A stretch of 64,000 bases of DNA from assembly GCA_964035545.1 (NCBI GenBank), contig OZ037770.1, positions 9,492,973-9,556,972 on the forward strand. The letters run 5' to 3'. Below the pieces are notes generated by a model. It worked only from the letters and a program-made list of their open reading frames with translations, did no database searches and was not told the origin of the DNA. Each line of letters opens with the position of its first letter. The stretch's first letter is position 1. The DNA comes from Bugula neritina. Its lineage: Eukaryota; Animalia; Bryozoa. The position numbers and the translations under genes were made by a program. This document shows, one piece after another, positions 1 through 64,000 of the stretch.

Positions 1-149
1 ATATGATATAATATAATATATTTATAGCAAGCTCTTTTTAATAGACCATGTATAATACATACAATAATTCTTTTATAAAAAAGCAGTTATAACTATGTCA
101 CATTAAATTACATACTTTTTACTGTCACTTATTATTTTCAGCCACTGAC

Positions 150-568
150 CTTGTAGCAATCAGCACTATCAGGTCCTTTACATCCACCAGAACAAGTAGG
201 AGAACAGCATTCTGCAGATCCAGACCCATAACAACCATTACTACAGCTAGCATGGCATTGTACTGGTAGTTTCTGGCAATAAATATCTAGTTGTGGTCCC
301 CAACAATTGCCATTACATGCTGCTGCGCAGTTATCTAAAAAATAGACACCACCCCTATACAGAAGCTTGTATTGTATTACTGAGGAACAAACAATTTTAA
401 TTTAATGTATTACTGGCTATAACACTATTGGTCTGCTTACTGTAAAGTTACCTATTGCATATTTTTAACCAAATTTGGTCAATATTTTTTAGTTATTATG
501 AATATTTGAAACTCAATCAAGTTGTTGCGTATTTTAATGTAATATGTTATTGTTTGAACAAAACAATA

Positions 569-611
<43 letters not shown>

Positions 612-3600
612 ATATATACATACTATATAGCTTTATTCACTAGAATATTTACTAATAACTGTTAGTTGTGTTAGCACTTACTGCTGCATGACTGAGGACT
701 AAGGGCATTTGCAGATTGCGTTGAAGAGTTTCCTAATAGTTGGTTCAAGTCAAGTGTGTTTGCTATGCAGCTGGCAGAGTTTATATATATATTTCCTTTT
801 TCTACAGCTATATAATATCATGTGCACAAGGCATGAGAAACAGAATGTAAACTGGTTACAGAGATAGTTCCATAATTTAAAGTACTTTTTCTTGGTTGTA
901 AAATGGTATGGAACTTGTTTAGAACCAAGTAATCTAAAAGCAAAATATTGTAGTGAGGACGTAATACGCGCGTCCCCCGCATTCCTTCAGCCTATCCAAG
1001 TGCGTCACGTGATAGGCCTTAGTTAGTAGTAGTTTTGCAGTAGAGAGAGCGTGCTAACTAAGCGAAGATCTAATCTCTAATCTGTGTACGTGCTGTATCT
1101 TTTATATAATTAGTAGTAAATAAACTTGGAAGCTTTTACCTAAATACTTTATTGGTGTAGATAAATAGACATAATTACCAGCTAGGAACCCACGCATAGT
1201 AGTTACATAAATTACTACAGTGGTGGCAGCAGTGGGATTTCTAGCTACTGTATGAGAACAATGAGAAGTATTAGAACATCATGGACGAGGGAGTAACTTC
1301 AATAGAAGGAGGTGAGCAGAACATTATTATAGGCCCTCTCGGAGCTGGAGAGGAGGTATATAGGAACATGTTGGAGGTTCCCATATTCACAGGCTGCAAG
1401 GATATTGAACAATTCGTTCAAGAATTCCGTGAAACTGCCGCCATTGCAAGATGGCCGCCAAGAGTAACCCTTACAAAACTGCGGATGGCACTGACGGGAG
1501 AAGCCAAGCCGTACGGGTGGAAGCCTAGCATAAACGGGTTCATTGCTACACTACGGGCTCGTTTTGGCATGCCCGTTGCCGTCGCCAAGTCCAGACTGCG
1601 AGGATTACTCCGCAAGACATGTACACCGCTTTCTGACCACGCCACTCTGGTGCAGAGACTGGCACGGACCGCGTATAGCGATCTGCCAGAAACACACAGA
1701 CGGCACTACACATTCGAAGCCTTTGTACAGTCTCTCAATTCCTTGGACTTCCACCACCAGTTACAAGCCAAGGGAGTGACCACAACTGAGGCTGCAATCC
1801 AAGAGAACAAGGCCTACGCTGGAGCCGAACGACTCTATAAGACGGAGGAGGCCACACCCCAGCCCTCTAGGGAACCAGACCATCCGGTCCGCATAGCTGC
1901 CGCGACCACTAAAACCCTCATAGAGACGGAGATAAGCCGCTTGATGACTAGACTGGGAAAATTGGTGGCGACGATAACATACAACCACTCAAGGAAGAGT
2001 AAGAGGACGGCAGCAAAACCCCCCAGACCCATGATGCGACGCTGGGAAAGCGGCAATCAGGGACACCGCCACCTGAGTGGCCCACGATTCAAACGGCAGC
2101 AGAAACCACAACCTCCCCGGAGACCCCCAGAGCTCCGCGGACACACACAGAGAGAAAAACGGGGTGGGTGTCGCCAGGAGCCCGTACGGGCCCAGCGACA
2201 CAAACCCCGTCAATGGCAAACACCTCGCCGTACCAGCCAACCAGGTCGACCACGAGACCCCTTCTCTCTGCCTCTCACCAACCGCTTCAGTCCGTTACCA
2301 GTAATGGAACAGACCAGCGAGGCCCCTCAGGGCATCGGGGAGGATCAGAACACCTCCCCGCAAGGAAACTCTCACCGGCCCCGCAAACCGCGGAACAAAC
2401 GGGCACCCTAGCTGACGGGTCACGGATTCCTTTCTACGGTATCATAGAATTGGCTGGGCGCGTCCGCGACCAAGCCATTCAGGAAACCTTCGTCATCAGC
2501 CCACTGGAGGAAGATGCCATACTAGGGATGCCGTTCTTGAAGAGACACGGGTGCCATATCGACTTTAGCAAGTCAGCCATGCTAATGGGCGGCAAAGAGC
2601 TCACCTGTGTCGACAAGTTCGGTCGTCCTCTAGCGGGAGGTGTGCAGGTAGTACGCAACTGTACTATACCCGGCCGCTCCCGGGCTACCGTTCACTGCAG
2701 AGTGAACAATAGCTAACTCTCGGGGCTAGGGGTTGTCGAAGGTGCGCACTCTAGAATCCAACTCGCCAGCAGTCTTAACCGGCTGACTGACCGAGGAGAG
2801 ATCTTGGTGCAGTGTGTCAACCCCTTCTCCGAAGCGGTACAATAACCGTCAGGATCCATGCTGGGTCGCTTCCACTCCATCCAGGAGGGGGATGTAGGGC
2901 CGTCGCTGGGAGCTGCGACGGAAGGTCCCCAACAGAGCCCGTCAGTTAGGCGGGGGACCGTCCCATCACACGTCAAAGAGCTATACCAGGCAGCGTGTAA
3001 CGGCTGCACGGGCAACGTGGAACGCCAGATTATGGCTCAGTTGCTACGTGATTATAGCGACGTGTTCAGCAGTGGGGACCATGACGTCGGCCTGACCACG
3101 GCCGTCTGTCATGAGATACCGCTGGCTGCAGAGACTACCCCTATTCGGCAGCCCACCAGGAGGCTGGGACCCGAGAAGGAAAAGGAGGTAAGCCAACAAG
3201 TTCGGGATCTTTTGGACCGCGGCCTCATCGAGCCAGCGCATAGCGCGTGGAGTTCACCGGTCGTTCTGGTCCGAAAGAAAGACGGCAGTTGGCGGTTCTG
3301 TGTGGATTATCGCAAGCTCAATAGCGTGACAATACAGGACGCCTACCCCTTACCCAGGATCGACGAATCTCTGGACGCCTTAGCCGGCAGCAAGTACTTC
3401 AGTACGCTAGACTTGTTGAGCGGCTATTGGCAGGTCCCCCTCAGCCCAGACGCCCAGGAGAAGGCGGCGTTCATCACGCGGGATGGCTTATGGAAGTGGA
3501 AAGTCCTCCCCTTCGGACTGACTTCCGCCCCCGCCACGTTCCAGCGGCTCATGGAACAGGTCCTCAGTGGACTCCACTGGAAGACACTGCTAGTGTACCT

Positions 3601-6600
3601 CGACGACGTCATCGTGATCTCCCCAGACTTTCAGACGCACGTCAGCCGTCTGCGGGAGGTCTTCGATCGACTCCGAGGCGCCAATCTGAAGCTCAAACCC
3701 TCCAAGTGCGCTCTCTTGCAGCCAGAGGTGAAGTACCTGGGGCACATCGTCGGCCGCCACGGCGTGGCGACGGATCCTGAAAAGGTACGAGCTATAGAAG
3801 ATTGGGTAACCCCCCCAGGATTTGACCGGGCTACGGGCTTTCCTGGGGCTGGTAGGGTATTACAGGCAATACATACCAGACTTTGCGGGGGTAGCGCAGC
3901 CGCTAAACCGGCTCACCGCAAAGGGGGTGACCTGGCAGTGGACTCCGTCGAACAGAGAGCGTTCGACTGCCTCAAAGGCCGCCTGCTGGAGGCCCCTATC
4001 CTGGCCTATCCAGACCCTGCCCTGGAGTACATCCTCGATACTGACGCCAGTGACCAAAATGTCGGCGCTGTGCTGTCCCAGGTGCAGGAGGGCCGCGAAG
4101 TAGTCGTGGCCTACTACAGTAAGTCTCTCTCGCCCACTGAACGAAATTACTGCACTACCCGAAAGGAATTGCTGGCAGTAATCAAGTCGGTGAAGCATTT
4201 CAGACCTTATCTATACGGCAGGAAGTTCCGCTTGCGGACCGACCACGCCTCCTTGATTTGGTTATGTAAGAGAGCAGAACCGTCCAGCCAAGTCGCCCGA
4301 TGGCTCGAGGTCCTGGCCGAGTTCTCTTACCGGATCGAACACCGACCCGGTAAGAAACACGGCAATGCTGATGGACTGAGCCGGCGACCGGACGAGGGGT
4401 GTAAACAGTGCCTCAACATCGAGAAGAGGGACGGAGGTCCTCCAAAATCCAAGTTGAGAGCACTGAACCACTCTGAAACGGAGTATGACTGGGACCAGGG
4501 TCAACTCCTACAGAAGGCCTCTACGCCCCCGGAGGCTATCCAACGCCTCCGTGCCAATCCTGTCTTGGCTGATAACGTTAGAGAGCTACGAAGACTCCAG
4601 GAGGACCTCCCTGGAGTGGTAGCCGACGTATATCGTGCCAAAAAGGAGGGGCGACGACCCAGTGAAGAACAACTGCGGCAGGGATGCACCGAGTTACGGT
4701 TGTACTGCCAACGTTGGGATTCCCTGCGGATCGGGCCAGATGGTCTGCTGACCATCACAGTGGCTGCTCACAACAACCAATACGGCAGACAAAGGGTGAT
4801 CTGCCCAGCCGCCATACGCCGGGAGTTAGTATGGGACACCCACAAGCAAGCCTACGCCGGGGTGAGCAGGGTTCTCTCCAAGTTACAACTCCGGTGGTAC
4901 TGGCCAGGCATGGAGCGTGAGGTGCGGCGTAGAGTCAAACAATGCGAAATCTGCCAGGCCAGCAAGCATGGCCGTCTCCCTGGTGAAGCGGGACGGCGTC
5001 GGCTATATGCTGGAAGGCCATGGCAGGTGGTAGCTATCGACCTAGTCGGACCCATGCCCGTCACCCCCAGGGGAAACAGTTGGATCCTAGTATTAACCGA
5101 CCACTTTACACGGTGGGCGGATGCCCTGGCTATTCCAGATGCGTCCGCCCCCACGGTGGCCAGGGTGCTGGACCAAAATGTATTCTGCTATCTTGGACTA
5201 CCTGAGCAAATACATTCGGACCAGGGGGCTCAATTCCAGTCCCAACTGTTGAGCGACCTCTGCCGCCTCTGGGGAGTAAACCAAAGCAGGACCACCCCAT
5301 ACCATCCTCAGGGCAACGGGGTGGTGGAACGCAACAATCGCATGTTGGGCGATGCACTGCGCAGCCTGCTCCTCGGCCGGGGTCAGGAGGAGTGGGATAC
5401 GGTACTACCGCAAGTCATGCGGGCCTACCGTAGTACACCACACACCAGTACGGAGGAAACCCCTAACCTCCTGATGCTCGGTTGAGAGACGCGAGTGCCT
5501 GACCACCTCACATACCACATCCCAGAGCAGGACTATACCATCCACGAGTATGCCAGTAAATTGATAGAGGACCTGAGGGCCGCACACGAAATACTGCGGG
5601 CGAAGCAGTGGCAGGTACGGCGAGAGGACTCTCAGGAACCACCCCTCTATCGAACTGGGGACTGGGTGTGGATGATCAACTACCGTAGGCGTCGAGGACA
5701 AGCGGCTAAGCTCCAGCCTAAGTTTGTGGGACCCTACGTAGTAGTTGAGGCTATGCCCAATCATACGTACAAGTTGGAGCGATCTGGACAGGTCTCTGTT
5801 CAGAACGAAGCCCGCTTGAAATCGTATTGGGCTAGCCCAGGAGCAGCAGGAGCAGCCCCCCCGTTGTTGGAGCCCAGGAGGCAGACAGTAACGCGTGGGC
5901 GGCAACGGCATGGACCAGAATACGAAGTGGTTGTGCCGCGGGGAGAGGACTTAGTGAGGCAGGAGACGCCACTCCCACCAACGGAAGTGCGCCCACCGCC
6001 CCCAGTACCAAGTCTACCCCCACCACTTCCGGTTCCGCATCCGCGTCCGGAAGTGCAAAACCCCCCCGTGGGAGGGGCTCCATCTGGGGACAACAGCAGA
6101 GAGGGGAACACCACCACCAACGGCGGGCCAGAAACACCACAGGTGGAGCAAAATAGCCCACCAGTGAGTACGCCGCCCCAACCAACAGCTATAACTCCCT
6201 CTCCAGCTGATGCGTCACCTCCCCTGGAACGGGGACAGCGTACTAGACAACCCCCAGCATACCTTAAAGATTTCATATGTGACCGTGTTACAAACGGCAG
6301 TTATGAAAGTCTAGCTGGGCGCCGTACGGAAAGACTGGCAACAAAGCGTGGGAGTTGTGAACACCACGGAAATCTCAACTTTTGCGAAGGCGGAGTAGTA
6401 AACAAAACTACTACGCCCGAGGCAAATAGTTCCAGCCGTGCGCAACAACCACGCTGCCCAGTCTTTTCGTCCGCTGACGTTGTCAAGGGAAGACGCATTC
6501 AAACTCAATCCACGGACATCCAAGCTTGAACGCTGAGTATGATTACAAATACCGGGTTCTCAGGTAAGCTTGCTCTGAGCTAACATTTCCACTCATGGAA

Positions 6601-9600
6601 ACCAGTCTACCATCAGTCAGTTCTGATTTAATCGCCTTGATTGAATCACAACTACTGGGGACTGAGTCCTACGTGAAAGGCGACGAGAACATAAAGATGG
6701 CCGACGATCTACTAGATCTGGAGCTTGACACTATGTCTCTCTGTCAGTCTACACGACACGACTCAGTCCCTCGAGTGCTATCTGAAAAGATGTATGACTC
6801 CCAGACTAGTAACAGTCGGTTGTCATCAGAATTATGGTGTAAAGATCATATCCGATCTAACAGTAATTCTGCTCTTTTAGATACCGCTCTCTCTCCTCTA
6901 TCTGGTGACATGCCGTCACTAGAAATGGCTTGGAACGAGGAACCCGTTCCCACTACTCTTCCGGAGGCACTCCTACAACAATCATGCTGGGTTACAACAG
7001 ATACGGAAACACTGATACGAGAGCACAAAGGAGACGACCAATGCACCACCTGCCGTTTATGCCAGCTTCACTTCACTACCCCACGAAGACTCCGAGTTCA
7101 TATTCCCCAACATTACTTCACCACCTTTTGTCCCTGTGGTGAATATAGTTACCACAGGGACTACATCCTCCGTCACCAACGAACCATGGGATGCCATATT
7201 GGACACCTATTCGAAGTCGACGAACCCTCCTTTCCACAATTCCTTAATCTCATCCGACCGTTCATATCAGACCCAGTTCGATATGAACGGCTGCGTCAGG
7301 AGTTCCCCGCACCCAGGACCATCACACAGGGACCCTGCCCTAAACCACCCGGATATAGGAAACCACGCATATCCCATTCCTCACCCCCCGCACGCACAGT
7401 GCCTCGCCCCGACTCTATACCAAGAGTCGTGTTACGACGCATCGATATACCACAGCGATGGCGTCCCTCCCCCCCTGTCTCCCCAAGGCTGTCTCGTAAG
7501 CGGCGTTGGCCATCTTCATCCCCCAATCGACACTCTGCTCCCGCCAGGAATCTAGGCGAGGCAGAAGAGCGGATACGAGAATTAGAGAAAGAGGTGCAAA
7601 GACTGACACCGAGAATCTCCGCCGCCGCATCAGAACTCCGGGCCCTCTCTGCCTCTGTAGCCCGAATGAAAGGAAGTGCTTGAAGGTGATGTCCCTCCTT
7701 TCCTATCCGTGATGGTACAGCAGGTGGTGCCCCATTACAGACCCTTCTCACGCTAGTGCTCACAGACAATTACTCAGTGTAACAATATAGTAACCTACCA
7801 GTATACAGCTCTACCTCTACAAACTATTCCCTTATAGTGCCTCCCGCCGGTGCCATTGTACATTCACTGTTATATTTTTTATATATGTATATGTTTCTTA
7901 CTACTGTACATAGCCATGTTTTTCTTTGTGTGCCACACGCTCTCTCAGTTTTTATATATATATAGTTTTATAACATTTTATGTTCGAATTATCTAATCTG
8001 TGTTATCAGAAAGTAGGGCTTTCTGCTGGAGGGGGCGATGTAGTGAGGACGTAATACGCGCGTCCCCCGCATTCCTTCAGCCTATCCAAGTGCGTCACGT
8101 GATAGGCCTTAGTTAGTAGTAGTTTTGCAGTAGAGAGAGCGTGCTAACTAAGCGAAGATGTAATCTCTAATCTGTGTACGTGCTGTATCTTTTATATAAC
8201 TAGTAGTAAATAAACTTGGAAGCTTTTACCTAAATACTTTATTGGTGTAGATAAATAGACATAATTACCAGCTAGGAACCCACGCATAGTAGTTACATAA
8301 ATTACTACAATATTATAGTTGTATAGGTTTGTACATATTGGTTTTAAAAGGACAAAGTCAATAAGGAAAATTACTAAAGAAGTTTAATGCACACTGCAGA
8401 TAATGATGTCTAAGCACATTTTGAGCAAAGGTGAAAAATACTCAAAATAAAGCAATGACTTTGGTGACATGACTTAGTCTAAACTGTTTATTGCCATCCA
8501 AAATCTCTCTCAAATAAGTTACAAGTTATAATATTTATTCTAAATATCTAATAATATACATCTGAATAGATTTTCTTTGAAATTTTGTCTTTTATATGTT
8601 ATATTTAAGCTTTAGGTTTTTTCAAAACTACTTGACTATTATCAACTGCAGCAGTGGTCATCAGCAATAACATTTTAAATTAAAATGCATATTGTATCTG
8701 TCCATAAGTTATCATAGAATTGTAATTAGTGTATATAGTCTTCAAATACAAATGAGTTGATTTACTTTATAATGTGACATTCATCCGTCTATAAATTGCA
8801 TTATTTTTTTTTCATTGTGTATCTGAAAAACTTTTGCCTGAAAAAATTTTAACTACATTTGAAACATAAATAAATTGAAATTACATATGATGACAGCTTA
8901 AGATTTTTATGTAACTAATCAAAATATTTCAATGTGTCGATTTATAATACAATCAACGATAAATGATTAGATAACCTATACTATAACTAGCTAATTTCTG
9001 TAGTTATTTAACATTTTTGGACACAGCGTTTTAATTAGTTTTGATACAAGTAAGGCACTGAAAAATAAACCACATTGCAAATTTTTTGCTTACTTTTAGG
9101 TAAAATATTTTTTGCAATAAAAAAGTGCTAGTGTGCCTGCAGTATGTGTATTTCAACAATTAGAAACAAAATCACAACTTTGAACCAAGAACAGTGTATA
9201 CATCTTATAATTACTAGCGTTTTTGTTAAGTATTTTATGATGAATTTTTTCATTTAATCCTACTTTATCATAACTTACTTTCCAAAGACTGCAAGTCGAA
9301 AAATGTTCTTCCAACATCTCGAAGTGTTAAACTATTACTAGACTTTTTGGGAACATATAAACCTTCTCCTCCAATTGATTTTAAATTGTCTAGGAATGTT
9401 TGTTTATTTTCATATCCTAGATGACCTAAAAAAATATGAGAATATACAACTAAAAATTAAAGACAAAGTTTTTTTATTGTGCAAAGTCTAACTATTTTTG
9501 AGAAGCTCTTGATAATATAAACATGTAGAAATTAAAGCAAAAATTCTTAGTTTTACTTTGCAGTAGCATTGCTTGACATTACTTAAAATAGCATATGCTA

Positions 9601-12387
9601 CTTTAAATGTTGGCTATTTACTGGCAGAAGTGGAACTAAAGGCTCTTTTAATAATAAAAAAGGCACATGCCAGTAATTGCGATAATGTGGCCTGTAAAAT
9701 TGTCACCACCTCTGGAGTTCATAACTGAAACCTCCGGCTTGCAAGCAGGTGCGCTAACCCCTATTTCTCAGAAACAGGGGTTTGAGCCTAATGACTGTTT
9801 TTTCTATAGGTTCTTTAGATATCTACAGAATGCATTATTAACAGTAAATCAAATGTTTGAAAAGTATATTTTCTAACATAAAGAAGAGCAGCTAAACAGG
9901 TGCTTGTGGTGCCCATAACTTTTCCTCTAGTTGTTTGCAGTTGCTTTAATAATTAATTTTAATTTATTTATAAGTTTTGTGCATTACTAAACATTGCTTA
10001 TATATCTATTATTCCTATCACCACATTTTGTTTAACTCCATTAACTTATGCGTCCTGTTCAAATCAAAGCATTCTTCGATATTGTTTTTAGAAGGTTTTA
10101 ACTATGTGTAGTTTTATCATTTTCTTACATCAGAGAGCAATATTTATGCTCTAAGAGCTTACAATCATTTAATCTTGTTGATATTATTTGCTTTCCAATT
10201 ATAATAGGTTTTGTTTTAATTGACTCATTCCCATATGTGATGCTTTTGCATTATTTACAATTATACTGTCTTAGAAACTTAAAGTGCAGTGTTGAGTTTA
10301 CCCAGTTGTCTCAATGTTGTAAAGATTAGCACTTTTGCTTGCAAACCAAAAGTCTCAAGTTTGAATTCCAGTAGGAGCAAAGGTTTTTTTTCGTAAGCTA
10401 TTTTGGCCTTTAGTGATATGTAGTAGTAAAACTCCGAGGGAGTCAAAAGATCAGGAAGCCTGATGACTAAAGGAGTAGTAGAGAGGCCAAGGAGGTTCTG
10501 AGAACTGGGTTGGATGTATAATGATGGGTTTACCCAGTTGTTCTGGTAATGTAATGGTTAGAAAATTTGCTTGCTTAAGCCATAGGTGCGAACCTCAGTG
10601 GGGGCAAAGTTTTTTTGTGTAAGGAGTTTCTTGAGTGTTCTATTGTTGCAAGTTTTAAAGGCCTTTAATTGTGACAGCTTTAGGTCAGCCTAGTATTGCA
10701 TTCAAACTAAAGTTTGGCTAAGAATATTAGTTTGTGCATGGGACTTAAATTTTGTTTTAGTGTATAACATTTATTTACCAATCTAGACTAGACTTCTCTT
10801 AGCAATGTATTAGCTGGTTATAAGCCCTCTTTTCAACTCCTTGTTGGATAATATAACTGAACAACTAACTTCATAGATGCAAAGTATTACTATACTATTA
10901 TGACCTAACCATAACTGCTTGCCAATGGTTTTTTTTTCTGCTATTATCTCAAATTAGTCAGCTGAGTTTAAGTATGAAATGACTGGTTTTTTTACTACAG
11001 GAAATGGCAAATTTGCTAGTACAGCCTTTTAATTAAACTATTGAAAAACAGCTAAGGTGTCTTTTTGGTATTTTTTTAATTTTATCCAAGCAAAGTGGGT
11101 CTTAAGCAGACTGCAGCCGCAAGCCTTTTTTCCTACCGATCTTAAACTCACTGATTTGCATATCATGTAATGCTTTGCAGGTAATGACTTCCAAATTATA
11201 CTAGTTTGTTCGTGGAGATGCTTTGGTTCAAACAACAGAAAAGCTTTATTTTGTATGCCATGTTGGTCTATACTCTTGTTTACAAGAAATCATAAAATAG
11301 CGGGTAGCAGTAGCAAAATTTATAGACCTTCTTGACTTAATGACACAAAAGGGCCGGAAAGGTTGACATCCTGACCATAAGCTACACTTTCTTTTACACA
11401 AATGAGACTAGGCTATAACGACAATAAATTCACTTTTCATTAGCCATGTTTTGTAATAAATTCAATTTATATAATAACACTATTAGACCGAAGCAGAAAT
11501 TCTTATTAATTTCTGATTTTTTATATTTATCTATATATTCCCATTGCCAGCTTTAATTTTGGAATAACTCATTTATTTTAGCCAGTTTTTTCATATTAGA
11601 ATGATCTTTTACAAAGTCACAATTTGCAAGGGTAGCTCATATTACTATTTGACAATTACAACAGTGTAGCTTTTACTTTCTAAGAAAGTAGCGATGATGC
11701 AGGATTTGAAACATCACTGAGAAAAACTGCAAACAAATTGGTAAATTGCTAAAATGAAATTGAAGAAATGAGAAAAGTAATAAAAATCATACCATGGCCT
11801 GAGGTAGCTCTGAGTGTTATTTGACCTTGAACTCTGACAATGTTAGACAATTGTTGTACGCTATTTTGCGCATTACTGGTTGAAAATATTTTTATGCCAA
11901 GGTACAGATCTCCAAGGACAAAAGAGCAGCCTTGGTAAACATTTCTCAGATAGTGTACTTCTGGTAGGATACTGCCAGGATATTGTCTTGTATCTTTCTC
12001 GTGCTGTCCACTGCAAACTCTTTGATAAATATCTACAGTATAAAGAAATAGGAAAAAGGAAATGGCTTACATAAGTTAAAACTGGGATCGCTACACGCAC
12101 ACTCGTGCACACACACGCACACATTTACAGTAAATATATATTTCATTTTCAACAATGTCTGGAAATACTGTACAGTTTACTAAATAATGCTGACACAATG
12201 AATGTTTGTCATTGAAAATAGGAATATTCAAAAATAAATAAAAAAACGATTTATCTTTGCAATCATATCACTCATATGATTCAATAATGCAAGCTCAACA
12301 GTTAAATTTACCTCGCAAACTGCCATGTAGAACTTTGGTGATAAAACTCAGAAAGAATAAACTCACTACAACTGTTTTATAGGTCAT
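150..12387 (-). CDS. Gene A: 5' part (exons 1-5: signal peptide, L1, start of CR1) of a close paralog of gene B; continues beyond the window start
   Basis: Minus-strand exons 12387-12312, 12032-11793, 9416-9279, 807-682, 334-150 have the same lengths (76, 240, 138, 126, 185) and splice sites as gene B exons 1-5 and are open. Confidence 0.85.
572..620. repeat. (TA)n microsatellite
   Basis: Visible dinucleotide run. Confidence 0.95.
949..1219 (+). repeat. 5' LTR of Gypsy 1
   Basis: Direct repeat of 8039-8309, TG..CA termini. Confidence 0.97.
1221..1238 (+). promoter_or_regulatory. Primer-binding site, tRNA-Leu type
   Basis: TGGTGGCAGCAGTGGGAT, complementary (1 mismatch) to the 3' end ATCCCACCGCTGCCACCA of eukaryotic tRNA-Leu. 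Confidence 0.8.
1281..2411 (+). CDS. gag: Gypsy 1 Gag-like ORF (degenerate)
   Basis: P.F.G..D.EQF..EF......WP motif shared with the gag ORFs at 19620, 28557 and 56535; zinc knuckle decayed. Confidence 0.8.
   Translation: MDEGVTSIEGGEQNIIIGPLGAGEEVYRNMLEVPIFTGCKDIEQFVQEFRETAAIARWPPRVTLTKLRMALTGEAKPYGWKPSINGFIATLRARFGMPVAVAKSRLRGLLRKTCTPLSDHATLVQRLARTAYSDLPETHRRHYTFEAFVQSLNSLDFHHQLQAKGVTTTEAAIQENKAYAGAERLYKTEEATPQPSREPDHPVRIAAATTKTLIETEISRLMTRLGKLVATITYNHSRKSKRTAAKPPRPMMRRWESGNQGHRHLSGPRFKRQQKPQPPRRPPELRGHTQREKRGGCRQEPVRAQRHKPRQWQTPRRTSQPGRPRDPFSLPLTNRFSPLPVMEQTSEAPQGIGEDQNTSPQGNSHRPRKPRNKRAP
2400..6529 (+). pseudogene. pol: Gypsy 1 pol (protease remnant, RT, RNase H, integrase), disrupted
   Basis: WRFCVDYRKLN, YLDD, DTDAS, TDH, integrase HHCC region and D..D..E, GPY. 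Stops at 2716, about 2845 and 5485; compensating frameshifts near 3815 and 3947; protease active site deleted. Confidence 0.93.
6595..7683 (+). CDS. Extra ORF inside Gypsy 1 (env position): C2H2-type zinc-finger protein with Pro/Arg-rich region and C-terminal coiled coil
   Basis: Intact 362-aa ORF; CRLC..F..P..L..HIPQH and CPCG.Y......L.HQRTMGCH; EAEERIRELEKEVQRL heptads; no signal peptide or TM segment. Confidence 0.75.
   Translation: METSLPSVSSDLIALIESQLLGTESYVKGDENIKMADDLLDLELDTMSLCQSTRHDSVPRVLSEKMYDSQTSNSRLSSELWCKDHIRSNSNSALLDTALSPLSGDMPSLEMAWNEEPVPTTLPEALLQQSCWVTTDTETLIREHKGDDQCTTCRLCQLHFTTPRRLRVHIPQHYFTTFCPCGEYSYHRDYILRHQRTMGCHIGHLFEVDEPSFPQFLNLIRPFISDPVRYERLRQEFPAPRTITQGPCPKPPGYRKPRISHSSPPARTVPRPDSIPRVVLRRIDIPQRWRPSPPVSPRLSRKRRWPSSSPNRHSAPARNLGEAEERIRELEKEVQRLTPRISAAASELRALSASVARMKGSA
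8039..8309 (+). repeat. 3' LTR of Gypsy 1
   Basis: Direct repeat of 949-1219, preceded by a polypurine tract. Confidence 0.97.
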
Positions 12388-13420
12388 CACTGAGTTGAAA
12401 ACAACGTGGTTATGAGCATTTAACTATAAGCATTAAAACCAACAGTCAACAAATGTAGGATTTGCCTCAAGTACAACAATGGTATTATTTTGAGCTTGTT
12501 TACATAATGAGGATATGAAATTACTGAGTTGAAAATCAATTTAGTTAACTTTATTTAAAGCATTAAAATTTAAAGCCAATAATGATATTTGATACTAAGT
12601 TGCATTTCTTTTGATTTCATTGTAAAGTCCATGTGCACAGGTGTCTAACTGAAGTCATTTATATAGGCGTATAACCTAAGTCTTGCATTGTTGTTTAATT
12701 GAAGCTATATTATAGTATATAGTATATAGGTATAATAATATATATGACTCATAAAAGCCGCTGCTCTATAACAATTTATAATTGAAGCAGCATATCAATA
12801 AGTTGCTTAATCATTTTAAAATATATAATAATATAAAACGCCCGCCAGCTACTTTATAGTCACCTTCTCTGTGAAAAAAACTTCTAATAAAAAGGTTTTT
12901 TTGTTAAACTGGGCTAAGGACTTATTTAGATGAGGCACAAGAGCAATTATGACTGGATGCTCTTCCTAACATCACCGATGACCTTTGTTCATGTTATACT
13001 TTTCTTTCAAAACTGTTACACACATGAGCTAAATGCACTCATTTTAAAAAAATTGGAACTTTTATAATTTTGAATTTTAAAGGAAAAAATAAAACATGTA
13101 CAGATTACAATTATCAACCTATGCTAACGGTACGACAGACTGGCTCACAGAACTTCTACCAGACTGTATGAACTCCTGTCCATCAATAAACAACTATGTG
13201 CTGGAGATTCACAACACTAATGGCTCTCTCATAGCTATACAATATTTAAATTCAAGTAAGATATATATAATATGGTGCTGTTGTTGCAAGATCTATATAA
13301 ATTGAATAATTTAATGCTAAACAATATATAAGTTTTTATTTATGTTTTGCTCAAGTAAAATAAGTAAGTTGCTTGTTAAAAAAATAATAATTGAACTGTA
13401 CAGTATTACAATTCAGTGTC

Positions 13421-13886
13421 ATCCCACTTAGACAATTCCCAATTAAAGGTTTCCTATATGGATGCTTCTCACTTTGACGATTTTTATAGATTTTAGTGAG
13501 ATATATGTATTTTATGTTATTATTTAGCACATAATAGAAAGCAAAGAAGCCACCAGAAAGCTACTTACAGTAACAATGCTTCTATAAAAAGCCATCTTGC
13601 ACAAACCTTTAATTTAAAGGTAAAATATAGACAAAATATAATAAGAAAAAGTTGTAATATAGCAGTGTGTGATATACCAAATAATGCATTTGTGAATTGA
13701 TTTTGTTAGTCTGTTATTTTGAATAAAATAAACTGTAGCTAAAGTAGTATTGAGTTAAAGCAAATAGCTTATTTTACGTTCAGCAATAAACGCAACAGTT
13801 ATGTTTGTATATTACTATATATATTGTACCAAAATATTAAAATGTCCAAGTGGGAAACGTCTAAGTGGGAATCGTCTAAGTGGGAT
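13421..13886. mobile_element. Small foldback-type MITE with TIRs built of about 15-bp subrepeats
   Basis: ATCCCACTTAGACAATTCCC on the left; tandem GTCTAAGTGGGA(A/T) units on the right. Confidence 0.55.
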
Positions 13887-14422
13887 AAAACCTTATAAAT
13901 GCAAGTAAGAAATAGTAAACCATCACACTGTTATGTGCAGGACCAAAAGCATAGAAAATAAATATAAAAAGTAGAAAATCAAAATTTGTTTAAATGCCAT
14001 GCTTGAAATATTTGAAAACTTGGTTTCTAAATACAGCGAATCAGTGTTTTTTATTTATGTCTTATTTCAGCTCCATATTTCAAATCTTATAATCTGTGCC
14101 TGGAGAGTTGTTTAAATGGATCTGTGTCGGATGAACAACTTAATTGTATAAAATGTGATGGTGTATGTGAGAAGTCATGTGACTTTGGTTCTACAGTATA
14201 CAATGAATACAACTATATGTCTTTCCAGACAGGATGTACACATATCCTGGGTCATGTGACTCTAGACTTAGGTGATTTTGATGGTATGTCAACCTAAAAA
14301 TAGGTACAATCTACTCATACTTGTAAATGACAAAACTGTAATATATATTTGTAGCGTCGCCACTAACTATAGATGAGTTGTACTGGTGTTGGCTTTCGTA
14401 ACTTTATTTTTACGTATTCCAA

Positions 14423-17400
14423 CGACACATTTCTTGCAGTATGTTTTTTCCAATCAGTACAAAAGGAGCCAGAAAACCAAAGGGGTCAAATACAGAGGCG
14501 ATAGTTGACAGAATTCCTCTTCTGGTTACTGGCATAACAGGCAGGGTTACCTGAAACTGAAAGCAATGACTTTCCAGGCACCATTCTACTCCTAGCGCCC
14601 GTTCTACTAGTAAGGCTTCTTTTGTAAAATTCAGCTCTTGAGCAGCCTTTGCTAGTTCTGACCGTGGGATGTGTTTCATCACTTCTTTATCATTGCTGAC
14701 AACCTTGTGTAGTCAAATGTTCGCTTTAGAACAGATTCGCTGTGCTTCTTTAATAATGGCAATAGCCTCTTCTGATGTGGGAACACTCAGGATGCCATCG
14801 TCGACGTAAAAGTTCTCTCTTATGAAATTTGCAGCTCTGAGACTGATTCGACAATTCGGTTCTACATGATCCTTTGCCGCCTGGCGTAGACCGAAAGCTG
14901 CGCACCCTGGGCTGCTTGTTGCACCAAAAAAATGCACTGTCATCCGGTATTCTCTCACTGTGGTCAGAGCCTCATCTTCTTACCACAAAAAACGGAGGTA
15001 GTTTCTATCTGCTTGATTCACTTTAAAACTATGAAACATCTGTTCTATGTCACACATTAGTGCGATCTTTTCTTGTCTAAGGCGAAGTAGTACTCCGGTT
15101 AGTTGGTTCATTTGATCTGGTCCTTGAAGTAGATGGTCGTTCAGGCTAATACCATTACTTTTAGCACTGCAGTCAAAAACAACGCGCAATTTCTGTTTCT
15201 TCGGATGCCATACACCAAAGTGGGGTATGTAGCTTGTGTCCCGTGGCAGAATGTTAAGCTCTTCATTTGGGACTGGCTCAGCGTGTCCTTCACGTATGAT
15301 GTCATTCATGAAGACTTTATACTCCTGTTTAAATTGTGGGTTTTTGGAAACTTTTTGCTGTAACAGGTGGAGCCTTTTTTCTGCCATCTTTCTAGTGTTA
15401 GGCATGTTTGGTTTTCGCTTGAAGGGTAAAGGCATTGTGTAGAACCCATTTTCTTGTTGCTTGATGCCCTTCTGAATAATATCCAAAAATTGGTTATCAT
15501 CCTGGGAAAGAGCGTTGTGTGTGGCGTCTTCAGTGCCTTTAAAGTCTTGTTCAAGAGCACGTATGATGGCACAAGGTGGAGACTCATTCTTAAATTTAGA
15601 ATTGGTTTGCAGGGTGTTCTTTTTTTGTTTTTTCTTATTTACTCGACCTACAATGCTCCAACCAAGAGGTGTCTGGACAGCAAAAGGATCATCTGGACAT
15701 TTGCCGGCTATTGACCGCAGTGGCAGTAATGCTCTAGTTGTGTCAAAACCCAGCAGCAACCCTACGATACAATCCTGGACAGGTGGTATTTTTGCTACAA
15801 TTGACCTGAGGTGCGACCGTCCTTCAGTCATACCCTGTGTGGGTATTTGAGACTTGTCAAGTGAAATTTCTTTTTTAGAGTAGGCACGTTTAAGTTTTAT
15901 CTTTTCATTTGAATTGTAGCCTCTCACACACAGGTTTGAGTATTGCACACAATCAATTTCTTCATCTTCTGCAGCTATTGTTGTGATACTCAGTGTGGTG
16001 GGCTCATCATGTGTTTCTAACTGGTTAACTGCAGGTTCAGCTACAAATGTGGCGTCCGACATTGTGCCGAGTAGTGCGTATACTAAAATTTCGCGTTCTG
16101 GGTAGGTCGCACTAGAGAGCCATACAGGCATCACCATCGAGGTCAAACCTGAATTGGTAGACTGAGCACTTCTACATGTGGTTGTTTCTTTCTTTTTTTC
16201 ACTACAAGAATCACCTGATTCTGACTGGCTTTCTCTATTTTGGTGATTATCATTAGATGTTTGGTGTACATATTTATTGTGCATTATGGTGGGATGTTGA
16301 CGTTGACAATCTCTGCAGCTAGCCCGAAATTGACACTGAGCACTAGTGTGACTAGGCTTTATACAAGCAAAGCAAAGTATATTTATCTTAACAAAGGACT
16401 CTATCTCTGATTGTGCCTTTCTGGCAAGGCTTATACAGTCAGCTGTTTTGTGGTTGCTCATATTGCAGTACAGACACTTGGGTTTGTATGAGTATGTTGG
16501 CCCAATTGTATTAGAATTACTACTGGGATTGCTGCTAGTTTGACGAACTGTCTTGTAGGTAGGAGCACTTTTGCTAGTCTCATCTAGTTTGTTAGAGTTT
16601 ACATTCGAACTGGGAGAGGCGTAAAGAAACTTAGCTTGAGACTTAACAAATGCAGCCAACTCTTCAAAGGATGGGTATCGATCTTCTTTCTCTTCCAACA
16701 TCACTACTTTAGCAGTCCATTTATCTATCATTTTCTCTGGTAACTTTCCTACAATGTGCTCTATTTCAGTGTAATCATTCATTCTTTGTAGCTTGGGGAT
16801 ACTTTTCATAGCCCCAAGGCATTGTTTTAAGGCATCTGCCAACTTTCTGGTTTGGACGGCGTCCTTTGGTTGAATTTTTGGCCAGTTAGTCAGTCTGCTT
16901 CTGAAGGCTTCATCAGTGTGTATTTGTTGCCAAATCTTTCATCTAGCACTTCTATGGCCTCTTGGTAATTGTCTTCTCCATCATACTCAAGAAAGCCAGA
17001 TATGGTCTCTTAAACTATTGGTGAGATGTACTTAATCAGATAACTCAGTCTCTCTTCATCTGACAAGGCCTTGCGCGCTATCAGAGCATTGAAACTCCGC
17101 TTCCACTTGTTGTACTTCAGGGGGTCACCATCAAAGACTATTGGTTCTGCTGTGGGCATTCTAGTGATGTTCATGGATTTGATAATTGCATCAATTAGAG
17201 TTGCTGTATCAGGAGTTATTGTTTCTGCAGATGTGTTGAGGTGACTTGTTGATGTCTTTCGTGATGATGAAGAAATTGCGGATGCTCGTTCAGTTGGTCT
17301 ACTTACTGCTACTGGTACTTCAGCTTGATGGGGCTTGAGATTTACATTGTGGTAAAGAGGTGTTTCATTGAAGATGAAATGTTGTTGGAGTGGTGGTTGT

Positions 17401-18110
17401 TGTTTTGAAGGTGTCAGAAAGAGACTGCTCTCACTTTCATTCTCCTCTGCTGCATTGCTGAGAAGTTGACATTTCTGCCTCTCAGCTTCTAGCTCCAGCA
17501 TTATCTATTTTTGATTGGCTTGTCGCTTCTTGGAAGCAAGTTCTCGTTCTTGGATCTCTAACTCTTCATCTATCTTTTCAGCTTCAAGTTTTGCCTGTAG
17601 TTCAATTCTCTTGGCATTAGCATTGGCCGCAGCTTCTTGCAACTGCCTAGAGGTTGTAGTTGTTTTGGTAGAAGAGACATCACTTAAACTTCTGTGCATA
17701 GAACTACATTTACTTAATATAGAACGAACATCGTCATGAGTTTTAAAATAAAGTTGTCTTTCAATCTTTTGGATGAGATAATCTTAATCGGCATGCAATC
17801 TATCCATGGTTTTTCTCAATTCAGTATGAGTATCAGCCCTATAATATTTGTTGGTAGTAAGTTCGTTGTACATATCATCAATGAGTGTTAAATTGTCTTT
17901 CACTTCCTGTAATAAATCGTTATCAATACAACTTGGCTGGTCAGCTATTCTGGTTTCAATATTTTTATCTTTAGATACTTGTTTGTTAATAACCTGACCT
18001 AAAGTTTTTACATGTTCCTGTACTAGGGTTTCCTGGGCCTTTTGTGTCAGCGCTTTATGCCCAATACTTTTTCTGGTTGCTCCAGTGCCATTTTCTGAGT
18101 GCGTTGACAT
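14423..18110 (-). pseudogene. BEL/Pao gag-pol polyprotein, fragmented by stops and frameshifts; integrase missing
   Basis: Successive ORFs 17784-18110, 17505-17699, 17010-17501, 14980-16842, 14713-14958, 14410-14682; protease motif reads ALLGTMS (catalytic Asp lost). Confidence 0.9.
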
Positions 18111-19619
18111 GGTTGGTAGTTTATCCGTCTAATTTATATTACAGAAAATAAGTGTATATGATAGTACATTCAGTATGGCAGAGATACAGACATACTGGAA
18201 ACAGTAAAAAGGAAAACACTGAATAGGCAGCTAGTGGGGCAGCAACAAAAAAGGTGACCAAAACATAAAAGGAAATAGCGCAGGCGCACAGTGTGATCAA
18301 TGCACTAGGCAAATTCGAGGCTATGTGAATCGCAGAGCTACAATGCACTGCATTTACTGTTTACTTATGAGTTTGTTTAGTTATGGTAAACTTGCAAGCT
18401 CTCTGTTGATTGGTCAGTCTCCCACTTACCATAAATTGACAAAATTAGCACACTAATTTTTCAAAAACAAACAATATTCAGAGTGACTCAACTCAAATAG
18501 TTTAAATCAGCTAATCAAATATTTTAATAATAGCTTAGGATAGTTAACTGCTTTTTCATAAGAGCTAGGGTAAAACAATTAAAATGACCTTTTAATTAGT
18601 TCTTTATTTAAAACTGTCACTTGGACTTTACAGTCAACTAGCCTTATCAGCTAATACTGTATGATATATGGAGCAGGTGTACTCAGCTGTCTTTCTAGGA
18701 GTTGATTGCTGAAACTTCCTGGTGGTTTGCTAAGATTCGTCAGGACAGGCCTCTATTGAAATTCTTAGCTTTTGTCTCACAGATGGTTGAGTTTCTTACT
18801 GTAGCGTCGCCACTAACTATAGATGAGTTGTACTGGTGTTGGTTTTCAAAACTTTATTTTTACGTATTCCAACTGCCATAAGAAACTGTAAAAGTAGGTT
18901 ATTAATATACGCAACTATAACAGGTTTTTAAAATAAAACAGAAATTATTCGAAAGATTGTAAAATATTCAAACATATATACAGATCTTGAATTAATCACC
19001 TCTTGCCTTCTTTTAGTGGCTAGCTAGGGTGAGTTTGTTTCTATGAAACGGTATTACAGGTCTACTAAAAAATATTAAACTATAATATATAAAAATGACA
19101 TTAAGTGATAACTGCAATTAGACATATGTTAAGACAATTAGTAAGAATGAATGTATTGTGGTAGATTTTAGTGGTGCAAGTATTATTGTATTAATCGAAA
19201 AGGTTCACTTCATATTGTTTATTATCTTGTGCGTTCGACACTGTCGGAGTGTAGCTATGGACAGCAGTGGCATCACTAGTAACCACCAATCAAGACAGTC
19301 ACACTAATTGATAGCAGGTGGAGCTAGCTACTCGTAGTTGCAGTGCGCTGAGTAGCTAGCCGGCAGAGCAGCTTGGGACTTCATTTAGAACAGTTCTGTA
19401 TTAAAGCTCACTAATTATGTAATCGTTTTCTATTCATGCTAGCAGTAAATAACCTTCTTGTATTTGTGTAAATAATAAAGTATCTTATCGTAAACAACCT
19501 GTCGCAGTGGCTTTGTTTAAGTAGACCCACACATAATAATAGTGAACTGGCAAAATTCACTACACTGGTGGCAGCGGTGGGATCTCACTTAATACAAATG
19601 CCCCTAGTCAGGGAGTAAG

Positions 19620-20489
19620 ATGGCCGACGAAGTCATCGACGCGCCCCGACAGGAGCCAGCAGCAATAGAGGAAGATCACATAGGCGGCCCAGCGCTGCCT
19701 ATGGACAGGTACCACTTGCGGGCTCCCACCTTCTCTGGAGAAGAAGATGTAGAGCAATTCATCGCTGAGTTCAGTGATGTGGCGGACATCTGCGGATGGC
19801 CGAACAGGGTTACTCTGATCCAGCTGCGGTTGTGTCTGACAGGGCCGGCTAAACCCTATGGGATAAGCCAGAATGTCGGTGACATATTTGAAGCAATGCG
19901 AGCTAGGTTTGGATTAACCGCTCGAGATGCTCGCGTGCAACTGCAGAGTCTTAGGAGAAATCCTAGGACCAATCTGCGAGAGCACGCTACCGTAGTCGAA
20001 CGACTGGCACAAGTTGCTTACAGCGACTTGCCTGCCGATGGTCGACAGAGCCTAGCACTGGATGCATTCCTCCAGTCTATTAACAACCTCGGTCTTAAAC
20101 AGCATCTGCTGGTGGCCGAAGTTGAGACTATGGAGAGAGCTCTAAGGCTTGGGAATGCCTATTTCCAAGCCGACAGTGCGAGTCGACCTGGCACGACAGT
20201 ACAGCAAATCGGGGCAGACGACGTGTCGACGTCGCCAACGAAGACAGCTGTACAGGTCGCAGCGGCAGCAGCAGACAAATCTAGCTTAACCACGAGCTTG
20301 ATTCGAGAACTGCTCGCCGAGTTCAGGCAACTGCGCCAGCAGGCGACAGCCGAGAGACCCAAGAGGTCGTCGGTAGCTGTCGCCGACAGGCGCGGCCCCG
20401 TATGCTGGGGCTGTGGTAGTGGTGGGCACTTCCTACGGAGTTGCCCCCGCGGCAGTGGGAGGCGGTTAAACAGCGACGGCCCACGGTAA
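19620..20489 (+). CDS. gag: Gypsy 2 Gag with CCHC zinc knuckle
   Basis: Intact 289-aa ORF, CWGCGSGGHFLRSC. Confidence 0.9.
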   Translation: MADEVIDAPRQEPAAIEEDHIGGPALPMDRYHLRAPTFSGEEDVEQFIAEFSDVADICGWPNRVTLIQLRLCLTGPAKPYGISQNVGDIFEAMRARFGLTARDARVQLQSLRRNPRTNLREHATVVERLAQVAYSDLPADGRQSLALDAFLQSINNLGLKQHLLVAEVETMERALRLGNAYFQADSASRPGTTVQQIGADDVSTSPTKTAVQVAAAAADKSSLTTSLIRELLAEFRQLRQQATAERPKRSSVAVADRRGPVCWGCGSGGHFLRSCPRGSGRRLNSDGPR

Positions 20490-23400
20490 CTTCCGCCTAC
20501 CGTGGGCCCCAGTTTAACCCCCCAAGGCAAAGGCTACGGCCCCCACCCTATCGGGTGAGGAGGCCGCCTTCGCCAGAGTGGCAAGCCTCAAGGAGAGTCA
20601 GTCGGCCGCAAGGCCCACCAATACCTCCGGCTTGGGCACTCAAAAACCGCTTTGAAGGTTTGCTTGATGAGGGAGTGAACAACGAATGGGAGCACAACAG
20701 GGATTTTCCTCGGTTGCCCACACGAGCATCAGTCCGAGAATTCACTCGGCCGCCCGTGTGTGAGCGAGACCGAGACGTACCCTGCCCGCCCATGCAATGT
20801 TGACGACCCCCTCGCAACCGAAAAGCACAGGTGCATCCCCAATTCCATCCACATGAGGTGTCGCCTCAAGAGACAAATCGCTCAGTGAGTGCCCAGCCAT
20901 ATGGAAGCAGCTATTTCCTCCCCAGCAAAATTGCTGGTAAAGTTGCCACATTCCTGTTGGATACTGGGTGTACCACAAATCTACTGAGTCGACGTCTCTT
21001 CGACACTCTCAGTGCCAAGGACAGGGCTAGCCTAAAACCATATGAGGGGGAACACGGCACGTTGGCAGACGGGTCGTGTATTTCTTTCTATGGGGGAATC
21101 CAGTTGACTGGTAGAGTCCGTGATCAGATGATCAGTGAGACCTTCATCGTCAGTCAGCTCAAGGAGAATGCCATCTTGGGCATGCCATTTCTGAAGTGAC
21201 ACAGGTGCTACATCGACTTTAGCAAGTCGGCAGTAGTGATGGCGGGGCATGAGCTGGCCTGTGTCGACCGATTTGGCCGACCCTTGGTGAGGGGAGTGCA
21301 GGTGGTACAGCGCTGTACTGTACCTGGGCGCTCCCGGGCTACAGTTCGCTGCAGAGTGAACTGTAGGGAAATCTCCGAGCTCGGAGTGGTGGAAGGTGCA
21401 CCGGGGGGCGTCCAGCTCGCTAACAGTCTGAATAGACTGGATGAGCGGAGGGAGTTCCTGGTCCAGTGCGTAAACCCTTTCACGGAGCCGGTAGAATTAC
21501 CGGCTGGGTCTCTAGTAGGGAAGCTCCATTCCGTGCAAGAGGAGGATGTAGGGCCCGCGCTGGAAACAGCGGGCGGTGCCCGGGGAGTACCCACTAGAGA
21601 CGGCAGGGGGCCGGTGCCTGAACACGTAGCACAGTTGTACGAGGATGCCTGTGATGGCTGCGAGAGCAAGCGAGAACGCCTGGAGATGGCGCGGCTACTC
21701 TCTGAGTACAAGGACGTGTTCAGTTGCGGCGACCATGACATGGGTCTGACTGAGACGGTTCGTCATGAGATACCCCTGGCGGCGGGGACGGTGCCGATTC
21801 GGCAGCCGACCCGCCGGTTAGGTCCTGAGAAGGAGAGAGAAGTGAGCCGTCAGGTGCAAGACCTTCTGAACCGGGACCTGATTGAGCCAGGCCATGGGGC
21901 CTGGAGTTCTCCAGTCGTCCTGGTTCGGAAAAAGGATGGTAGCTGGAGGTTTTGCATTGACTATCGCAGGCTGAACAGCGTGACCATCCAGGACGCTTAC
22001 CCTCTCCCGAAGATCGATGAGTCGCTCGATGCCTTAGCTGGTAGCAAATTCTTCAGCACGTTGGACTTGCTAAGCGGGTATTGGCAGGTGCCCCTGAGTC
22101 CTGAAGCACAGGACAAGGCCGCGTTCATAACGCGGGATGGGCTCTGGAAATGGAAGGTGTTGCCATTCGGACTTACATCCGCACCAGCCACCTTCCAGCG
22201 ACTCATGGAGCAGGTCCTGAGTGGACTGCACTGGAAGACCTTGCTCATATATCTCGATGATGTCATCGTCATCTCCCCCGACTTCGACACACGTCAGTCG
22301 ACTCAGGGAGGTGTTCGACAGACTCCGAGCTGCTAACCTGAAGCTAAAGCCCTCGAAGTGTGCATTACTGCAACGCGAGGTCAAGTACCTGGGCCATGTA
22401 GTTGGTCGAGACGGGGTCGCCACCGACCCCGAGAAGGTACGGGCTGTGAGGGACTGGGCCGTTCCTGTTGACCTCTCTGAATTGCGGGCGTTCCTGGGGC
22501 TGGTAGGGTACTATTGTCAGTACATACCAAGCTTCGCAGGAATTGCACAGCCGTTAAATCGGCTGACCGCAAAGGGGGTGCGATGGCAGTGGACGCAGGT
22601 TGAGCAGAAGGCATTTGACCACCTGAAGGATCGCCTGGTGGAAGCACCCATCTTGGCGTATCCTGACCCTGCGAAGGAGTACATTTTGGATACTGATGCC
22701 AGTAACCATAATGTGGGGGCTGTGCTATCGCAGGTCCAAGATGGTCGCGAGGTGGTGGTGGCTTACTATAGCAAGGCCCTGTCGGCGCCTGAGAAGAACT
22801 ACTGTACAACTAGGAGGGAACTCTTGGCAGTAGTCAAGGCGGTCAAACACTTTAGACCATATCTATATGGGCGCACATTCCGGCTTCAGTCGGATCATGC
22901 GTCCCTGATATGGCTGTGTCGACGGGCAGAACCATCCAGCCAAGTGGCGCGCTGGCTAGAGATCCTGGCAGAGTTTTCTTATCGGATCAAGCATCGACCC
23001 GGTAAGAAACACGGTAATGCAGATGAACTCAGCCGCCGCCAGGCAGATGGGTGTAAGCAATGCCAGAATATCGAGCGCAGGGACAGTGGACCCCCTCGCT
23101 CGGACGTTGAAGCGCAGTTGGGGAAAGCGGGTGTGTACAGCTGGGAAGAAGGGCAACTCCTGTTCGAATCACCCAACAAAGCTGTTAACAACCTTCACGC
23201 AAGCCCCACGTTGCTTCAGAACGTCAGGGAACTATGCCGGCTCCAGTCCACGCTACCAGGAGTGGTAGCTGACCTATTCCGGACCAAGAAAGAGGGACGG
23301 CGGCCGAGTGAGGCCGAACAGCGAGTGAAGAGTACTGAGTTTAAGTACTTCTGTGACCGCTGGGACTCCCTAAGGTTCAACAGCGATGGGCTGCTAACGA

Positions 23401-24976
23401 TCACGTTGGCAGTCGGCACCAATCGCAGTAAACGAGAGAGGGTAGTCTGCCCGTCAGCTCTGCGGCGGGAGTTGATCTGGGACACCCATAAGCAAGCTCA
23501 CGCAGGAGCTAGCCGGGTGATCAGGTGTCTTCAACTCCAGTGGTTTTGGCCCGGTATGACCCGGGATGTCCGACTCCGAGTGCGGAAGTGCGAGGTGTGC
23601 CAAGCTAGCGAGCATGGCTGCCCCACTGAGACCGCAGGGAGGCGTTGCCTCCATGCCGGTCGTCCGTGGCAGGTGGTTGCTGTCGATATGGTAGGCCCCA
23701 TGCCCACTACAGCGAGCGGTAATAACTGGATACTGGTATTAACGGACCATTTCACGCGGTGGGCTGATGCACTGGCTATTCCAGACGCGTCGGCCCCCTC
23801 GGTGGCCAGAGCTTTGGATCAGCAGGTGTTCTGCTATTTCGGCTTGCCGGAGCAGATACACTCTGACCAAGGCGCCCAGTTTCAGTCGCAACTTATGAGC
23901 GATCTCTGTAGAGTGTGGGGGGTAAACCAGAGTCGGACGACCCCGTATCACCCGCAAGGGAACGGGGTCGTGGAGCGGAACAACCGAATGCTAGGGGACT
24001 CTCTGAGAAGCCTGCTTATCGGTAGGAGCCAGGAAGAGTGGGACTTGGTGTTGCCGCAGATCATGCGAGCGTACCGTAGTACCCCTCACTCCAGTACACT
24101 GGAGACCCCTAATTTTCTCATGCTGGGGAGAGAAACGAGGGTTCCTGAGCACGTAACCTATCATGTTCCGACTCCCGAGAGCGATGTCCACGACTACGTG
24201 GACAAGCTCGTAAAACGCATGGGGACGGCTCACGAGGTGCTACGTGAGCAGCAGTGGCAGATCAGGAGTGGTTACTCTGACGACCCACCTTTATACAAGG
24301 TGGGGGACTGGGTCTGGATGACCAGTCATCGCCGCAGGCGCGGACAGGCAGCCAAGTTGCAGCCGAAGTTTGTAGGTTCCTACTGCGTAATTGAGGTAAT
24401 GCCAAATCATACATACAAAGTGGAATGGTCTGGACAAGTGTCGGTCCAGAACGAGGCATGGCTAAAACCTCACTGGGCAAGTCCTGATGCGGCAGGTCAA
24501 GCACCTCCTCTCTTAGAGCCAGCTAGGCGCCCTCTTATGAGAGGGCGACCCATGGCATATCGAGAGATTGAGGAGATACTGCCAGACCAGGACGGGGCGG
24601 CTGATGCGCCAGCCGACCAGCCCCAACCTCCTCCACCCCAGGAAGAGGAGGTCGACACACCTGAAGACCTGTCGGAGCCGGCCCCACCACCTGTGGAGCC
24701 GGTCGACAGGCCCATCGTCCCGGATGAGATGGCAATTCCTCAAAATCATGAGGAAGAGGCAGCTGGGGGGGACCACCCGTACTGGTGGACCGCCCCGTAC
24801 TGGCGAAACCACCCGTGGTGGAAGAATCACCAGTCGTAGCAAATTCCCCAGTGCAGTTGGAGCGTAGCCAACGCACTAGGGCGCCTCCATCTTATTTAAA
24901 AGATATCTTGTGTGATGCAGTGGAAAAACATCCATCAGCTATCATAAAAGAAATCTGGGGGGACGAGCAATTGTGA
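20441..24976 (+). pseudogene. pol: Gypsy 2 pol (-1 frame to gag): PR, RT, RNase H, IN; disrupted
   Basis: FLLDTG, YLDD, DTDAS, integrase core; stops at 20803 and 21199, 2-bp deletion near 22289. Confidence 0.93.
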
Positions 24977-25676
24977 GTTGCCTACCCCAGTGGTGTGACA
25001 CAAAACACCACCGGGGGTAAGAAATGAGCGAAGTCAGCTCGCTAGTGAAAGGGGTATTATACAATCACTTTCACAGCGGAAAGCGTTCTTTTCTGATTCA
25101 ACTGCCAACGTGCACGCATGTACTTGGCAGGCTGGCGCACTACGTAGCCTAAGTGGGCAGCAGACTAAAGTCAGGGCTGTCTTATGGTAAGTCTACTGGT
25201 ATAATTCTATTATTTAAGTAGAATTCAAGCTGGTAGCCTAAATCAGTCTCGCTTTATCATAACGATAAAGTTGATTTCCCAAGTCAGGTGATTCACTGAC
25301 GACTTGAGTGGGGCGGTCGACCACATGATTAATTATTAATCAGTGGTTAGTGATTGCGAGACTCAGTCGAGGTGTCGTACTGACAGGTGCAAACCCCTTC
25401 AACAGTTGTTGGCATTCTGTTGCAGGTGAGACTGGAATGGCGGGGCCAAATTCCTTCTCATGGCATAGCGCAGTCACATCATTCATCTCAACTTTTGGCT
25501 AGATGCTGGCTGCTTGACTAGACTCTTGTAGCGACATGACAGCAGTGCTGATGGCTGTCATAACAGAAGTGCCAGAGACAACTGGCACGTAGCTCCTTCC
25601 TCCCCTCCTCTGGCGATCACGTTCCGGTATAGGCAGAGTAGTTCTTCCCTCTTCTCTCCTGTGGCTACATCCTAAT

Positions 25677-25857
25677 AAGAAGAAGAAGTAATATTAAAGA
25701 GTCCTGCATGAAGTTAAAAAGTAAAAATAGAAGTTAAGAAGAAGTAATATTAAAGATTCCTGCATGAAGTTAAAAATAGAAGTTAAGAAGAAGAAGTAAT
25801 ATTAAAGAGTCCTGCATGAAGTTAAGAAGTTAAAAATAGAAGTTAAGAAAAAGAAGT
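25677..25857. repeat. Tandem repeat, about 3 x 53-60 bp purine-rich unit, in the 3' region of Gypsy 2
   Basis: aagaagaagtaatattaaagagtcctgcatgaagttaaaaa...gaagtt repeated. Confidence 0.85.
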
Positions 25858-28556
25858 CTTCCCTTTCTTCCTTTTGGGAATTCGACGGCGACGAGGTAGA
25901 CGTTGGTAGTGAAGAGACTAGTTAACCCCCCCTCCATCTTCCCCCCTTTGGGGAGATTCCTTCCTCTCTCTCCCCCCTTTGGGAGAGACTCCTTTGCCAC
26001 GCTTGATTCTTCTGGGGACTCATCGATTCCCCCATCGCTTGGCTTCGACTAGACGAGTGTGAAGCAGTACATCTCCTTCTCACTAAGTTCATGCTGCCCT
26101 ACATCATTTGGTGAAGAGACCCCCCCCCCCTACCCTGTGACTGACCCGGATCGATCGTGTACAACATGGACATCGCTTTGAATACATATTTTGTGGTTCT
26201 CTCATTCCTGGTGGTTTTGATCTTTTTGTTTTATTTTACCTTTATTCCTTTTATTATTTTTTTTGAGATTATGTGCATCAATCGTAGAGTGTACTTTTCG
26301 ATAGGTGTGGCGAGTGTGGTAGATTTTAGTGGTTCAAGTATTATTGTATTAATCGAAAAGGTTCACTTCATATTGTTTATTATCTTGTGCGTTCGTTCGA
26401 CACTGTCGGAGTTTAGCTATGGACAGCAGTGGCACCACTAGTAACCACCAATCAAGACAGTCACACTAATTGATAGCAGGTGGAGCTAGCTACTCGTAGT
26501 TGCAGTGCGCTGAGTAGCTAGCCGGCAGAGCAGCTTGGGACTTCATTTAGAACAGTTGTGTATTAAAGCTCACTAATTATGTAATCGTTTTCTATTCATG
26601 CTAGCAGTAAATAACCTTCTTGTATTTGTGTAAATAATAAAGTATCTTATCGTAAACAACCTGTCGCAGTGGCTTTGTTTAAGTAGACCCACACATAATA
26701 ATAGTGAACTGGCAAAATTCACTACAGTATAGCCTATAGACAGGGATTAAAACTTATATTCAATGTTCACTTGAATTAGTAGCTGCATTAGATACTGCAA
26801 GTGTAAAAATAAGGCTTTAACTGCCAATTAGAATACTATCCAGTGACAAACTAATCAATCACTGGAGAGCCTGCCTTAAAAATTTCTAATTTTATGAGAA
26901 ATATGTTATGAAGTAAACACATAGCCATAAATTCTATCATGCACTGACCACACTGGCATTCTAAAAATTGTCAAATTTATAAACATGTTTAATAAACTAA
27001 ATAGTTATTCTTATAGTTAAAATAGATAAAAAAAAACTTAAGGAAAGCTTCAAATTATTACAAATACTGAAGAACAAAACTAACCTGTGTCTCTTTAAGT
27101 TAATTCCAATTTAAACTCACTTGTATTTTATCAATTATATCATTTAAAACTGATGTTATTGATGTGATAAGCTTGCATCGCTAGCGCGCTACTATTCTAC
27201 TAACTGTAGGGTCAACGTCTGCACTCAAACATCCGGGCTGCCTAAGCGTAAAGCCACAGCCAATGAGCGAGAGCGTGCTATTATCTAATTAAGAAATTTA
27301 CAACTAGCAGTCGTTGCGTAGGCGAGAATCACGTGATGCGATAACCTATTTGAGTGGAACGTTATGCTAAACGCAACGCAACGCTGAATGCTAGATTAAC
27401 TATTATGTATTCATCACGCTACATTACTTTTACTGCTTGAATTAATTATGTTCAGGGCTAACTTTACAATATTCTTTGTATTATGATTTAGTCACAACAA
27501 CATTAAAATCCAGCTTATGGCATGAAAATGTCCTGTTTTAACTACATATCTCCGTAATCACTAATCATCAATTGCCATCTTTATTATTGACTGAACTTTT
27601 TAACTAGCTTAAATTAAATAACTCACCAACCAGCAAATGAGTTCTGTTAGCTAGCAGCAATTTTGATATAAACTGGTTTACCAAAACTTTATGCTATACT
27701 AGGAACTTTACACTTTTAGTCTCTACTATTGTGCTTATAGAAATTTCTATCAATAATTTCCCTCCTGGGATTAGAACCGCAGACCTTTGATTTAAAAGCT
27801 GGTGCAACAACTATTACACTACATGGGCTTTAAAGTTCTAAGCAACAAACACCAATATACACATCAAATCAGCTATTTTTTGTAATATTTATTATATAAC
27901 GATTTGTCCTTTAGTATTAATTTTTCTTTAGAGTAACAACTTTGTGTTGGTTTACCAAGTTTGATCTGGCAAAAGCATTAATTTTCGGTAAGATGTGATT
28001 ACAAAAAACTTTTATTGCATTAAGATGAGTTGAAAAATTAATTAAGTTCATGCTTTGAAATTTTTTAGGGAGAAAGTTGCCAAACATAACTCAAACAGTC
28101 CAACAGTCACTGAGTTCTGTTAAAGTGATATCAGGATCTCTCATTATAAAGAGTAACTTTTCTAATGACTCCACATTTCTCAGTGATCTCTTAATGCTAC
28201 AGAATCTACAGTTTATTCTAGGAGTTGGAGACTGGAGAACTCCACAGATCTGTAATAACTCTACAGTAGTGCATTGTGACAGGTAGTTATCTATTATTTG
28301 GCAATCGATTTCTTGGCTGGAGGTGTTGGGTTTGAATTTCAGTGAGGGCAAAGCTATTACAGATACAAAGTTATAAAATTACTTATATTATGATGAACCA
28401 GAATGGTGCCAAAAGTGCATAACTTGCTGCATTTATGTATAGAAAACATGCTTCAATTATGAGCGACGAACAATGTTTTGATAAGCTCAGAGGCTTAGTT
28501 TGACTGAAAAACTGTTTATCATTTTCTGCTCATTTAAGTCAGCCAGTTTCTTGCAT

Positions 28557-29991
28557 ATGGAAGAGGTGTATAGAGATAAACTGACCGCTCCCACCTTTAC
28601 GGGTGTAGAAGATGTAGAGCAATTCATCGAGGAATTCCACGGAGTAGTAGATGTCGCTCAGTGGCCGCCGCGAGTAGCCCTCGTCAAACTGCGGGAGGTA
28701 TTGACGGAGCGAGCTAGACCGTTCAGACAAGGACGGAGCGTGGCGGAGATATTCACTGCACTACGGAGCCGTTTTGGCACCTCCGCCCTGGAAGCCAGGG
28801 CCCGTCTACAAGTGCTACGTCAGGCGGAAGACACACCACTTCGCGACCACGTTGCCCTAGTGAAAAGACTGGCACGGAGCGCGTACAGCGACCTGCCAGA
28901 AACACACCGACGAAACTTTACTCTCATTGACTTTATACAGTCTCGAAAAAATGTGGGTCTCTACCATCAACTACAGGCAAAGGGAGTGACCACCCTAGAA
29001 AGTGCCTTGCAAGTCGGAGAAGACTATCTCCGGGCCGAGCGGCTGTATACGGAGAAAACGGAAGGCACGCGAGTTACTGCGGAGGTCGCCCAGTCACTCG
29101 GAGATAAGATGGGCCGGCTGAGCATCAAATTGAAACAAATGGCAAAGACCCTCACCGACGCCGAACCCCCCAACCGAGGACTCAAGGGAGAGACCTCGAA
29201 GAGGGCTACCCGGTGTGAGAAGCCAGGACCCCCCCCAATCAAGAAGGAGGCCTCGCGGGCCGAGAAAAAAGCAACCACGAGACACGCCCCGTGAGTGGCA
29301 GATACCACGACGAACCAGCCGCCCTAATGGGCAACGGGAACTGTTCTTACTACCAATCACCAACCGCTTTAGCCAGCTACCGGAAACAGGGCTGACCGGC
29401 AAAGTCTCTCGGGACATCGGAGGGGAACCAAACACCCCTCCGCCGAAGAGACGGCACAAGCAGGTCACCAAACGGGCACCACGCCGTTTGAGCGAGGCTA
29501 CACATGCTGGGGAAGTAAGGTTGCAACCACATGGAGAGAGCTACTTCCTACTCGGGAAGGTAGCCGGCCAGGCTGTCACGTTCTTGTTAGACTCCGGTTG
29601 CAACACGAATCTCCTCAGCAGACGAATCTTCGATGCCCTCCCTCCCAAGGCGAGGAAGGAATTAGCTCCCTACACCGGGGAACCTGGCACTCTTGCAGAC
29701 GGGTCGCGTATCCCCTTCTACGGTGTTGTGGAGCTGCCTGGTCGCTTCCGCGACCAGGCCATCCAAACAACCTTTATCCTCAGCCAGCTGAAAGAGGATG
29801 CCATCCTGGGGACGCCGTTGCTAAAACGACACCAATGCCACATCGACTTCCATAAGTCCGCCATACTAATGGCCGGCCGGGAGCTTTCCTGTGTCGATAA
29901 GTTCAGCCGTTCTCTGGTCGGGGGCGTGCAGGTGGTACGTAACTGTACGGTACCAGGCCGTTCCCGAGCGACCATTCACTGCAGAGTGAAT
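28557..29991 (+). mobile_element. Gypsy fragment 3 (gag plus protease only, no LTRs), related to Gypsy 1
   Basis: MEEVYRDKLTAPTFTGVEDVEQF; FLLDSG; ends abruptly after RATIHCRVN. Confidence 0.9.
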
Positions 29992-29992
29992 G

Positions 29993-30185
29993 CACAGCAT
30001 AGTTAAGGTCATCCCCAGCAAAAATTCATCTCATAATCTAGTCTCAGTTCCTGTATGCTAATGCTCTGTGGGCGGCATGCGTATTGCCTACTTGTTATAA
30101 TTTAGCATGAGGTTGAACAATTGCTAACAAACCATCACATTAGCTAGGGCTGCGCCTATCTTTCCATTGCAACCATTATCACTAT
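29993..30185 (+). repeat. Direct duplicate of 53975-54165 (3' flank of gene B); homology resumes at about 34025-34120 vs 54183-54290
   Basis: cacagcatagttaaggtcatccccag...ctgtgggcggcatgcgtattgcctacttgt shared. Confidence 0.8.
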
Positions 30186-33100
30186 CTATTGAGCAAGCAC
30201 GTGATCGTGGCACGCCTCAGCATCACATTATTATTACAACAGGCTGGTGCATGGTTCATTTCATTTACAATAATTATACTTGATGCACAAAAACAGATGA
30301 TTTTCATAACTTCTGTTCAGCGAACAATGTAAAACTGCTTCAGATTCTGGAAGCAAGCTAAATGTTTATACTTTTACTCAATATTTATCTATTTGGCTAG
30401 TCTAATGAAACAATTATTGACTATAACTTTTGAAATGATAATGCAGATATTATTTAAATAACTTAGAATGCAGATGCAACAAATAGTTTAGAGAGATGCT
30501 CTTTTCTCAAAACATAAAGTTTTCAGGCTAGACTATTTATATATATCTGCTCAATACTATTGACTGACCTTAAACCAATAATACCTTTATTATTAAAATC
30601 ATTTTTAGTTGCATTAACTAAAAACTAAAACTGACTTCTTAGTGCTGACTCTTACTATCAGTTACAGACAGCCCAATAACTTAGCATAGTAAAGAGACTT
30701 GTGTAGGTAAGATAGTTATGTGTGTGCGAATTTATTGGTAGCTGTAAGGGGCAGATATGCAGTATTTTGTGTGACTGCTTTGAGTTTGGGTAAAGGATTT
30801 GATTGCTGCAAGTTTCTAATAAAGCTATAGTACTTGTGTTGTCCCTTTGGTACTAGTACAAGCATTAATCAACACTCATTGAAGTGAGTTGGAACTTATA
30901 TATAAAAGGTTAGAACGTGAGCCTGTCCTATAAATATTCTATTTGCTTCCTGTTGTATACAGTCTAAACTCTGAAGGGTCCAATCAAGCCTACATGGCTT
31001 CTAGCTGAATGTCCAAATTGACTATGAGCTATATTTTGTTGCTCAACACTGGGCTACTGGGCACCGCTGGCAACTGCTAACGCAGTGTTCACTCAAGCAT
31101 GATATTATGGACTTGTATACCAACTCAGCTAAGATTATCAACTGTTTTATGTTTCTAAATTTAGCATCTAATAGAAAAAGCTGTGTCTAGTTAGACTGAC
31201 TGACACCACGCTTGGCTGAGTTAAACAGTCAAGATGAAAAGTTTTAATCTTAGCTAGGCAAGTATTGAGATTTTGAAAAGAAAGCCTCCTTAAGATAAAA
31301 TAAAAGATATCCATTGAGGGTTCAGATTTTTTCCAGTCTGATAGGTGTCATTTAACCAGCTCAAATATTAGCGATGCATTAGCCTATCTACCATATTCTG
31401 ATACTGCAGATATAACATTCCATAAAAAGAATTGACTTAAGAATTTAGGCATGTGTAACAAATCAACCAGATTTATTTAAACACTAAATAGCCATTACTA
31501 AAGATCACAACAAAAATCAGTGTGGATCTTAAAGCATAACATAATTATTTTATATCTGTATGATCAGGCATAGAAGTAACAAGTTCAATAAATAAATTGA
31601 ACATGCAGAAGGTATAACAGCTGTGAACTATTGTGAAGGAGCAAGTCAGGTCTTTTTATAGAAATACATCCTATACGTATATTACAAGCATGGGGGAAAT
31701 ACTAGGTTAGTTTCCTAATTGTTTTTCTCTAACATTAAATAATGAATAATGGCAAGACTGACTTTGTAAATAAGCAGAATCTATAGAAAATCAAGCTGCA
31801 AAAGCCTAACCAAAAGACACATTGCTAGGGTGATTAGTCCTACCGATTATTTTAAGTTTAATTTTAGTTTTTATATCCTTTGATAAAAGTCCTATTTCAC
31901 AGGTAGAGTCTTGAGATGTAGGTGTCAATTGTAGAGTATTCTCCTTTTTGAATATAAAAAAAAAAGAGTAGAGTGAAGTAGAGAATCTAAAGATCCTATA
32001 AGAGCTGCAGCTGACATTATAGAAAGGATGTCCTGAGAAGACATACTAGCATTTCTTTGACAAAACCTGATCATCTAGTATAGTCCACTTCATCTAAAAT
32101 ACAAATACCAGTTTTCTCAATACATGCAAAAGTAATTTCCAACATTTTCAATTTGAACTAACATGCTCATATACCACAGTTAGTACTATAATAGTCTATA
32201 TTTTGTAACATCAACTTATACCGTAATTACATAAAAGCTGCTGGTAACTGTTTAAAAGACACAGCTCATAATTAAAATTATTAGGTTGAATGCTCCCTTA
32301 AGATTGCATTTTTTAAATAATTCCCCATTATATATGGCCTACATGATGACTATACAATTCTTTTGAAACATATGCATTGCTTATATTTTAAGTTGGTCAC
32401 TCAATGTAAATGTAATTTGGTATGCTGCAAGTATAAGTACAATTAGAATTACTTAACAGAAACTCTTCAGTGCAAAAATATATTTTCTATGTGACTATAC
32501 TCAACCACAGAACTCTAAATAATTTGAAAAAAGTTATGGCCAGTAATAAATTTGGATAATTTTCTTAAAGTTAATTACATAATTATAATAATAAAACCAA
32601 CTGACAATTTTGATCTAGTTTTACATCACTATGACTATTAGTATTACTATGCATTTATTGAACATAAAACTCAAACTTGAAGTTTAGTGATACTGCACAA
32701 TGCTAATAATAATAGTTATAATAGTAATAGTAATACACAGTATAGGCCTACTGTAATATACTAATATTACAACTATAAAAATACTATAAAATTAAGTATA
32801 ATTGTTAAATTATTGCTTGCAAGCAATATAAAATAAAAATATGTGAATTTGCTGAAGGAGGCAGTAGTACTCACTTACCCTTGAAGTTAAACTCCTAAAG
32901 TTAATCAAAGTACACGCCTTCATCCTAGTTTCGAGAGGTAAGAGATGTTCTTCACTCAATTTTATCATGATAATCCCATCGCCAGTTGGCACGTTCACTT
33001 TGCAGATTGTAATTTAATATCGAATATTTTATTTACTGAGCTCGCTCTTACTAGTAACATATCAATCTGGGCGAGATCAGTAACGCTTATAGCTACGTAT

Positions 33101-34786
33101 TATATTACACAGAGCGTTTTATTTGAAGGCAGCGCACTGCAGCTGTGGAATGACTAGGGTAGCCTATCCAGGAGTGGATGTAAATTATAAACGTTCTACG
33201 TGCTTTGTGAAAGCATTATAGTGATAGCATGCGATTTAGTCATTGATATAAAATTAAAGGTATTGTTTTAAAAATAATGATTTACTTAAAAAACAGTTAT
33301 TTATTTATTTTATTATTGTTTTTAAAGAAAAAAATAATTGGTAAAGTTTTGAACACCCCTAATAATACCACAACTATACTCCACTCCTTTAGTTGTAACC
33401 TAATTAGATTAGAAGTCACATCTTTAATACAAACAAGCTAGGCTTAGTATTTCTGATGTCTCTATACTGCTGCATTAGCTTTAAAGTTTAAACTGTAGTG
33501 AAGCTCTTTCTGAATTATAGTAGACTGAAAGTGCAAAACCTAGTAAGCTACCAACACTATAAATTGTTATAAGCGAGTAAAGAAAATGAACAGTATATGT
33601 GTACAGAAACTTGTACTCAAATACACAAACACCATAGTTATGGTTATTTGAGATGCAGTTGTATTAAAAAAAAATTGTGAATTGAATACTCATTATAGAC
33701 ATTACATCATGCTGAATCGGTTACATATTTGACTATTTAAAGCTGTTTTTATAAAATAACTTAACTAAGTTACTTATCAGTGACAAGTAATATAGCATTT
33801 AAATTCAAACCATGAGCTCATTTCAGCTAAAAATAGCAGCACCTTGTCACTGCACATGAATGGCTGGCCACTGTTTGAGCCATTAGCAAAATGGCTTACA
33901 GCTATCGCAAGCCTGCTACATGAAAGAATTATGTATCAATCAGAAACTTCTCATTCAATTGCAAGCATACCAGAATTGTATTACCATGATATAAAAAGTT
34001 GCCTACATATATAGGTGCAATAGTAGAAAAGCTTAAACAGCCTAAATTTGTCAAAAGATGCTAATTTGAGAACAGGTTGAAATTCTCTCTAAACTTTTTT
34101 TGCTGCATCTCAACCACTGTATATTGCCAGTGGCACTGTTAGTTAGTAAAGGGGAAGCCGTGGTCTAAGGGCTATAGAGAGCATTTGGCGTAGTAAACAC
34201 AAAGAAATGAGTGCGAACCCCATAATAAAGGCCATTGGTGATGTTAGGAAGAGCATTAAGTCATAATTGCTCCTGTGCCACATGTGAATAAATCTTAATA
34301 ACAAAAACCCTCCCATCAGAAGTTTCTCACAAGAATAGTGACAATAAACTTACGTTAGTTTTATTAGTAAGTAAATATTGGTTCAAGTTTTATATGTCAA
34401 TGGAGGCCAATTAATAACAAGTTCATTCAAAGGTATTGCTTAATTGCTGATTGCCAAGCAGCTTTTAAAAAAATTATTTTTATTGGCATAAGTTTATTGT
34501 ATAACAAAAAATCTTTTCTGAAGTCTCAACTTGTGCAACAAGGTGCATTAAACAGGATAGGTACAACATATTCATGATAGCTTATAGGTTATGATTGAAT
34601 ATATTATTATAGGTAAAACAGTTACAGAAACTAAAATTAGATAGAAGCATTGGGTGAAAAATGTTAGGCTAAAACTATCACAACCAATGATTCAATACAG
34701 CAGGTTTAAGGATCACAACAGAATAAGTTATTATTGAAGGATTGATAAAAATATTACATTGGATGATGGCTTTAATGTATTTCTCA

Positions 34787-36165
34787 GTAGGGGTAACGGG
34801 GGGGGGGGGGGGGGGGGGGGGGGCACAACGGGCCGAATTTTGCATTTGTTGCTCTCATTCGTCTGTTTTTCAAGTTACTAGTTCAATAATTTCTAGTCTT
34901 AATGCTGCATCTGTTGTCTATTACAGGTACCAGTTTGTTGTTTCTATCTCTTTCACAACTTTCAGAATAATGAAAATTTCATGACGAAAAAATTGGCCCA
35001 TTGTGCCCCGGTACCGGGTTACAATGGGCCACTGGGTAGGACACAACAAATATATTGAAATTTTGCGTATTTTGCTACATCTGATATTTATTTATTTAAT
35101 ATTACAAATAAATAAAGATACTCTTTCAGATCTACAGCAAAATTCATGTTTTAGCTGTATAGTTTGTGCCACTACGGATAGCAGAGGAAGGCAAAATCAA
35201 ACGCACGTCACTCGGTTCTGCAGTGCCATTATCATTACTGTTTAGAACTAAAAATGTTCTGTTATTTTCATTTCAGAGGAACGTTTATTTAAAAAAAAAC
35301 ATGTAGTAACAGTAGTAACATGTACTCTAAAATTGCGAGTGGACTTTTTTCTATGAACTGTAGCTTATAAGGTGCATGCATGGCTGAGGTTTGTAACTGG
35401 AGTACGGAAGGGAGAGGGGAGAGCAAATGAGCAAATCACAATTTATTTCAGTCAAATACATGTATATTCCCTCAATGGTGTAATATATAATCATTATCAT
35501 GACTATCTACTAGTAGCAACAGCAGAGTGTTTTGTATTATGTATAAAATGGCAAAGCTTTAACCTCACCAGATGTATATATTAGGGGAGTTTCAACTTGT
35601 AGTTTTGTAGTCTTACCATATGATGTCTTTGATATTTTACAAAAAGGTCATAAATGGCTATATCTATAAATTTTAGTAACATTTCAACCAACTTTTTGCG
35701 CAAACAAACTAATAACAGTGATCAGGGTGCAATAATCAGGTGGCCCATTGTGCCTCGGTCAGCGTGGCCCATTGTGCCCCGGATGGCTAAATTGAACATA
35801 AAGGTGCCTCAAGGAAAATTTATTTCAGAGTTTGCTATTATACTAGTTAAGCAATGTAGAGACAAACAATGGCAACAATATTAGTAAAATATAGGCTTCT
35901 TGCCTTTCAGTGTACCTAAAAAGTTATATAGCTTTAACGACATCCTAAAAAATTTACAAAAAGTAGGTAAAAACAGTTTTTTACTCGCCTTTTCAACACG
36001 TATGTTCCGCAAGTGTTGAAACTACAAAGGCTGAATAATTATGTCAATATCTTTTTAAGAAAAAAAATCACAACTCTAAGTCAATAAGTTCTCTGACAAT
36101 TTGGCCGACTTTTTGTACCCCTATAATCGTTGTGCCCCCCCCCCCCCCCCCCCCGTTACCCCTAC
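34787..36165. mobile_element. Non-autonomous DNA transposon (MITE) with poly-G-containing TIRs
   Basis: GTAGGGGTAAC(G)nCACAACG ... CGTTGTG(C)nGTTACCCCTAC; internal copies of the TIR motif GGCCCATTGTGCC near 34995, 35742 and 35766; no transposase ORF. Confidence 0.8.
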
Positions 36166-37244
36166 GTATATAAGCAAAACAGTTTAAGTCTTCAAAAATA
36201 ATCTTTAATAAATATATTTGTTGATCAAGGTTTTTCAAAAAAAGAAGAGTGTGTAAAATGTTTACAGCCCTTGCATCATCTTTTAAATTTTCATATACTC
36301 TAAATTTTGCTCTGTAATGTGCATTTTATGTATTCTACAGATCACATGGCAACACCTATTGGTTTATAATTTTGCAGGTTTTAAAACAACAGAGCTTTAA
36401 CTATATATAATCATGATTTTTACTCTAATAAAAATGTGGTCTGTGGTCTGTTATATATAGAATATCAAAAAAGGTACAAATACAGAAATCTGCCAACACA
36501 ATTTCTATTAATTCTGAATAAAACTTTTAATTATCACATTATACTACATTTAGAAGAATCATATATAAAAGCAATTTGCAAGTTTTTGTTATATAATACA
36601 GATCAGACATGCGGATTTAATAGATAATAATATAAAATGCTAGTTTCAAAGGTCATCGGTGATGTTAGGAATAGCATCCAGTCATAATTGCTCCTGTGCC
36701 ACATCTAAATAAGTTCTTAGCCCAGAATAAAAAAAAAACCTTTTAATTAGGAGTTTTTTTCACAGAGAAGGTGACTATAAACTAGCTGGCGTGAGTTTTA
36801 TATTATTACATATTTTAAAATGATTAAGCAACTTATTGATATGCTACTTCAATTATAAATTGTTATAGAGCAGCGCTTAAATGAGTCACATATATTATTA
36901 TACCTATATACTATGTACTATAATGTAGCTTCAATTAGACAACTATGCATGACTCAAGTAATACACCTAGATAAATGACTTCAGTTAGACACCTGTGCAC
37001 ATGGACTTTACAATGAAATCAAAAGAAATGCAACTTAGTATCAAATATCATTATTGGCTTTAAATTTTAATGCTTTAAATAAAGTTAACTAAATGGATTT
37101 TCAACTCAATAATTTTATATCCTCATTATGTAAACAAGCTCAAAATAATACCATTGTTGTACTTGAGACAAATCCTAAATTTGTTGACTGTTGGTTTTAA
37201 TGCTATAGTTAGATGGTCATAACCACGTTGTTTTCAATTCAGTG

Positions 37245-40200
37245 ATGACCTATAAAACAGTTGTAGTGAGTTTATTCTTTCTGAGCTTTATCACCAAAGT
37301 TCTACATGGCAGTTTGCGAGGTAAATTTAACTGTTGAGCTTACATTATTGAGTCATATGATTGCAAAAATAAACCGTTTTTATTTATTTTTGAATATTCC
37401 TATTTTCAATGACAAGCATTATTTAGTAAACTGTACAGTATTTCCAGACATTGTTGAAAATGAAATATATATATACTGTAAATGTGTGCGTGTAGCGGTC
37501 CCAGTTTTAACTTATGTAAGCCATTTCCTTTTTCCTGTTTCCTATTTCTTTATATTGTATAGATATTTATCAAAGAGTTTGCAGTGGACAGCACGAGAAA
37601 GATACAAGACAATATCCTGGCAGTGCCCTACCAGAAGTACACTATCTGAGAAATGTTTACCAAGGCTGCTATTTTGTCCTTGGAGATCTGTACCTTGGCA
37701 AAAAAATATTTTCAATTGGTAGTTTCCCAAATGTTGTATATCAAATGACTAACATTGTCAGAGTTCAAGGCCAAGTAACAATCAGAGCTACCTCAGGCAC
37801 CGGTATGATTTTAATCACTTTTCTCATTTCTTCAATTTCATTTTAGCAATTTACTAATTTTTTTGCAGTTTTTCCCAGTGATGTTTTAAATCCTGCATCA
37901 TGGCTACTTTCTTAAAAAATAAAATCTACTCTGTTGTAATTCAAATAGTAATATGAGCTACCTTTGCAAATTGGGACTTAGTAAAAGACCAGTTTAATAT
38001 GAAAAAACTGGCTAAAATAATTGAATTATTCCAAAATTAAAGCTGTAGGCAATGGGAATATATTATAGAGAAATATAAAAAATAAGAAATTTATAAGAAT
38101 TTCTGCTTCAGTCTAATAGTGTTATTTTATAAATTGAATTTTTTACAAAACATGGCTAATGACAAGCAAATTTATTGTCATTATAGCCTAGTCTCATTTG
38201 TGTAAAAAAAAGTGTAGCACATAGCTTATGGTTAGGATGCCAGCCTTTTTGGCACTTTTGCGGCAAGTCAAAAACGTCTATAAATTTTGCTACTTCTACC
38301 CACTATTTTATGATTTCTTGTAAATGAAAGTATAGACCAACATGGCATACAAAATAAAGCTTTTCTGTTGTTTGAACCAAAGCATCTCCACAAACAAACT
38401 AGTGTAATTTGGAAGTCATTACCTGCAAAGCATTACATGATATGCAAATCAGTGAGTTTGAGATTAATGGTAGGAAAAAAGGCTTGCAACTGCAGCTTGT
38501 TTAAGACCTACTTTGCATAGATAAAATTAAAAAAAATTGCCAGAAAGACATCTTAGCTTTTTTCCAATAGCTTAACTAAAAGGCTGTACTAGCAGACTTG
38601 CCATGTCATATAGTAAAAAAAACCAGTCACCTGATACTTAAACTCAGCTGACTAATTTGGGATAACAGCAGAAAAAAACCATTGGCAAGCAGTCATGGTT
38701 ACGTCATAAGAGTATATAGTAATACTTTGCATCTATGAAGTTAGTTGTTCACTTATATTATCCAACAAGGAGTTGAAAAGAGGGCTTATAACCAGCTAAT
38801 ACATTGCTAAGAGAAGTTTATAGTCTGTAATGGTAAATAGATGTTATACACTGAAATGTAATTTTTAAGTCCCATAAACTAATATTCTTAGCCAAACTTT
38901 AGTTTGAATGCAATACTATAGGCTCACCTAAATCTGTCACAATTAAAGGCCTTTAAAACTTGCAACATAATTTTTGCTTTAATTTATACATGTTTAAATT
39001 ATCAAGAGCTTCTTAAAAATAGTTAGACTTTGCACAATAAAAAAACTTTGTCTTCAATTTTTATTCGTTGCAGTAAAGGTCTGACAGCTTAGTTTTATAT
39101 TTTCATATTTCTAGGATATGAAAATAAACATACATTCCTAAATAATCTAAAATCAATTGGAGGAGAAGGTTTATATGTTCCCAAAAAGTCTAGTAATGGT
39201 TTAACACTTCGAGATGTTGGAAGAACATTTTTCGACTTGCAGTCTTTGGAAAGTAAGTTATGATAAAGCGGGATTAAATAAACAAAGTCATCATAAAATA
39301 TTTAACAAAAACACTCGTTATAATTATAAGATGTATACTGTTCTTGGTTCAAAGTTTTGATTTTGTTTCTAATTGTTGAAATACACATACTGCAGGCACA
39401 CTGGTTACTTGCACATGTACAGTATAGCACTTTTTTATTGTGAAAAATATTATACCTAAAAGTAAACAAAAAATATGCGATGTGGTTTATTTTTCAGTGT
39501 TTTACTTGTATCAAAACTAATTAAAACGCTGTCACCAAAAATGTTAAATAACTAAGGAAATCAGCTAGTTATAGTAGGTTATCTAATCTTTTATTGTTAA
39601 TTATATTATTATAAATTGACACATTGAAATATTTTGATTAGTTACATAAAAATCTTGAGCTGTCATCATATGTAATTTTAATTTATTTATGTTTCAAATG
39701 TAGTTAAAATTTGTTCAGGCAAAAGTTTTTCAGATACACTATGAAAAAAAAATAATAAAATTTATAGACAGATGAATGTCACATTAAATTAAATCAACTC
39801 ATTTTTATGTAAAGACTATACATTAATTATTACTCTATGCTAACTTTTCGACAGATATAATATGCATTTTGATTTAAAATGTTATTGCTGATGACCACCA
39901 CTGCATTTGATAATAGTCAAATAGTTTTGAAAAACACCTGAAATTTTGAACATAACATATATAAGAAACAAAATTTCAAACAAGATTTATTCAGATGTAT
40001 ATTATTAAATATTTAGAATAAATAATTAATTTATAACTTATTTTAGAGAGATTTTGGATGGCAATAAGCAGTTTAGACTAAGTCATGTCACCAAAGTCAT
40101 TGCTTCATTTTGAGTATTTTTCACCTTTGCTCAAAATGTGCTCAGTCATCATTATCTGCAGTGTGCATTACAGTTCTTTGGTAATTTTACTTATTGACTT

Positions 40201-40566
40201 TGTCCTTTTAAAACCAATATGTACAAACTTATACAACTATAAATTTTTCTTTTAGATTAATTGGTTCTAAACAAGTTCCATACCATTTTAAAACCAAGAA
40301 AAAGTACTTTAAATTATGAAACTATCTCTGTAACCAGTTTACATTCTGTTTCTCATGCCTCATGCATATGATATTATATAGCTGTAGAAAAAGGAAATAT
40401 ATATATAAACTCTGCCAGCTGCATAGCAAACACACTTGACTTGAACCAACTATTAGCAAACTCTTCAACGCAATCTGCAAATGCCCAAAGTCCTCAGTCA
40501 TGCAGCAGTAAGTGCTAACACAACTAACAGTTATTAGTAAATATTTTAGTGAATAAAGCTATATAG

Positions 40567-40645
<79 letters not shown>

Positions 40646-41059
40646 TATATTATATATATATATATATATACCTCAATCTGTGGACAGCCGCTGTTTTGTG
40701 GTTTGTCCCCTCATCAGCACAGAACAGAGTACCATGGCCCACACCTTCGAAATAGTAGAAACTTATGTTTCTACTAAAGCATATTTAAAAGGTGTGTAAA
40801 CTCAAGCCAGAGAGCTCAAGTGACTCTAGGGGTCACCTGTAGGAGTCACGAGCCTTGCAAAATGCTAGCAGCTTGAGTTTGTGACCATAGTGAGAGAGCT
40901 CAATCACTGAATGTCATTGCTGAGCATTAAGTGAGAGCATAATACCTCAATCTGTGAACAGCAGCTGTTTCAGGGTTTGTCCCCTCATCAGCACAAAACA
41001 GAGTACACACACACACACACGCGCACGCGCACGCACACGCACACGCACACACACACATA

Positions 41060-41109
<50 letters not shown>

Positions 41110-44100
41110 TTGTTCAAACAATAACATATTACATTAAAATACTCCAAAAGTTGATTGAGTTTCAAATATTTACAATTAAAAAAATACTGACTAAATTTGG
41201 TTAAATATATGCAATAGGTAACTTTACAGTAAGCAGACCAACAGTGTTATAGCCAGTAAGTAGTAATACATTAAATTAAAATTGTTTGTTCCTCAGTAAT
41301 GCAATACAGGCTTCTGTATAGGGGTGGTGTCCGATTTTTAGATAACTGCGTAGCAGCATGTAATGGCAATTGTTGGGGACCACAACTAGATATTTATTGC
41401 CAGAAACTACCAGTACAATGCCATGCTAGCTGTAGTAATGGTTGTTATGGGTCTGGATCTGCAGAATGCTGTTCTTCTTATTGTAATGGTGGATGTAAAG
41501 GACCTAATGGTGCTAGTTGCTACAAGGTCAGTGGCTGAAACTAATAAATGACAGTAAAAAGTACATAATTTAATGCAACATAGTAATTGCTTTTTATAGA
41601 AAAAGTATTGTATGTGTTATACATGGTCTATTAAAAGGAGCTTGCTATAAATATATTATATTATATCTTATTACATTATATGTTATAAATTTATATTATA
41701 TCATATTGCAATAATTATATTATGACAAATTATATTATATAATATTGTATATTATATAATGTTATAATATATCATAATAAATAATATAACTTAGTATACA
41801 ATATAACATATATTATAAGAATAATGTAATGCAGTATAATACAATGTATAGTTATATAATATTATACTATAAAATATTTTACTGTACAACATTATATTAT
41901 ACTATATTATATTATAATGTACTATATTATATTGTATATAGCAATATTTTGCATTATATTATACTATAATAAAATTATAATATAATGTATTATATACTAT
42001 ATTGTATAACTTTTTTTTATTATATATTATACTATATTACAATGTAATAAATTGTTACAAGAAAAGCATTTTAAATAATGATCAAAGACAAGGATATTTC
42101 AATTGTGTAAACATCACCTCATGAGCTGCAGTTAATATAGAAATCAGCTAGCTATTTTAGTGATGTATAGATCATCACTGTAGCTGTAGTATCACAATAT
42201 GATAATAATATATTCAATCAAGACTATATTTAGTTCATGCGTGTTGTATTCCAATAGAGATGTATATTTATAAAGTCTGAATGAAAAGTGAATGCATAAC
42301 AGAAAGTGCTAGGTTTATAATAGTTTAAAATATTAACTTTTTACCGTAGCCAGAATGGCCGGGTATAAGTAATTAACACAATAGAGAAAAGCATAATGTA
42401 GGCAACATGGCTACAAAAATACTATTATAATAAAGCTGTAGTGATTCAACATATTATGCTTTCCATGGTCTTATACAATGTTCTAACAGCTAAGTCACTA
42501 GTGTGCATGGTAAATCAGTATAAAATTAAGATGTGTTATCTATAAACAATATATTGTGTGGATGTAAAATTGATAGGATATTTAATCAATTTTGGTTAGC
42601 CTAAAAAAACTCATGCAAGTTTATAGTCACTATCACTGTGAAAAACTCTTGATGTAAATGTTTTTTGTTAAACTGAGCTAAAAACTCACTTAAATGAGGC
42701 ACAAGAGCAATTATGACAGGATGTTCTTTTTAATATTATCAATGGCCTTTGTTTTTTTACTGCGAAAATCCTAGACCACGGCTTATACACCTATTGTGCT
42801 TAAGTCTACAGAAGAGTGTTTTTGCTCTTTGAAAAATGAATTGCAATAAAAACTGTTGCTTACTTTTGTATCATTGTTTCTAGTATGAAGGGTGCCCTGC
42901 ATACTCTGATGTTAATGGTAGATGTGTTTCCGACTGCAGCTCATCTCAAACTTCTACCAAATATATTCTTTACAAGAAGTTCTGTGTCTCACAATGTCCA
43001 GGTATGCTCCATAGTTTATGTGATTCTATCTAAACTACTATAATAGGTACATTCATAGTTTTACATCAATATATTATGTAATTGCCTCGTGCAACATAAT
43101 ATTATATTATATTATGTTAAATTATATTATATATTATCATTTTGTGATATTATAGTATAATAATTTAGGATGTGTAGTAGCATATTATATTGTGCAATGT
43201 TATATCATAATAAATAATATTATATACTAGTATTGTAGTATATTTAACATTATTTTATTTTAAACTATATTATATTCTAATAAATTATATTATAATATAA
43301 TATTAGATATAATATTGTGAAATAATTGCCACCACTGGGAATCAAGCCCGAGTCCTCTGGCTTGCAAGCAAGTGTGCTACCATTACACCACGGAGCCTAC
43401 TGGGAAACACAACACTACAAATATGATATTATTTTATATTAAATTATAATATATAATACTATATATAATACAATCTTTTTTTATAGCATAATGTATTATA
43501 TCATATTATAATACTATTCTACATTATAATGTATTATCTTATATTATAATATATTAAATTACAATATGTGATTGTTTGAAATAATCGCAGCTGTTCTGTT
43601 CCATGACTGAATTCTTGTTGTAGCCTCAAGTAGAGGACTAAACTACCCTGGTACTACTATTGGAAATAGCTCTTTCTCAGAGAGTAGCTTTCATTCTGAA
43701 AGATGGTGGACAGTTACGTATCCAAGAACTTTTCTTTTTCACTCAGCTATTCTAGTGACTCGGTTTTCCAATAATCAGTCATGCCTAAGTCAAGCATGTC
43801 TAGGTATACCTACCCAGGCGGTCTATAAACTCTCATCACTTCCTATGACTAATTAGCATTATCACATTGCTTCTAAATCATGATTGGGTAAATTTGAAAA
43901 AACTGACAAATTAGAAATTAATTAAATGTTTTCAAATTTTTTTAGCTAATGCTGGGATGAGAGACATGTATTTCTTGACTGACGGTACAAAATGGATCAG
44001 CCCCTCTGCCTCCATTCCAAATACAAATTCTCTCTATTGGCAGTTGTGCAACTACAAAGCCAGAATGATAAATGAAAAATACTTTTTAAGATGTATTTTT

Positions 44101-47100
44101 GGTGAGAAAGAGAGATTAGTGTACAGGTTTGGAATGAGAGGGATCAGAATGAATAGACTACTTGTCTTTCAACAGATTCATATGAATGGAAACAGTAAGT
44201 GGCGGTTTATAAGCTTCAGTTGCTGCGGATAATAAAAAGCTTGGCACACAACTTTTGACATATTGATAAAAATGTCTTGATTTTTATTTGAGTGCTTAAA
44301 AGATAAAACGTTACAAATATAGCAGCTTATTTTGTGTAGTTTTGTAATGCAACTCCTACTATGAAATGCTTTGTTTTTTTAGCCAGATCAAAAGTACAAA
44401 TATCTTCATCTACAGTAAGTCTATTTCCACACCTATTAGATTCAGTCATCATTCCTCAACCACCTATTTCGTATGCTATGCAAAACAGATCACGTTGGTA
44501 TGGAGTTCACGTGGGAAGAGTGATAGAGTTCTCTCATGCAGTGGTATATACCAGACATGGTACAGACTGTCCTGGTGTCACAAACTGCTGTGAGTATCAT
44601 GTCTGTGCTGGTTTACAAGTTACTAAACTTACTTTACTTGTATTTTATGTGAAAACAGTTAAAAAATTGTTATTTGTTAGCCTAAAGTATTTATTGGAAA
44701 GCATTATAAAATATTAAGATTTATTTTATTGCTACAAACAGCTTTAGTCAAATCTCTAAGAGATGTGAGAAGAAAGTGGTGGATTGATTAAATCAGTATA
44801 ATCACACAGTAGGGCATAATTAAATATAATTTATTTCTAGATATTGAGGCAACTACTAAAGTTACAGAAAAAAGCAGCAGTTACAACTAAAAACAAATAG
44901 TATTGTAAATTTTTGTACATATAATGCACGACATCTTCAAATATATTTGCTAGTAATGCAAATGTATTGGCAAATTGTTGATTGCTACCTCAACAGTAAG
45001 CGATATTTGGTGTTACAGTGTAACATCAGTGTATCTGTTGCCTGCAAAAAACCCACAAAATAACTGTTCAATTTTTTCTTGTATAAAACTTTTTCCCTCA
45101 CCAGGATTCCAACTCAGAACCTTATTATAGGCCTGCTAGCAGGTGTGATACTGTTACATTACAAGGGTCATTGAATGAACTTTACATTACGTTTTGATTT
45201 CAGATGAATACTTCAATGGCACATTAGTGAGTATAGGACCATACTATATACCAAGCCATATTCCTAGCAGGCTACCAGTTAATACCTATAGCCCTCAATG
45301 GCAACAGTGTACTTACTTGAGTAAACCCACGTCAAGTCGATACCTAATTGCGGGATGTGACCGTTTGGCACCATATGTTCGCTACCCACACCTACGTCTG
45401 TTAATGTTTGTTAAAATTCAGAGTTCCCAAACTTTTCATCTCACAGAAGTTGAAATATACCAGTTTCAGAGACCTCAATGTGAGTAAACATAGCAACTAC
45501 CAATGGTTTTGTTAAATTATCCTTATCATTTTTGTGAGTTGTCTTCCCTCTTTCACTTCTTTTGTTTGTTCTATACTATACTTTATGTGAGCCAGTTTTT
45601 GGCTGAAGTTTAGTGGTTTTAGAGTTCAGGAGGCACGATTTGCCCAAATATCGGACAATTTCGACAACGGAACTCCGACATTCATCCAAATTTCAGCCGA
45701 ATATCGAACCAACTTTCTGAAAAAATTTTTTGTTAGTATATAAGAGTCAGTCGATTACCAGCGCTTGCCCAAGACACACCAAGAGAAAAATAAAGAGACT
45801 ATTATTTCAAGTTTACAAAACACTTTTATTTGATCAACACTAATAAGCATGCAGATTGCTACATCTAAGTCCTAAATTTACCTAAAAATATTAGTGTACA
45901 GCAGCTCCAAACAAAAAATAGTAACCTATTGCTGAGACTAAAAAATAAAAATGGTATTGCTATTGGTGTTTTACTTCAGTTCCTTATTACAAGCTGGGTA
46001 ATGAGTGTGTAGAGAGCTGTCCAGATGGATTTCTACCAGATGAACAACTCAATTGTATACAATGTAATGGTGTGTGTGAGAAGTCATGTGACTTTGGTTC
46101 TACAGTATACAATGAACACAACTTTATGTCTCTTCCAAATGATTGCACATATATTTCTGGACATGTGATTCTCGACTTCAACAATTTCAATAGTATGTCT
46201 GAGTAAATTGTTATAATATTATACTTACTTGCATATGCATAACAGGATTGTATTATTATTATATTAGTATTATGATAATCTCACATTAGCAGCAACCACT
46301 TTGTTCAAAATTTTAATGACCCGCTTCAACTCTATTTAATTATTTCTCAATTATCATTTATCAATTAAAAATGTGTTTTGTGGAGAGAAAATTGCTATTC
46401 TACCAGTATACTGCATGGTATCAATTTCTTTTTGATAACTAACTAGCATTGTGTTAGTCTGCGTAGACTTTGAGTTTCTATGTAATAAACATTACAATAT
46501 ATTTTAGTTTAAACAACATACTTTTGCCAAAACCTAAATGAAATTAAGCTGCAGTATTTGTAATGATCTATTAAAAATGATTATGATGTATAAATTGTCA
46601 TAGCAATAATAATATCTATATACACGTACAGCTGCAATATTCATGAGATAACACCAAAAAATTGTAATAATAACACCAACCTTTATGTACATGTAGCTTG
46701 TACATCAAGTTCTTTGCAGTAACTTATTCTTGGTATTCAGTTTGCACTTTGAATTATTAATTTCTTTAAATGGTATTTTGATAGTCAAAAGAAGTTTATG
46801 AATTTAGCTTTGCTCTGCTTCTTATTTTTTCTTTTTTGCAAGTCCGAATATCTACTAAAATATAAATTTGAAAACAACTATTTATAGTTATAAGTATATG
46901 TAGAACTTTTTTTGCATTAAGGTGAGCTTAAAGTATAATGTCTTTGTGCTTTAAATTATAGCAACACACTGGAGAAATATAAGTCAAAGACTGTCTCATT
47001 CATTAAGCTCAATTAAAGTGATTTCAGGATCTCTGGTTATAAAGAGCAAATTCTCTCGTAACTCTGAATTTCTCACTGATCTCTCAATGCTACGGAACTT

Positions 47101-50100
47101 ACAGTTAATTTTAGGAGTTGGCAATTGGAGATCAAGCATACTTTGCAGTAACCCTTCTGCCCTACATTGTGACAGGTATATATAGCTGATTATTTATTTC
47201 CTAAGAACCAGTGTTCTGTTTCTGTCTACTCCAATAAGTTTTTTAGTGTTTATAAAATGAGTTTTGCTAATGCACAAGAGTGGCTTCTTATTAACTATAT
47301 AACCAATAGAAGCAATTCAATAATTTATTTTTAACGATCATAATAATTATTGTAAATGAAGTTAGTCTTATTTATGCCTCTTGCTTGTATTTTTACTTTT
47401 ATTTACTTAACTTTGTGCAATATGTTTTGTACTATCAAATTGCTTAAAAATGTAATGAAAAAAATTTGTTGCAATAATGAAACTGTTGCAAGTAAGCTTA
47501 GTTAGCCATCATTAAAATTAAAATCTTCACATAATTTGTACTTTTTTCAGTAAAGATATGTTGAACCTGCAGTGTAACTAATTTACTTGCATTTAAATCA
47601 TAAAACCATATTGTTACCTAAACGGATCAAGTTTAAAATTGTACCACAAAGTAGTTTTTAAATTTTGATCAGTTGGCAAAAATATAATTAAAACTAAAAC
47701 TAGTAAAAATGATTGAACTTTCAGGAGGTATGCAATAGTTTTGGATATTCCTACCCTCACTCAACTTATATTGGGTAATCTTCAAAGAATTAAAGGATCT
47801 GGTTCAATAAATACTCCCAACCTGTGTCTACCATCTATGGCAAATTTACTCTTTGCATTAAAAGTTACTTCAACGACTAACAACAACATAGTTAGCAACA
47901 CTTGCTCTTCATCAGGTAAGTTGTATGTTCTTAGTTATAAACTATTCAGATTTGTAAGATCTGGTTGCATGACCGCTCTTTAACAAAGTTTTTTTAAATT
48001 AATAATAGACATATATTTCATTAAGTGCTGTTGCCTATCTAAATACTTTTATTTAACTGCTGCTCCTGCAATATAACTAAGTTCAAGTTTTGAAAGTTTA
48101 TATGTTGAAGCCGACTCTTAAAATTAATTTTATTATCTGCATACTGAATATTTCTACAGCTGGAGTATCTTGTCACAGCGGATGTGCTATTGACTGTATT
48201 GGAACTAGCAATACTCAGTGTTTACCATGTCCACCTGGATCTCCTCCAGACTGTAGAAAATGTAGGAACTATGAGTTGACTAATGGAACTATCATCAGTT
48301 GTGGAACATGTCATGATGAATGTCTCGGGAAGTGCAGTGGACCTGTAAGTTATTATGTCTCTATAATTTGCTTTACAACTCATTTCAATACAGCTGATCT
48401 CAAACTTTTAAAAAAGAAATGATGTGTTCAATGGAGCAGTTAATCATGTGTCAGTTAAACTATCTATTATGTATGAAAATGCATCTTAAAAGCAATTTAC
48501 AACTATAGGTAACAAAGCTGCTCAGCTGATAAAAAAAAATTTTCAACTCAAATTCTCTTGCAAAAGTTTCAATTTAGTAAATTGCTATTTGTAGTGGCTT
48601 TTTAATTAGAATGCTAATAAAATATGATAATTTTTGATTAAATTAAAAAAATAATGAAAACGCTTACATAAGGCAAAAACAACATGGGCAGACTTATTTA
48701 TATTATACTAGTATAGTATTTTTAGTAAGGCTTTATTAAAATGAAAAAAACTACTGTTTCACTTGATTTTTTTAAAACGTAGTCATAATTCAAAAAATTG
48801 AAAAATATTTTATGATTTGTTTTCATTTTTATTTTTTCTTGTTGCTGATGCTAGTCAAAGTGCTATGTACTAACATGCTTCCATATTTTTTGCAGTTTTC
48901 ATCATTTTTAATTTGGCAAGAATTTGTTTATTACCATTTATAAGTAATAAACATAATATTGTTTCCTAGTAAACTTTTGGCAAACACACTTAAAACAACA
49001 GAATGAATTTGTTATAAAACTTTTATTTTTTTTGGTTTTTAGCTTGCAACTGATTGCGAAAAGTGCAAAAACTATCAGCTACAAGATCAATGCGTTAGTC
49101 AATGTTTTTCTAATACTACTCCTTCTCTAACAGCCAAAGTCTGTGTGAGTTGCCCTTCAAGAAAATTTCAAGAAACGTGAGAAGTTATGAAGATTCTTTA
49201 GATTATGTTTGTATTTAGATGGCACTTGGAATTTTTATAACTGCTGCATATAACTTTGCTATATACTTTGCCATAACATCACTGTGGCCAATATATACTG
49301 ATGAATTTTGCCATATTTGTTTCTAAATAAGCTTTTTTTGCTTAAAAAGTGTTATGCAGGTATTGCATCCTATAGTTAATATTTTAGAATTGCCTTTTTT
49401 TATCAAGAATTAAAAACTTTTAAATGCTTCTTTTAATAGGGAAAAAGTGAACATGTACAAGTTACAGCTGTCATACGATGGAAATGGTACGCTGGACTGG
49501 TTTACACAGTTTCTACCTGGTTGCAAAAACTCTTGTCAAACGATAAACAATTATTTGCTGGAGATATACAACTCCACTGGTTCTCTGATAGTTAAGCAAC
49601 ACATTGATTCAAGTAAAAAGTCTAATTTAATAATTTAGTGATGACCATGCATAGCGATCATTATTTGATTGATTAAAAAACCGAAACGTTATAAATCTTG
49701 CATAATAATTTAAAGAATAAAGCTGAATTTAGCATTAACTTTTTTTATTTCTAGCAAAAATTGGTTTTGAACATTTAAATGTTTGTTTACGAAAACTGTG
49801 ATCACTTGTATAAAAGTTATACAATTATCTGCATATTCCAGCACTAGCACCAGTAGGCTGATACTATAAGTGACGTTCAAAAATTTGATATGTCATAGAA
49901 TGATAGATTTAAATAACACATTATAAAACATCATTATATTTTGCTCATATTGTTCAAAACCAAATATCTTACAAACTGGGACTGTACGACATAGAAAATA
50001 TAATGTCATTATTAGCAGCAATATAGACAGTGTAAAGAGATTCCTCATTTAAAGTATTGTTAATAGATGGTGAATTTTCTATCAGACTCTGTTTTTATGT

Positions 50101-52269
50101 CTTTTTACAGATAACAACAGTGTGGATCTGAAATACCTGATAAATGAATCTGCTGTGTACGGTTTCATTCTGCTGCTAAATTCCAGTGAATCTGATCTTT
50201 TGGCAACATGTCTTCAAGTACTCTTAAAATTGACAGGTATTTTATGATGCTCAAGTTCTGTAGTCTACATGTACCCAAATATAATAGGCTGAATATTAAG
50301 TTTATATTGTATGTAGTTGTTTGGTTGTCATCCTATATATAGTGGTTTAAAAGAAATTGAATTTTTAAATCTCAAGTCATGCCCGTGATGGACAATTTAT
50401 TTTTATGTTGATGACTCATAAATTTAAAGTTAAAGTGGGAAAATTTTTGCTTCCTAAAACTTAGGCAAAGTGTGTCAAATTTCATGTTTAAAAGTAACCT
50501 GTACTATGTAGTTAAAAAAATAGTCCATATTTCTTTTGAATTAACCTGAATAAATATGAATAAGCATAGCATAATTGGTTTATATATTTCATAAACAGAA
50601 GTAACTACCAATCCATTACCAACAACTACTGTCTCAAATGACCACAAAGACAAAGAAGTTACTGGCAACGTAAAACTCATTACATCTACACAGACTAAGC
50701 TTATAAGTGGACTCATCCCAACAATCATTGGCACATTAATTGCTTTGTTTATGTTGGTAGGTGTTTTACCATTAAGTTCTTGTTGTATATATGATAAAAA
50801 AGTAGTTGGCGGATTATAATTCCAAAGATGCATTCAACGGCAATACTCTTGTTTTATATTATATTTCATATTATTAAGGATTACTGCATGTATAAACTTG
50901 TAAACTTTCAAATTTGAAACCGATTTTCTTATTTTTTGCTAAAACTACCTGCCCAGTGTTTTTCCTCTTAAGTTATTTTAAGTATAGATAAAAAAACATT
51001 CATCAATAAGGAAATCTTTAAGCTATTATATTATAAAACTGTTGCTGACAGTTGGCACGTATATTTATTCTGCATGCAAAGAAACAAAGAAAGCTATTAT
51101 TAAATTAAAAAAAATCAAGCGGTTCATAGTCGATGTTCCTGTGAGAAACCCCTGATGGAAAGGGTTGATGTCAAAGTGGGCTAAAGACTTATTTAAATGA
51201 ATCACAGGAGCAAATATGACTGGATGCTCTTCTTAATACACCAATGACCTTTGTCTGAGTTTGAACCCATGACCTCCTGTTTACTAGGCAAACGTTCTAA
51301 CCTCTAGAACACGGCTGTTTCATTATTAATAAATTGTGGAAGCTAAATAAACTAAAAAATGTTTCTCAGGCTCTAAACTTTTAATAAATTTTATTTGCTA
51401 AATCAGAATGCACTATATAATATATATACATAGTTGTAAAAAGAAACGCTTTTTAGCTTTAGTAGCATGTGATGATGCTGGTGAGGACTTTAGATTCTTC
51501 AAAGTTTTATGTCGCTGTTTAGTAAAATGCTCTCATGCGGAAATTGTAGGTCGGGATTTCAACTCTTGGCTATATACGGTTTCGTAAAAAGAAAAGCATA
51601 TCAGCAGATCTAAAGAGTAAATCAAATCTAAAGAGTAAATCAGATATAAGGAGTAAAACCAGCAGCAAGCAAATGGGTGATTTACAAACAAACACAGATA
51701 GCATGTCAAATATAAAGGAAGAAGAAAATGATGAAAATAGCATAAACAGCAACCAAGAAAATAATTTCCAGGAAGCCAGTGAGGTAAATACAGAAAATTT
51801 GTCTTCACTAAATAAAACAGGATCAAAAATGAACAAGTTTGGTCAGAGCAAAAGAGTTGCACATCATGCAGGTGATACTAAGACAAAAGCTGCTCCATCT
51901 GCTAATAAAATGGCTGCAGCTGTAAAACTACTCGGTCAAAAGGCATCAAGAAACAATTATAAGAGAGTGAAACCTCTAAGCCAGAACGCAGTAGATTTAG
52001 TAAATGTTTCTGGTGCCTTAAACCAGTTTATGGGAAAACTCAAAACTAAGCAAAAACAGTATGGCGAAGCAGAAAAAATACCTTCTGGAAACAAGATTAA
52101 TCCAACTGCTGAAGCGGTAGCTCAAATGTCTGACAATAACGTTACAACAACCAAAATGAACTATAAACCAAATAAAAATGTTATAAGAACGACTAATGAT
52201 AAAAAAGGTGGGCGAACTAAGGTCAAGGTGAAAAAGAAAATTAAAGGTAAAAAACATAAAAAACAATGA
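37245..52269 (+). CDS. Gene B: kinase-less EGFR/ErbB-like single-pass receptor with two inserted F-type-lectin-like domains; 19 coding exons, about 1302 aa
   Basis: Manually spliced GT-AG exons, all phase-compatible and stop-free: 37245-37320, 37563-37802, 39115-39252, 40382-40507, 41342-41526, 42884-43001, 43624-43803, 43946-44194, 44383-44589, 45204-45479, 45980-46192, 46962-47175, 47725-47915, 48160-48344, 49043-49176, 49440-49612, 50111-50236, 50599-50756, 51550-52269 (3909 nt). Signal peptide MTYKTVVVSLFFLSFITKVLHG; L1 VCSG..GCYFVLGDLYL..NIVRVQGQVTI..LNNLKSIGG; CR1 CNGNCWGP..CQKL..ECC..CNGGCKGP; L2 CTYISGHVIL..IKVISGSLVI..TDLSMLRNLQLILG..NLC; CR2 CHSGC..CHDECLGKCSGP; TM LISGLIPTIIGTLIALFMLVGISTLGYI followed by RFRKKK. 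Domain order matches the EGFR ectodomain. Confidence 0.85.
40571..40670. repeat. (TA)n microsatellite
   Basis: Visible dinucleotide run. Confidence 0.95.
40677..40723 (-). ncRNA. Minimal type I hammerhead ribozyme (degenerate copy)
   Basis: TCTGTG-CTGATGA-GGGG ACAAA CCAC-AAAA-CAGCGGCTG-TC-CACAGA: perfect 6-bp stem I and GUC triplet, but GAAA mutated to AAAA. Confidence 0.65.
40951..40997 (-). ncRNA. Minimal type I hammerhead ribozyme (copy with intact core)
   Basis: TTTGTG-CTGATGA-GGGG ACAAA CCCT-GAAA-CAGCTGCTG-TT-CACAGA: stem I TGTG/CACA, stem II, near-palindromic stem III, GUU cleavage triplet. Confidence 0.75.
41005..41106. repeat. Compound (CA)n/(CACG)n/(TA)n microsatellite
   Basis: Visible run. 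Confidence 0.9.
43328..43397 (-). mobile_element. tRNA-derived SINE head (family 1; related copies near 9713, 10320, 10550, 27760, 45100)
   Basis: GGCTCCGTGGTGTAATGGTAGCACACTTGCTTGCAAGCCAGAGGACTCGGGCTTGATTCCC: A-box, degenerate B-box, imperfect cloverleaf, dispersed diverged copies. Confidence 0.6.
43624..44194 (+). CDS. Gene B exons 7-8: F-type lectin / F5-8 type C-like module 1 (divergent)
   Basis: RWWTVTYPRTFLFHSAILVTR..C..C then WQLC..C..LLVFQQIHMNG resembles the fucolectin pattern WW.VDL....I..V.I.NR.DCC ... L.LCEVEV.G; both exons are phase 1-1. Confidence 0.55.
44383..45479 (+). CDS. Gene B exons 9-10: F-type lectin / F5-8 type C-like module 2
   Basis: QISSST..LLDS..RWYGVHVGRVIEFSHAVVYTRHGTDC...C then WQQC..GC..FHLTEVEIY matches the QSST/A.DG/WW.VDLG/IYNR.DC/LCEVEVY spacing; phase 1-1 exons. 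Confidence 0.7.
51140..51318 (-). mobile_element. tRNA-derived SINE (family 2; related copies near 12860-12987, 34155-34340, 36647-36780, 42625-42785)
   Basis: tRNA-like head followed by a conserved core GGTCAT(C/T)GGTG...AGGAAGAGCATCCAGTCATAATTGCTCCTGTG shared by five dispersed copies. Confidence 0.65.
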
Positions 52270-52779
52270 GGGAGCGGATCATATCTTTTATATGTAACTG
52301 CATAACCAAATTTTCAACAATCTAATTATGTTTTCCCTGTCAGTTTTCTGCATTCCCAAACTTCATGTACTCACAATACCAAAAACGTAAGTTCTGGTAA
52401 AACAATCAGTATCTTACAATAACAGAGAAATCAGGAAGGCTGGTGAATTTGGCTATGCTTGAGTCAGTATCATGTATGTAATGCAACTGATTTATGTTAT
52501 TGTAGATCATATTTATCAGACACATCAGCTTTCTGTTCCATATTTTGAGATATATGGCAATATGTTGCATGCTTTGTATTACTGTTTATATAACTACTGC
52601 CATGCTGTATCAATTCTAATAAGTTATACATGTATATTATGTGTCTTTATTATTGTATTGTTTTAACAATTGATATGATGTTACAAATTACGATCTTTTA
52701 CCATTATTGAAGCAAAACTATTAATGGTCATAGATGATAGGTGTTCATATTTTAAGGTTTTTCCACATATTATAGCTAC

Positions 52780-52925
52780 ATTATATTATATTATATTATA
52801 TTATATTATATTATATTATATTATATTATATTATATTATGTTATGTTATGTTATATTATATTATATTATAGTATATTATATTATATTATATTATATTATA
52901 TTATATTATATTATATTATATTATA
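52780..52925. repeat. (ATTAT)n pentanucleotide microsatellite; degenerate arrays also at about 41650-42050 and 43040-43560
   Basis: Visible run. Confidence 0.9.
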
Positions 52926-54931
52926 CGGTAGAGTATTCCTAACCCATTAAACCAGCATATTTTATTTTACATCGTAAGTTATTATTACTTGCAAATTTAT
53001 ACAAACCATCAAGACAAATAAGTCACAAACACTTAGACATCAAGAGAGTGAGTAGCTATAATAGAAGCTTTTAAAAGGCAAAAATTGAAGTTTTTTCTTG
53101 ACATATTTTAGATGTGGTTCATGAACAGTTGTAATATAAGCTACAAAACTATGAAAAGCTATAAAATTGCAAAACATATAATCAGACTAGAACGCTATGG
53201 CTTAACTACACTAGCTCTGTTTCAATGTGTGTTTTAACATGTAGCTCTATAACAAACCTAATAAACAATAGAGGTTATGCTGCTTCATAAATGCTCAGTA
53301 ATATCCAACAAGAAGCTAAACTCTTAGGCAGAGTAGACTGTGCATTGTTATATGAGCAGTAAAATGATATTGCCATTATCAAGATTCTAACTACTAGACT
53401 ACTTTATATTCAGTCAGTCTAGTATTAGAGAATTAGTTTAGTATAGCTGCAAATGATTGAGCCATCAACTGAATCATAAGTCACATGACTTTCTTTGGTT
53501 TGTTATAATGGCTGACACAGCTCTATACGTACCATATATAATCAATCGTGCTGACAGAGTTAGAAATGCAAATTTTAATAAAATACATGAAGAAATTTTA
53601 GAGCATACTGGTACTGGTACCAAAAACCATTAAAAAGGTTGCAATAAGTATATATTATTTTATAACTGCATAATTTAATTTTTTTGCAAAAACATTTTAA
53701 CAAGCAATTTGATGAATTGTGAGATGTTGACATGCAATAAGAAATTTTTGTGCAAAATGACAGGTTTTGGATCTAAAAAATACAATAAATAGACTTATAA
53801 AAGCTCTAAAAAGGCTTCAAAAAATACAGCAAAAAATATACAACATGCCTTCTGACTTCTATCTTTAGCTTTAGGAACATTCAGTACATCACATTGCATC
53901 ACATACAACACATTGAGTACAATTCAGTCTAGATTAGCAATGGGGCAATAATACTACTGACTAAGTGGACGTATCACAGCATAGTTAAGGTCATCCCCAG
54001 TGAAATATCATCTCATAATCTAGTCTCAGTTCCTAGTTGCTATTGCTCTGTGGGCGGCATGCGTATTGCCTACTTGTCATAATTTAGCATGAGATATAAC
54101 AATTGCCAACAGACCATCAAATTAGCTAGGGCTGCACCTGTTTATATTACAACCATCGCTACAATCTAGGCGCGATATAAGCAGAAAAGCTTAAACAGCC
54201 TAAATTCTTAATTTTTTTTAAGAAATTCTAATTTGGTAACATGTCGGAATTCTCTCTAAACTTCTTAAGCTGCATCTTACCGCCTGTAATAGGCCCAATA
54301 ATACGAAATGCAGGGTTTAATTTCTCAATACCCTCATCACTGCACATACCTCATACTTATTATACTTAACTGATAAGACTTTACTACTATTGTTGAAAGA
54401 AAGTTATGCAATTACTATTCAATTGACTAAGAATTCTCTCCAACAATTTTGTAAATTCTGAAAAAAAAATTAATGTTTTAAAATAACAATACAGTGAGTT
54501 TGGTTACAGATATATTATTAGTATAATTTAGATTACTCTACAGAACAACAAATTTGCATTGAAATCACACACAAAAGGCATAAAATTTAGTGGCCATAAC
54601 TTTCACTAGCATCCTAAGATGTCTGGGTTATCATACAGGCTGTATTACTAAACTGCTTTGCACTAGAAAGAAACAAGTCAAAGCAAGAAATGTACGCAGG
54701 CTTCAGAAACTGCTTCATATAAATACAACTGAAATCTAGATTCAGGGTAGATTGCGTTGTACAGCCTCGCGTCTATAGGCACTACAACAATATTGCAACC
54801 ACCAAGATTTCAACTACTATAGCTACTATAATAATATAATAACCAGCCTCATACCACCTTTTACCCATACCGCAGTTTACTGCAGAGATGAACTTTAACC
54901 CTTTGGTTTAGCGCGCACAACATGAATCTTA

Positions 54932-55617
54932 CCCCCTATTCACACTTACCGTACCGTACGCCGTAACAGCAAATTTTAGCGATTTTTGTTAACATCCGGG
55001 CTAAATCGTACTCCGGTATACGTTGCGGCGTTGATCAAGCAGTGCTTGATTCAAAAAATCACGGCGGGCTCCTATTGGGTAGAGTTGATCTGGTACTAAA
55101 ATTTAAAAAACATTTTCGCTAGTTTATTTTAATCGCTTATTTTTGATTTAATTTAATCAATTCAAAAAATTAAAAGATTAAAAAATCTTTATCCGGCTTG
55201 TTTGAATTAAACTCAGCTTAAAAATCTAGCTTTCCCTACCTAATCACAAAATCAAGCAAACCAAAAACTTAAAAATAATTTGGACGGCTTAAATATTCAT
55301 TATTTAAATTAGTTTGCACAATGATTTTAAAAACGAATATATTTAAAAAAAAGATTCTTTTCATGTAATTGCTTTTATTTAGTAAATAGCATTTATATAA
55401 CATCTTTTGATAAGAATGTTGCGAATAATTTGTAAATAATATTCAAAGGCGTTCAAATCACCGCAGACAAGAGTTGGCTTTATTATGATTGGTCACAGCT
55501 CAACGTCATGCATTGTACTTTTACGGCAATGTGTGAACACCCGTTGACAAAATGCAACAGCGTCGCCATTTTATTTTTGCTGTTACGGCGTACGATACGG
55601 TAAGTGTGAATAGGGGG
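54932..55617. mobile_element. MITE, PIF/Harbinger-like, TIRs of 42 bp or more
   Basis: CCCCCTATTCACACTTACCGTACCGTACGCCGTAACAGCAAA ... TTTGCTGTTACGGCGTACGATACGGTAAGTGTGAATAGGGGG; flanks TTA / GTA (imperfect 3-bp TSD). Confidence 0.8.
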
Positions 55618-56116
55618 GTAGGCCGCATGAGCTCTCTGTAATCATTATGATGGCTACAATGCAGCGCAGCTCTACCGTGTTCAGCCAAGCAAGCAGACTA
55701 AGCAAGATGTAAAATTTTTATTAAAATCAGTGTATAAAATACATGTTTACACCAATTCTATTGAGGTTATTTGAAAACTTCAAAAAGCCTCTAATAGCAA
55801 ATATCTTATAACCCTATATTTCAATTTTTGCAGATATGTGTTGCTTGGGAATTGAATAATTTGTGGGGCATTGAGACCATGTTTTTTTATGCAAAAATGG
55901 GCGATTTTTGGAGCATAAAAATGCAACAGGTTGGGTAGGTAAAGATTTTAAAAAGCCTCTAATAGAGCAGCAAAATATTGACAAGATGGTTTTTGAATTT
56001 TGATTCCAGCCTCAAAATTAGTCGAGTTATGAGTGGGGCACTGTTTCATATATAATTATAATGGAGCAATGAAATTACTGATTCAGTAGAAGGATGACCT
56101 TAATCAAGCTGTGTAT

Positions 56117-59100
56117 TTTGCTAGATTTTAGTGGTGCAATCATTATTGTATTAATCGAAAAGGTTCACTTTATATTGTGTATTATCTTGTGAGTTCGACA
56201 CTGTCGGAGTGTACCTATGGACAGCAGTGGCACCACTAGTAACCACCAATCAGGTCAGTCACACTAATTGATAGCCGGCAGAGCAGCTTGGGACTTCATC
56301 TAGAGTAGTTGTGTATTAAAGCTCACTAATTATGTAATCGTTTTCTATTCATGCTAGCAGTAAATAACCTTCTTGTATTTGTGTAAATAATAAAGTATCT
56401 TATCGTAAACAACCTGGTGCAGTGGCTTTGATTAAGTAGACCCACATATAATAATAGTTAACTGGCAAAATTCACTACACTGGTGGCAGCGGTGGGATTC
56501 CACTTAATACAAATGCCCCTAGCCAGGGAGTAAGATGGCCGACAAAGTCGTCGACGCGCCCCGACAGGAGCCAGCAGCAATAGAGGAAGATCACATAGGC
56601 GGCCCAGCGCTGCCTATGGACAGGTACCACTTGCGGGCTCCCATCTTCTCAGGAGAAGAAGATGTGGAGCAATTCATCACTGAGTTCAGTGATGTGGCGG
56701 ACATCTGCGGATGGCCGAACAGGGTTACTCTGATCCAGCTGCGGTTGTGTCTGACAGGGCCGGCTAAACCCTATGGGATAAGCCAAAATGTCGGTGACAT
56801 AGTTGAAGCAATACGAGCTAGGTTTGGATTAACCGCTCGAGATGCTCGCGTGCAACTGCAGAGTCTTAGGAGAAATCCTAAGACCAATATGCGAGAGCAC
56901 GCCACCGTAGTCGAATGACTGGCACAAGTTGCTTACAGCGACTTGCCTGCCGACGGTCGACAGAGCCTGGCACTGGATGCATTCCTCCAGTCTATTAACA
57001 ACCTCGGTCTGAAACAGCATCTGCTGGTGGCCGAAGTTGAGACTATGGAGAGAGCTCTAAGACTTTGGAATGCCTATTTCCAAGCCGACAGTGCAAGTCG
57101 ACCTGGTGCGACAGTACAGCAGGTCGAGGCAGACGACGTGTCGACGTCGCCAGCGAAGACAGCTGTACAGGTCGCAGCGGCAGCAGCAGACGAATCTAGC
57201 TTAACCACGAGCTTGATTCGAGAACTGCTAGCCGAGATCAGGCAACTGCGCCAGCAGGCGACAGCCGAGAGACCCAAGAGGTCGTCGGTAGCTGTCGACG
57301 ACAGGTGCGGCCCCGTATGCTGGGGCTGTGGTAGTGGTGGGCACTTCCTGCAAAGTTGCCCCCGCGGCAGTGGGAGGCGGTTAAACAGCGATGGCCCACG
57401 GTAACTTCCGCCTACCGTGGGCCCCAGTTTAACCCCCCAAGGCAGAGGCTACGGCCCCCACCCCACCGGGTGAGGAGGCCGCCTTCGCCAGAGTGGCAAG
57501 CCCCAAGGAGAGTGAGTCGGCGGCAAGGCCCACCAATACCTCCGGCTTGGGCACTCGAAAACCGCTTTGAAGGTTTGCTTGATGAGGGAGTGAACGACGA
57601 ATGGGAGCACAACAGGGATTTTCCTCGATTGCCCACACGAGCATCAGTCCGAGAATTCACTCAGCCGCCCGTGTGTGAGCGAGACCGAGACGTACCCTGC
57701 CCGCCCATGCAACGTCGACGACCCCCTCGCAACCGAAAAGCACAGGTGCATCCCCAACTCCATGCACATGAGGTGTCGCCTCAAGAGACAAATCGCTCAG
57801 TGAGCGCTCAGCCAAATGGAAGCAGCTATTTCCTCCCCGGCAAAATTGCTGGTAAAGCTGCTACATTCCTGTTGGATACTGGGTGCACCACAAACCTACT
57901 GAGTAGACGTCTCTTCGACACTCTCAGTGCCAGGGACAGGGCTAGCCTAGAACCATATGAAGGGGAGCACGGCACGTTGGCGGACGGGTCGTGTATTCCT
58001 TTCTATGGGGTAATCTAGTTGACTGGTAGAGTCCGTGATCAGATGATCAGTGAGACCTTCATCGTCAGTCAACTCAAGGAGGATGCCATCTTGGGCATGC
58101 CATTTCTGAAACGACACAGGTGCTACATAGACTTTAGCAAGTCGGCAGTAGTGATGGCGGAGCGTGAGCTGGCCTGTGTCGACCGATTTGACCGACCCTT
58201 GGTGAGGGGAGTGCAGGTGGTACAGCGCTGTACTGTACCTGGGCACTCCCGGGCTACAGTTCGCTGCAGAGTGAACTGTAGGGAAATCTCTGAGCTCGGA
58301 GTGGTGGAAGGTACACTGGGGGGCGTCCAGCTCGCTAACAGTCTGAATAGACTGGATGAGCGGGGGGAGTTCCTGGTGCAGTGCGTAAACCCTTTCGCAG
58401 AGCCGATAGAATTACCGGCTGGGTCTCTAGTAGGGAAGTTCCACTCCGTGCAGGAGGAGGATGTAGGGCCCGCGCTGGAAACGGCGGACGACGCCCGGGG
58501 AGTACCCACTAGAGACGGCAGGGGGCCGGTGCCTGAACACGTAGCAGAGTTGTACGAGGATGCCTTTGATGGCTGTGAGAGCAAGCGAGAATGCCTGGAG
58601 ATGGCGCGGCTACTCTCTGAGTACAAGGACGTGTTTAGTTGCGGCGACCATGACATGGGTCTGACTGAGACTGTCTGTCATGAGATACCCCTGGCGGCGG
58701 GGACGGTGCCGATTCGGCAGCCGACCCGCCGGTTAGGTCCTGAGAAGGAGAGAGAAGTGAGCCGTCAGGTGCAAGACCTTCTGAACCGGGACCTGATTGA
58801 GCCAGGCCATGGGGCCTGGAGTTCTCCAGTCGTCTTGGTTCGGAAAAAGGATGGTAGCTGGAGGTTTTGCGTTGACTATCGCAGGCTGAACAGCGTGACC
58901 ATCCAGGACGCTTACCCTCTCCCGAGGATCGATGAGTCGCTCGATGCCTTAGCTGGTAGCAAGTTCTTCAGCACGTTGGACTTGCTAAGCGGGTATTGGC
59001 AGGTGCCCCTGAGCCCTGAAGCACAGGACAAGGCCGCGTTTATAACGCGGGATGGGCTCTGGAAATGGAAGGTGTTGCCATTCGGACTTACGTCCGCACC

Positions 59101-62100
59101 AGCCACCTTCCAGCGAATCATGGAGCAGGTCCTGAGTGGACTGCACTGGAAGATCTTGCTCATCTATCTCGATGATGTCATCGTCATCTCCCCCGACTTT
59201 GACAGACATGTCAGTCGACTCAGGGAGGTGTTCGACAGACTCCGAGCTGCTAGCCTGAAGCTAAAACCCTCGAAGTGTGCATTACTGCAACGCGAGGTCA
59301 AGTACCTGGGCCACGTAGTTGGTCGAGACGGGGTCGCCACCGACCCCGAGATGGTACGGGTCGTGAGCGACTGGGCCGTTCCTGTCGACCTCTCTGAATT
59401 GCGGGCGTTCCTGGGGCTGGTAGGGTACTATCGTCAGTACATACCAGACTTTGCAGGAATTGCACAGCCGTTAAATCGGCTGACCGCAAAGGGGGTGCGA
59501 TGGCAGTGGACGCAGGCTGAGCAGAAGACATTGGACCACCTGAAGGATCGCCTGGTGGAAGCACCCATCTTGGCGTATCCTGACCCTGCGAAGGAGTACA
59601 TTTTGGATACTGATGGCAGTAACCATAATGTGGGGGCTGTGCTATCGCAGGTCCAAGATAGTCGCGAGGTGGTTGTGGCTTACTATAGCAAGGCCCTGTC
59701 GGCGCCTGAGAAGAACTACTGTACAACCAGGAGGGAACTCTTGGCAGTAGTCAAGGCGGTCAAACACTTTAGACCATATCTATATTGGCGCACATTCCGG
59801 CTTCGGACGGATCATGCGTCTTTGATATGGCTGTGTCGACGGGCAGAACCATCAAGCCAAGTGGCGCGCTGGCTAGAGATCCTGGCAGAGTTTTCTTATC
59901 GGATCGAACATTGACCCGGTAAGAAACACGGTAATGCAGATGGACTCAGCCGCCGCCAGGCAGATGGGTGTAAGCAATACCAGAATATCGAGCGCAGGGA
60001 TGGTGGACCCCCTCGCTTAGACATCAAAGCGCAGTTGGGGAAAGCGGGTGTTTACAGCTGGGAAGAAAGAGCAACTCCTGTCCGAATCGCCCAACAAAGC
60101 TGTTAACAACCTTCACGCAAACCCCACGTTGCTTCAGAACGTCAGGGAGCTATGTCGGCTCCAGTCTACGCTACCAGGAGTGGTAGCTGACCTAGTTCGG
60201 GCCAAGAAGGAGGGACGGCGGCCGAGTGAGGCCGAACAGCGAGTGAAGAGTACTGAGTTTAAGTACTTCTGTGACCGCTAGGACTCCCTCAGGTTCAACA
60301 GCGATGGGCTGCTAACGATCACGTTGCAGCCAAAGTTCGTAGGTTCCTACTGCGTAATTGAGGTGATGCCAAACCATACATACAAAGTGGAATGGTCTGG
60401 ACAAGTGTCGGTCCAGAACGAGGCACGGCTAAAACCTCACTGGGCAAGTCCTGATGCGGCAGGTCAAGCACCTCCTCTCTTGGAGCCAGCTAGGCGCCCT
60501 CCTATGAGGGGGCGACCCATGGCATATTGAGAGATTGAGGAGATACTGCCAGACCAGGACGGGGCGGCTGATGCGTCTGCCGACCAGCCCCAACCTCCTC
60601 CACCCCAGGAAGAGGAGGTCGACACACCTGAAGATGTGTCAGAGCCGGCCCCACCACCTGTGGAGCCGGTCGACAGGCCCATCGTCCCGGATGAGATGGC
60701 AATTCCTCAAAATCATGAGGAAGAGGCAGCTGGGGGCGGACCACCCGTACTGGTAGACCCCCCGTACTGGCGACACCACCCGTGGTGGAAGAGTCACCAG
60801 TCGTAGCAAACTCCCCAGTGCAGTTGGAGCGTGGGCAACGCACTAGGGCGCCTCCATCTTATTTAAAAGATTTCTTGTGTGATGCAGTGGAAAAACATCC
60901 ATCAGCTATCATAAAAGAAATCTGGGGGGACGAGCAATTGAGAGTTGCATTTCCAAGGTATAAGGAGACGCAATAGTGAGTTGCCTACCCCAGTGGTGTG
61001 ACACAAAACACCACCGGGGGTAAGAAAAGAGCGAAGTCAGCTCGCTAGTGAAAGGGGTATTATACAATCACTTTCACTGCGAAAAGCGTTCTTTTCTGAT
61101 TCAACTGCCAACGTGCACGCATGTACTTGGCAGGCTGGCGCATTACGTAGCCTAAGTGGGCAGCAGACTAAAGTCAGGGCTGTCTTATGGTAAGTCTACT
61201 AGTATAATTCTATTACTTAAGTAGAATTCAAGCTGGTAGCCTAAATCAGTCTCGCTTTATCATAACGATAAAGTTGATTTCCCAAGTCAGGTGATTCACT
61301 GACGGCTTGAGTAGGGCAGTCGGCCACATGATTATTATTAATCAGTGGTTAGTAGATTGCGAGACTCGGTCGAGGTGTCGTACTGACAGGTGCAAACCCC
61401 TTCAACAGTTTGGCATTCTGTTGCGGGTGAGACTGCAAGGTTGAGGAACTAGAAGATAGATCCTACCGTCACGCAGCCACCCCCCTCCCCTCCGACCGTA
61501 GAAGAAGAAGAGTACCCGTGGCCCGATTAACCGACACACTAGCCTCGACCAGTTCCTGTCGACGGATGTAAAGAAGCTACAGTGACGTATGGCTCGTCTC
61601 TGCAAAGAACAGGAACAGGTGGCTGCTGAAGTGACTAAACTACAGACGACTAGCAAAGTAACCTGACGACCCGACTTCCCCATACCCCTCTGACTGGTAG
61701 CAACTGGTACTTATTATTCGTGGAGGTGATGTAAATAGATTGTGTGTGTGTCGGAACTCTTGTGACTAACGAGTAGGATACTGATTTTATATTATACTGT
61801 TTTTTTGTCATGTGTTATATTCTTTTCTTAATTGTGTATTAGTTAGAGAGTGTACCTTTCAATAGGTGAGGAGAGTGTAATGGATTTTAGATTATGTTAT
61901 TATCGAAAGGATAACTCTTTGTGGCTTACTGTCTATACGCTTGGCATAATGGCTATAAGTACTGGAGATCAATTATCATAATAGCTGACAATTGGAATGC
62001 GTACAATCTGCTGGACAATTATTGCTAGCTACTAATGCACGCAGTTAAACAAGGCAGGACTAGTTAAATAGAATCAACAACTGTACGCAGAATAGACAGT

Positions 62101-62524
62101 TAGTGTGCTCAGTAGAAGATGATAGCGTTATGCTTATGGATGGAGTTAATTAGCATCGAAAAGGTCAACTCTACAGTGTATGCTATAGTAGAGTTCGACA
62201 CTGTCGGATTGTAACTATGGACAGCAGTGGCACCATTAGTAACCACCAATCAGGACAGTCACACTAATTAACAGCAGGTGGAGCTAGCTACTCGTAGTTG
62301 CAGTGCGCTGAGTAGCTAGCCGGCAGAGCAGCTTGGGACTTCATTTAGAGTAGTTCTGTATTAAAGCTCACTAATTATGTAATCGTTTTCTATTCATGCT
62401 AGCAGTAAATAACCTTCTTGTATTTGTGTAAATAATAAAGTATCTTATCGTAAACAACCTGGTGCAGTGGCTTTGATTAAGTAGACCCACACATAATAAT
62501 AGTGAACTGGCAAAATTCACTACA
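56117..62524 (+). mobile_element. Ty3/Gypsy element 4 (same family as Gypsy 2), integrase core deleted, non-matching LTRs
   Basis: 5' LTR about 56117-56479, PBS 56481-56498, gag 56535-57404 (stop at 56918), pol 57356-60976 with stops and a deletion of about 950 bp near 60326; PPT AGGTGAGGAGAG; 3' LTR 61876-62524; no TSD. Confidence 0.92.
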
Positions 62525-62707
62525 ATAGCATAGGTTTAATTAAATGAGACTTGTTTTATTTCAGATTTGAACATTTGATAACTTTATTTTTATAGCTGTC
62601 CCCAACGGTCGATGAACATATAAATCTTAATGATCGAATGACTGCATAAAATCCACATAACTATAGAAATCATTAAATTTTTCTTGTATCTTTCCTTTGT
62701 TTGCTAG

Positions 62708-63338
62708 CATGACACTGAGTGTGAGGAATGTAAAAACTATTGGTTAAAAGGTCAGTGTGTAAACCAATGTCCTCCAAACACAACTGCTTCTCAAACAAGC
62801 AAAATCTGCGTAACTTGTTCATCAAGTGGAAGTCAAAAAAACGTGAGCTTATATAAGCATCTAACTTTGCGTATTAATATAGTAATGATTAGATTATACA
62901 TAAACAACTTAAACACGGTACTATCTTGTTTATTGCTCTATTTTCATGCAGTAATGAACTTTTATCAGACTAAATAATTGCACTCACGAGTTAAGGATTA
63001 CATAAATTAATTTAATTGACCAATTTAAAGAAATGGTTTTGTAGTTTAATAGACTAAAAAAAGAAAACATGTTTACCCATGCCCACACGAAAACTATGTT
63101 GACTTTGCAGCAATGACTTACTTTTAACAGAAATGGTCATTTTTAGAACCTTATCGTTGTAGGATTAAAGAAAAGATGTACAAGTTACAATTGTCATATT
63201 ATGATGGAAATGGTACGCTGGACTGGTTTACACAGTTTCTACCTGGTTGTACAAACTTATGTCAAACGATAAACAATTATCTGCTAGAAATATACAACTC
63301 CACTGGTTCTCTGATAGTTAAGCAACACATTGATTCAA
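62708..63338 (+). pseudogene. Paralog fragment D: exons homologous to gene B exons 15 (62708-62842) and 16 (63163-63338)
   Basis: CEECKNYWLKGQCVNQCPPNTT and MYKLQLSYYDGNGTLDWFTQFLPGC. The first exon is 135 nt versus 134 in B (extra A in an A-run: frameshift or homopolymer error); upstream exons not found; may continue past the window end. Confidence 0.7.
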
Positions 63339-64000
63339 GTAAGAGTTGTTTGATATAATATTTCTTACTTATTGCAAATAAAAATTATAAAAATGCTCAA
63401 AATTATAAAAAAAAATTCATGTAGGCATACATAGATGCTGCAAGAATAAATTTGTTCAATTCTGTGAAAGCGTGTCAAATTGATAAAAATTTCCAATGCA
63501 TTTTTTAACAAAATTCACTTAGGTTTCTATGTAATTTCACACAAACACTATTCATTTTTGACAAAAGTGTACATGTGCAAAGAAAAATAAATGAATATCT
63601 AAAAACAACTTCACTCAGATAACTTTAATTGTGAATTTTTTCTATCTCTTTCAGTTTCTAGTATAGTTAGCAAAAGTATGTGATGCATAATAGCTTATTA
63701 GCAATGATGATCATAATGGCAATGATAACACCAGAAGTGCTATTATATTAACAGCATAACAATTATTTTTAAGAGAAGAGTAATTACACAGTTAGTTTAA
63801 GGTCACACTTTTCATTTTCTGGCTCTTTGCCAGGTGCTTTATGTTCTATATGAACAATGTTCCACTGATAGCTCGAACAGGTTGAATGTCACAGGAACAA
63901 AAAAAATATGAAAAGATAAAGAAACTTATGTTCTCCAATATACTTTTTTATTTTTTTCAAAAACCAATTCATGTTTAAGTTATAGCTTGTTGAAAAACAT

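What the first reader, a model, noticed from the sequence alone, without database searches (positions are those of the whole stretch)
150..12387. Strong excess of amino-acid changes between the young paralogs A and B (positive-selection signature)
Manual codon comparison of exons 1-5 (255 codons): 27 codons differ non-synonymously and only 3 differ silently. Per exon (nonsyn/syn): 0/1 signal peptide, 15/1, 3/1, 2/0, 7/0. All Cys, frames and splice sites are kept. Neutral expectation is roughly 3:1. Inference: diversifying selection on the ectodomain, typical of recognition or arms-race proteins rather than a conserved growth-factor receptor.
Basis: partly seen in the sequence, partly recalled or inferred. 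Interest (0 to 1): 0.85.

Follow-up and report, generated by a model that had tools for sequence, protein, structure and literature searches.

The report
Fast-changing loops, not gene-wide positive selection
Two recently duplicated copies of an EGF-receptor-like surface protein do differ mostly by amino-acid changes at their tip, but standard tests find no region-wide positive selection; the excess comes from a few short hypervariable loops, one of which changed about eleven times faster than neutral DNA in one copy.

Summary
The "strong excess" does not hold up. Eleven of the 27 codons carry 2-3 base changes. Counted per substitution, Nd is 35.8 and Sd 8.2, dN 0.063, dS 0.050, omega 1.24 (Fisher p 0.71). 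ML omega is 1.15-1.5 (LRT p 0.33-0.72). dN does not exceed non-coding divergence (0.066-0.073).

I extended the model to 14 exons (866 codons), open in A, B and a third copy C that is 98-99% identical to B. Exons 6-14 are under purifying selection (omega 0.46, p 0.005), so these are working genes.

The signal sits in three short loops. The main one is a 12-codon loop in exon 2 (A 11845-11880, B 37715-37750). An outgroup contig shows that A kept the ancestral loop. The B/C lineage made 13 of 36 base changes there, against a 3.2% neutral rate on the same branch (P 4e-11). The same loop is the most variable segment in all seven family members. Exon-limited gene conversion keeps the silent sites of exon 5 uniform, which inflates omega there.

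Verdict: there is no ectodomain-wide positive selection. There is a local, lineage-specific burst, compatible with selection but not proven. The scan had already noted this receptor family elsewhere in the genome.

The parts
12312..12387 (-). Gene A exon 1 (start codon at 12387, signal peptide, 76 nt, phase 1)
   Evidence: GT donor. One silent difference from B.
11793..12032 (-). Gene A exon 2 (start of the receptor L1 domain)
   Evidence: Recep_L_domain, 13.8 bits. One search aligns it collinearly to ErbB2 domain I residues 3-63, E 0.036.
11845..11880 (-). Hypervariable loop HV1 in A (codons 77-88), which is the ancestral version
   Evidence: 15 of 36 nt differ from B. The outgroup contig L020 matches A at 34 of 36 positions. 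Contigs of run X1 confirm the A sequence.
9279..9416 (-). Gene A exon 3
682..807 (-). Gene A exon 4 (end of L1)
   Evidence: An acceptor 6 nt downstream is an equally in-frame alternative. A and B do not differ there.
150..334 (-). Gene A exon 5 (first modules of the furin-like Cys-rich domain). It holds variable loops HV2 (279-296) and HV3 (159-200).
   Evidence: Furin-like, 25.2 bits; ErbB4 164-222, E 1e-7; variation confined to two loops.
37245..41526 (+). Gene B exons 1-5 (37245-37320, 37563-37802, 39115-39252, 40382-40507, 41342-41526)
37715..37750 (+). HV1 in B, the derived version, identical in copy C
   Evidence: No other copy was found anywhere in the genome.
42884..48344 (+). Gene B exons 6-14 (42884-43001, 43624-43803, 43946-44194, 44383-44589, 45204-45479, 45980-46192, 46962-47175, 47725-47915, 48160-48344)
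   Evidence: All are GT-AG bounded, and 866 codons are open in A, B and C. A-B omega is 0.46.
949..8309 (+). LTR retroelement inside intron 3 of gene A, antisense to the gene, absent from B
   Evidence: 271-nt LTRs, 99.3% identical; RT, RNase H, integrase; TG..CA ends, ATAT duplicated on both sides.
9546..10643 (.). 1.1-kb insertion in intron 2 of A, absent from B and C
   Evidence: One X1 contig skips it.

Best explanation
A and B, together with a third copy C outside the window, are intact and constrained paralogues. They belong to a kinase-less, ErbB-ectodomain-like receptor family and arose by inverted duplication about 6.5-7% neutral divergence ago. Their N-terminal region does not carry a region-wide dN/dS > 1 signature. 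The 27:3 contrast looks strong only because codons with 2-3 changes are scored as single non-synonymous events. The real pattern is a mosaic. (1) A conserved scaffold is under purifying selection: exons 6-14, and exons 1-5 outside the loops, with no indels and all Cys and splice sites kept. (2) Exon-limited gene conversion among family members keeps even the silent sites of exon 5 uniform and so inflates omega there. (3) Three short hypervariable loops hold the changes. The main loop, HV1, covers 12 codons just after the residue that aligns with EGFR Tyr45 on the ligand-binding face of domain I. After the duplication the B/C lineage replaced 9 of those 12 residues, about 11 times the neutral rate, while A kept the ancestral loop. 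My preferred mechanism, which is inferred and which I put at about 50%, is a post-duplication shift of binding specificity driven by local positive selection on this loop. The main alternative, at about 30-35%, is one or a few complex mutational or micro-conversion events.
For: Non-coding divergence is 0.073 raw and 0.066 clean. Exons 6-14 have omega 0.46, p 0.005, and 866 codons are open with 26 splice sites kept in three copies. Exons 1-5 have 0 indels against 7.9 expected from the non-coding rate, P 4e-4. The patch holds 15 differences in a 36-nt window, against a maximum of 8 anywhere in 3.7 kb of non-coding DNA, permutation P < 5e-5. Exons 1-5 without the patch have pN 0.041, below the non-coding 0.073, p 0.006. 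Polarising with outgroup L020 gives non-coding unique changes A 37, B 39 and outgroup 71 of 1224, and patch unique changes A 1 and B 13 of 36, P 4e-11. On the B lineage, exon 2 has Nd 15.5 and Sd 1.5, with pN 0.088 against a neutral 0.032, p 0.0007. On the A lineage Nd is 4 and Sd 2. The same loop is the most variable stretch in all 7 exon-2 copies and in the independent young pair F-G. For gene conversion: B-D dS is 0.05 in exon 5 and 0.12 in exon 9, against 0.8-2.5 in the neighbouring exons, with DNA similarity ending at the exon borders. The ErbB relationship rests. The EGFR site-1 residues are from PMC8838133.
Against: No RNA run was available, so expression and the exon models are not confirmed experimentally. 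On the B lineage the N:S contrast alone is not significant (p 0.38), because there are few silent sites. The rate test assumes independent substitutions, yet multi-hit triplets are also twice as frequent as expected in non-coding DNA. The outgroup L020 covers only exons 1-2 and looks damaged itself: its start codon is not aligned and it has an 11-nt deletion at the exon-2 donor. The mapping of HV1 onto EGFR residues rests on a marginal alignment (E 0.036) and on my memory of the EGFR/ErbB2 alignment.
Confidence: 0.7

Rival explanations
1. One reading: diversifying (positive) selection acts on the ectodomain in general, giving a strong dN/dS > 1 signature between A and B.
For: The 27:3 codon count is correct. 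If the 44 differences were independent hits, P would be 0.003. Exon 5 shows Nd 10 against Sd 0. The young pair B-C shows 6 non-synonymous codons, 0 silent codons and one in-frame 3-nt deletion in exons 1-5.
Against: Omega is 1.15-1.5 and not significant. dN does not exceed intron divergence. Without the 12-codon patch, pN is significantly below neutral. Exons 6-14 have omega 0.46. The zero dS in exon 5 is explained by exon-limited conversion.
Confidence: 0.08
2. The loop burst is mutational and not selective. Either one or a few complex multinucleotide events occurred, or a short gene-conversion tract came from a paralogue or allele that is not in this assembly. Selection merely tolerated the result.
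For: 11 of 30 changed codons are multi-hit, and non-coding triplets also show twice the expected multi-hits. Multinucleotide mutations are mostly non-synonymous and mimic positive selection (bioRxiv 10.1101/165969). Exchange between paralogues is evident in this family. In the F-G pair the same loop is saturated at silent sites too, and the adjoining intron no longer aligns.
Against: No donor exists elsewhere in the 216-Mb assembly for either loop version. No 12-mer template was found in about 140 kb of surrounding and paralogous DNA. The 21 matching bases are in register, so this is not a frameshift pair. Silent sites of exon 2 on the B lineage are at the neutral rate, 0.031 against 0.032, which is not what a diverged donor would give. 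The same loop is hit in independent pairs.
Confidence: 0.3
3. One copy is a decaying pseudogene, and omega near 1 simply reflects a loss of constraint. A is the candidate, since it carries a 7.4-kb LTR element and a 1.1-kb insertion in its introns.
For: Omega for exons 1-5 is about 1. A has large intron insertions.
Against: 866 codons are open and all splice sites intact in A, B and C. Exons 6-14 have omega 0.46. Exons 1-5 have no indels, P 4e-4. With the outgroup, A is the conservative copy, with Nd 4 and Sd 2 in exon 2. The insertions are intronic, and the LTR element is antisense to the gene.
Confidence: 0.04

Closest known systems
ErbB/EGFR receptor ectodomain (domains I-II: receptor L domain plus furin-like Cys-rich domain)
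   Same: Exon 5 aligns to ErbB4 164-222, ErbB3 and EGFR 166-224, E 1e-7 to 1e-3. Exon 2 aligns collinearly to ErbB2 domain I 3-63. Exon-level Pfam hits to Recep_L_domain and Furin-like fall in the expected order.
   Different: No kinase domain is found in B's 3' reading frames. Exons 7-10, with no Pfam match, sit between the two halves of the furin-like region. The gene belongs to a multi-copy, fast-rearranging family rather than being a single conserved growth-factor receptor.
Multigene recognition-receptor families that combine gene conversion with hypervariable contact loops (textbook example: the MHC peptide-binding region; from general knowledge)
   Same: Scaffold exons are homogenised among otherwise diverged paralogues. 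Short loops stay different and change by replacements. Duplicates are young and often inverted.
   Different: No ligand, expression or polymorphism data exist here. dN/dS > 1 is not demonstrated. The loops cover only 6-14 codons.
False positive-selection signals caused by multinucleotide mutations (Venkat, Hahn and Thornton; bioRxiv 10.1101/165969)
   Same: The apparent excess depends on codons with 2-3 changes. Once the multiplicity is respected, significance disappears.
   Different: The main cluster spans 36 nt with 13-15 changes, far more than the 2-3 adjacent bases typical of such events. It also recurs at the same loop in other family members.

Membership tests
Genes with a pairwise positive-selection signature | dN/dS significantly above 1 over the region compared | tested here: not met
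   NG86 omega 1.24, p 0.71. ML omega 1.15-1.5, LRT p 0.33-0.72.
Genes with a pairwise positive-selection signature | dN above the neutral rate measured in introns and flanks | tested here: not met
   Region-wide dN is 0.063 against 0.066-0.073. The feature is met only locally: B-lineage exon 2 has pN 0.088 against 0.032, p 0.0007, and the loop has 13 of 36 changes, P 4e-11.
Genes with a pairwise positive-selection signature | Site-model test (M7 vs M8) across all paralogues | not tested
   I left this out on purpose. Exon-scale mosaicism (dS 0.05 to over 2 between the same two genes) violates the single-tree assumption, and recombination is known to inflate such tests (general knowledge).
ErbB/EGFR-type ectodomain | N-terminal receptor L domain | tested here: inconclusive
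   Exon-level hits only: 13.8 bits (exon 2) and 21.4 bits (exon 12), against a cut-off of 21.8. ErbB2 alignment E 0.036. The joined protein was not searched.
ErbB/EGFR-type ectodomain | Furin-like Cys-rich domain following L1 | tested here: met
   phmmer to ErbB4, ErbB3 and EGFR domain II, E 1e-7. Pfam 25.2 bits for a 61-aa fragment. Exon 11 matches the end of the same profile.
ErbB/EGFR receptor tyrosine kinases | Cytoplasmic tyrosine-kinase domain | tested here: not met
   The 239-aa terminal reading frame of B (51550-52266) and the other 3' frames give no kinase hit. Only B's frames were tested, exon by exon.
Paralogues homogenised by gene conversion | Some exons nearly identical at silent sites between genes whose other exons are saturated | tested here: met
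   B-D dS is 0.05 (exon 5) and 0.12 (exon 9), against 0.8-2.5 in exons 2-4, 7, 8 and 10. B-E exon 14 dS is 0.15. F-G exon 2 dS is 0.51, against 0.02-0.12 elsewhere.

The most novel reading that the evidence does not exclude
HV1, with the two smaller loops in the first Cys-rich modules, is the specificity-determining hypervariable region of a bryozoan-specific, kinase-less EGFR-derived recognition-receptor family. After each duplication the loop is rebuilt by positive selection, while gene conversion keeps the scaffold uniform. This would be an immune- or allorecognition-like mode of evolution on an EGFR fold.
Probability: 0.35. Interest if true: 0.7.

Novelty: new member of a known kind. Interest (0 to 1): 0.4.

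Why it matters
The result corrects an over-strong claim. Counting changed codons, rather than substitutions, made a near-neutral omega look like strong positive selection. It also shows where the real signal lies. One 12-codon loop on the presumed ligand-binding face of domain I was rebuilt in one daughter lineage after duplication, inside an otherwise constrained and conversion-homogenised gene. If the family proves to be a recognition system, this loop is the first place to look for specificity. It also warns that tree-based selection tests on this family will mislead unless recombination and multi-base changes are modelled.

Tried and rejected
RNA evidence: no RNA run holds the locus. The single DNA run X1 only confirmed the A sequence, including HV1, and showed B/C-derived contigs laid on A.

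Donor search: whole-genome DNA searches for both loop versions found only the copies themselves. A k-mer search of about 140 kb of local and paralogous DNA found no 12-mer template.

More outgroup sequence for exons 3-5: a metagenome scan with the exon-5 peptide and an exact-pattern scan both found nothing.

Test of whether B/C-unique exon variants come from D or E: 18 of 36 match. This is not clearly above chance, apart from a cluster at the 3' end of exon 14.

Literature: no paper on a Bugula EGFR-like family was found.

A frameshift pair as the cause of the patch was rejected because the matching bases are in register. An internal mini-intron in the patch was rejected because the only GT..AG pair spans 16 nt.

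The spliced (joined) protein model was not sent to any search or folding tool. Exons were searched one by one by reference. The joined coding sequence was built only inside scripts, from the window file, for codon counting. No structure prediction or mapping of the loops on a model was therefore done.

M7/M8 site models were not run, for the reason given in the membership test.
Full report
ANATOMY

A self-comparison shows that window 1-12987 matches 41671-36647 in reverse orientation. The match is interrupted in A by two insertions, at 949-8309 and 9546-10643. Gene A therefore runs on the minus strand, from its start codon at 12387 to exon 5 at 334-150, and continues beyond the window's left edge. 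Gene B runs on the plus strand from 37245. The two genes lie head to head.

Using reading frames, GT-AG sites and A/B conservation I obtained five exons per gene.

Exon by exon, the pieces give:
- a receptor L-domain hit for exon 2 and a furin-like hit for exon 5;
- an alignment of exon 5 to ErbB4 164-222, ErbB3 and EGFR domain II, E 1e-7 to 1e-3;
- a marginal but collinear alignment of exon 2 to the first 60 residues of ErbB2 domain I.

Earlier notes of this scan call the organism the bryozoan Bugula neritina and the gene a member of a kinase-less EGFR-lectin family. I did not check the species. B's 3' reading frames show no kinase domain.

THE OBSERVATION

The counts are exact: 27 non-synonymous and 3 silent codons, per exon 0/1, 15/1, 3/1, 2/0 and 7/0. 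No Cys is changed and all splice sites are kept.

The 30 changed codons hold 44 base differences: 19 single, 8 double and 3 triple. Partitioned by substitution (Nei-Gojobori), Nd is 35.8 and Sd 8.2 over 597 and 168 sites. That gives dN 0.063, dS 0.050 and omega 1.24, Fisher p 0.71. A pairwise codon-model fit gives omega 1.15 (F3x4) or 1.50 (F1x4), with likelihood-ratio p 0.72 and 0.33 against omega = 1.

With 44 independent neutral hits the expectation is 30.8:10.7 and P(at most 3 silent codons) is 0.003. With the observed 19/8/3 multiplicity kept, the expectation is 24.7:5.3 and P is 0.18. The apparent strength therefore rests entirely on treating multi-hit codons as single non-synonymous events. 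Multinucleotide changes are known to mimic positive selection (bioRxiv 10.1101/165969).

Non-coding A-B divergence is 0.073 (268 of 3688), or 0.066 when counted at least 10 nt from gaps. dN does not exceed either figure.

ARE THE GENES ALIVE?

A third copy, C, lies about 50 kb to the right of the window on the minus strand. It is 98-99% identical to B over 12 kb.

I extended the exon model to 14 exons, 866 codons. All 26 splice sites and the frame are intact in A, B and C. C has one in-frame 3-nt deletion.

For A-B, exons 6-14 give Nd 39, Sd 23 and omega 0.46, p 0.005. dS there is 0.060, close to the intron value. In exons 1-5 there are no indels, where the non-coding rate predicts 7.9 (P 4e-4). 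These are constrained genes, not pseudogenes.

dN in exons 1-5 is 2.3 times that of exons 6-14 (p 0.0007). The tip of the protein does evolve faster.

WHERE THE SIGNAL SITS

Fifteen of the 44 differences fall in one 36-nt stretch of exon 2, codons 77-88 (A 11845-11880, B 37715-37750). No 36-nt window in 3.7 kb of non-coding alignment holds more than 8 differences, and permutation gives P < 5e-5. Without this patch, exons 1-5 have omega 1.21 (not significant), and their pN of 0.041 is significantly below the non-coding rate (p 0.006).

In exon 5, all variation among A, B, C and the more distant paralogue D is confined to two loops. One lies between the Cys of the CWG motif and the next Cys (A 279-296). 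The other lies in the last 14 codons (A 159-200). The roughly 25 codons between them are identical at every base in A, B and C.

POLARITY

A search of protein-cluster representatives with exon 2 returned a 126-aa genomic reading frame. Its 2.1-kb contig (L020, from a JGI metagenome) aligns to both A and B at about 84%.

In clean non-coding columns the unique changes are A 37, B 39 and L020 71, out of 1224. L020 is therefore an outgroup, and the A and B branches are equal in length, at 3.0% and 3.2%. In the patch the unique changes are A 1 and B 13, out of 36. A kept the ancestral loop, and the B/C lineage rebuilt it at about 11 times the neutral rate of its own branch (P 4e-11, or 3e-9 after correction for all windows of the gene).

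Over exon 2 the lineages compare as follows:
- B lineage: Nd 15.5, Sd 1.5. Its pN of 0.088 exceeds the neutral 0.032 (p 0.0007). Its pS of 0.031 equals the neutral rate.
- A lineage: Nd 4, Sd 2.

The N:S contrast alone is not significant (p 0.38), because silent sites are few.

THE FAMILY CONTEXT

Seven exon-2 copies exist in the genome. In all of them the stretch after the conserved G-D/N-hydrophobic motif and before I-x-R-V-Q-G is the most variable part.

In the independent young pair F-G on another contig, exon 2 holds as many differences as the nine other aligned exons together. The same loop is saturated there (pN 0.49, pS 0.85), against pN 0.021 and pS 0.062 in the other exons, and the intron after it no longer aligns.

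Between B and D, dS is 0.8-2.5 in exons 2-4, 7, 8 and 10, but 0.05 in exon 5 and 0.12 in exon 9. The DNA similarity ends at the exon borders. This is exon-limited gene conversion. It explains the absence of silent differences in exon 5, and therefore its 10:0 ratio. It is also the reason I did not run tree-based site models.

B's similarity to A and C ends just after exon 14, at 48351. B-unique states at the end of that exon match paralogue E, which is a further sign of exchange.

MECHANISM

Shown:
- the scaffold is constrained;
- the scaffold is partly homogenised by gene conversion;
- change is concentrated in three loops;
- the main loop changed on one daughter lineage far faster than neutral DNA.

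Inferred: by the ErbB2 alignment, HV1 follows directly after the residue equivalent to EGFR Tyr45. Tyr45 is one of the four hydrophobic site-1 contacts for EGF in domain I (PMC8838133). The step from ErbB2 to EGFR numbering is from my memory. A change of binding specificity after duplication, driven by local positive selection, is therefore my preferred reading, at about 50%.

The main rival, at about 30%, is one or a few complex mutations, or a micro-conversion from a donor not present in this assembly. Neither loop version has any other copy in the 216-Mb assembly, and no 12-mer template lies nearby. The neutral silent rate on the B lineage also argues against import from a diverged donor. 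However, multi-hit triplets are twice as common as expected even in non-coding DNA, so substitutions are not fully independent.

LIMITS

- There is no RNA evidence.
- The exon models rest on frames, splice sites and three-copy conservation.
- The outgroup covers exons 1-2 only and appears damaged itself.
- The joined protein model was not sent to any search or folding tool, so exons were searched singly by reference and no structural mapping was done.
- The retroelement in A's intron was only described.

VERDICT

This is a normal pattern for a young, conversion-prone receptor family. It is of moderate interest because the family itself appears undescribed and the loop is a concrete candidate for its specificity determinant.

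Noticed in passing
window 949-8309 (+): A complete-looking Ty3/gypsy-type LTR retroelement (RT, RNase H, integrase) sits in intron 3 of gene A, antisense to the gene. It has long open frames of 376, 875 and 344 aa, plus an extra 362-aa 3' frame with no Pfam match. Its 271-nt LTRs are 99.3% identical, with TG..CA ends and ATAT duplicated on both sides. It is GC-rich (58%) in a 30% GC genome and much younger than the A/B duplication. I only described it.
   Followed up: partly
window 19152-26818, 28000-30160, 56112-62616: Further copies or fragments of related GC-rich LTR elements, 70-76% identical to the one in gene A. The copies at 19-27 kb and 56-63 kb are 92-98% identical to each other in the stretches compared.
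   Followed up: no
G000:C6:9594551-9608814 (minus strand; L010-L012): A third gene copy, C, is 98-99% identical to B over 12 kb and inverted relative to it. Its exons 1, 2 and 4 are identical to B's. All six B-C codon differences in exons 1-5 are non-synonymous, and there is one in-frame 3-nt deletion in loop HV2. In exons 6-14, silent-site divergence (17 of 401) is about three times my rough estimate of overall B-C divergence in that region, taken from bins that include exons. This hints at exon-limited import from other paralogues.
   Followed up: partly
window 48344-48360 and beyond: B's similarity to both A and C stops abruptly in the intron just after exon 14, while A and C continue to match each other. 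B's 3' part therefore has another origin. Its exon 14 is 92% identical in protein to that of paralogue E.
   Followed up: partly
G000:C6:9413694-9422845 (D, minus) and 9425897-9434914 (E, plus); G000:C2:31754273-31762744 (F, plus) and 31775709-31786304 (G, minus): Other family members also occur as inverted pairs (D/E head to head, F/G tail to tail) with the same exon structure. Identity to B varies from about 45% to 90% from exon to exon within one gene.
   Followed up: partly
window 9546-10643; window 40671-41006: Lineage-specific intron insertions. One, of 1.1 kb, is found only in A. One, of about 0.34 kb in a (TA)n tract, is found in B, and another note of the scan reads it as retrozyme-like. 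C carries a larger insertion (about 1.8 kb) at the same place.
   Followed up: no
L020 (JGI metagenome 3300003318, 2147 nt): Host-like DNA in a metagenome carries a relative of A/B, 84% identical, with the A-type loop. The start-codon region does not align, and an 11-nt deletion removes the exon-2 donor. It may be a damaged copy, or an allele from a sibling lineage.
   Followed up: partly
window 9200-12500, run X1: Contigs of the only public run that holds the locus differ from the assembly at about 0.5% of sites. One of these is a silent change at 11794 (codon 105 of A, CAT to CAC). Contigs that skip the A-only insertion have about twice the depth of A-specific contigs, as expected if they come from B plus C.
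   Followed up: no

What the first reader, a model, noticed from the sequence alone, without database searches (positions are those of the whole stretch)
37245..52269. Kinase-less EGFR-like receptor with a chimeric lectin-containing ectodomain: candidate undescribed recognition-receptor family
Seen: 19 phase-compatible exons give about 1302 aa with a full L1-CR1-L2-CR2 ectodomain, two extra lectin-like modules, an FN3-like module, a Thr-rich stalk, one TM helix and a roughly 230-aa low-complexity basic tail ending at a stop. No GxGxxG, HRD or DFG motif is visible in the tail or downstream. Known: L1-CR1-L2-CR2 is the ErbB layout; kinase-less L-domain proteins exist (C. elegans irld family, Drosophila SDR), but I do not recall this combination. 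Inference: an EGFR ectodomain repurposed as a multi-copy, fast-evolving surface receptor (immune, allorecognition, gamete or decoy function). At least four paralogous copies or fragments occur in 64 kb.
Basis: partly seen in the sequence, partly recalled or inferred. Interest (0 to 1): 0.92.

Follow-up and report, generated by a model that had tools for sequence, protein, structure and literature searches.

The report
Bryozoan kinase-free EGFR–lectin receptor family
A colonial moss animal (Bugula neritina) has turned the outer part of the EGF receptor into a family of about 15 kinase-free surface proteins with two lectin-like domains spliced in and a module repeated one to six times, which looks like an undescribed recognition or adhesion system, although its expression and ligand are untested.

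Summary
The gene is real at DNA level. 19 GT-AG exons (37245-52269, +) give 1302 aa: signal peptide, L1-CR1-L2-CR2, two inserts inside CR1, an FN3-like module (unproven), Thr stalk, one TM helix and a kinase-free Lys-rich tail. The genome is Bugula neritina. No tyrosine-kinase catalytic motif lies near it, while the same search finds one behind three ErbB-type genes and the probable insulin receptor. Seven copies read here have open frames; orthologs of two paralogs in other lineages show dN/dS 0.22-0.33. Seven or eight more copies are seen by coordinates only. Added here: exons 11-16 form a phase-1/1 cassette present 1, 1, 1, 1, 3, 4 or 6 times, and this gene is a recombinant of its four-cassette neighbour, joined inside exon 14. 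The inserts are F-type-lectin/discoidin-clan domains without the canonical fucose triad. A 20-residue L1 segment is hypervariable, but positive selection is not significant. No RNA data were available. Most likely a diversifying recognition or adhesion receptor; a growth-factor decoy is the main rival. Other first-stage notes flagged the same family elsewhere in this genome. I found no paper describing it.

The parts
37245..37320 (+). Exon 1: start codon and signal peptide
   Evidence: identical exon 1 in paralogs C and E
37563..40507 (+). Exons 2-4 (37563-37802, 39115-39252, 40382-40507): L1 domain. Exon 2 holds a hypervariable 20-aa segment (about aa 70-89)
   Evidence: exon 2 profile ranks ErbB2/EGFR L1 first, weakly (E 0.03); segment enrichment
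41342..43001 (+). Exons 5-6 (41342-41526, 42884-43001): first part of CR1 (furin-like). The loop at the position of the ErbB dimerization arm is only 7 aa (3 aa in C2 copies)
   Evidence: Pfam Furin-like; ErbB4/EGFR E=1e-12; arm length judged against a recalled ErbB sequence
43624..44194 (+). Exons 7-8 (43624-43803, 43946-44194): inserted domain 1, FTP/discoidin-clan-like and the more degenerate of the two
   Evidence: internal similarity to insert 2; phase 1/1 insertion
44383..45479 (+). Exons 9-10 (44383-44589, 45204-45479): inserted domain 2, F-type-lectin-like; Tyr replaces the triad His and the second Arg is absent
45980..49612 (+). Exons 11-16: the repeatable phase-1/1 cassette (end of CR1, L2, CR2, first half of the FN3-like module); one copy here, up to six in paralogs
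   Evidence: Recep_L and GF_recep_IV
48160..48344 (+). Exon 14: the most homogenised cassette exon (mean 93.5% nt identity among 15 copies) and the site of the recombination joint (switch between 48209 and 48355)
50111..50236 (+). Exon 17: second half of the FN3-like module (label unverified)
   Evidence: pattern only; no Pfam hit
50599..50756 (+). Exon 18: Thr-rich stalk and first half of the TM helix
51550..52269 (+). Exon 19: rest of the TM helix, basic juxtamembrane stretch, disordered kinase-free tail ending in a Lys-rich stretch, stop codon
   Evidence: ortholog fragment P0004 in another lineage
150..12387 (-). Exons 1-5 of inverted paralog C (3 cassettes; continues left of the window), with a Gypsy element in intron 3
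13084..28282 (+). Remnant exons of a broken copy: exon 16-like with a stop (13084), exon 11-like (14071), exon 12-like (28069), split by LTR elements
62714..63338 (+). Remnant exons 15- and 16-like of the same broken copy; no fitting acceptor for the exon 15 piece

Best explanation
A functional, lineage-restricted family of type I membrane recognition or adhesion receptors built from the ErbB ectodomain. Shown: open frames, purifying selection, no kinase, two FTP-clan domains inserted in CR1, and 1-6 copies of an L2-CR2 cassette that change in number by unequal crossover in exon 14. Inferred history: an ErbB duplicate lost its kinase, then gained two FTP domains by phase-1 exon shuffling from the genome's large FTP repertoire, then the C6 branch gained an FN3-like module and amplified the cassette. 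Inferred mechanism: the L1 + FTP head binds a surface ligand (glycan or protein on microbes, epibionts, neighbouring colonies or own cells) and the hypervariable L1 segment tunes specificity. Cassette number sets reach and avidity. The receptor does not signal by EGFR-type arm dimerization and kinase activation. C6-type tails (this gene) hold on to the inner leaflet or cortex through polybasic stretches and a short helix and need a partner to signal; C2-type tails carry Tyr motifs that cytoplasmic kinases could phosphorylate.
For: Open exon chains in all 7 copies read. dN/dS 0.33 and 0.22 for genes F and B against other B. neritina lineages. Kinase absence with positive controls. Insert identity: ESM Atlas feature and structure hits to F5/8C and FTP proteins, TM 0.58-0.63; three weak genome hits of the insert profile coincide with PF22633 hits, of which the genome has at least 150; Tyr exactly 27 residues before the conserved Arg in all 7 copies of insert 2, the His52-Arg79 spacing of eel agglutinin (PMC5712786). 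Cassette counts and mosaic exon history. Non-synonymous changes concentrate in one L1 segment in four pairwise comparisons, p 1e-4 to 1e-8. Clustered multigene layout with copy-number change and Tyr-motif versus motif-less members resembles invertebrate recognition loci (PMC12582321).
Against: No RNA or protein evidence. No ligand data. The fucose triad is not met. dN/dS above 1 is not significant anywhere (L1+CR1 D vs C 1.39, p=0.22), and the hypervariable segment was chosen after looking at the alignment. This gene's tail has no ITIM/ITAM. Allelic polymorphism could not be measured. My AlphaFold model of a partial insert failed (pLDDT 44, no Foldseek match).
Confidence: 0.5

Rival explanations
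1. Membrane-bound decoys or co-receptors for EGF- or insulin-like ligands, like IRLD/HPA, SDR or DR2, that sequester ligand or pair with the three kinase-bearing ErbBs.
For: L1 and L2 are retained. Kinase-less L-domain proteins modify insulin or EGF signalling in worms and flies (PMC9262388; PMC7253209). Two further kinase-less ErbB-type loci without a detected insert exist.
Against: About 300 aa are inserted between L1 and L2, which must close on one ligand in ErbBs (own knowledge). The dimerization arm looks deleted. L1 is hypervariable and L2 is repeated up to six times without a partner L1. Only 2 EGF ligands were reported in a bryozoan, against about 15 genes.
Confidence: 0.2
2. Structural adhesion or spacer proteins anchoring epithelium to cuticle, matrix or neighbouring zooids, with cassette number setting rod length and no discrimination role.
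For: Rod-like repeats up to about 3000 aa, many N-glycosylation sites, mucin stalk, polybasic tail, degenerate sugar site.
Against: A localized hypervariable L1 segment, Tyr-motif tails in C2 members and rapid paralog turnover are not expected of a purely structural protein.
Confidence: 0.17
3. Gamete- or larval-settlement recognition proteins, comparable to oyster bindins with variable F-lectin repeats.
For: F-lectin repeats serve fertilization in oysters (PMC5712786); kin-biased settlement has been reported for B. neritina (PMC10078279).
Against: No expression data; orthologs between lineages are under purifying, not positive, selection.
Confidence: 0.08
4. This particular copy is an assembly artefact (uncollapsed haplotype of gene E) or a silent recent duplicate.
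For: 95-99% nucleotide identity to gene E over its whole length, about 18 kb away; no RNA.
Against: It is inverted relative to E, lacks 27 kb and a 1.8-kb intronic insertion of E, and has a clean recombination joint. Contigs with its own sequence exist in a DNA run, which may be the assembly's own sample. The family stands either way.
Confidence: 0.07

Closest known systems
ErbB/EGFR receptor tyrosine kinases
   Same: Signal peptide, L1-CR1-L2-CR2, single TM; first CR1 exon matches ErbB4/EGFR at E=1e-12.
   Different: No kinase; two FTP-clan domains inside CR1; arm loop apparently deleted; FN3-like module; L2-CR2 cassette repeated up to six times. Exon 11 scores slightly better against IRR/InR (E 4e-6), so ancestry was not settled by a tree.
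Kinase-less L-domain proteins: C. elegans IRLD/HPA, Drosophila SDR, holometabolan DR2
   Same: L domains without a tyrosine kinase; IRLD is an expanded, variable family; DR2 keeps a TM helix.
   Different: SDR and DR2 derive from the insulin receptor; no lectin inserts, repeated L2-CR2 cassettes or long basic/Tyr tails are mentioned in the passages read; independent origin inferred.
F-type lectin mosaic proteins (eel AAA, Drosophila furrowed/CG9095, oyster bindin)
   Same: Jelly-roll clan domain, h2DGx-like motif and conserved Arg register; tandem domains on TM proteins are known, some with a degenerate triad.
   Different: Combination with L and furin-like domains is not among the co-occurring domains in the passages read; His is replaced by Tyr and the last Arg/Lys is missing.
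Invertebrate allorecognition receptors (Botryllus Fester/FcoR, Hydractinia Alr)
   Same: Clustered multigene families, copy-number variation, members with and without Tyr motifs.
   Different: Those are Ig-superfamily proteins with no homology to this family; no genetic link to allorecognition or allele data here.

Membership tests
ErbB/EGFR receptor tyrosine kinase | L1-CR1-L2-CR2 ectodomain and single TM | tested here: met
ErbB/EGFR receptor tyrosine kinase | Cytoplasmic tyrosine kinase (or pseudokinase) domain | tested here: not met
   the tail exon ends in a stop in all 7 copies read
ErbB/EGFR receptor tyrosine kinase | Domain II dimerization arm | tested here: inconclusive
   loop of 3-7 aa versus about 19 in a recalled ErbB sequence; the exon 6 profile found no PDB match to align against
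ErbB/EGFR receptor tyrosine kinase | EGF-family ligand binding | not testable with these tools
   needs a binding assay
F-type lectin | F-type / galactose-binding-clan jelly-roll fold | tested here: inconclusive
   Atlas TM 0.58-0.63 to FTP and F5/8C proteins on a partial domain; transitive link to PF22633; no direct Pfam or PDB hit; own model failed
F-type lectin | Fucose triad His...Arg-x-Asp-x4-Arg/Lys | tested here: not met
   insert 2: Tyr at the His position, first Arg kept, last basic residue absent in all 7 copies; insert 1: no His either
F-type lectin | Calcium motif h2DGx | tested here: inconclusive
   DG present in the two C2 copies, DS in C6 copies including this gene, absent in insert 1
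IRLD / SDR / DR2 decoys | L domains without kinase | tested here: met
IRLD / SDR / DR2 decoys | Descent from the insulin receptor (SDR, DR2) or the nematode clade (IRLD) | tested here: inconclusive
   exons 2 and 5 favour ErbB, exon 11 weakly favours InR; no tree was built
Invertebrate allorecognition receptors | Extreme allelic polymorphism linked to fusion/rejection outcome | not testable with these tools
   one haploid assembly; fragments from other lineages only
Invertebrate allorecognition receptors | ITIM/ITAM-like tail motifs | tested here: inconclusive
   none in this gene or genes A and B; several YxxI/L/V in F and G
Fibronectin type III domain (exons 16-17) | Match to an FN3 profile or structure | tested here: inconclusive
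   no Pfam hit for exon 16 or 17, no PDB hit for exon 16; halves were searched apart

The most novel reading that the evidence does not exclude
Bryozoans have their own polymorphic self/non-self receptor system, built from the EGFR ectodomain and F-type-lectin modules rather than Ig domains. Specificity is varied by a hypervariable L1 loop and exon exchange, length by cassette number (possibly also by in-frame cassette skipping), and motif-less C6 members pair with Tyr-motif C2 members for signalling.
Probability: 0.2. Interest if true: 0.92.

Novelty: new variant of a known kind. Interest (0 to 1): 0.72.

Why it matters
I know of no molecular basis for colony, kin or microbe recognition in bryozoans (own knowledge). 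This family gives concrete candidates and an obvious test: sequence the C6 and C2 clusters across colonies and locate expression. It also shows a conserved growth-factor receptor scaffold rebuilt as a variable-length modular protein with up to seven L domains per chain. A metazoan EGFR survey would have missed it, since it kept only sequences with a kinase domain (PMC4914847). The genome appears to hold the intermediate states side by side: kinase-bearing ErbBs, kinase-less ErbB-type genes without a detected insert, insert-bearing genes, and cassette-amplified genes.

Tried and rejected
RNA evidence: no RNA run was offered; the one run laid on 44351-50300 is genomic DNA (introns covered, no splice joints). 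Downstream kinase exons: rejected. An 18-exon draft missed exon 7 and was corrected. Pfam on single insert exons: no hit. PDB profile searches for inserts, exon 6, exon 14 and exon 16: nothing significant. AlphaFold on a partial insert: pLDDT 44, Foldseek uninformative. Atlas on exon 8: no usable hit. Homolog searches gave only B. neritina or Bugula-like fragments, plus one chance repeat protein P0003; the searches were length-limited and exon-sized, so they do not show absence in other bryozoans. Positive selection: not significant. Paper searches found no description of this family. Alignment A3 was a forced misalignment and was discarded.

Full report
Observation. From the raw sequence I built an exon chain with canonical splice sites. 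The protein has a signal peptide, one TM helix split between exons 18 and 19, and a 230-aa tail with 42 Lys and 3 Tyr. A single-sequence prediction of the tail gave disorder with a few helices and no strands. The window is C6:9492973-9556972 of a 216,009,554-bp, 321-piece assembly. Chromosome lengths match Bugula neritina tzBugNeri2.1 (PMC11480708), and a paralog fragment is annotated as a B. neritina hypothetical protein.

No kinase. Motif scans of the window and of 293 kb around two clusters found none. A genome-wide pattern for the tyrosine-kinase catalytic loop gave 41 exact hits, none on C6 and none at C2 25.2, 27.0 or 30.6 Mb; it did hit C1 13.27, C1 20.39, C4 24.25 and C5 9.996 Mb, the L-domain loci that I read as the insulin receptor and three ErbBs. 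Three EGFRs were also reported for another bryozoan. The pattern would miss a degenerate pseudokinase at loci I could not read, but each of the seven copies I did read ends in a TM plus low-complexity tail and a stop.

Domain identity. The exon 5 profile matches ErbB4/EGFR CR1 at E=1e-12; the exon 2 profile ranks ErbB L1 first, weakly; exon 12 is Recep_L and exon 15 weakly GF_recep_IV. Exon 11 scores slightly better against IRR/InR, so ErbB descent rests on the layout and the first CR1 exon, not on a tree. In exon 6 the loop at the position of the ErbB dimerization arm is 3-7 residues against about 19 in ErbBs (recalled sequence, not tool-checked). Exons 7-8 and 9-10 resemble each other and interrupt CR1 at a phase-1 intron. 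They belong to the FTP/discoidin clan by three indirect lines: Atlas feature and structure hits; three weak genome hits of the insert profile falling on PF22633 matches, a family with at least 150 exon-sized hits here; and motif register, with Tyr 27 residues before the conserved Arg in all seven copies of insert 2, the His52-Arg79 spacing of eel agglutinin. The fucose triad is therefore not met, and sugar binding is unshown. The FN3 label for exons 16-17 got no database support.

Family. Five full genes lie on C6 9.39-9.61 Mb (A-E; this gene is D) and two on C2 31.75-31.79 Mb (F, G). Seven or eight more CR1-plus-insert loci lie at C2 30.57-30.68 Mb (coordinates only). Two ErbB-type loci (C2 25.17, 27.0) show neither a detected insert nor a kinase motif. 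Exons 11-16 begin and end in phase 1 and are repeated: A 1, B 6, C 3, D 1, E 4, F 1, G 1, with F and G lacking exons 16-17. All recovered exon chains are open, up to 46 exons and 2830 codons in B (exons 1, 18 and 19 of B and several exons of F and G were too diverged for the automatic chain). D follows E's first cassette up to exon 14 and E's last cassette afterwards; informative sites switch between window 48209 and 48355. Exon 14 is the most homogenised cassette exon (93.5% mean identity against 76-85%). Synonymous distance between D and A ranges from 0.14 to 1.8 by exon group, which points to exon exchange. In a DNA run, summed contig depth peaks at exon 14, as many copies would give (not a copy number).

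Selection. Orthologs of F and B in other B. neritina samples (80-87% nucleotide identity) give dN/dS 0.33 and 0.22. D-type exon 8 and tail orthologs also exist there, but dN/dS was not computed for D itself. Amino-acid changes concentrate in a 20-residue L1 segment in four comparisons (p 1e-4 to 1e-8, segment chosen post hoc), yet pN does not significantly exceed pS. This is hypervariability, not demonstrated positive selection.

Tails. A-G all end in Lys-rich stretches (10-16 K/R in the last 30 residues where counted). A short motif of the form [FL][MLV]x[KT]L[KN] occurs in D, A, F and G. F and G carry about 21 Tyr with several YxxI/L/V motifs; D, A and B carry 0-3 Tyr.

Mechanism. Shown: an intact, constrained, kinase-free family with modular length variation. 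Inferred: the L1-FTP-FTP head binds a surface ligand, the cassettes act as a spacer and add avidity, polybasic tails anchor the protein, and signalling, if any, runs through Tyr-bearing members or partners. I give 0.5 to recognition/adhesion with variable specificity, 0.2 to growth-factor decoy, 0.17 to structural adhesion, 0.08 to gamete or larval recognition and 0.07 to this copy being an artefact or silent.

Comparison and novelty. It is not an ErbB kinase (kinase not met) and not a canonical F-type lectin (triad not met). It works most like a cross between kinase-less L-domain proteins (IRLD, SDR, DR2) and clustered invertebrate recognition receptors. The paper library gave no description, though it lacks many subscription journals, and I could not query InterPro architectures. 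Other first-stage notes of this scan flagged the same family in neighbouring windows and on other pieces of this genome; they are not independent evidence.

Limits. No RNA data. Homolog searches were exon-sized, so the taxonomic range beyond Bugula is unknown. Verdict: a real, apparently undescribed architecture and family; function inferred; interest 0.72.

Noticed in passing
G000:C2:31768816-31770795 (+) and C6:9395971-9393462 (-): 'Headless' stalk-TM-tail units just downstream of genes F and A. The C2 one has its own signal-peptide exon; the C6 one has a tail homologous to this gene's and could be an alternative 3' end of gene A (phase-compatible acceptor).
   Followed up: partly
G000:C2:31674214, 31711618, 31734050 (+): Three tyrosine-kinase catalytic motifs lie just upstream of gene F; they cannot be spliced behind F or G, but could be partners in trans.
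   Followed up: no
genome-wide (C3 7.6-8.1 Mb, C5 0.5-1.5 Mb, C6 10.7-12.6 Mb, C8 and others): Very large expansion of PF22633/FTP-type domains, at least 150 exon-sized hits, most ending near model position 42-47 as if split by a shared intron.
   Followed up: partly
small scaffolds C15, C33, C66, C105, C133, C176 and many more: Long kinase matches read through many TAA/TAG stops, typical of the ciliate genetic code: probable ciliate contamination of the assembly.
   Followed up: no
window 949-8309, 19152-26736, 56112-62532; partial 28500-30176: Gypsy-type LTR retrotransposons; the first has 271-bp LTRs 99.3% identical and sits in intron 3 of paralog C. Observed only.
   Followed up: no
window 14980-18110 (-): BEL/Pao-like retroelement ORF fragments between remnant exons 11 and 12 of the broken copy.
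   Followed up: no
window 40668-41006: Insertion in a (TA)n tract of intron 4 with a 65-bp direct repeat, absent from paralog C; another note calls it retrozyme-like, but Rfam at gathering thresholds found nothing.
   Followed up: partly
window 34156-34367, 36647-36786, 42601-42753, 51122-51316: A dispersed 140-200 bp repeat, SINE- or MITE-like, in several introns and flanks.
   Followed up: no
C6 genes B, C, E internal cassettes: Internal cassettes carry only the first half (exon 16) of the FN3-like module, in a distinct sequence class; how it folds without exon 17 is unexplained.
   Followed up: no

What the first reader, a model, noticed from the sequence alone, without database searches (positions are those of the whole stretch)
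42884..46192. Two F-type-lectin-like domains exon-shuffled into the EGFR exon 7/8-equivalent intron, splitting the cysteine-rich domain
Seen: exon 6 ends CVSQCP (phase 1) and exon 11 resumes PYYKLGNECVESCP..CIQCNGVCEKSC; between them four phase 1-1 exons (304 codons) encode two tandem modules. Known: human EGFR reads CVKKCP|RNYVVTDHGSCVRAC with a phase-1 intron at this position (the 3' junction of EGFRvIII). The canonical fucose-binding His..RxD..R triad is not conserved in either module. Inference: symmetric exon shuffling into an ancestral intron. The cassettes can be skipped in frame, allowing isoforms with 0, 1 or 2 modules, and the ligand is probably not fucose.
Basis: partly seen in the sequence, partly recalled or inferred. 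Interest (0 to 1): 0.82.

Follow-up and report, generated by a model that had tools for sequence, protein, structure and literature searches.

The report
Lectin domains inserted in EGFR-like receptor
A bryozoan surface protein built on the EGF-receptor ectodomain carries two degenerate F-type-lectin domains, encoded by four frame-neutral exons lying in an ancient intron in the middle of its cysteine-rich rod. It is a clean natural case of exon shuffling that made a new receptor layout, but expression, fold and ligand are untested.

Summary
Four AG/GT-bounded, phase 1-1 exons (180+249+207+276 = 912 nt, 304 codons) lie between a CVSQCP| exon and a |PYYKLGNECVESCP exon of a kinase-less EGFR-like gene.

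They encode two related modules of 143 and 161 aa. Single-exon Pfam and PDB searches are blank. Family profiles match this genome's own F-type lectin domains: hhalign gives 97.7%, E 1e-12, score 78, against shuffled controls of 11±3. Those domains in turn hit solved fucolectins (3CQO, E 7e-16).

The genome's lectin domains are also two phase 1-1 exons, split in the same loop.

Both kinase-bearing EGFRs of this genome, and one EGFR-like paralog, have the same phase-1 intron after "C…CP" with nothing in it. At least 16 paralogs carry the two-module insert.

dN/dS of 0.24-0.44 shows the exons are coding. The fucose triad is lost, and the Ca motif survives only in some paralogs.

Not tested: mRNA inclusion or skipping (only a DNA run exists) and the 3-D fold (joined models were not sent to fold tools).

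The scan had already noted the same insert in the neighbouring gene A (s1-453781). The organism is a Bugula-type bryozoan.

The parts
42884..43001 (+). Exon 6: part of the furin-like Cys-rich domain. It ends CVSQCP plus one base (phase-1 donor).
   Evidence: Conserved in 7 genes. The equivalent exon of the canonical EGFRs ends C..DCP or C..KCP plus one base.
43002..43623 (+). Intron 6. It holds a short interspersed repeat at about 43328-43438.
   Evidence: Contig depth is 62716 there against about 270 beside it in run X1. ARAGORN finds no tRNA gene.
43624..43803 (+). Exon 7: N-terminal half of module 1 (WWTVTY...LVTR...C..C loop), phase 1-1.
   Evidence: N-half profile against genome FTLD N-halves: hhalign 93%, E 3.5e-7.
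43946..44194 (+). Exon 8: C-terminal half of module 1 (W.LC.Y...YFLRC...IHMNG), phase 1-1.
   Evidence: C-half profile against FTLD C-halves: hhalign 50%, E 1.7e-4, in register to the domain end.
44383..44589 (+). Exon 9: N-terminal half of module 2 (LLDS...RWYGVHV...YTRHGTDCPGVTNC), phase 1-1.
   Evidence: dS to paralog L010 is only 0.12 while the neighbouring exons are at 1.5 or saturated, which suggests exon-wise gene conversion.
45204..45479 (+). Exon 10: C-terminal half of module 2 (W.QCTY...RYLIAGCD...HLTEVEIYQF), phase 1-1.
   Evidence: Outside this genome there are only two database relatives, both from Bugula-type DNA.
45980..46192 (+). Exon 11: the furin-like domain resumes (PYYKLGNECVESCP...CEKSC), followed by the start of the second L domain.
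   Evidence: Pfam Furin-like positions 113-147, E 0.0013. 34 related exons in the genome.

Best explanation
Exons 7-10 encode two tandem, degenerate F-type-lectin-fold domains (FTLDs). They came from the large FTLD family of this bryozoan genome, whose domains are each built from two phase 1-1 exons. A two-domain, four-exon cassette (or one domain that was then duplicated) landed in the ancient phase-1 intron that follows 'C-x3-C-P' in the furin-like domain (CR1, domain II) of an EGFR-type ectodomain. This is the intron that is exon 7/8 in human EGFR. Because all phases are 1, the reading frame was kept.

Shown: the exon anatomy, the homology to FTLDs, the empty intron in the canonical EGFRs, spread to at least 16 paralogs, purifying selection, and loss of the canonical fucose triad.

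Inferred:
- By the human EGFR disulfide map (own knowledge: Cys271-Cys283 spans this junction), the roughly 300-residue insert sits inside one small disulfide loop.
- An F-type fold has adjacent N and C termini (PMC5712786). Each module can therefore hang off the rod as an excursion without breaking it.
- The modules would then give the kinase-less receptor a side-mounted binding surface for a ligand other than fucose bound in the classical way, probably in cell-surface recognition.
For: Anatomy.

Homology to FTLDs:
- Half-domain profiles by reference give hhalign 93% (E 3.5e-7) and 50% (E 1.7e-4), both in register.
- Joined in scripts, 7-gene modules against 7 FTLDs give 93.3%, score 47.6; column-shuffled controls score 12.4±3.1, maximum 22.6.
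- All modules against 22 FTLDs give 97.2-97.9%, E 3e-11 to 4e-13, score 69-81; shuffled controls score 11.0±2.6, maximum 21.4.
- The reference set is true F-type lectin. It was found with PF22633, and its N-half profile hits FBP32 3CQO (7e-16), Sm-hPAF, SpX-1 2J1R and eel agglutinin 1K12.
- Full-length alignment shows the WW.V motif, the R of 'NR', the Cys pair in the C half and the L.L.EVEVY end.
- Paralog D module 1 keeps N.A...AVDG and is recognised singly.

Same gene structure: the genome's FTLDs are two phase 1-1 exons. Their intron lies 6 codons before the next strand motif (the L014-type FTLD read codon by codon), against 7 codons in both modules.

Ancestral empty intron: L029 and L028 (with kinase motifs) and L030.

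Family spread.

Coding constraint.

Tree: module 1s and module 2s of the 7-gene family each form a clade (98/95 and 100/99), and the sampled FTLDs lie on one side of a branch (86/81).
Against: - Pfam finds nothing in exons 7-10 taken singly.
- Half-domain profiles find no PDB chain.
- Single gene-B modules reach only 17-33% hhalign probability against the FTLD profile, so the call rests on family profiles.
- The fold itself was not modelled. The half-domain AF2 model has pLDDT 44.
- No RNA evidence exists that the exons are spliced in.
- My FTLD exon extraction searched only for phase-1 sites. The phase claim for the wider FTLD set is therefore 'consistent with', and was read codon by codon only at L014, L016 and L021.
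- No donor FTLD subfamily could be named; pairwise identity is 25% or less.
Confidence: 0.85

Rival explanations
1. The modules are a different galactose-binding-like jellyroll (discoidin/F5-8C, a CBM32-type module or similar), or a new beta-rich domain. On this view the resemblance to FTLDs is motif-level convergence.
For: Pfam names PF22633 'NedA-like galactose-binding domain', and the genome's FTLD exons also score on PF00754. Gene B's single modules are only weakly recognised. The fucose triad, and in gene B the Ca motif, are absent.
Against: The profile match runs over 118-139 columns, to the very end of the domain, at about 20 sd above shuffled controls. The reference set's best solved relatives are all fucolectins. 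The mid-domain intron has the same phase and lies in the same loop. Paralog D's module 1 keeps the FTLD N-terminal motifs, including AVDG.
Confidence: 0.07
2. The four exons are optional cassettes (or decaying pseudo-exons) that are rarely in the mature mRNA. The usual protein would then be an uninterrupted EGFR-like ectodomain.
For: All exons are phase 1-1, so any skip is in frame. No RNA data exist. Oyster bindin varies its FTLD number by alternative splicing (PMC5712786).
Against: Open frames and AG/GT sites are kept in at least 16 paralogs down to about 20-40% identity. dN/dS is 0.24-0.44. The deposited gene model KAF6016741.1 of Bugula neritina joins the exon 9, 10 and 11 equivalents.
Confidence: 0.06
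3. The modules were in the ancestral EGFR-like gene and were lost from the canonical EGFRs and from L030. This would be loss, not insertion.
For: The tree cannot be rooted, and L030 could be a secondary loss.
Against: It would need clean, frame-exact loss of four exons in both canonical bryozoan EGFRs. It would need the same in vertebrate EGFR, where the same junction is an ordinary intron (exon 7/8; PMC2959087 for the exon 1/8 fusion codon; the rest is own knowledge).
Confidence: 0.02

Closest known systems
Oyster (Crassostrea) sperm bindin F-lectin repeats
   Same: Tandem FTLDs in a lophotrochozoan, each split by an intron in the middle of the domain. Recombination in that intron and alternative splicing vary the repeats, and some repeats have lost the His-Arg-Arg triad (PMC5712786). 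Here there is also a mid-domain intron, all-symmetric exons and exon-wise mosaic divergence.
   Different: Bindin is a soluble acrosomal protein made only of FTLDs. Here two FTLD-derived modules are embedded inside another domain of a membrane receptor. Splicing variation is not shown here.
Binary tandem F-type lectins (MsaFBP32, PDB 3CQO) and eel agglutinin (1K12)
   Same: A domain of about 140 aa, the WW.VDL / NR / L.L.EVEV sequence skeleton, two non-identical domains in tandem and adjacent N and C termini. These are the best solved relatives of this genome's FTLDs.
   Different: The modules lack the fucose motif HX24RXDX4(R/K). In gene B they also lack the h2DGx cation motif, and they are not detected by Pfam or PDB sequence searches.
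EGFR/ErbB ectodomain (L1, CR1 furin-like, L2, CR2), including the exon 7/8 junction that is the 3' edge of EGFRvIII
   Same: Furin-like, Recep_L and GF_recep_IV matches in the flanking exons. There is a phase-1 intron after C-x3-C-P exactly as in this genome's two kinase-bearing EGFRs. The split codon at exon 8 of human EGFR is what makes the novel glycine of EGFRvIII (PMC2959087).
   Different: No kinase: after the membrane span there is only a lysine-rich tail, with no Pfam match. CR1 is interrupted by about 300 residues. The family has at least 16 members, some with repeated half-receptor units.
Mosaic FTLD proteins with a degenerate site (Drosophila furrowed/CG9095, Xenopus pentraxin-FTLD fusions)
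   Same: An FTLD combined with unrelated domains in a membrane or adhesion protein, with the basic triad replaced (PMC5712786).
   Different: In those proteins the FTLDs are strung end to end with other domains. An FTLD nested inside a furin-like Cys-rich domain was not found in my paper searches.

Membership tests
F-type lectin domain (FTLD) | Sequence homology to FTLD profiles | tested here: met
   Profile-profile: 97.7%, E 1.4e-12, score 77.9 over 118 columns, against shuffled 11.0±2.6. By reference, the halves give 93% and 50%. It is not met at single-sequence level: Pfam is blank and the PDB profile searches are blank.
F-type lectin domain (FTLD) | F-type jellyroll beta-barrel fold | tested here: inconclusive
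   The joined module could not be sent to the fold tools. Exon 10 alone gave pLDDT 43.9, with strands only and no helices. Split-domain co-folding gave no verdict.
F-type lectin domain (FTLD) | Fucose-binding motif HX24RXDX4(R/K) (PMC5712786) | tested here: not met
   Alignment. The His column is E in module 1 and Y in module 2. The first Arg is kept (TR). The acidic residue at +2 and the basic residue at +7 are absent in both modules.
F-type lectin domain (FTLD) | Cation motif h2DGx (PMC5712786) | tested here: not met
   In gene B the region is deleted in module 1 and reads LLDS in module 2. The motif is kept in paralogs: D module 1 AVDG, D module 2 LNDG, L012 module 2 VIDG.
F-type lectin domain (FTLD) | Domain length of about 140 aa and the internal Cys pair of the C-terminal half | tested here: met
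   143 and 161 aa. C-x14/15-C aligns with the LC.Y...ITC pair of the genome's FTLDs in all modules. Equating it with Cys108-Cys124 of the eel lectin is from memory.
EGFR/ErbB receptor family | L domain, furin-like, L domain, domain IV ectodomain | tested here: met
   Furin-like 28.9 bits (above the cut-off), Recep_L 21.5 bits (cut-off 21.8) and GF_recep_IV weak, on single exons.
EGFR/ErbB receptor family | Cytoplasmic tyrosine kinase | tested here: not met
   After the membrane-span exon there is only a 239-aa Lys-rich open frame ending in a stop, with no Pfam match. The canonical genes on C4 and C5 do have GSGAFGTV, HRDLAARN and DFGLA.
EGFR/ErbB receptor family | Phase-1 intron after C-x3-C-P in CR1 (human exon 7/8) | tested here: met
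   Gene B, L026, L028, L029 and L030 were read codon by codon. The human position rests on PMC2959087 plus own knowledge; no human sequence was used.
Exon shuffling of class 1-1 modules | Symmetric phase 1-1 module exons inserted in a phase-1 intron of the recipient, with an intact recipient intron in relatives | tested here: met

The most novel reading that the evidence does not exclude
The half-domain exons are a combinatorial kit. All eight boundaries are phase 1, and paralogs exchange single exons: exon 9 has dS 0.12 against 1.5 or more in its neighbours. Gene conversion and/or alternative splicing could therefore build chimeric or variable-number lectin-fold heads on a kinase-less EGFR scaffold. 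That would give colonial bryozoans a polymorphic self/non-self or gamete-recognition system, analogous to oyster bindin but membrane-anchored.
Probability: 0.15. Interest if true: 0.85.

Novelty: new variant of a known kind. Interest (0 to 1): 0.6.

Why it matters
Both parts are textbook families, and so is the mechanism (class 1-1 exon shuffling). The result, however, is a layout I did not find described: a lectin-fold pair nested inside a small disulfide loop of the EGFR cysteine-rich rod, in a kinase-less receptor family of at least 16 genes.

It is an unusually complete natural example. In one genome it shows:
- the donor family, with the same two-exon structure;
- the empty recipient intron in the canonical EGFRs;
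- the filled intron in the derived genes;
- a graded series from a still-recognisable FTLD (paralog D) to domains that standard searches miss.

It also flags a candidate recognition-receptor family in bryozoans, a phylum with almost no molecular immunology or allorecognition data. Finally, it shows that domain databases miss such degenerate lectin folds unless lineage-specific profiles are built.

Tried and rejected
- Pfam on each insert exon: no family at E ≤ 10.
- Profile searches of PDB sequences with the half-domain alignments A1 and A2: only a chance RNase HII hit at E 1.4.
- PF22633 scan of the whole genome: at least 150 hits, none in the module loci.
- Search of 1.84 billion representative proteins with exon 10: only two real hits, a 100-aa genomic ORF and Bugula neritina KAF6016741.1. 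No spliced full-length reference was therefore available.
- ESM Atlas look-alikes for exons 10 and 9: nothing usable.
- AlphaFold2 of the exon-10 half with its alignment: pLDDT 43.9, not searched further.
- Co-folding the exon-9 and exon-10 products as two chains to reconstitute the domain: no verdict, score 0.00. This is not evidence either way.
- RNA evidence: the one run that holds the stretch is DNA contigs covering the introns, with no splice joints.
- Donor subfamily: blastp and hhalign give no clear nearest FTLD. Placement of the most divergent modules in the tree is unreliable because of long branches.
- Positive selection as the cause of divergent module exons: rejected. dN/dS is below 1 everywhere, and the pattern tracks dS, that is, a mosaic history.
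- tRNA gene in intron 6: ARAGORN finds none.
- Literature: no paper was found linking F-type lectins with Bugula or with EGFR-type receptors.
- Left out by rule: the joined (spliced) module sequences were never sent to a search, family, structure or fold tool. They were built only inside scripts from the stored files.
Full report
WHAT IS THERE.
- Exon 6 (42884-43001) ends CVSQCP plus one base.
- Four exons follow: 43624-43803, 43946-44194, 44383-44589 and 45204-45479.
- Exon 11 (45980-46192) starts with two bases and reads PYYKLGNECVESCP...CEKSC.
- Every inner boundary is AG/GT. The four exons are 180, 249, 207 and 276 nt, 912 nt or 304 codons in all, and each is phase 1-1.
- Exons 7+8 and 9+10 give two modules of 143 and 161 codons. 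They resemble each other half by half (cross-hits; hhalign 71%, E 3.7e-5).

The flanks are EGFR-type. Pfam Furin-like matches the exon at 41275-41535 (28.9 bits) and exon 11 (profile positions 113-147). Recep_L and a weak GF_recep_IV match lie downstream. After the membrane-span exon there is only a lysine-rich tail, with no kinase.

ORGANISM AND FAMILY.
- The assembly is 216 Mb.
- Exon 10 has only two relatives among 1.84 billion representative proteins. One is KAF6016741.1 of the bryozoan Bugula neritina. It is 81-88% identical to the paralog on contig 2 over its two longer aligned pieces. The genome is therefore a Bugula or a very close relative.
- Exactly seven genes have exon-6, exon-8 and exon-10 homologs. 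Five lie on C6 (three of them near-identical) and two on C2. In all seven the six exons keep their order and phases.
- A second cluster on C2 (30.57-30.68 Mb) has eight more genes with both modules just upstream of their exon-11 homolog (exon structure read in L026).
- A further gene, 'D', at 30.80 Mb has them too.
- At least 16 genes therefore carry the insert.
- dN/dS over the module exons is 0.24-0.44 in five paralog pairs; dS was saturated in a sixth, so no ratio was obtained there. These are coding exons under constraint.

WHAT THE MODULES ARE. Standard searches fail:
- Pfam is blank on each exon.
- Profile searches of PDB sequences are blank.
- ESM Atlas is blank.

The genome, however, holds a very large family matched by PF22633 (at least 150 exon hits). 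The N-half profile of these domains hits solved F-type lectins first: FBP32 3CQO at 7e-16, then Sm-hPAF, SpX-1 2J1R and eel agglutinin 1K12. They are therefore true F-type lectin domains (FTLDs).

Profile-profile comparison links the modules to them.
- By reference, N halves give 93% (E 3.5e-7) and C halves give 50% (E 1.7e-4). Both alignments run to the exon ends.
- With the halves joined inside scripts, the modules against 22 FTLDs give 97.2-97.9%, E 3e-11 to 4e-13 and score 69-81 over about 120-133 columns. Sixty column-shuffled controls score 11.0±2.6 (maximum 21.4) and the reversed profile scores 11.5.
- Single gene-B modules reach only 17-33%, which explains the blank standard searches.
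- Module 1 of paralog D is recognised alone: hhalign 97.8%, E 6.6e-13; hmmsearch 2.9e-11; a sub-threshold PF22633 hit on its N-half.

The full alignment shows the shared skeleton: WW.V, the Arg of 'NR', a Cys pair 15-16 residues apart in the C half, and L.L.EVEVY at the end.

Measured against the family's defining motifs (PMC5712786):
- The fucose motif HX24RXDX4(R/K) is not kept. The His column is E in module 1 and Y in module 2, and the acidic and second basic residues are missing.
- The cation motif h2DGx is deleted in module 1 and degenerate (LLDS) in module 2 of gene B. It survives in D module 1, D module 2 and L012 module 2.

The modules are thus FTLD-derived, but they are not canonical fucose binders.

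GENE STRUCTURE OF THE DONOR FAMILY. The genome's FTLDs are themselves encoded by two exons. Read codon by codon at L014, L016 and L021, both exons are phase 1-1. In the L014-type domains the internal intron lies in the loop after 'NR...C..C', 6 codons before the next strand motif. In both modules it lies 7 codons before that motif, also in phase 1. For the wider FTLD set my extraction looked only for phase-1 sites, so there the phase is 'consistent with' rather than shown. A mid-domain intron is also described for oyster bindin FTLDs, where it is a site of recombination, and there alternative splicing varies the repeat number (PMC5712786).

WHERE THEY LANDED. Two genes (C5: L029+L052; C4: L028+L054) are canonical EGFRs with kinase motifs. 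Both have a phase-1 intron directly after C..DCP or C..KCP, followed by an exon starting (H/M)FLE(N/H)KGGCVK.CP. The introns are about 470 and 180 bp and contain no exons. The EGFR-like gene L030 has the same empty intron (about 500 bp). Across the genome, Furin-like matches begin at profile position 107-110, so this exon border is family-wide. In human EGFR this is the exon 7/8 border. Its split codon is what yields the novel glycine when exon 1 is fused to exon 8 in EGFRvIII (PMC2959087; the residue-level match is from my own knowledge, and no human sequence was used). An old phase-1 intron received phase 1-1 exons, which is the classical signature of exon shuffling.

HISTORY. In a tree of modules and FTLDs, the module 1s and module 2s of the seven-gene family form separate well-supported clades (98/95 and 100/99). 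The two-module state therefore predates that family. The sampled FTLDs lie on one side of a branch (86/81), which is compatible with a single origin. The very divergent modules of L026 and D sit on long branches and cannot be placed. Between gene B and L010, dS is 0.12 for exon 9 and 0.35-0.66 for exons 6 and 11. It is 1.46 for exon 8 and saturated for exons 7 and 10. That is a mosaic pointing to exon-scale gene conversion or exchange, not to positive selection, since dN/dS is below 1 throughout.

HOW IT PROBABLY WORKS (inference). By the human disulfide map (own knowledge: Cys271-Cys283 bridges this junction), the insert sits within one small disulfide loop of the CR1 rod. The F-type fold has its N and C termini side by side (PMC5712786). 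Each module can therefore project from the rod without breaking it. The result would be a kinase-less, membrane-anchored scaffold with a side-mounted pair of lectin-fold domains whose classical sugar and calcium sites are gone. The most likely role is binding of a protein or a non-classical glycan ligand in surface recognition. Signalling, if any, must go through partners.

WHAT COULD NOT BE DONE.
- RNA: the only public run that holds the stretch is DNA. Its contigs cover the introns and show no splice joints. Inclusion and the proposed 0/1/2-module isoforms are therefore untested.
- Fold: the joined module sequences have no reference, so they were not sent to Pfam, PDB, AlphaFold or fold search. 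Those tools received single exons by reference only. Joined modules existed only inside scripts.
- A half domain folded alone was useless (pLDDT 43.9), and co-folding the two halves as separate chains gave no verdict.
The GC-rich retroelement blocks in the window were only observed.

VERDICT.
- Isoforms and ligand remain open.
- The layout is a new variant built from known parts.
- The scan had already noted the same insert in the neighbouring gene A (s1-453781) and the receptor family as such (s1-453606, s1-453607, s1-453608).

Noticed in passing
window 43328-43438 (intron 6); a similar tRNA-like piece in reverse at about 45090-45175 (intron 9): Short interspersed repeat. Contig depth is 62716 against about 270 beside it in the DNA run. 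It looks tRNA-derived by eye, but ARAGORN calls no tRNA.
   Followed up: partly
window about 2000-8000, 20000-26000, 28000-30000 and 56000-62000: GC-rich blocks (50-59% GC) in a 29-35% GC background. One open frame (29215-30006) looks like a retroelement gag-protease piece. Probably LTR retrotransposon insertions in and between the receptor genes. Observed only.
   Followed up: no
window 13066-13260, 14073-14282 and 28083-28283 (+): A third receptor-type gene piece in which an exon-11-like exon follows a membrane-proximal-type exon rather than exon 6, with no modules. The genome has 34 exon-11-like exons, some spaced about 3.5 kb apart on C6. This fits repeated half-receptor 'stalk' units.
   Followed up: partly
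gene B against L010 (G000:C6:9411001-9421000): Exon-wise mosaic. Exon 9 has dS 0.12 and is 85% identical. The flanking module exons are at dS 1.46 (exon 8) or saturated (exons 7 and 10) and are 51-62% identical. This points to single-exon gene conversion or exchange between paralogs.
   Followed up: partly
whole genome G000, e.g. C3:7.6-8.1 Mb, C5:0.46-0.52 Mb, C6:10.7-14.3 Mb, C8:5.1-5.5 Mb: Very large expansion of true F-type lectin domains: at least 150 PF22633 exon hits (a lower bound) in dense tandem arrays of several subfamilies.
   Followed up: partly
L031:1916-4041 (G000:C2:30796916-30799041), about 2 kb upstream of EGFR-like gene D: A PAN/apple-like Cys-rich exon followed by a canonical two-exon FTLD sits directly upstream of a module-bearing EGFR-like gene. 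I did not resolve whether it is a separate gene or a 5' part of gene D.
   Followed up: no
L009 oriented 1438-4973 (gene A, G000:C6:9481001-9491000): The intron inside module 2 of gene A is about 3.5 kb, against 0.6 kb in gene B. This is a recent insertion in the mid-domain intron of an otherwise 98-99% identical copy.
   Followed up: no
G000:C1:13278001-13283000 (L027): An insulin-receptor-type L-domain plus furin-like gene, distinct from the EGFR-type genes. Seen while listing Furin-like matches.
   Followed up: no
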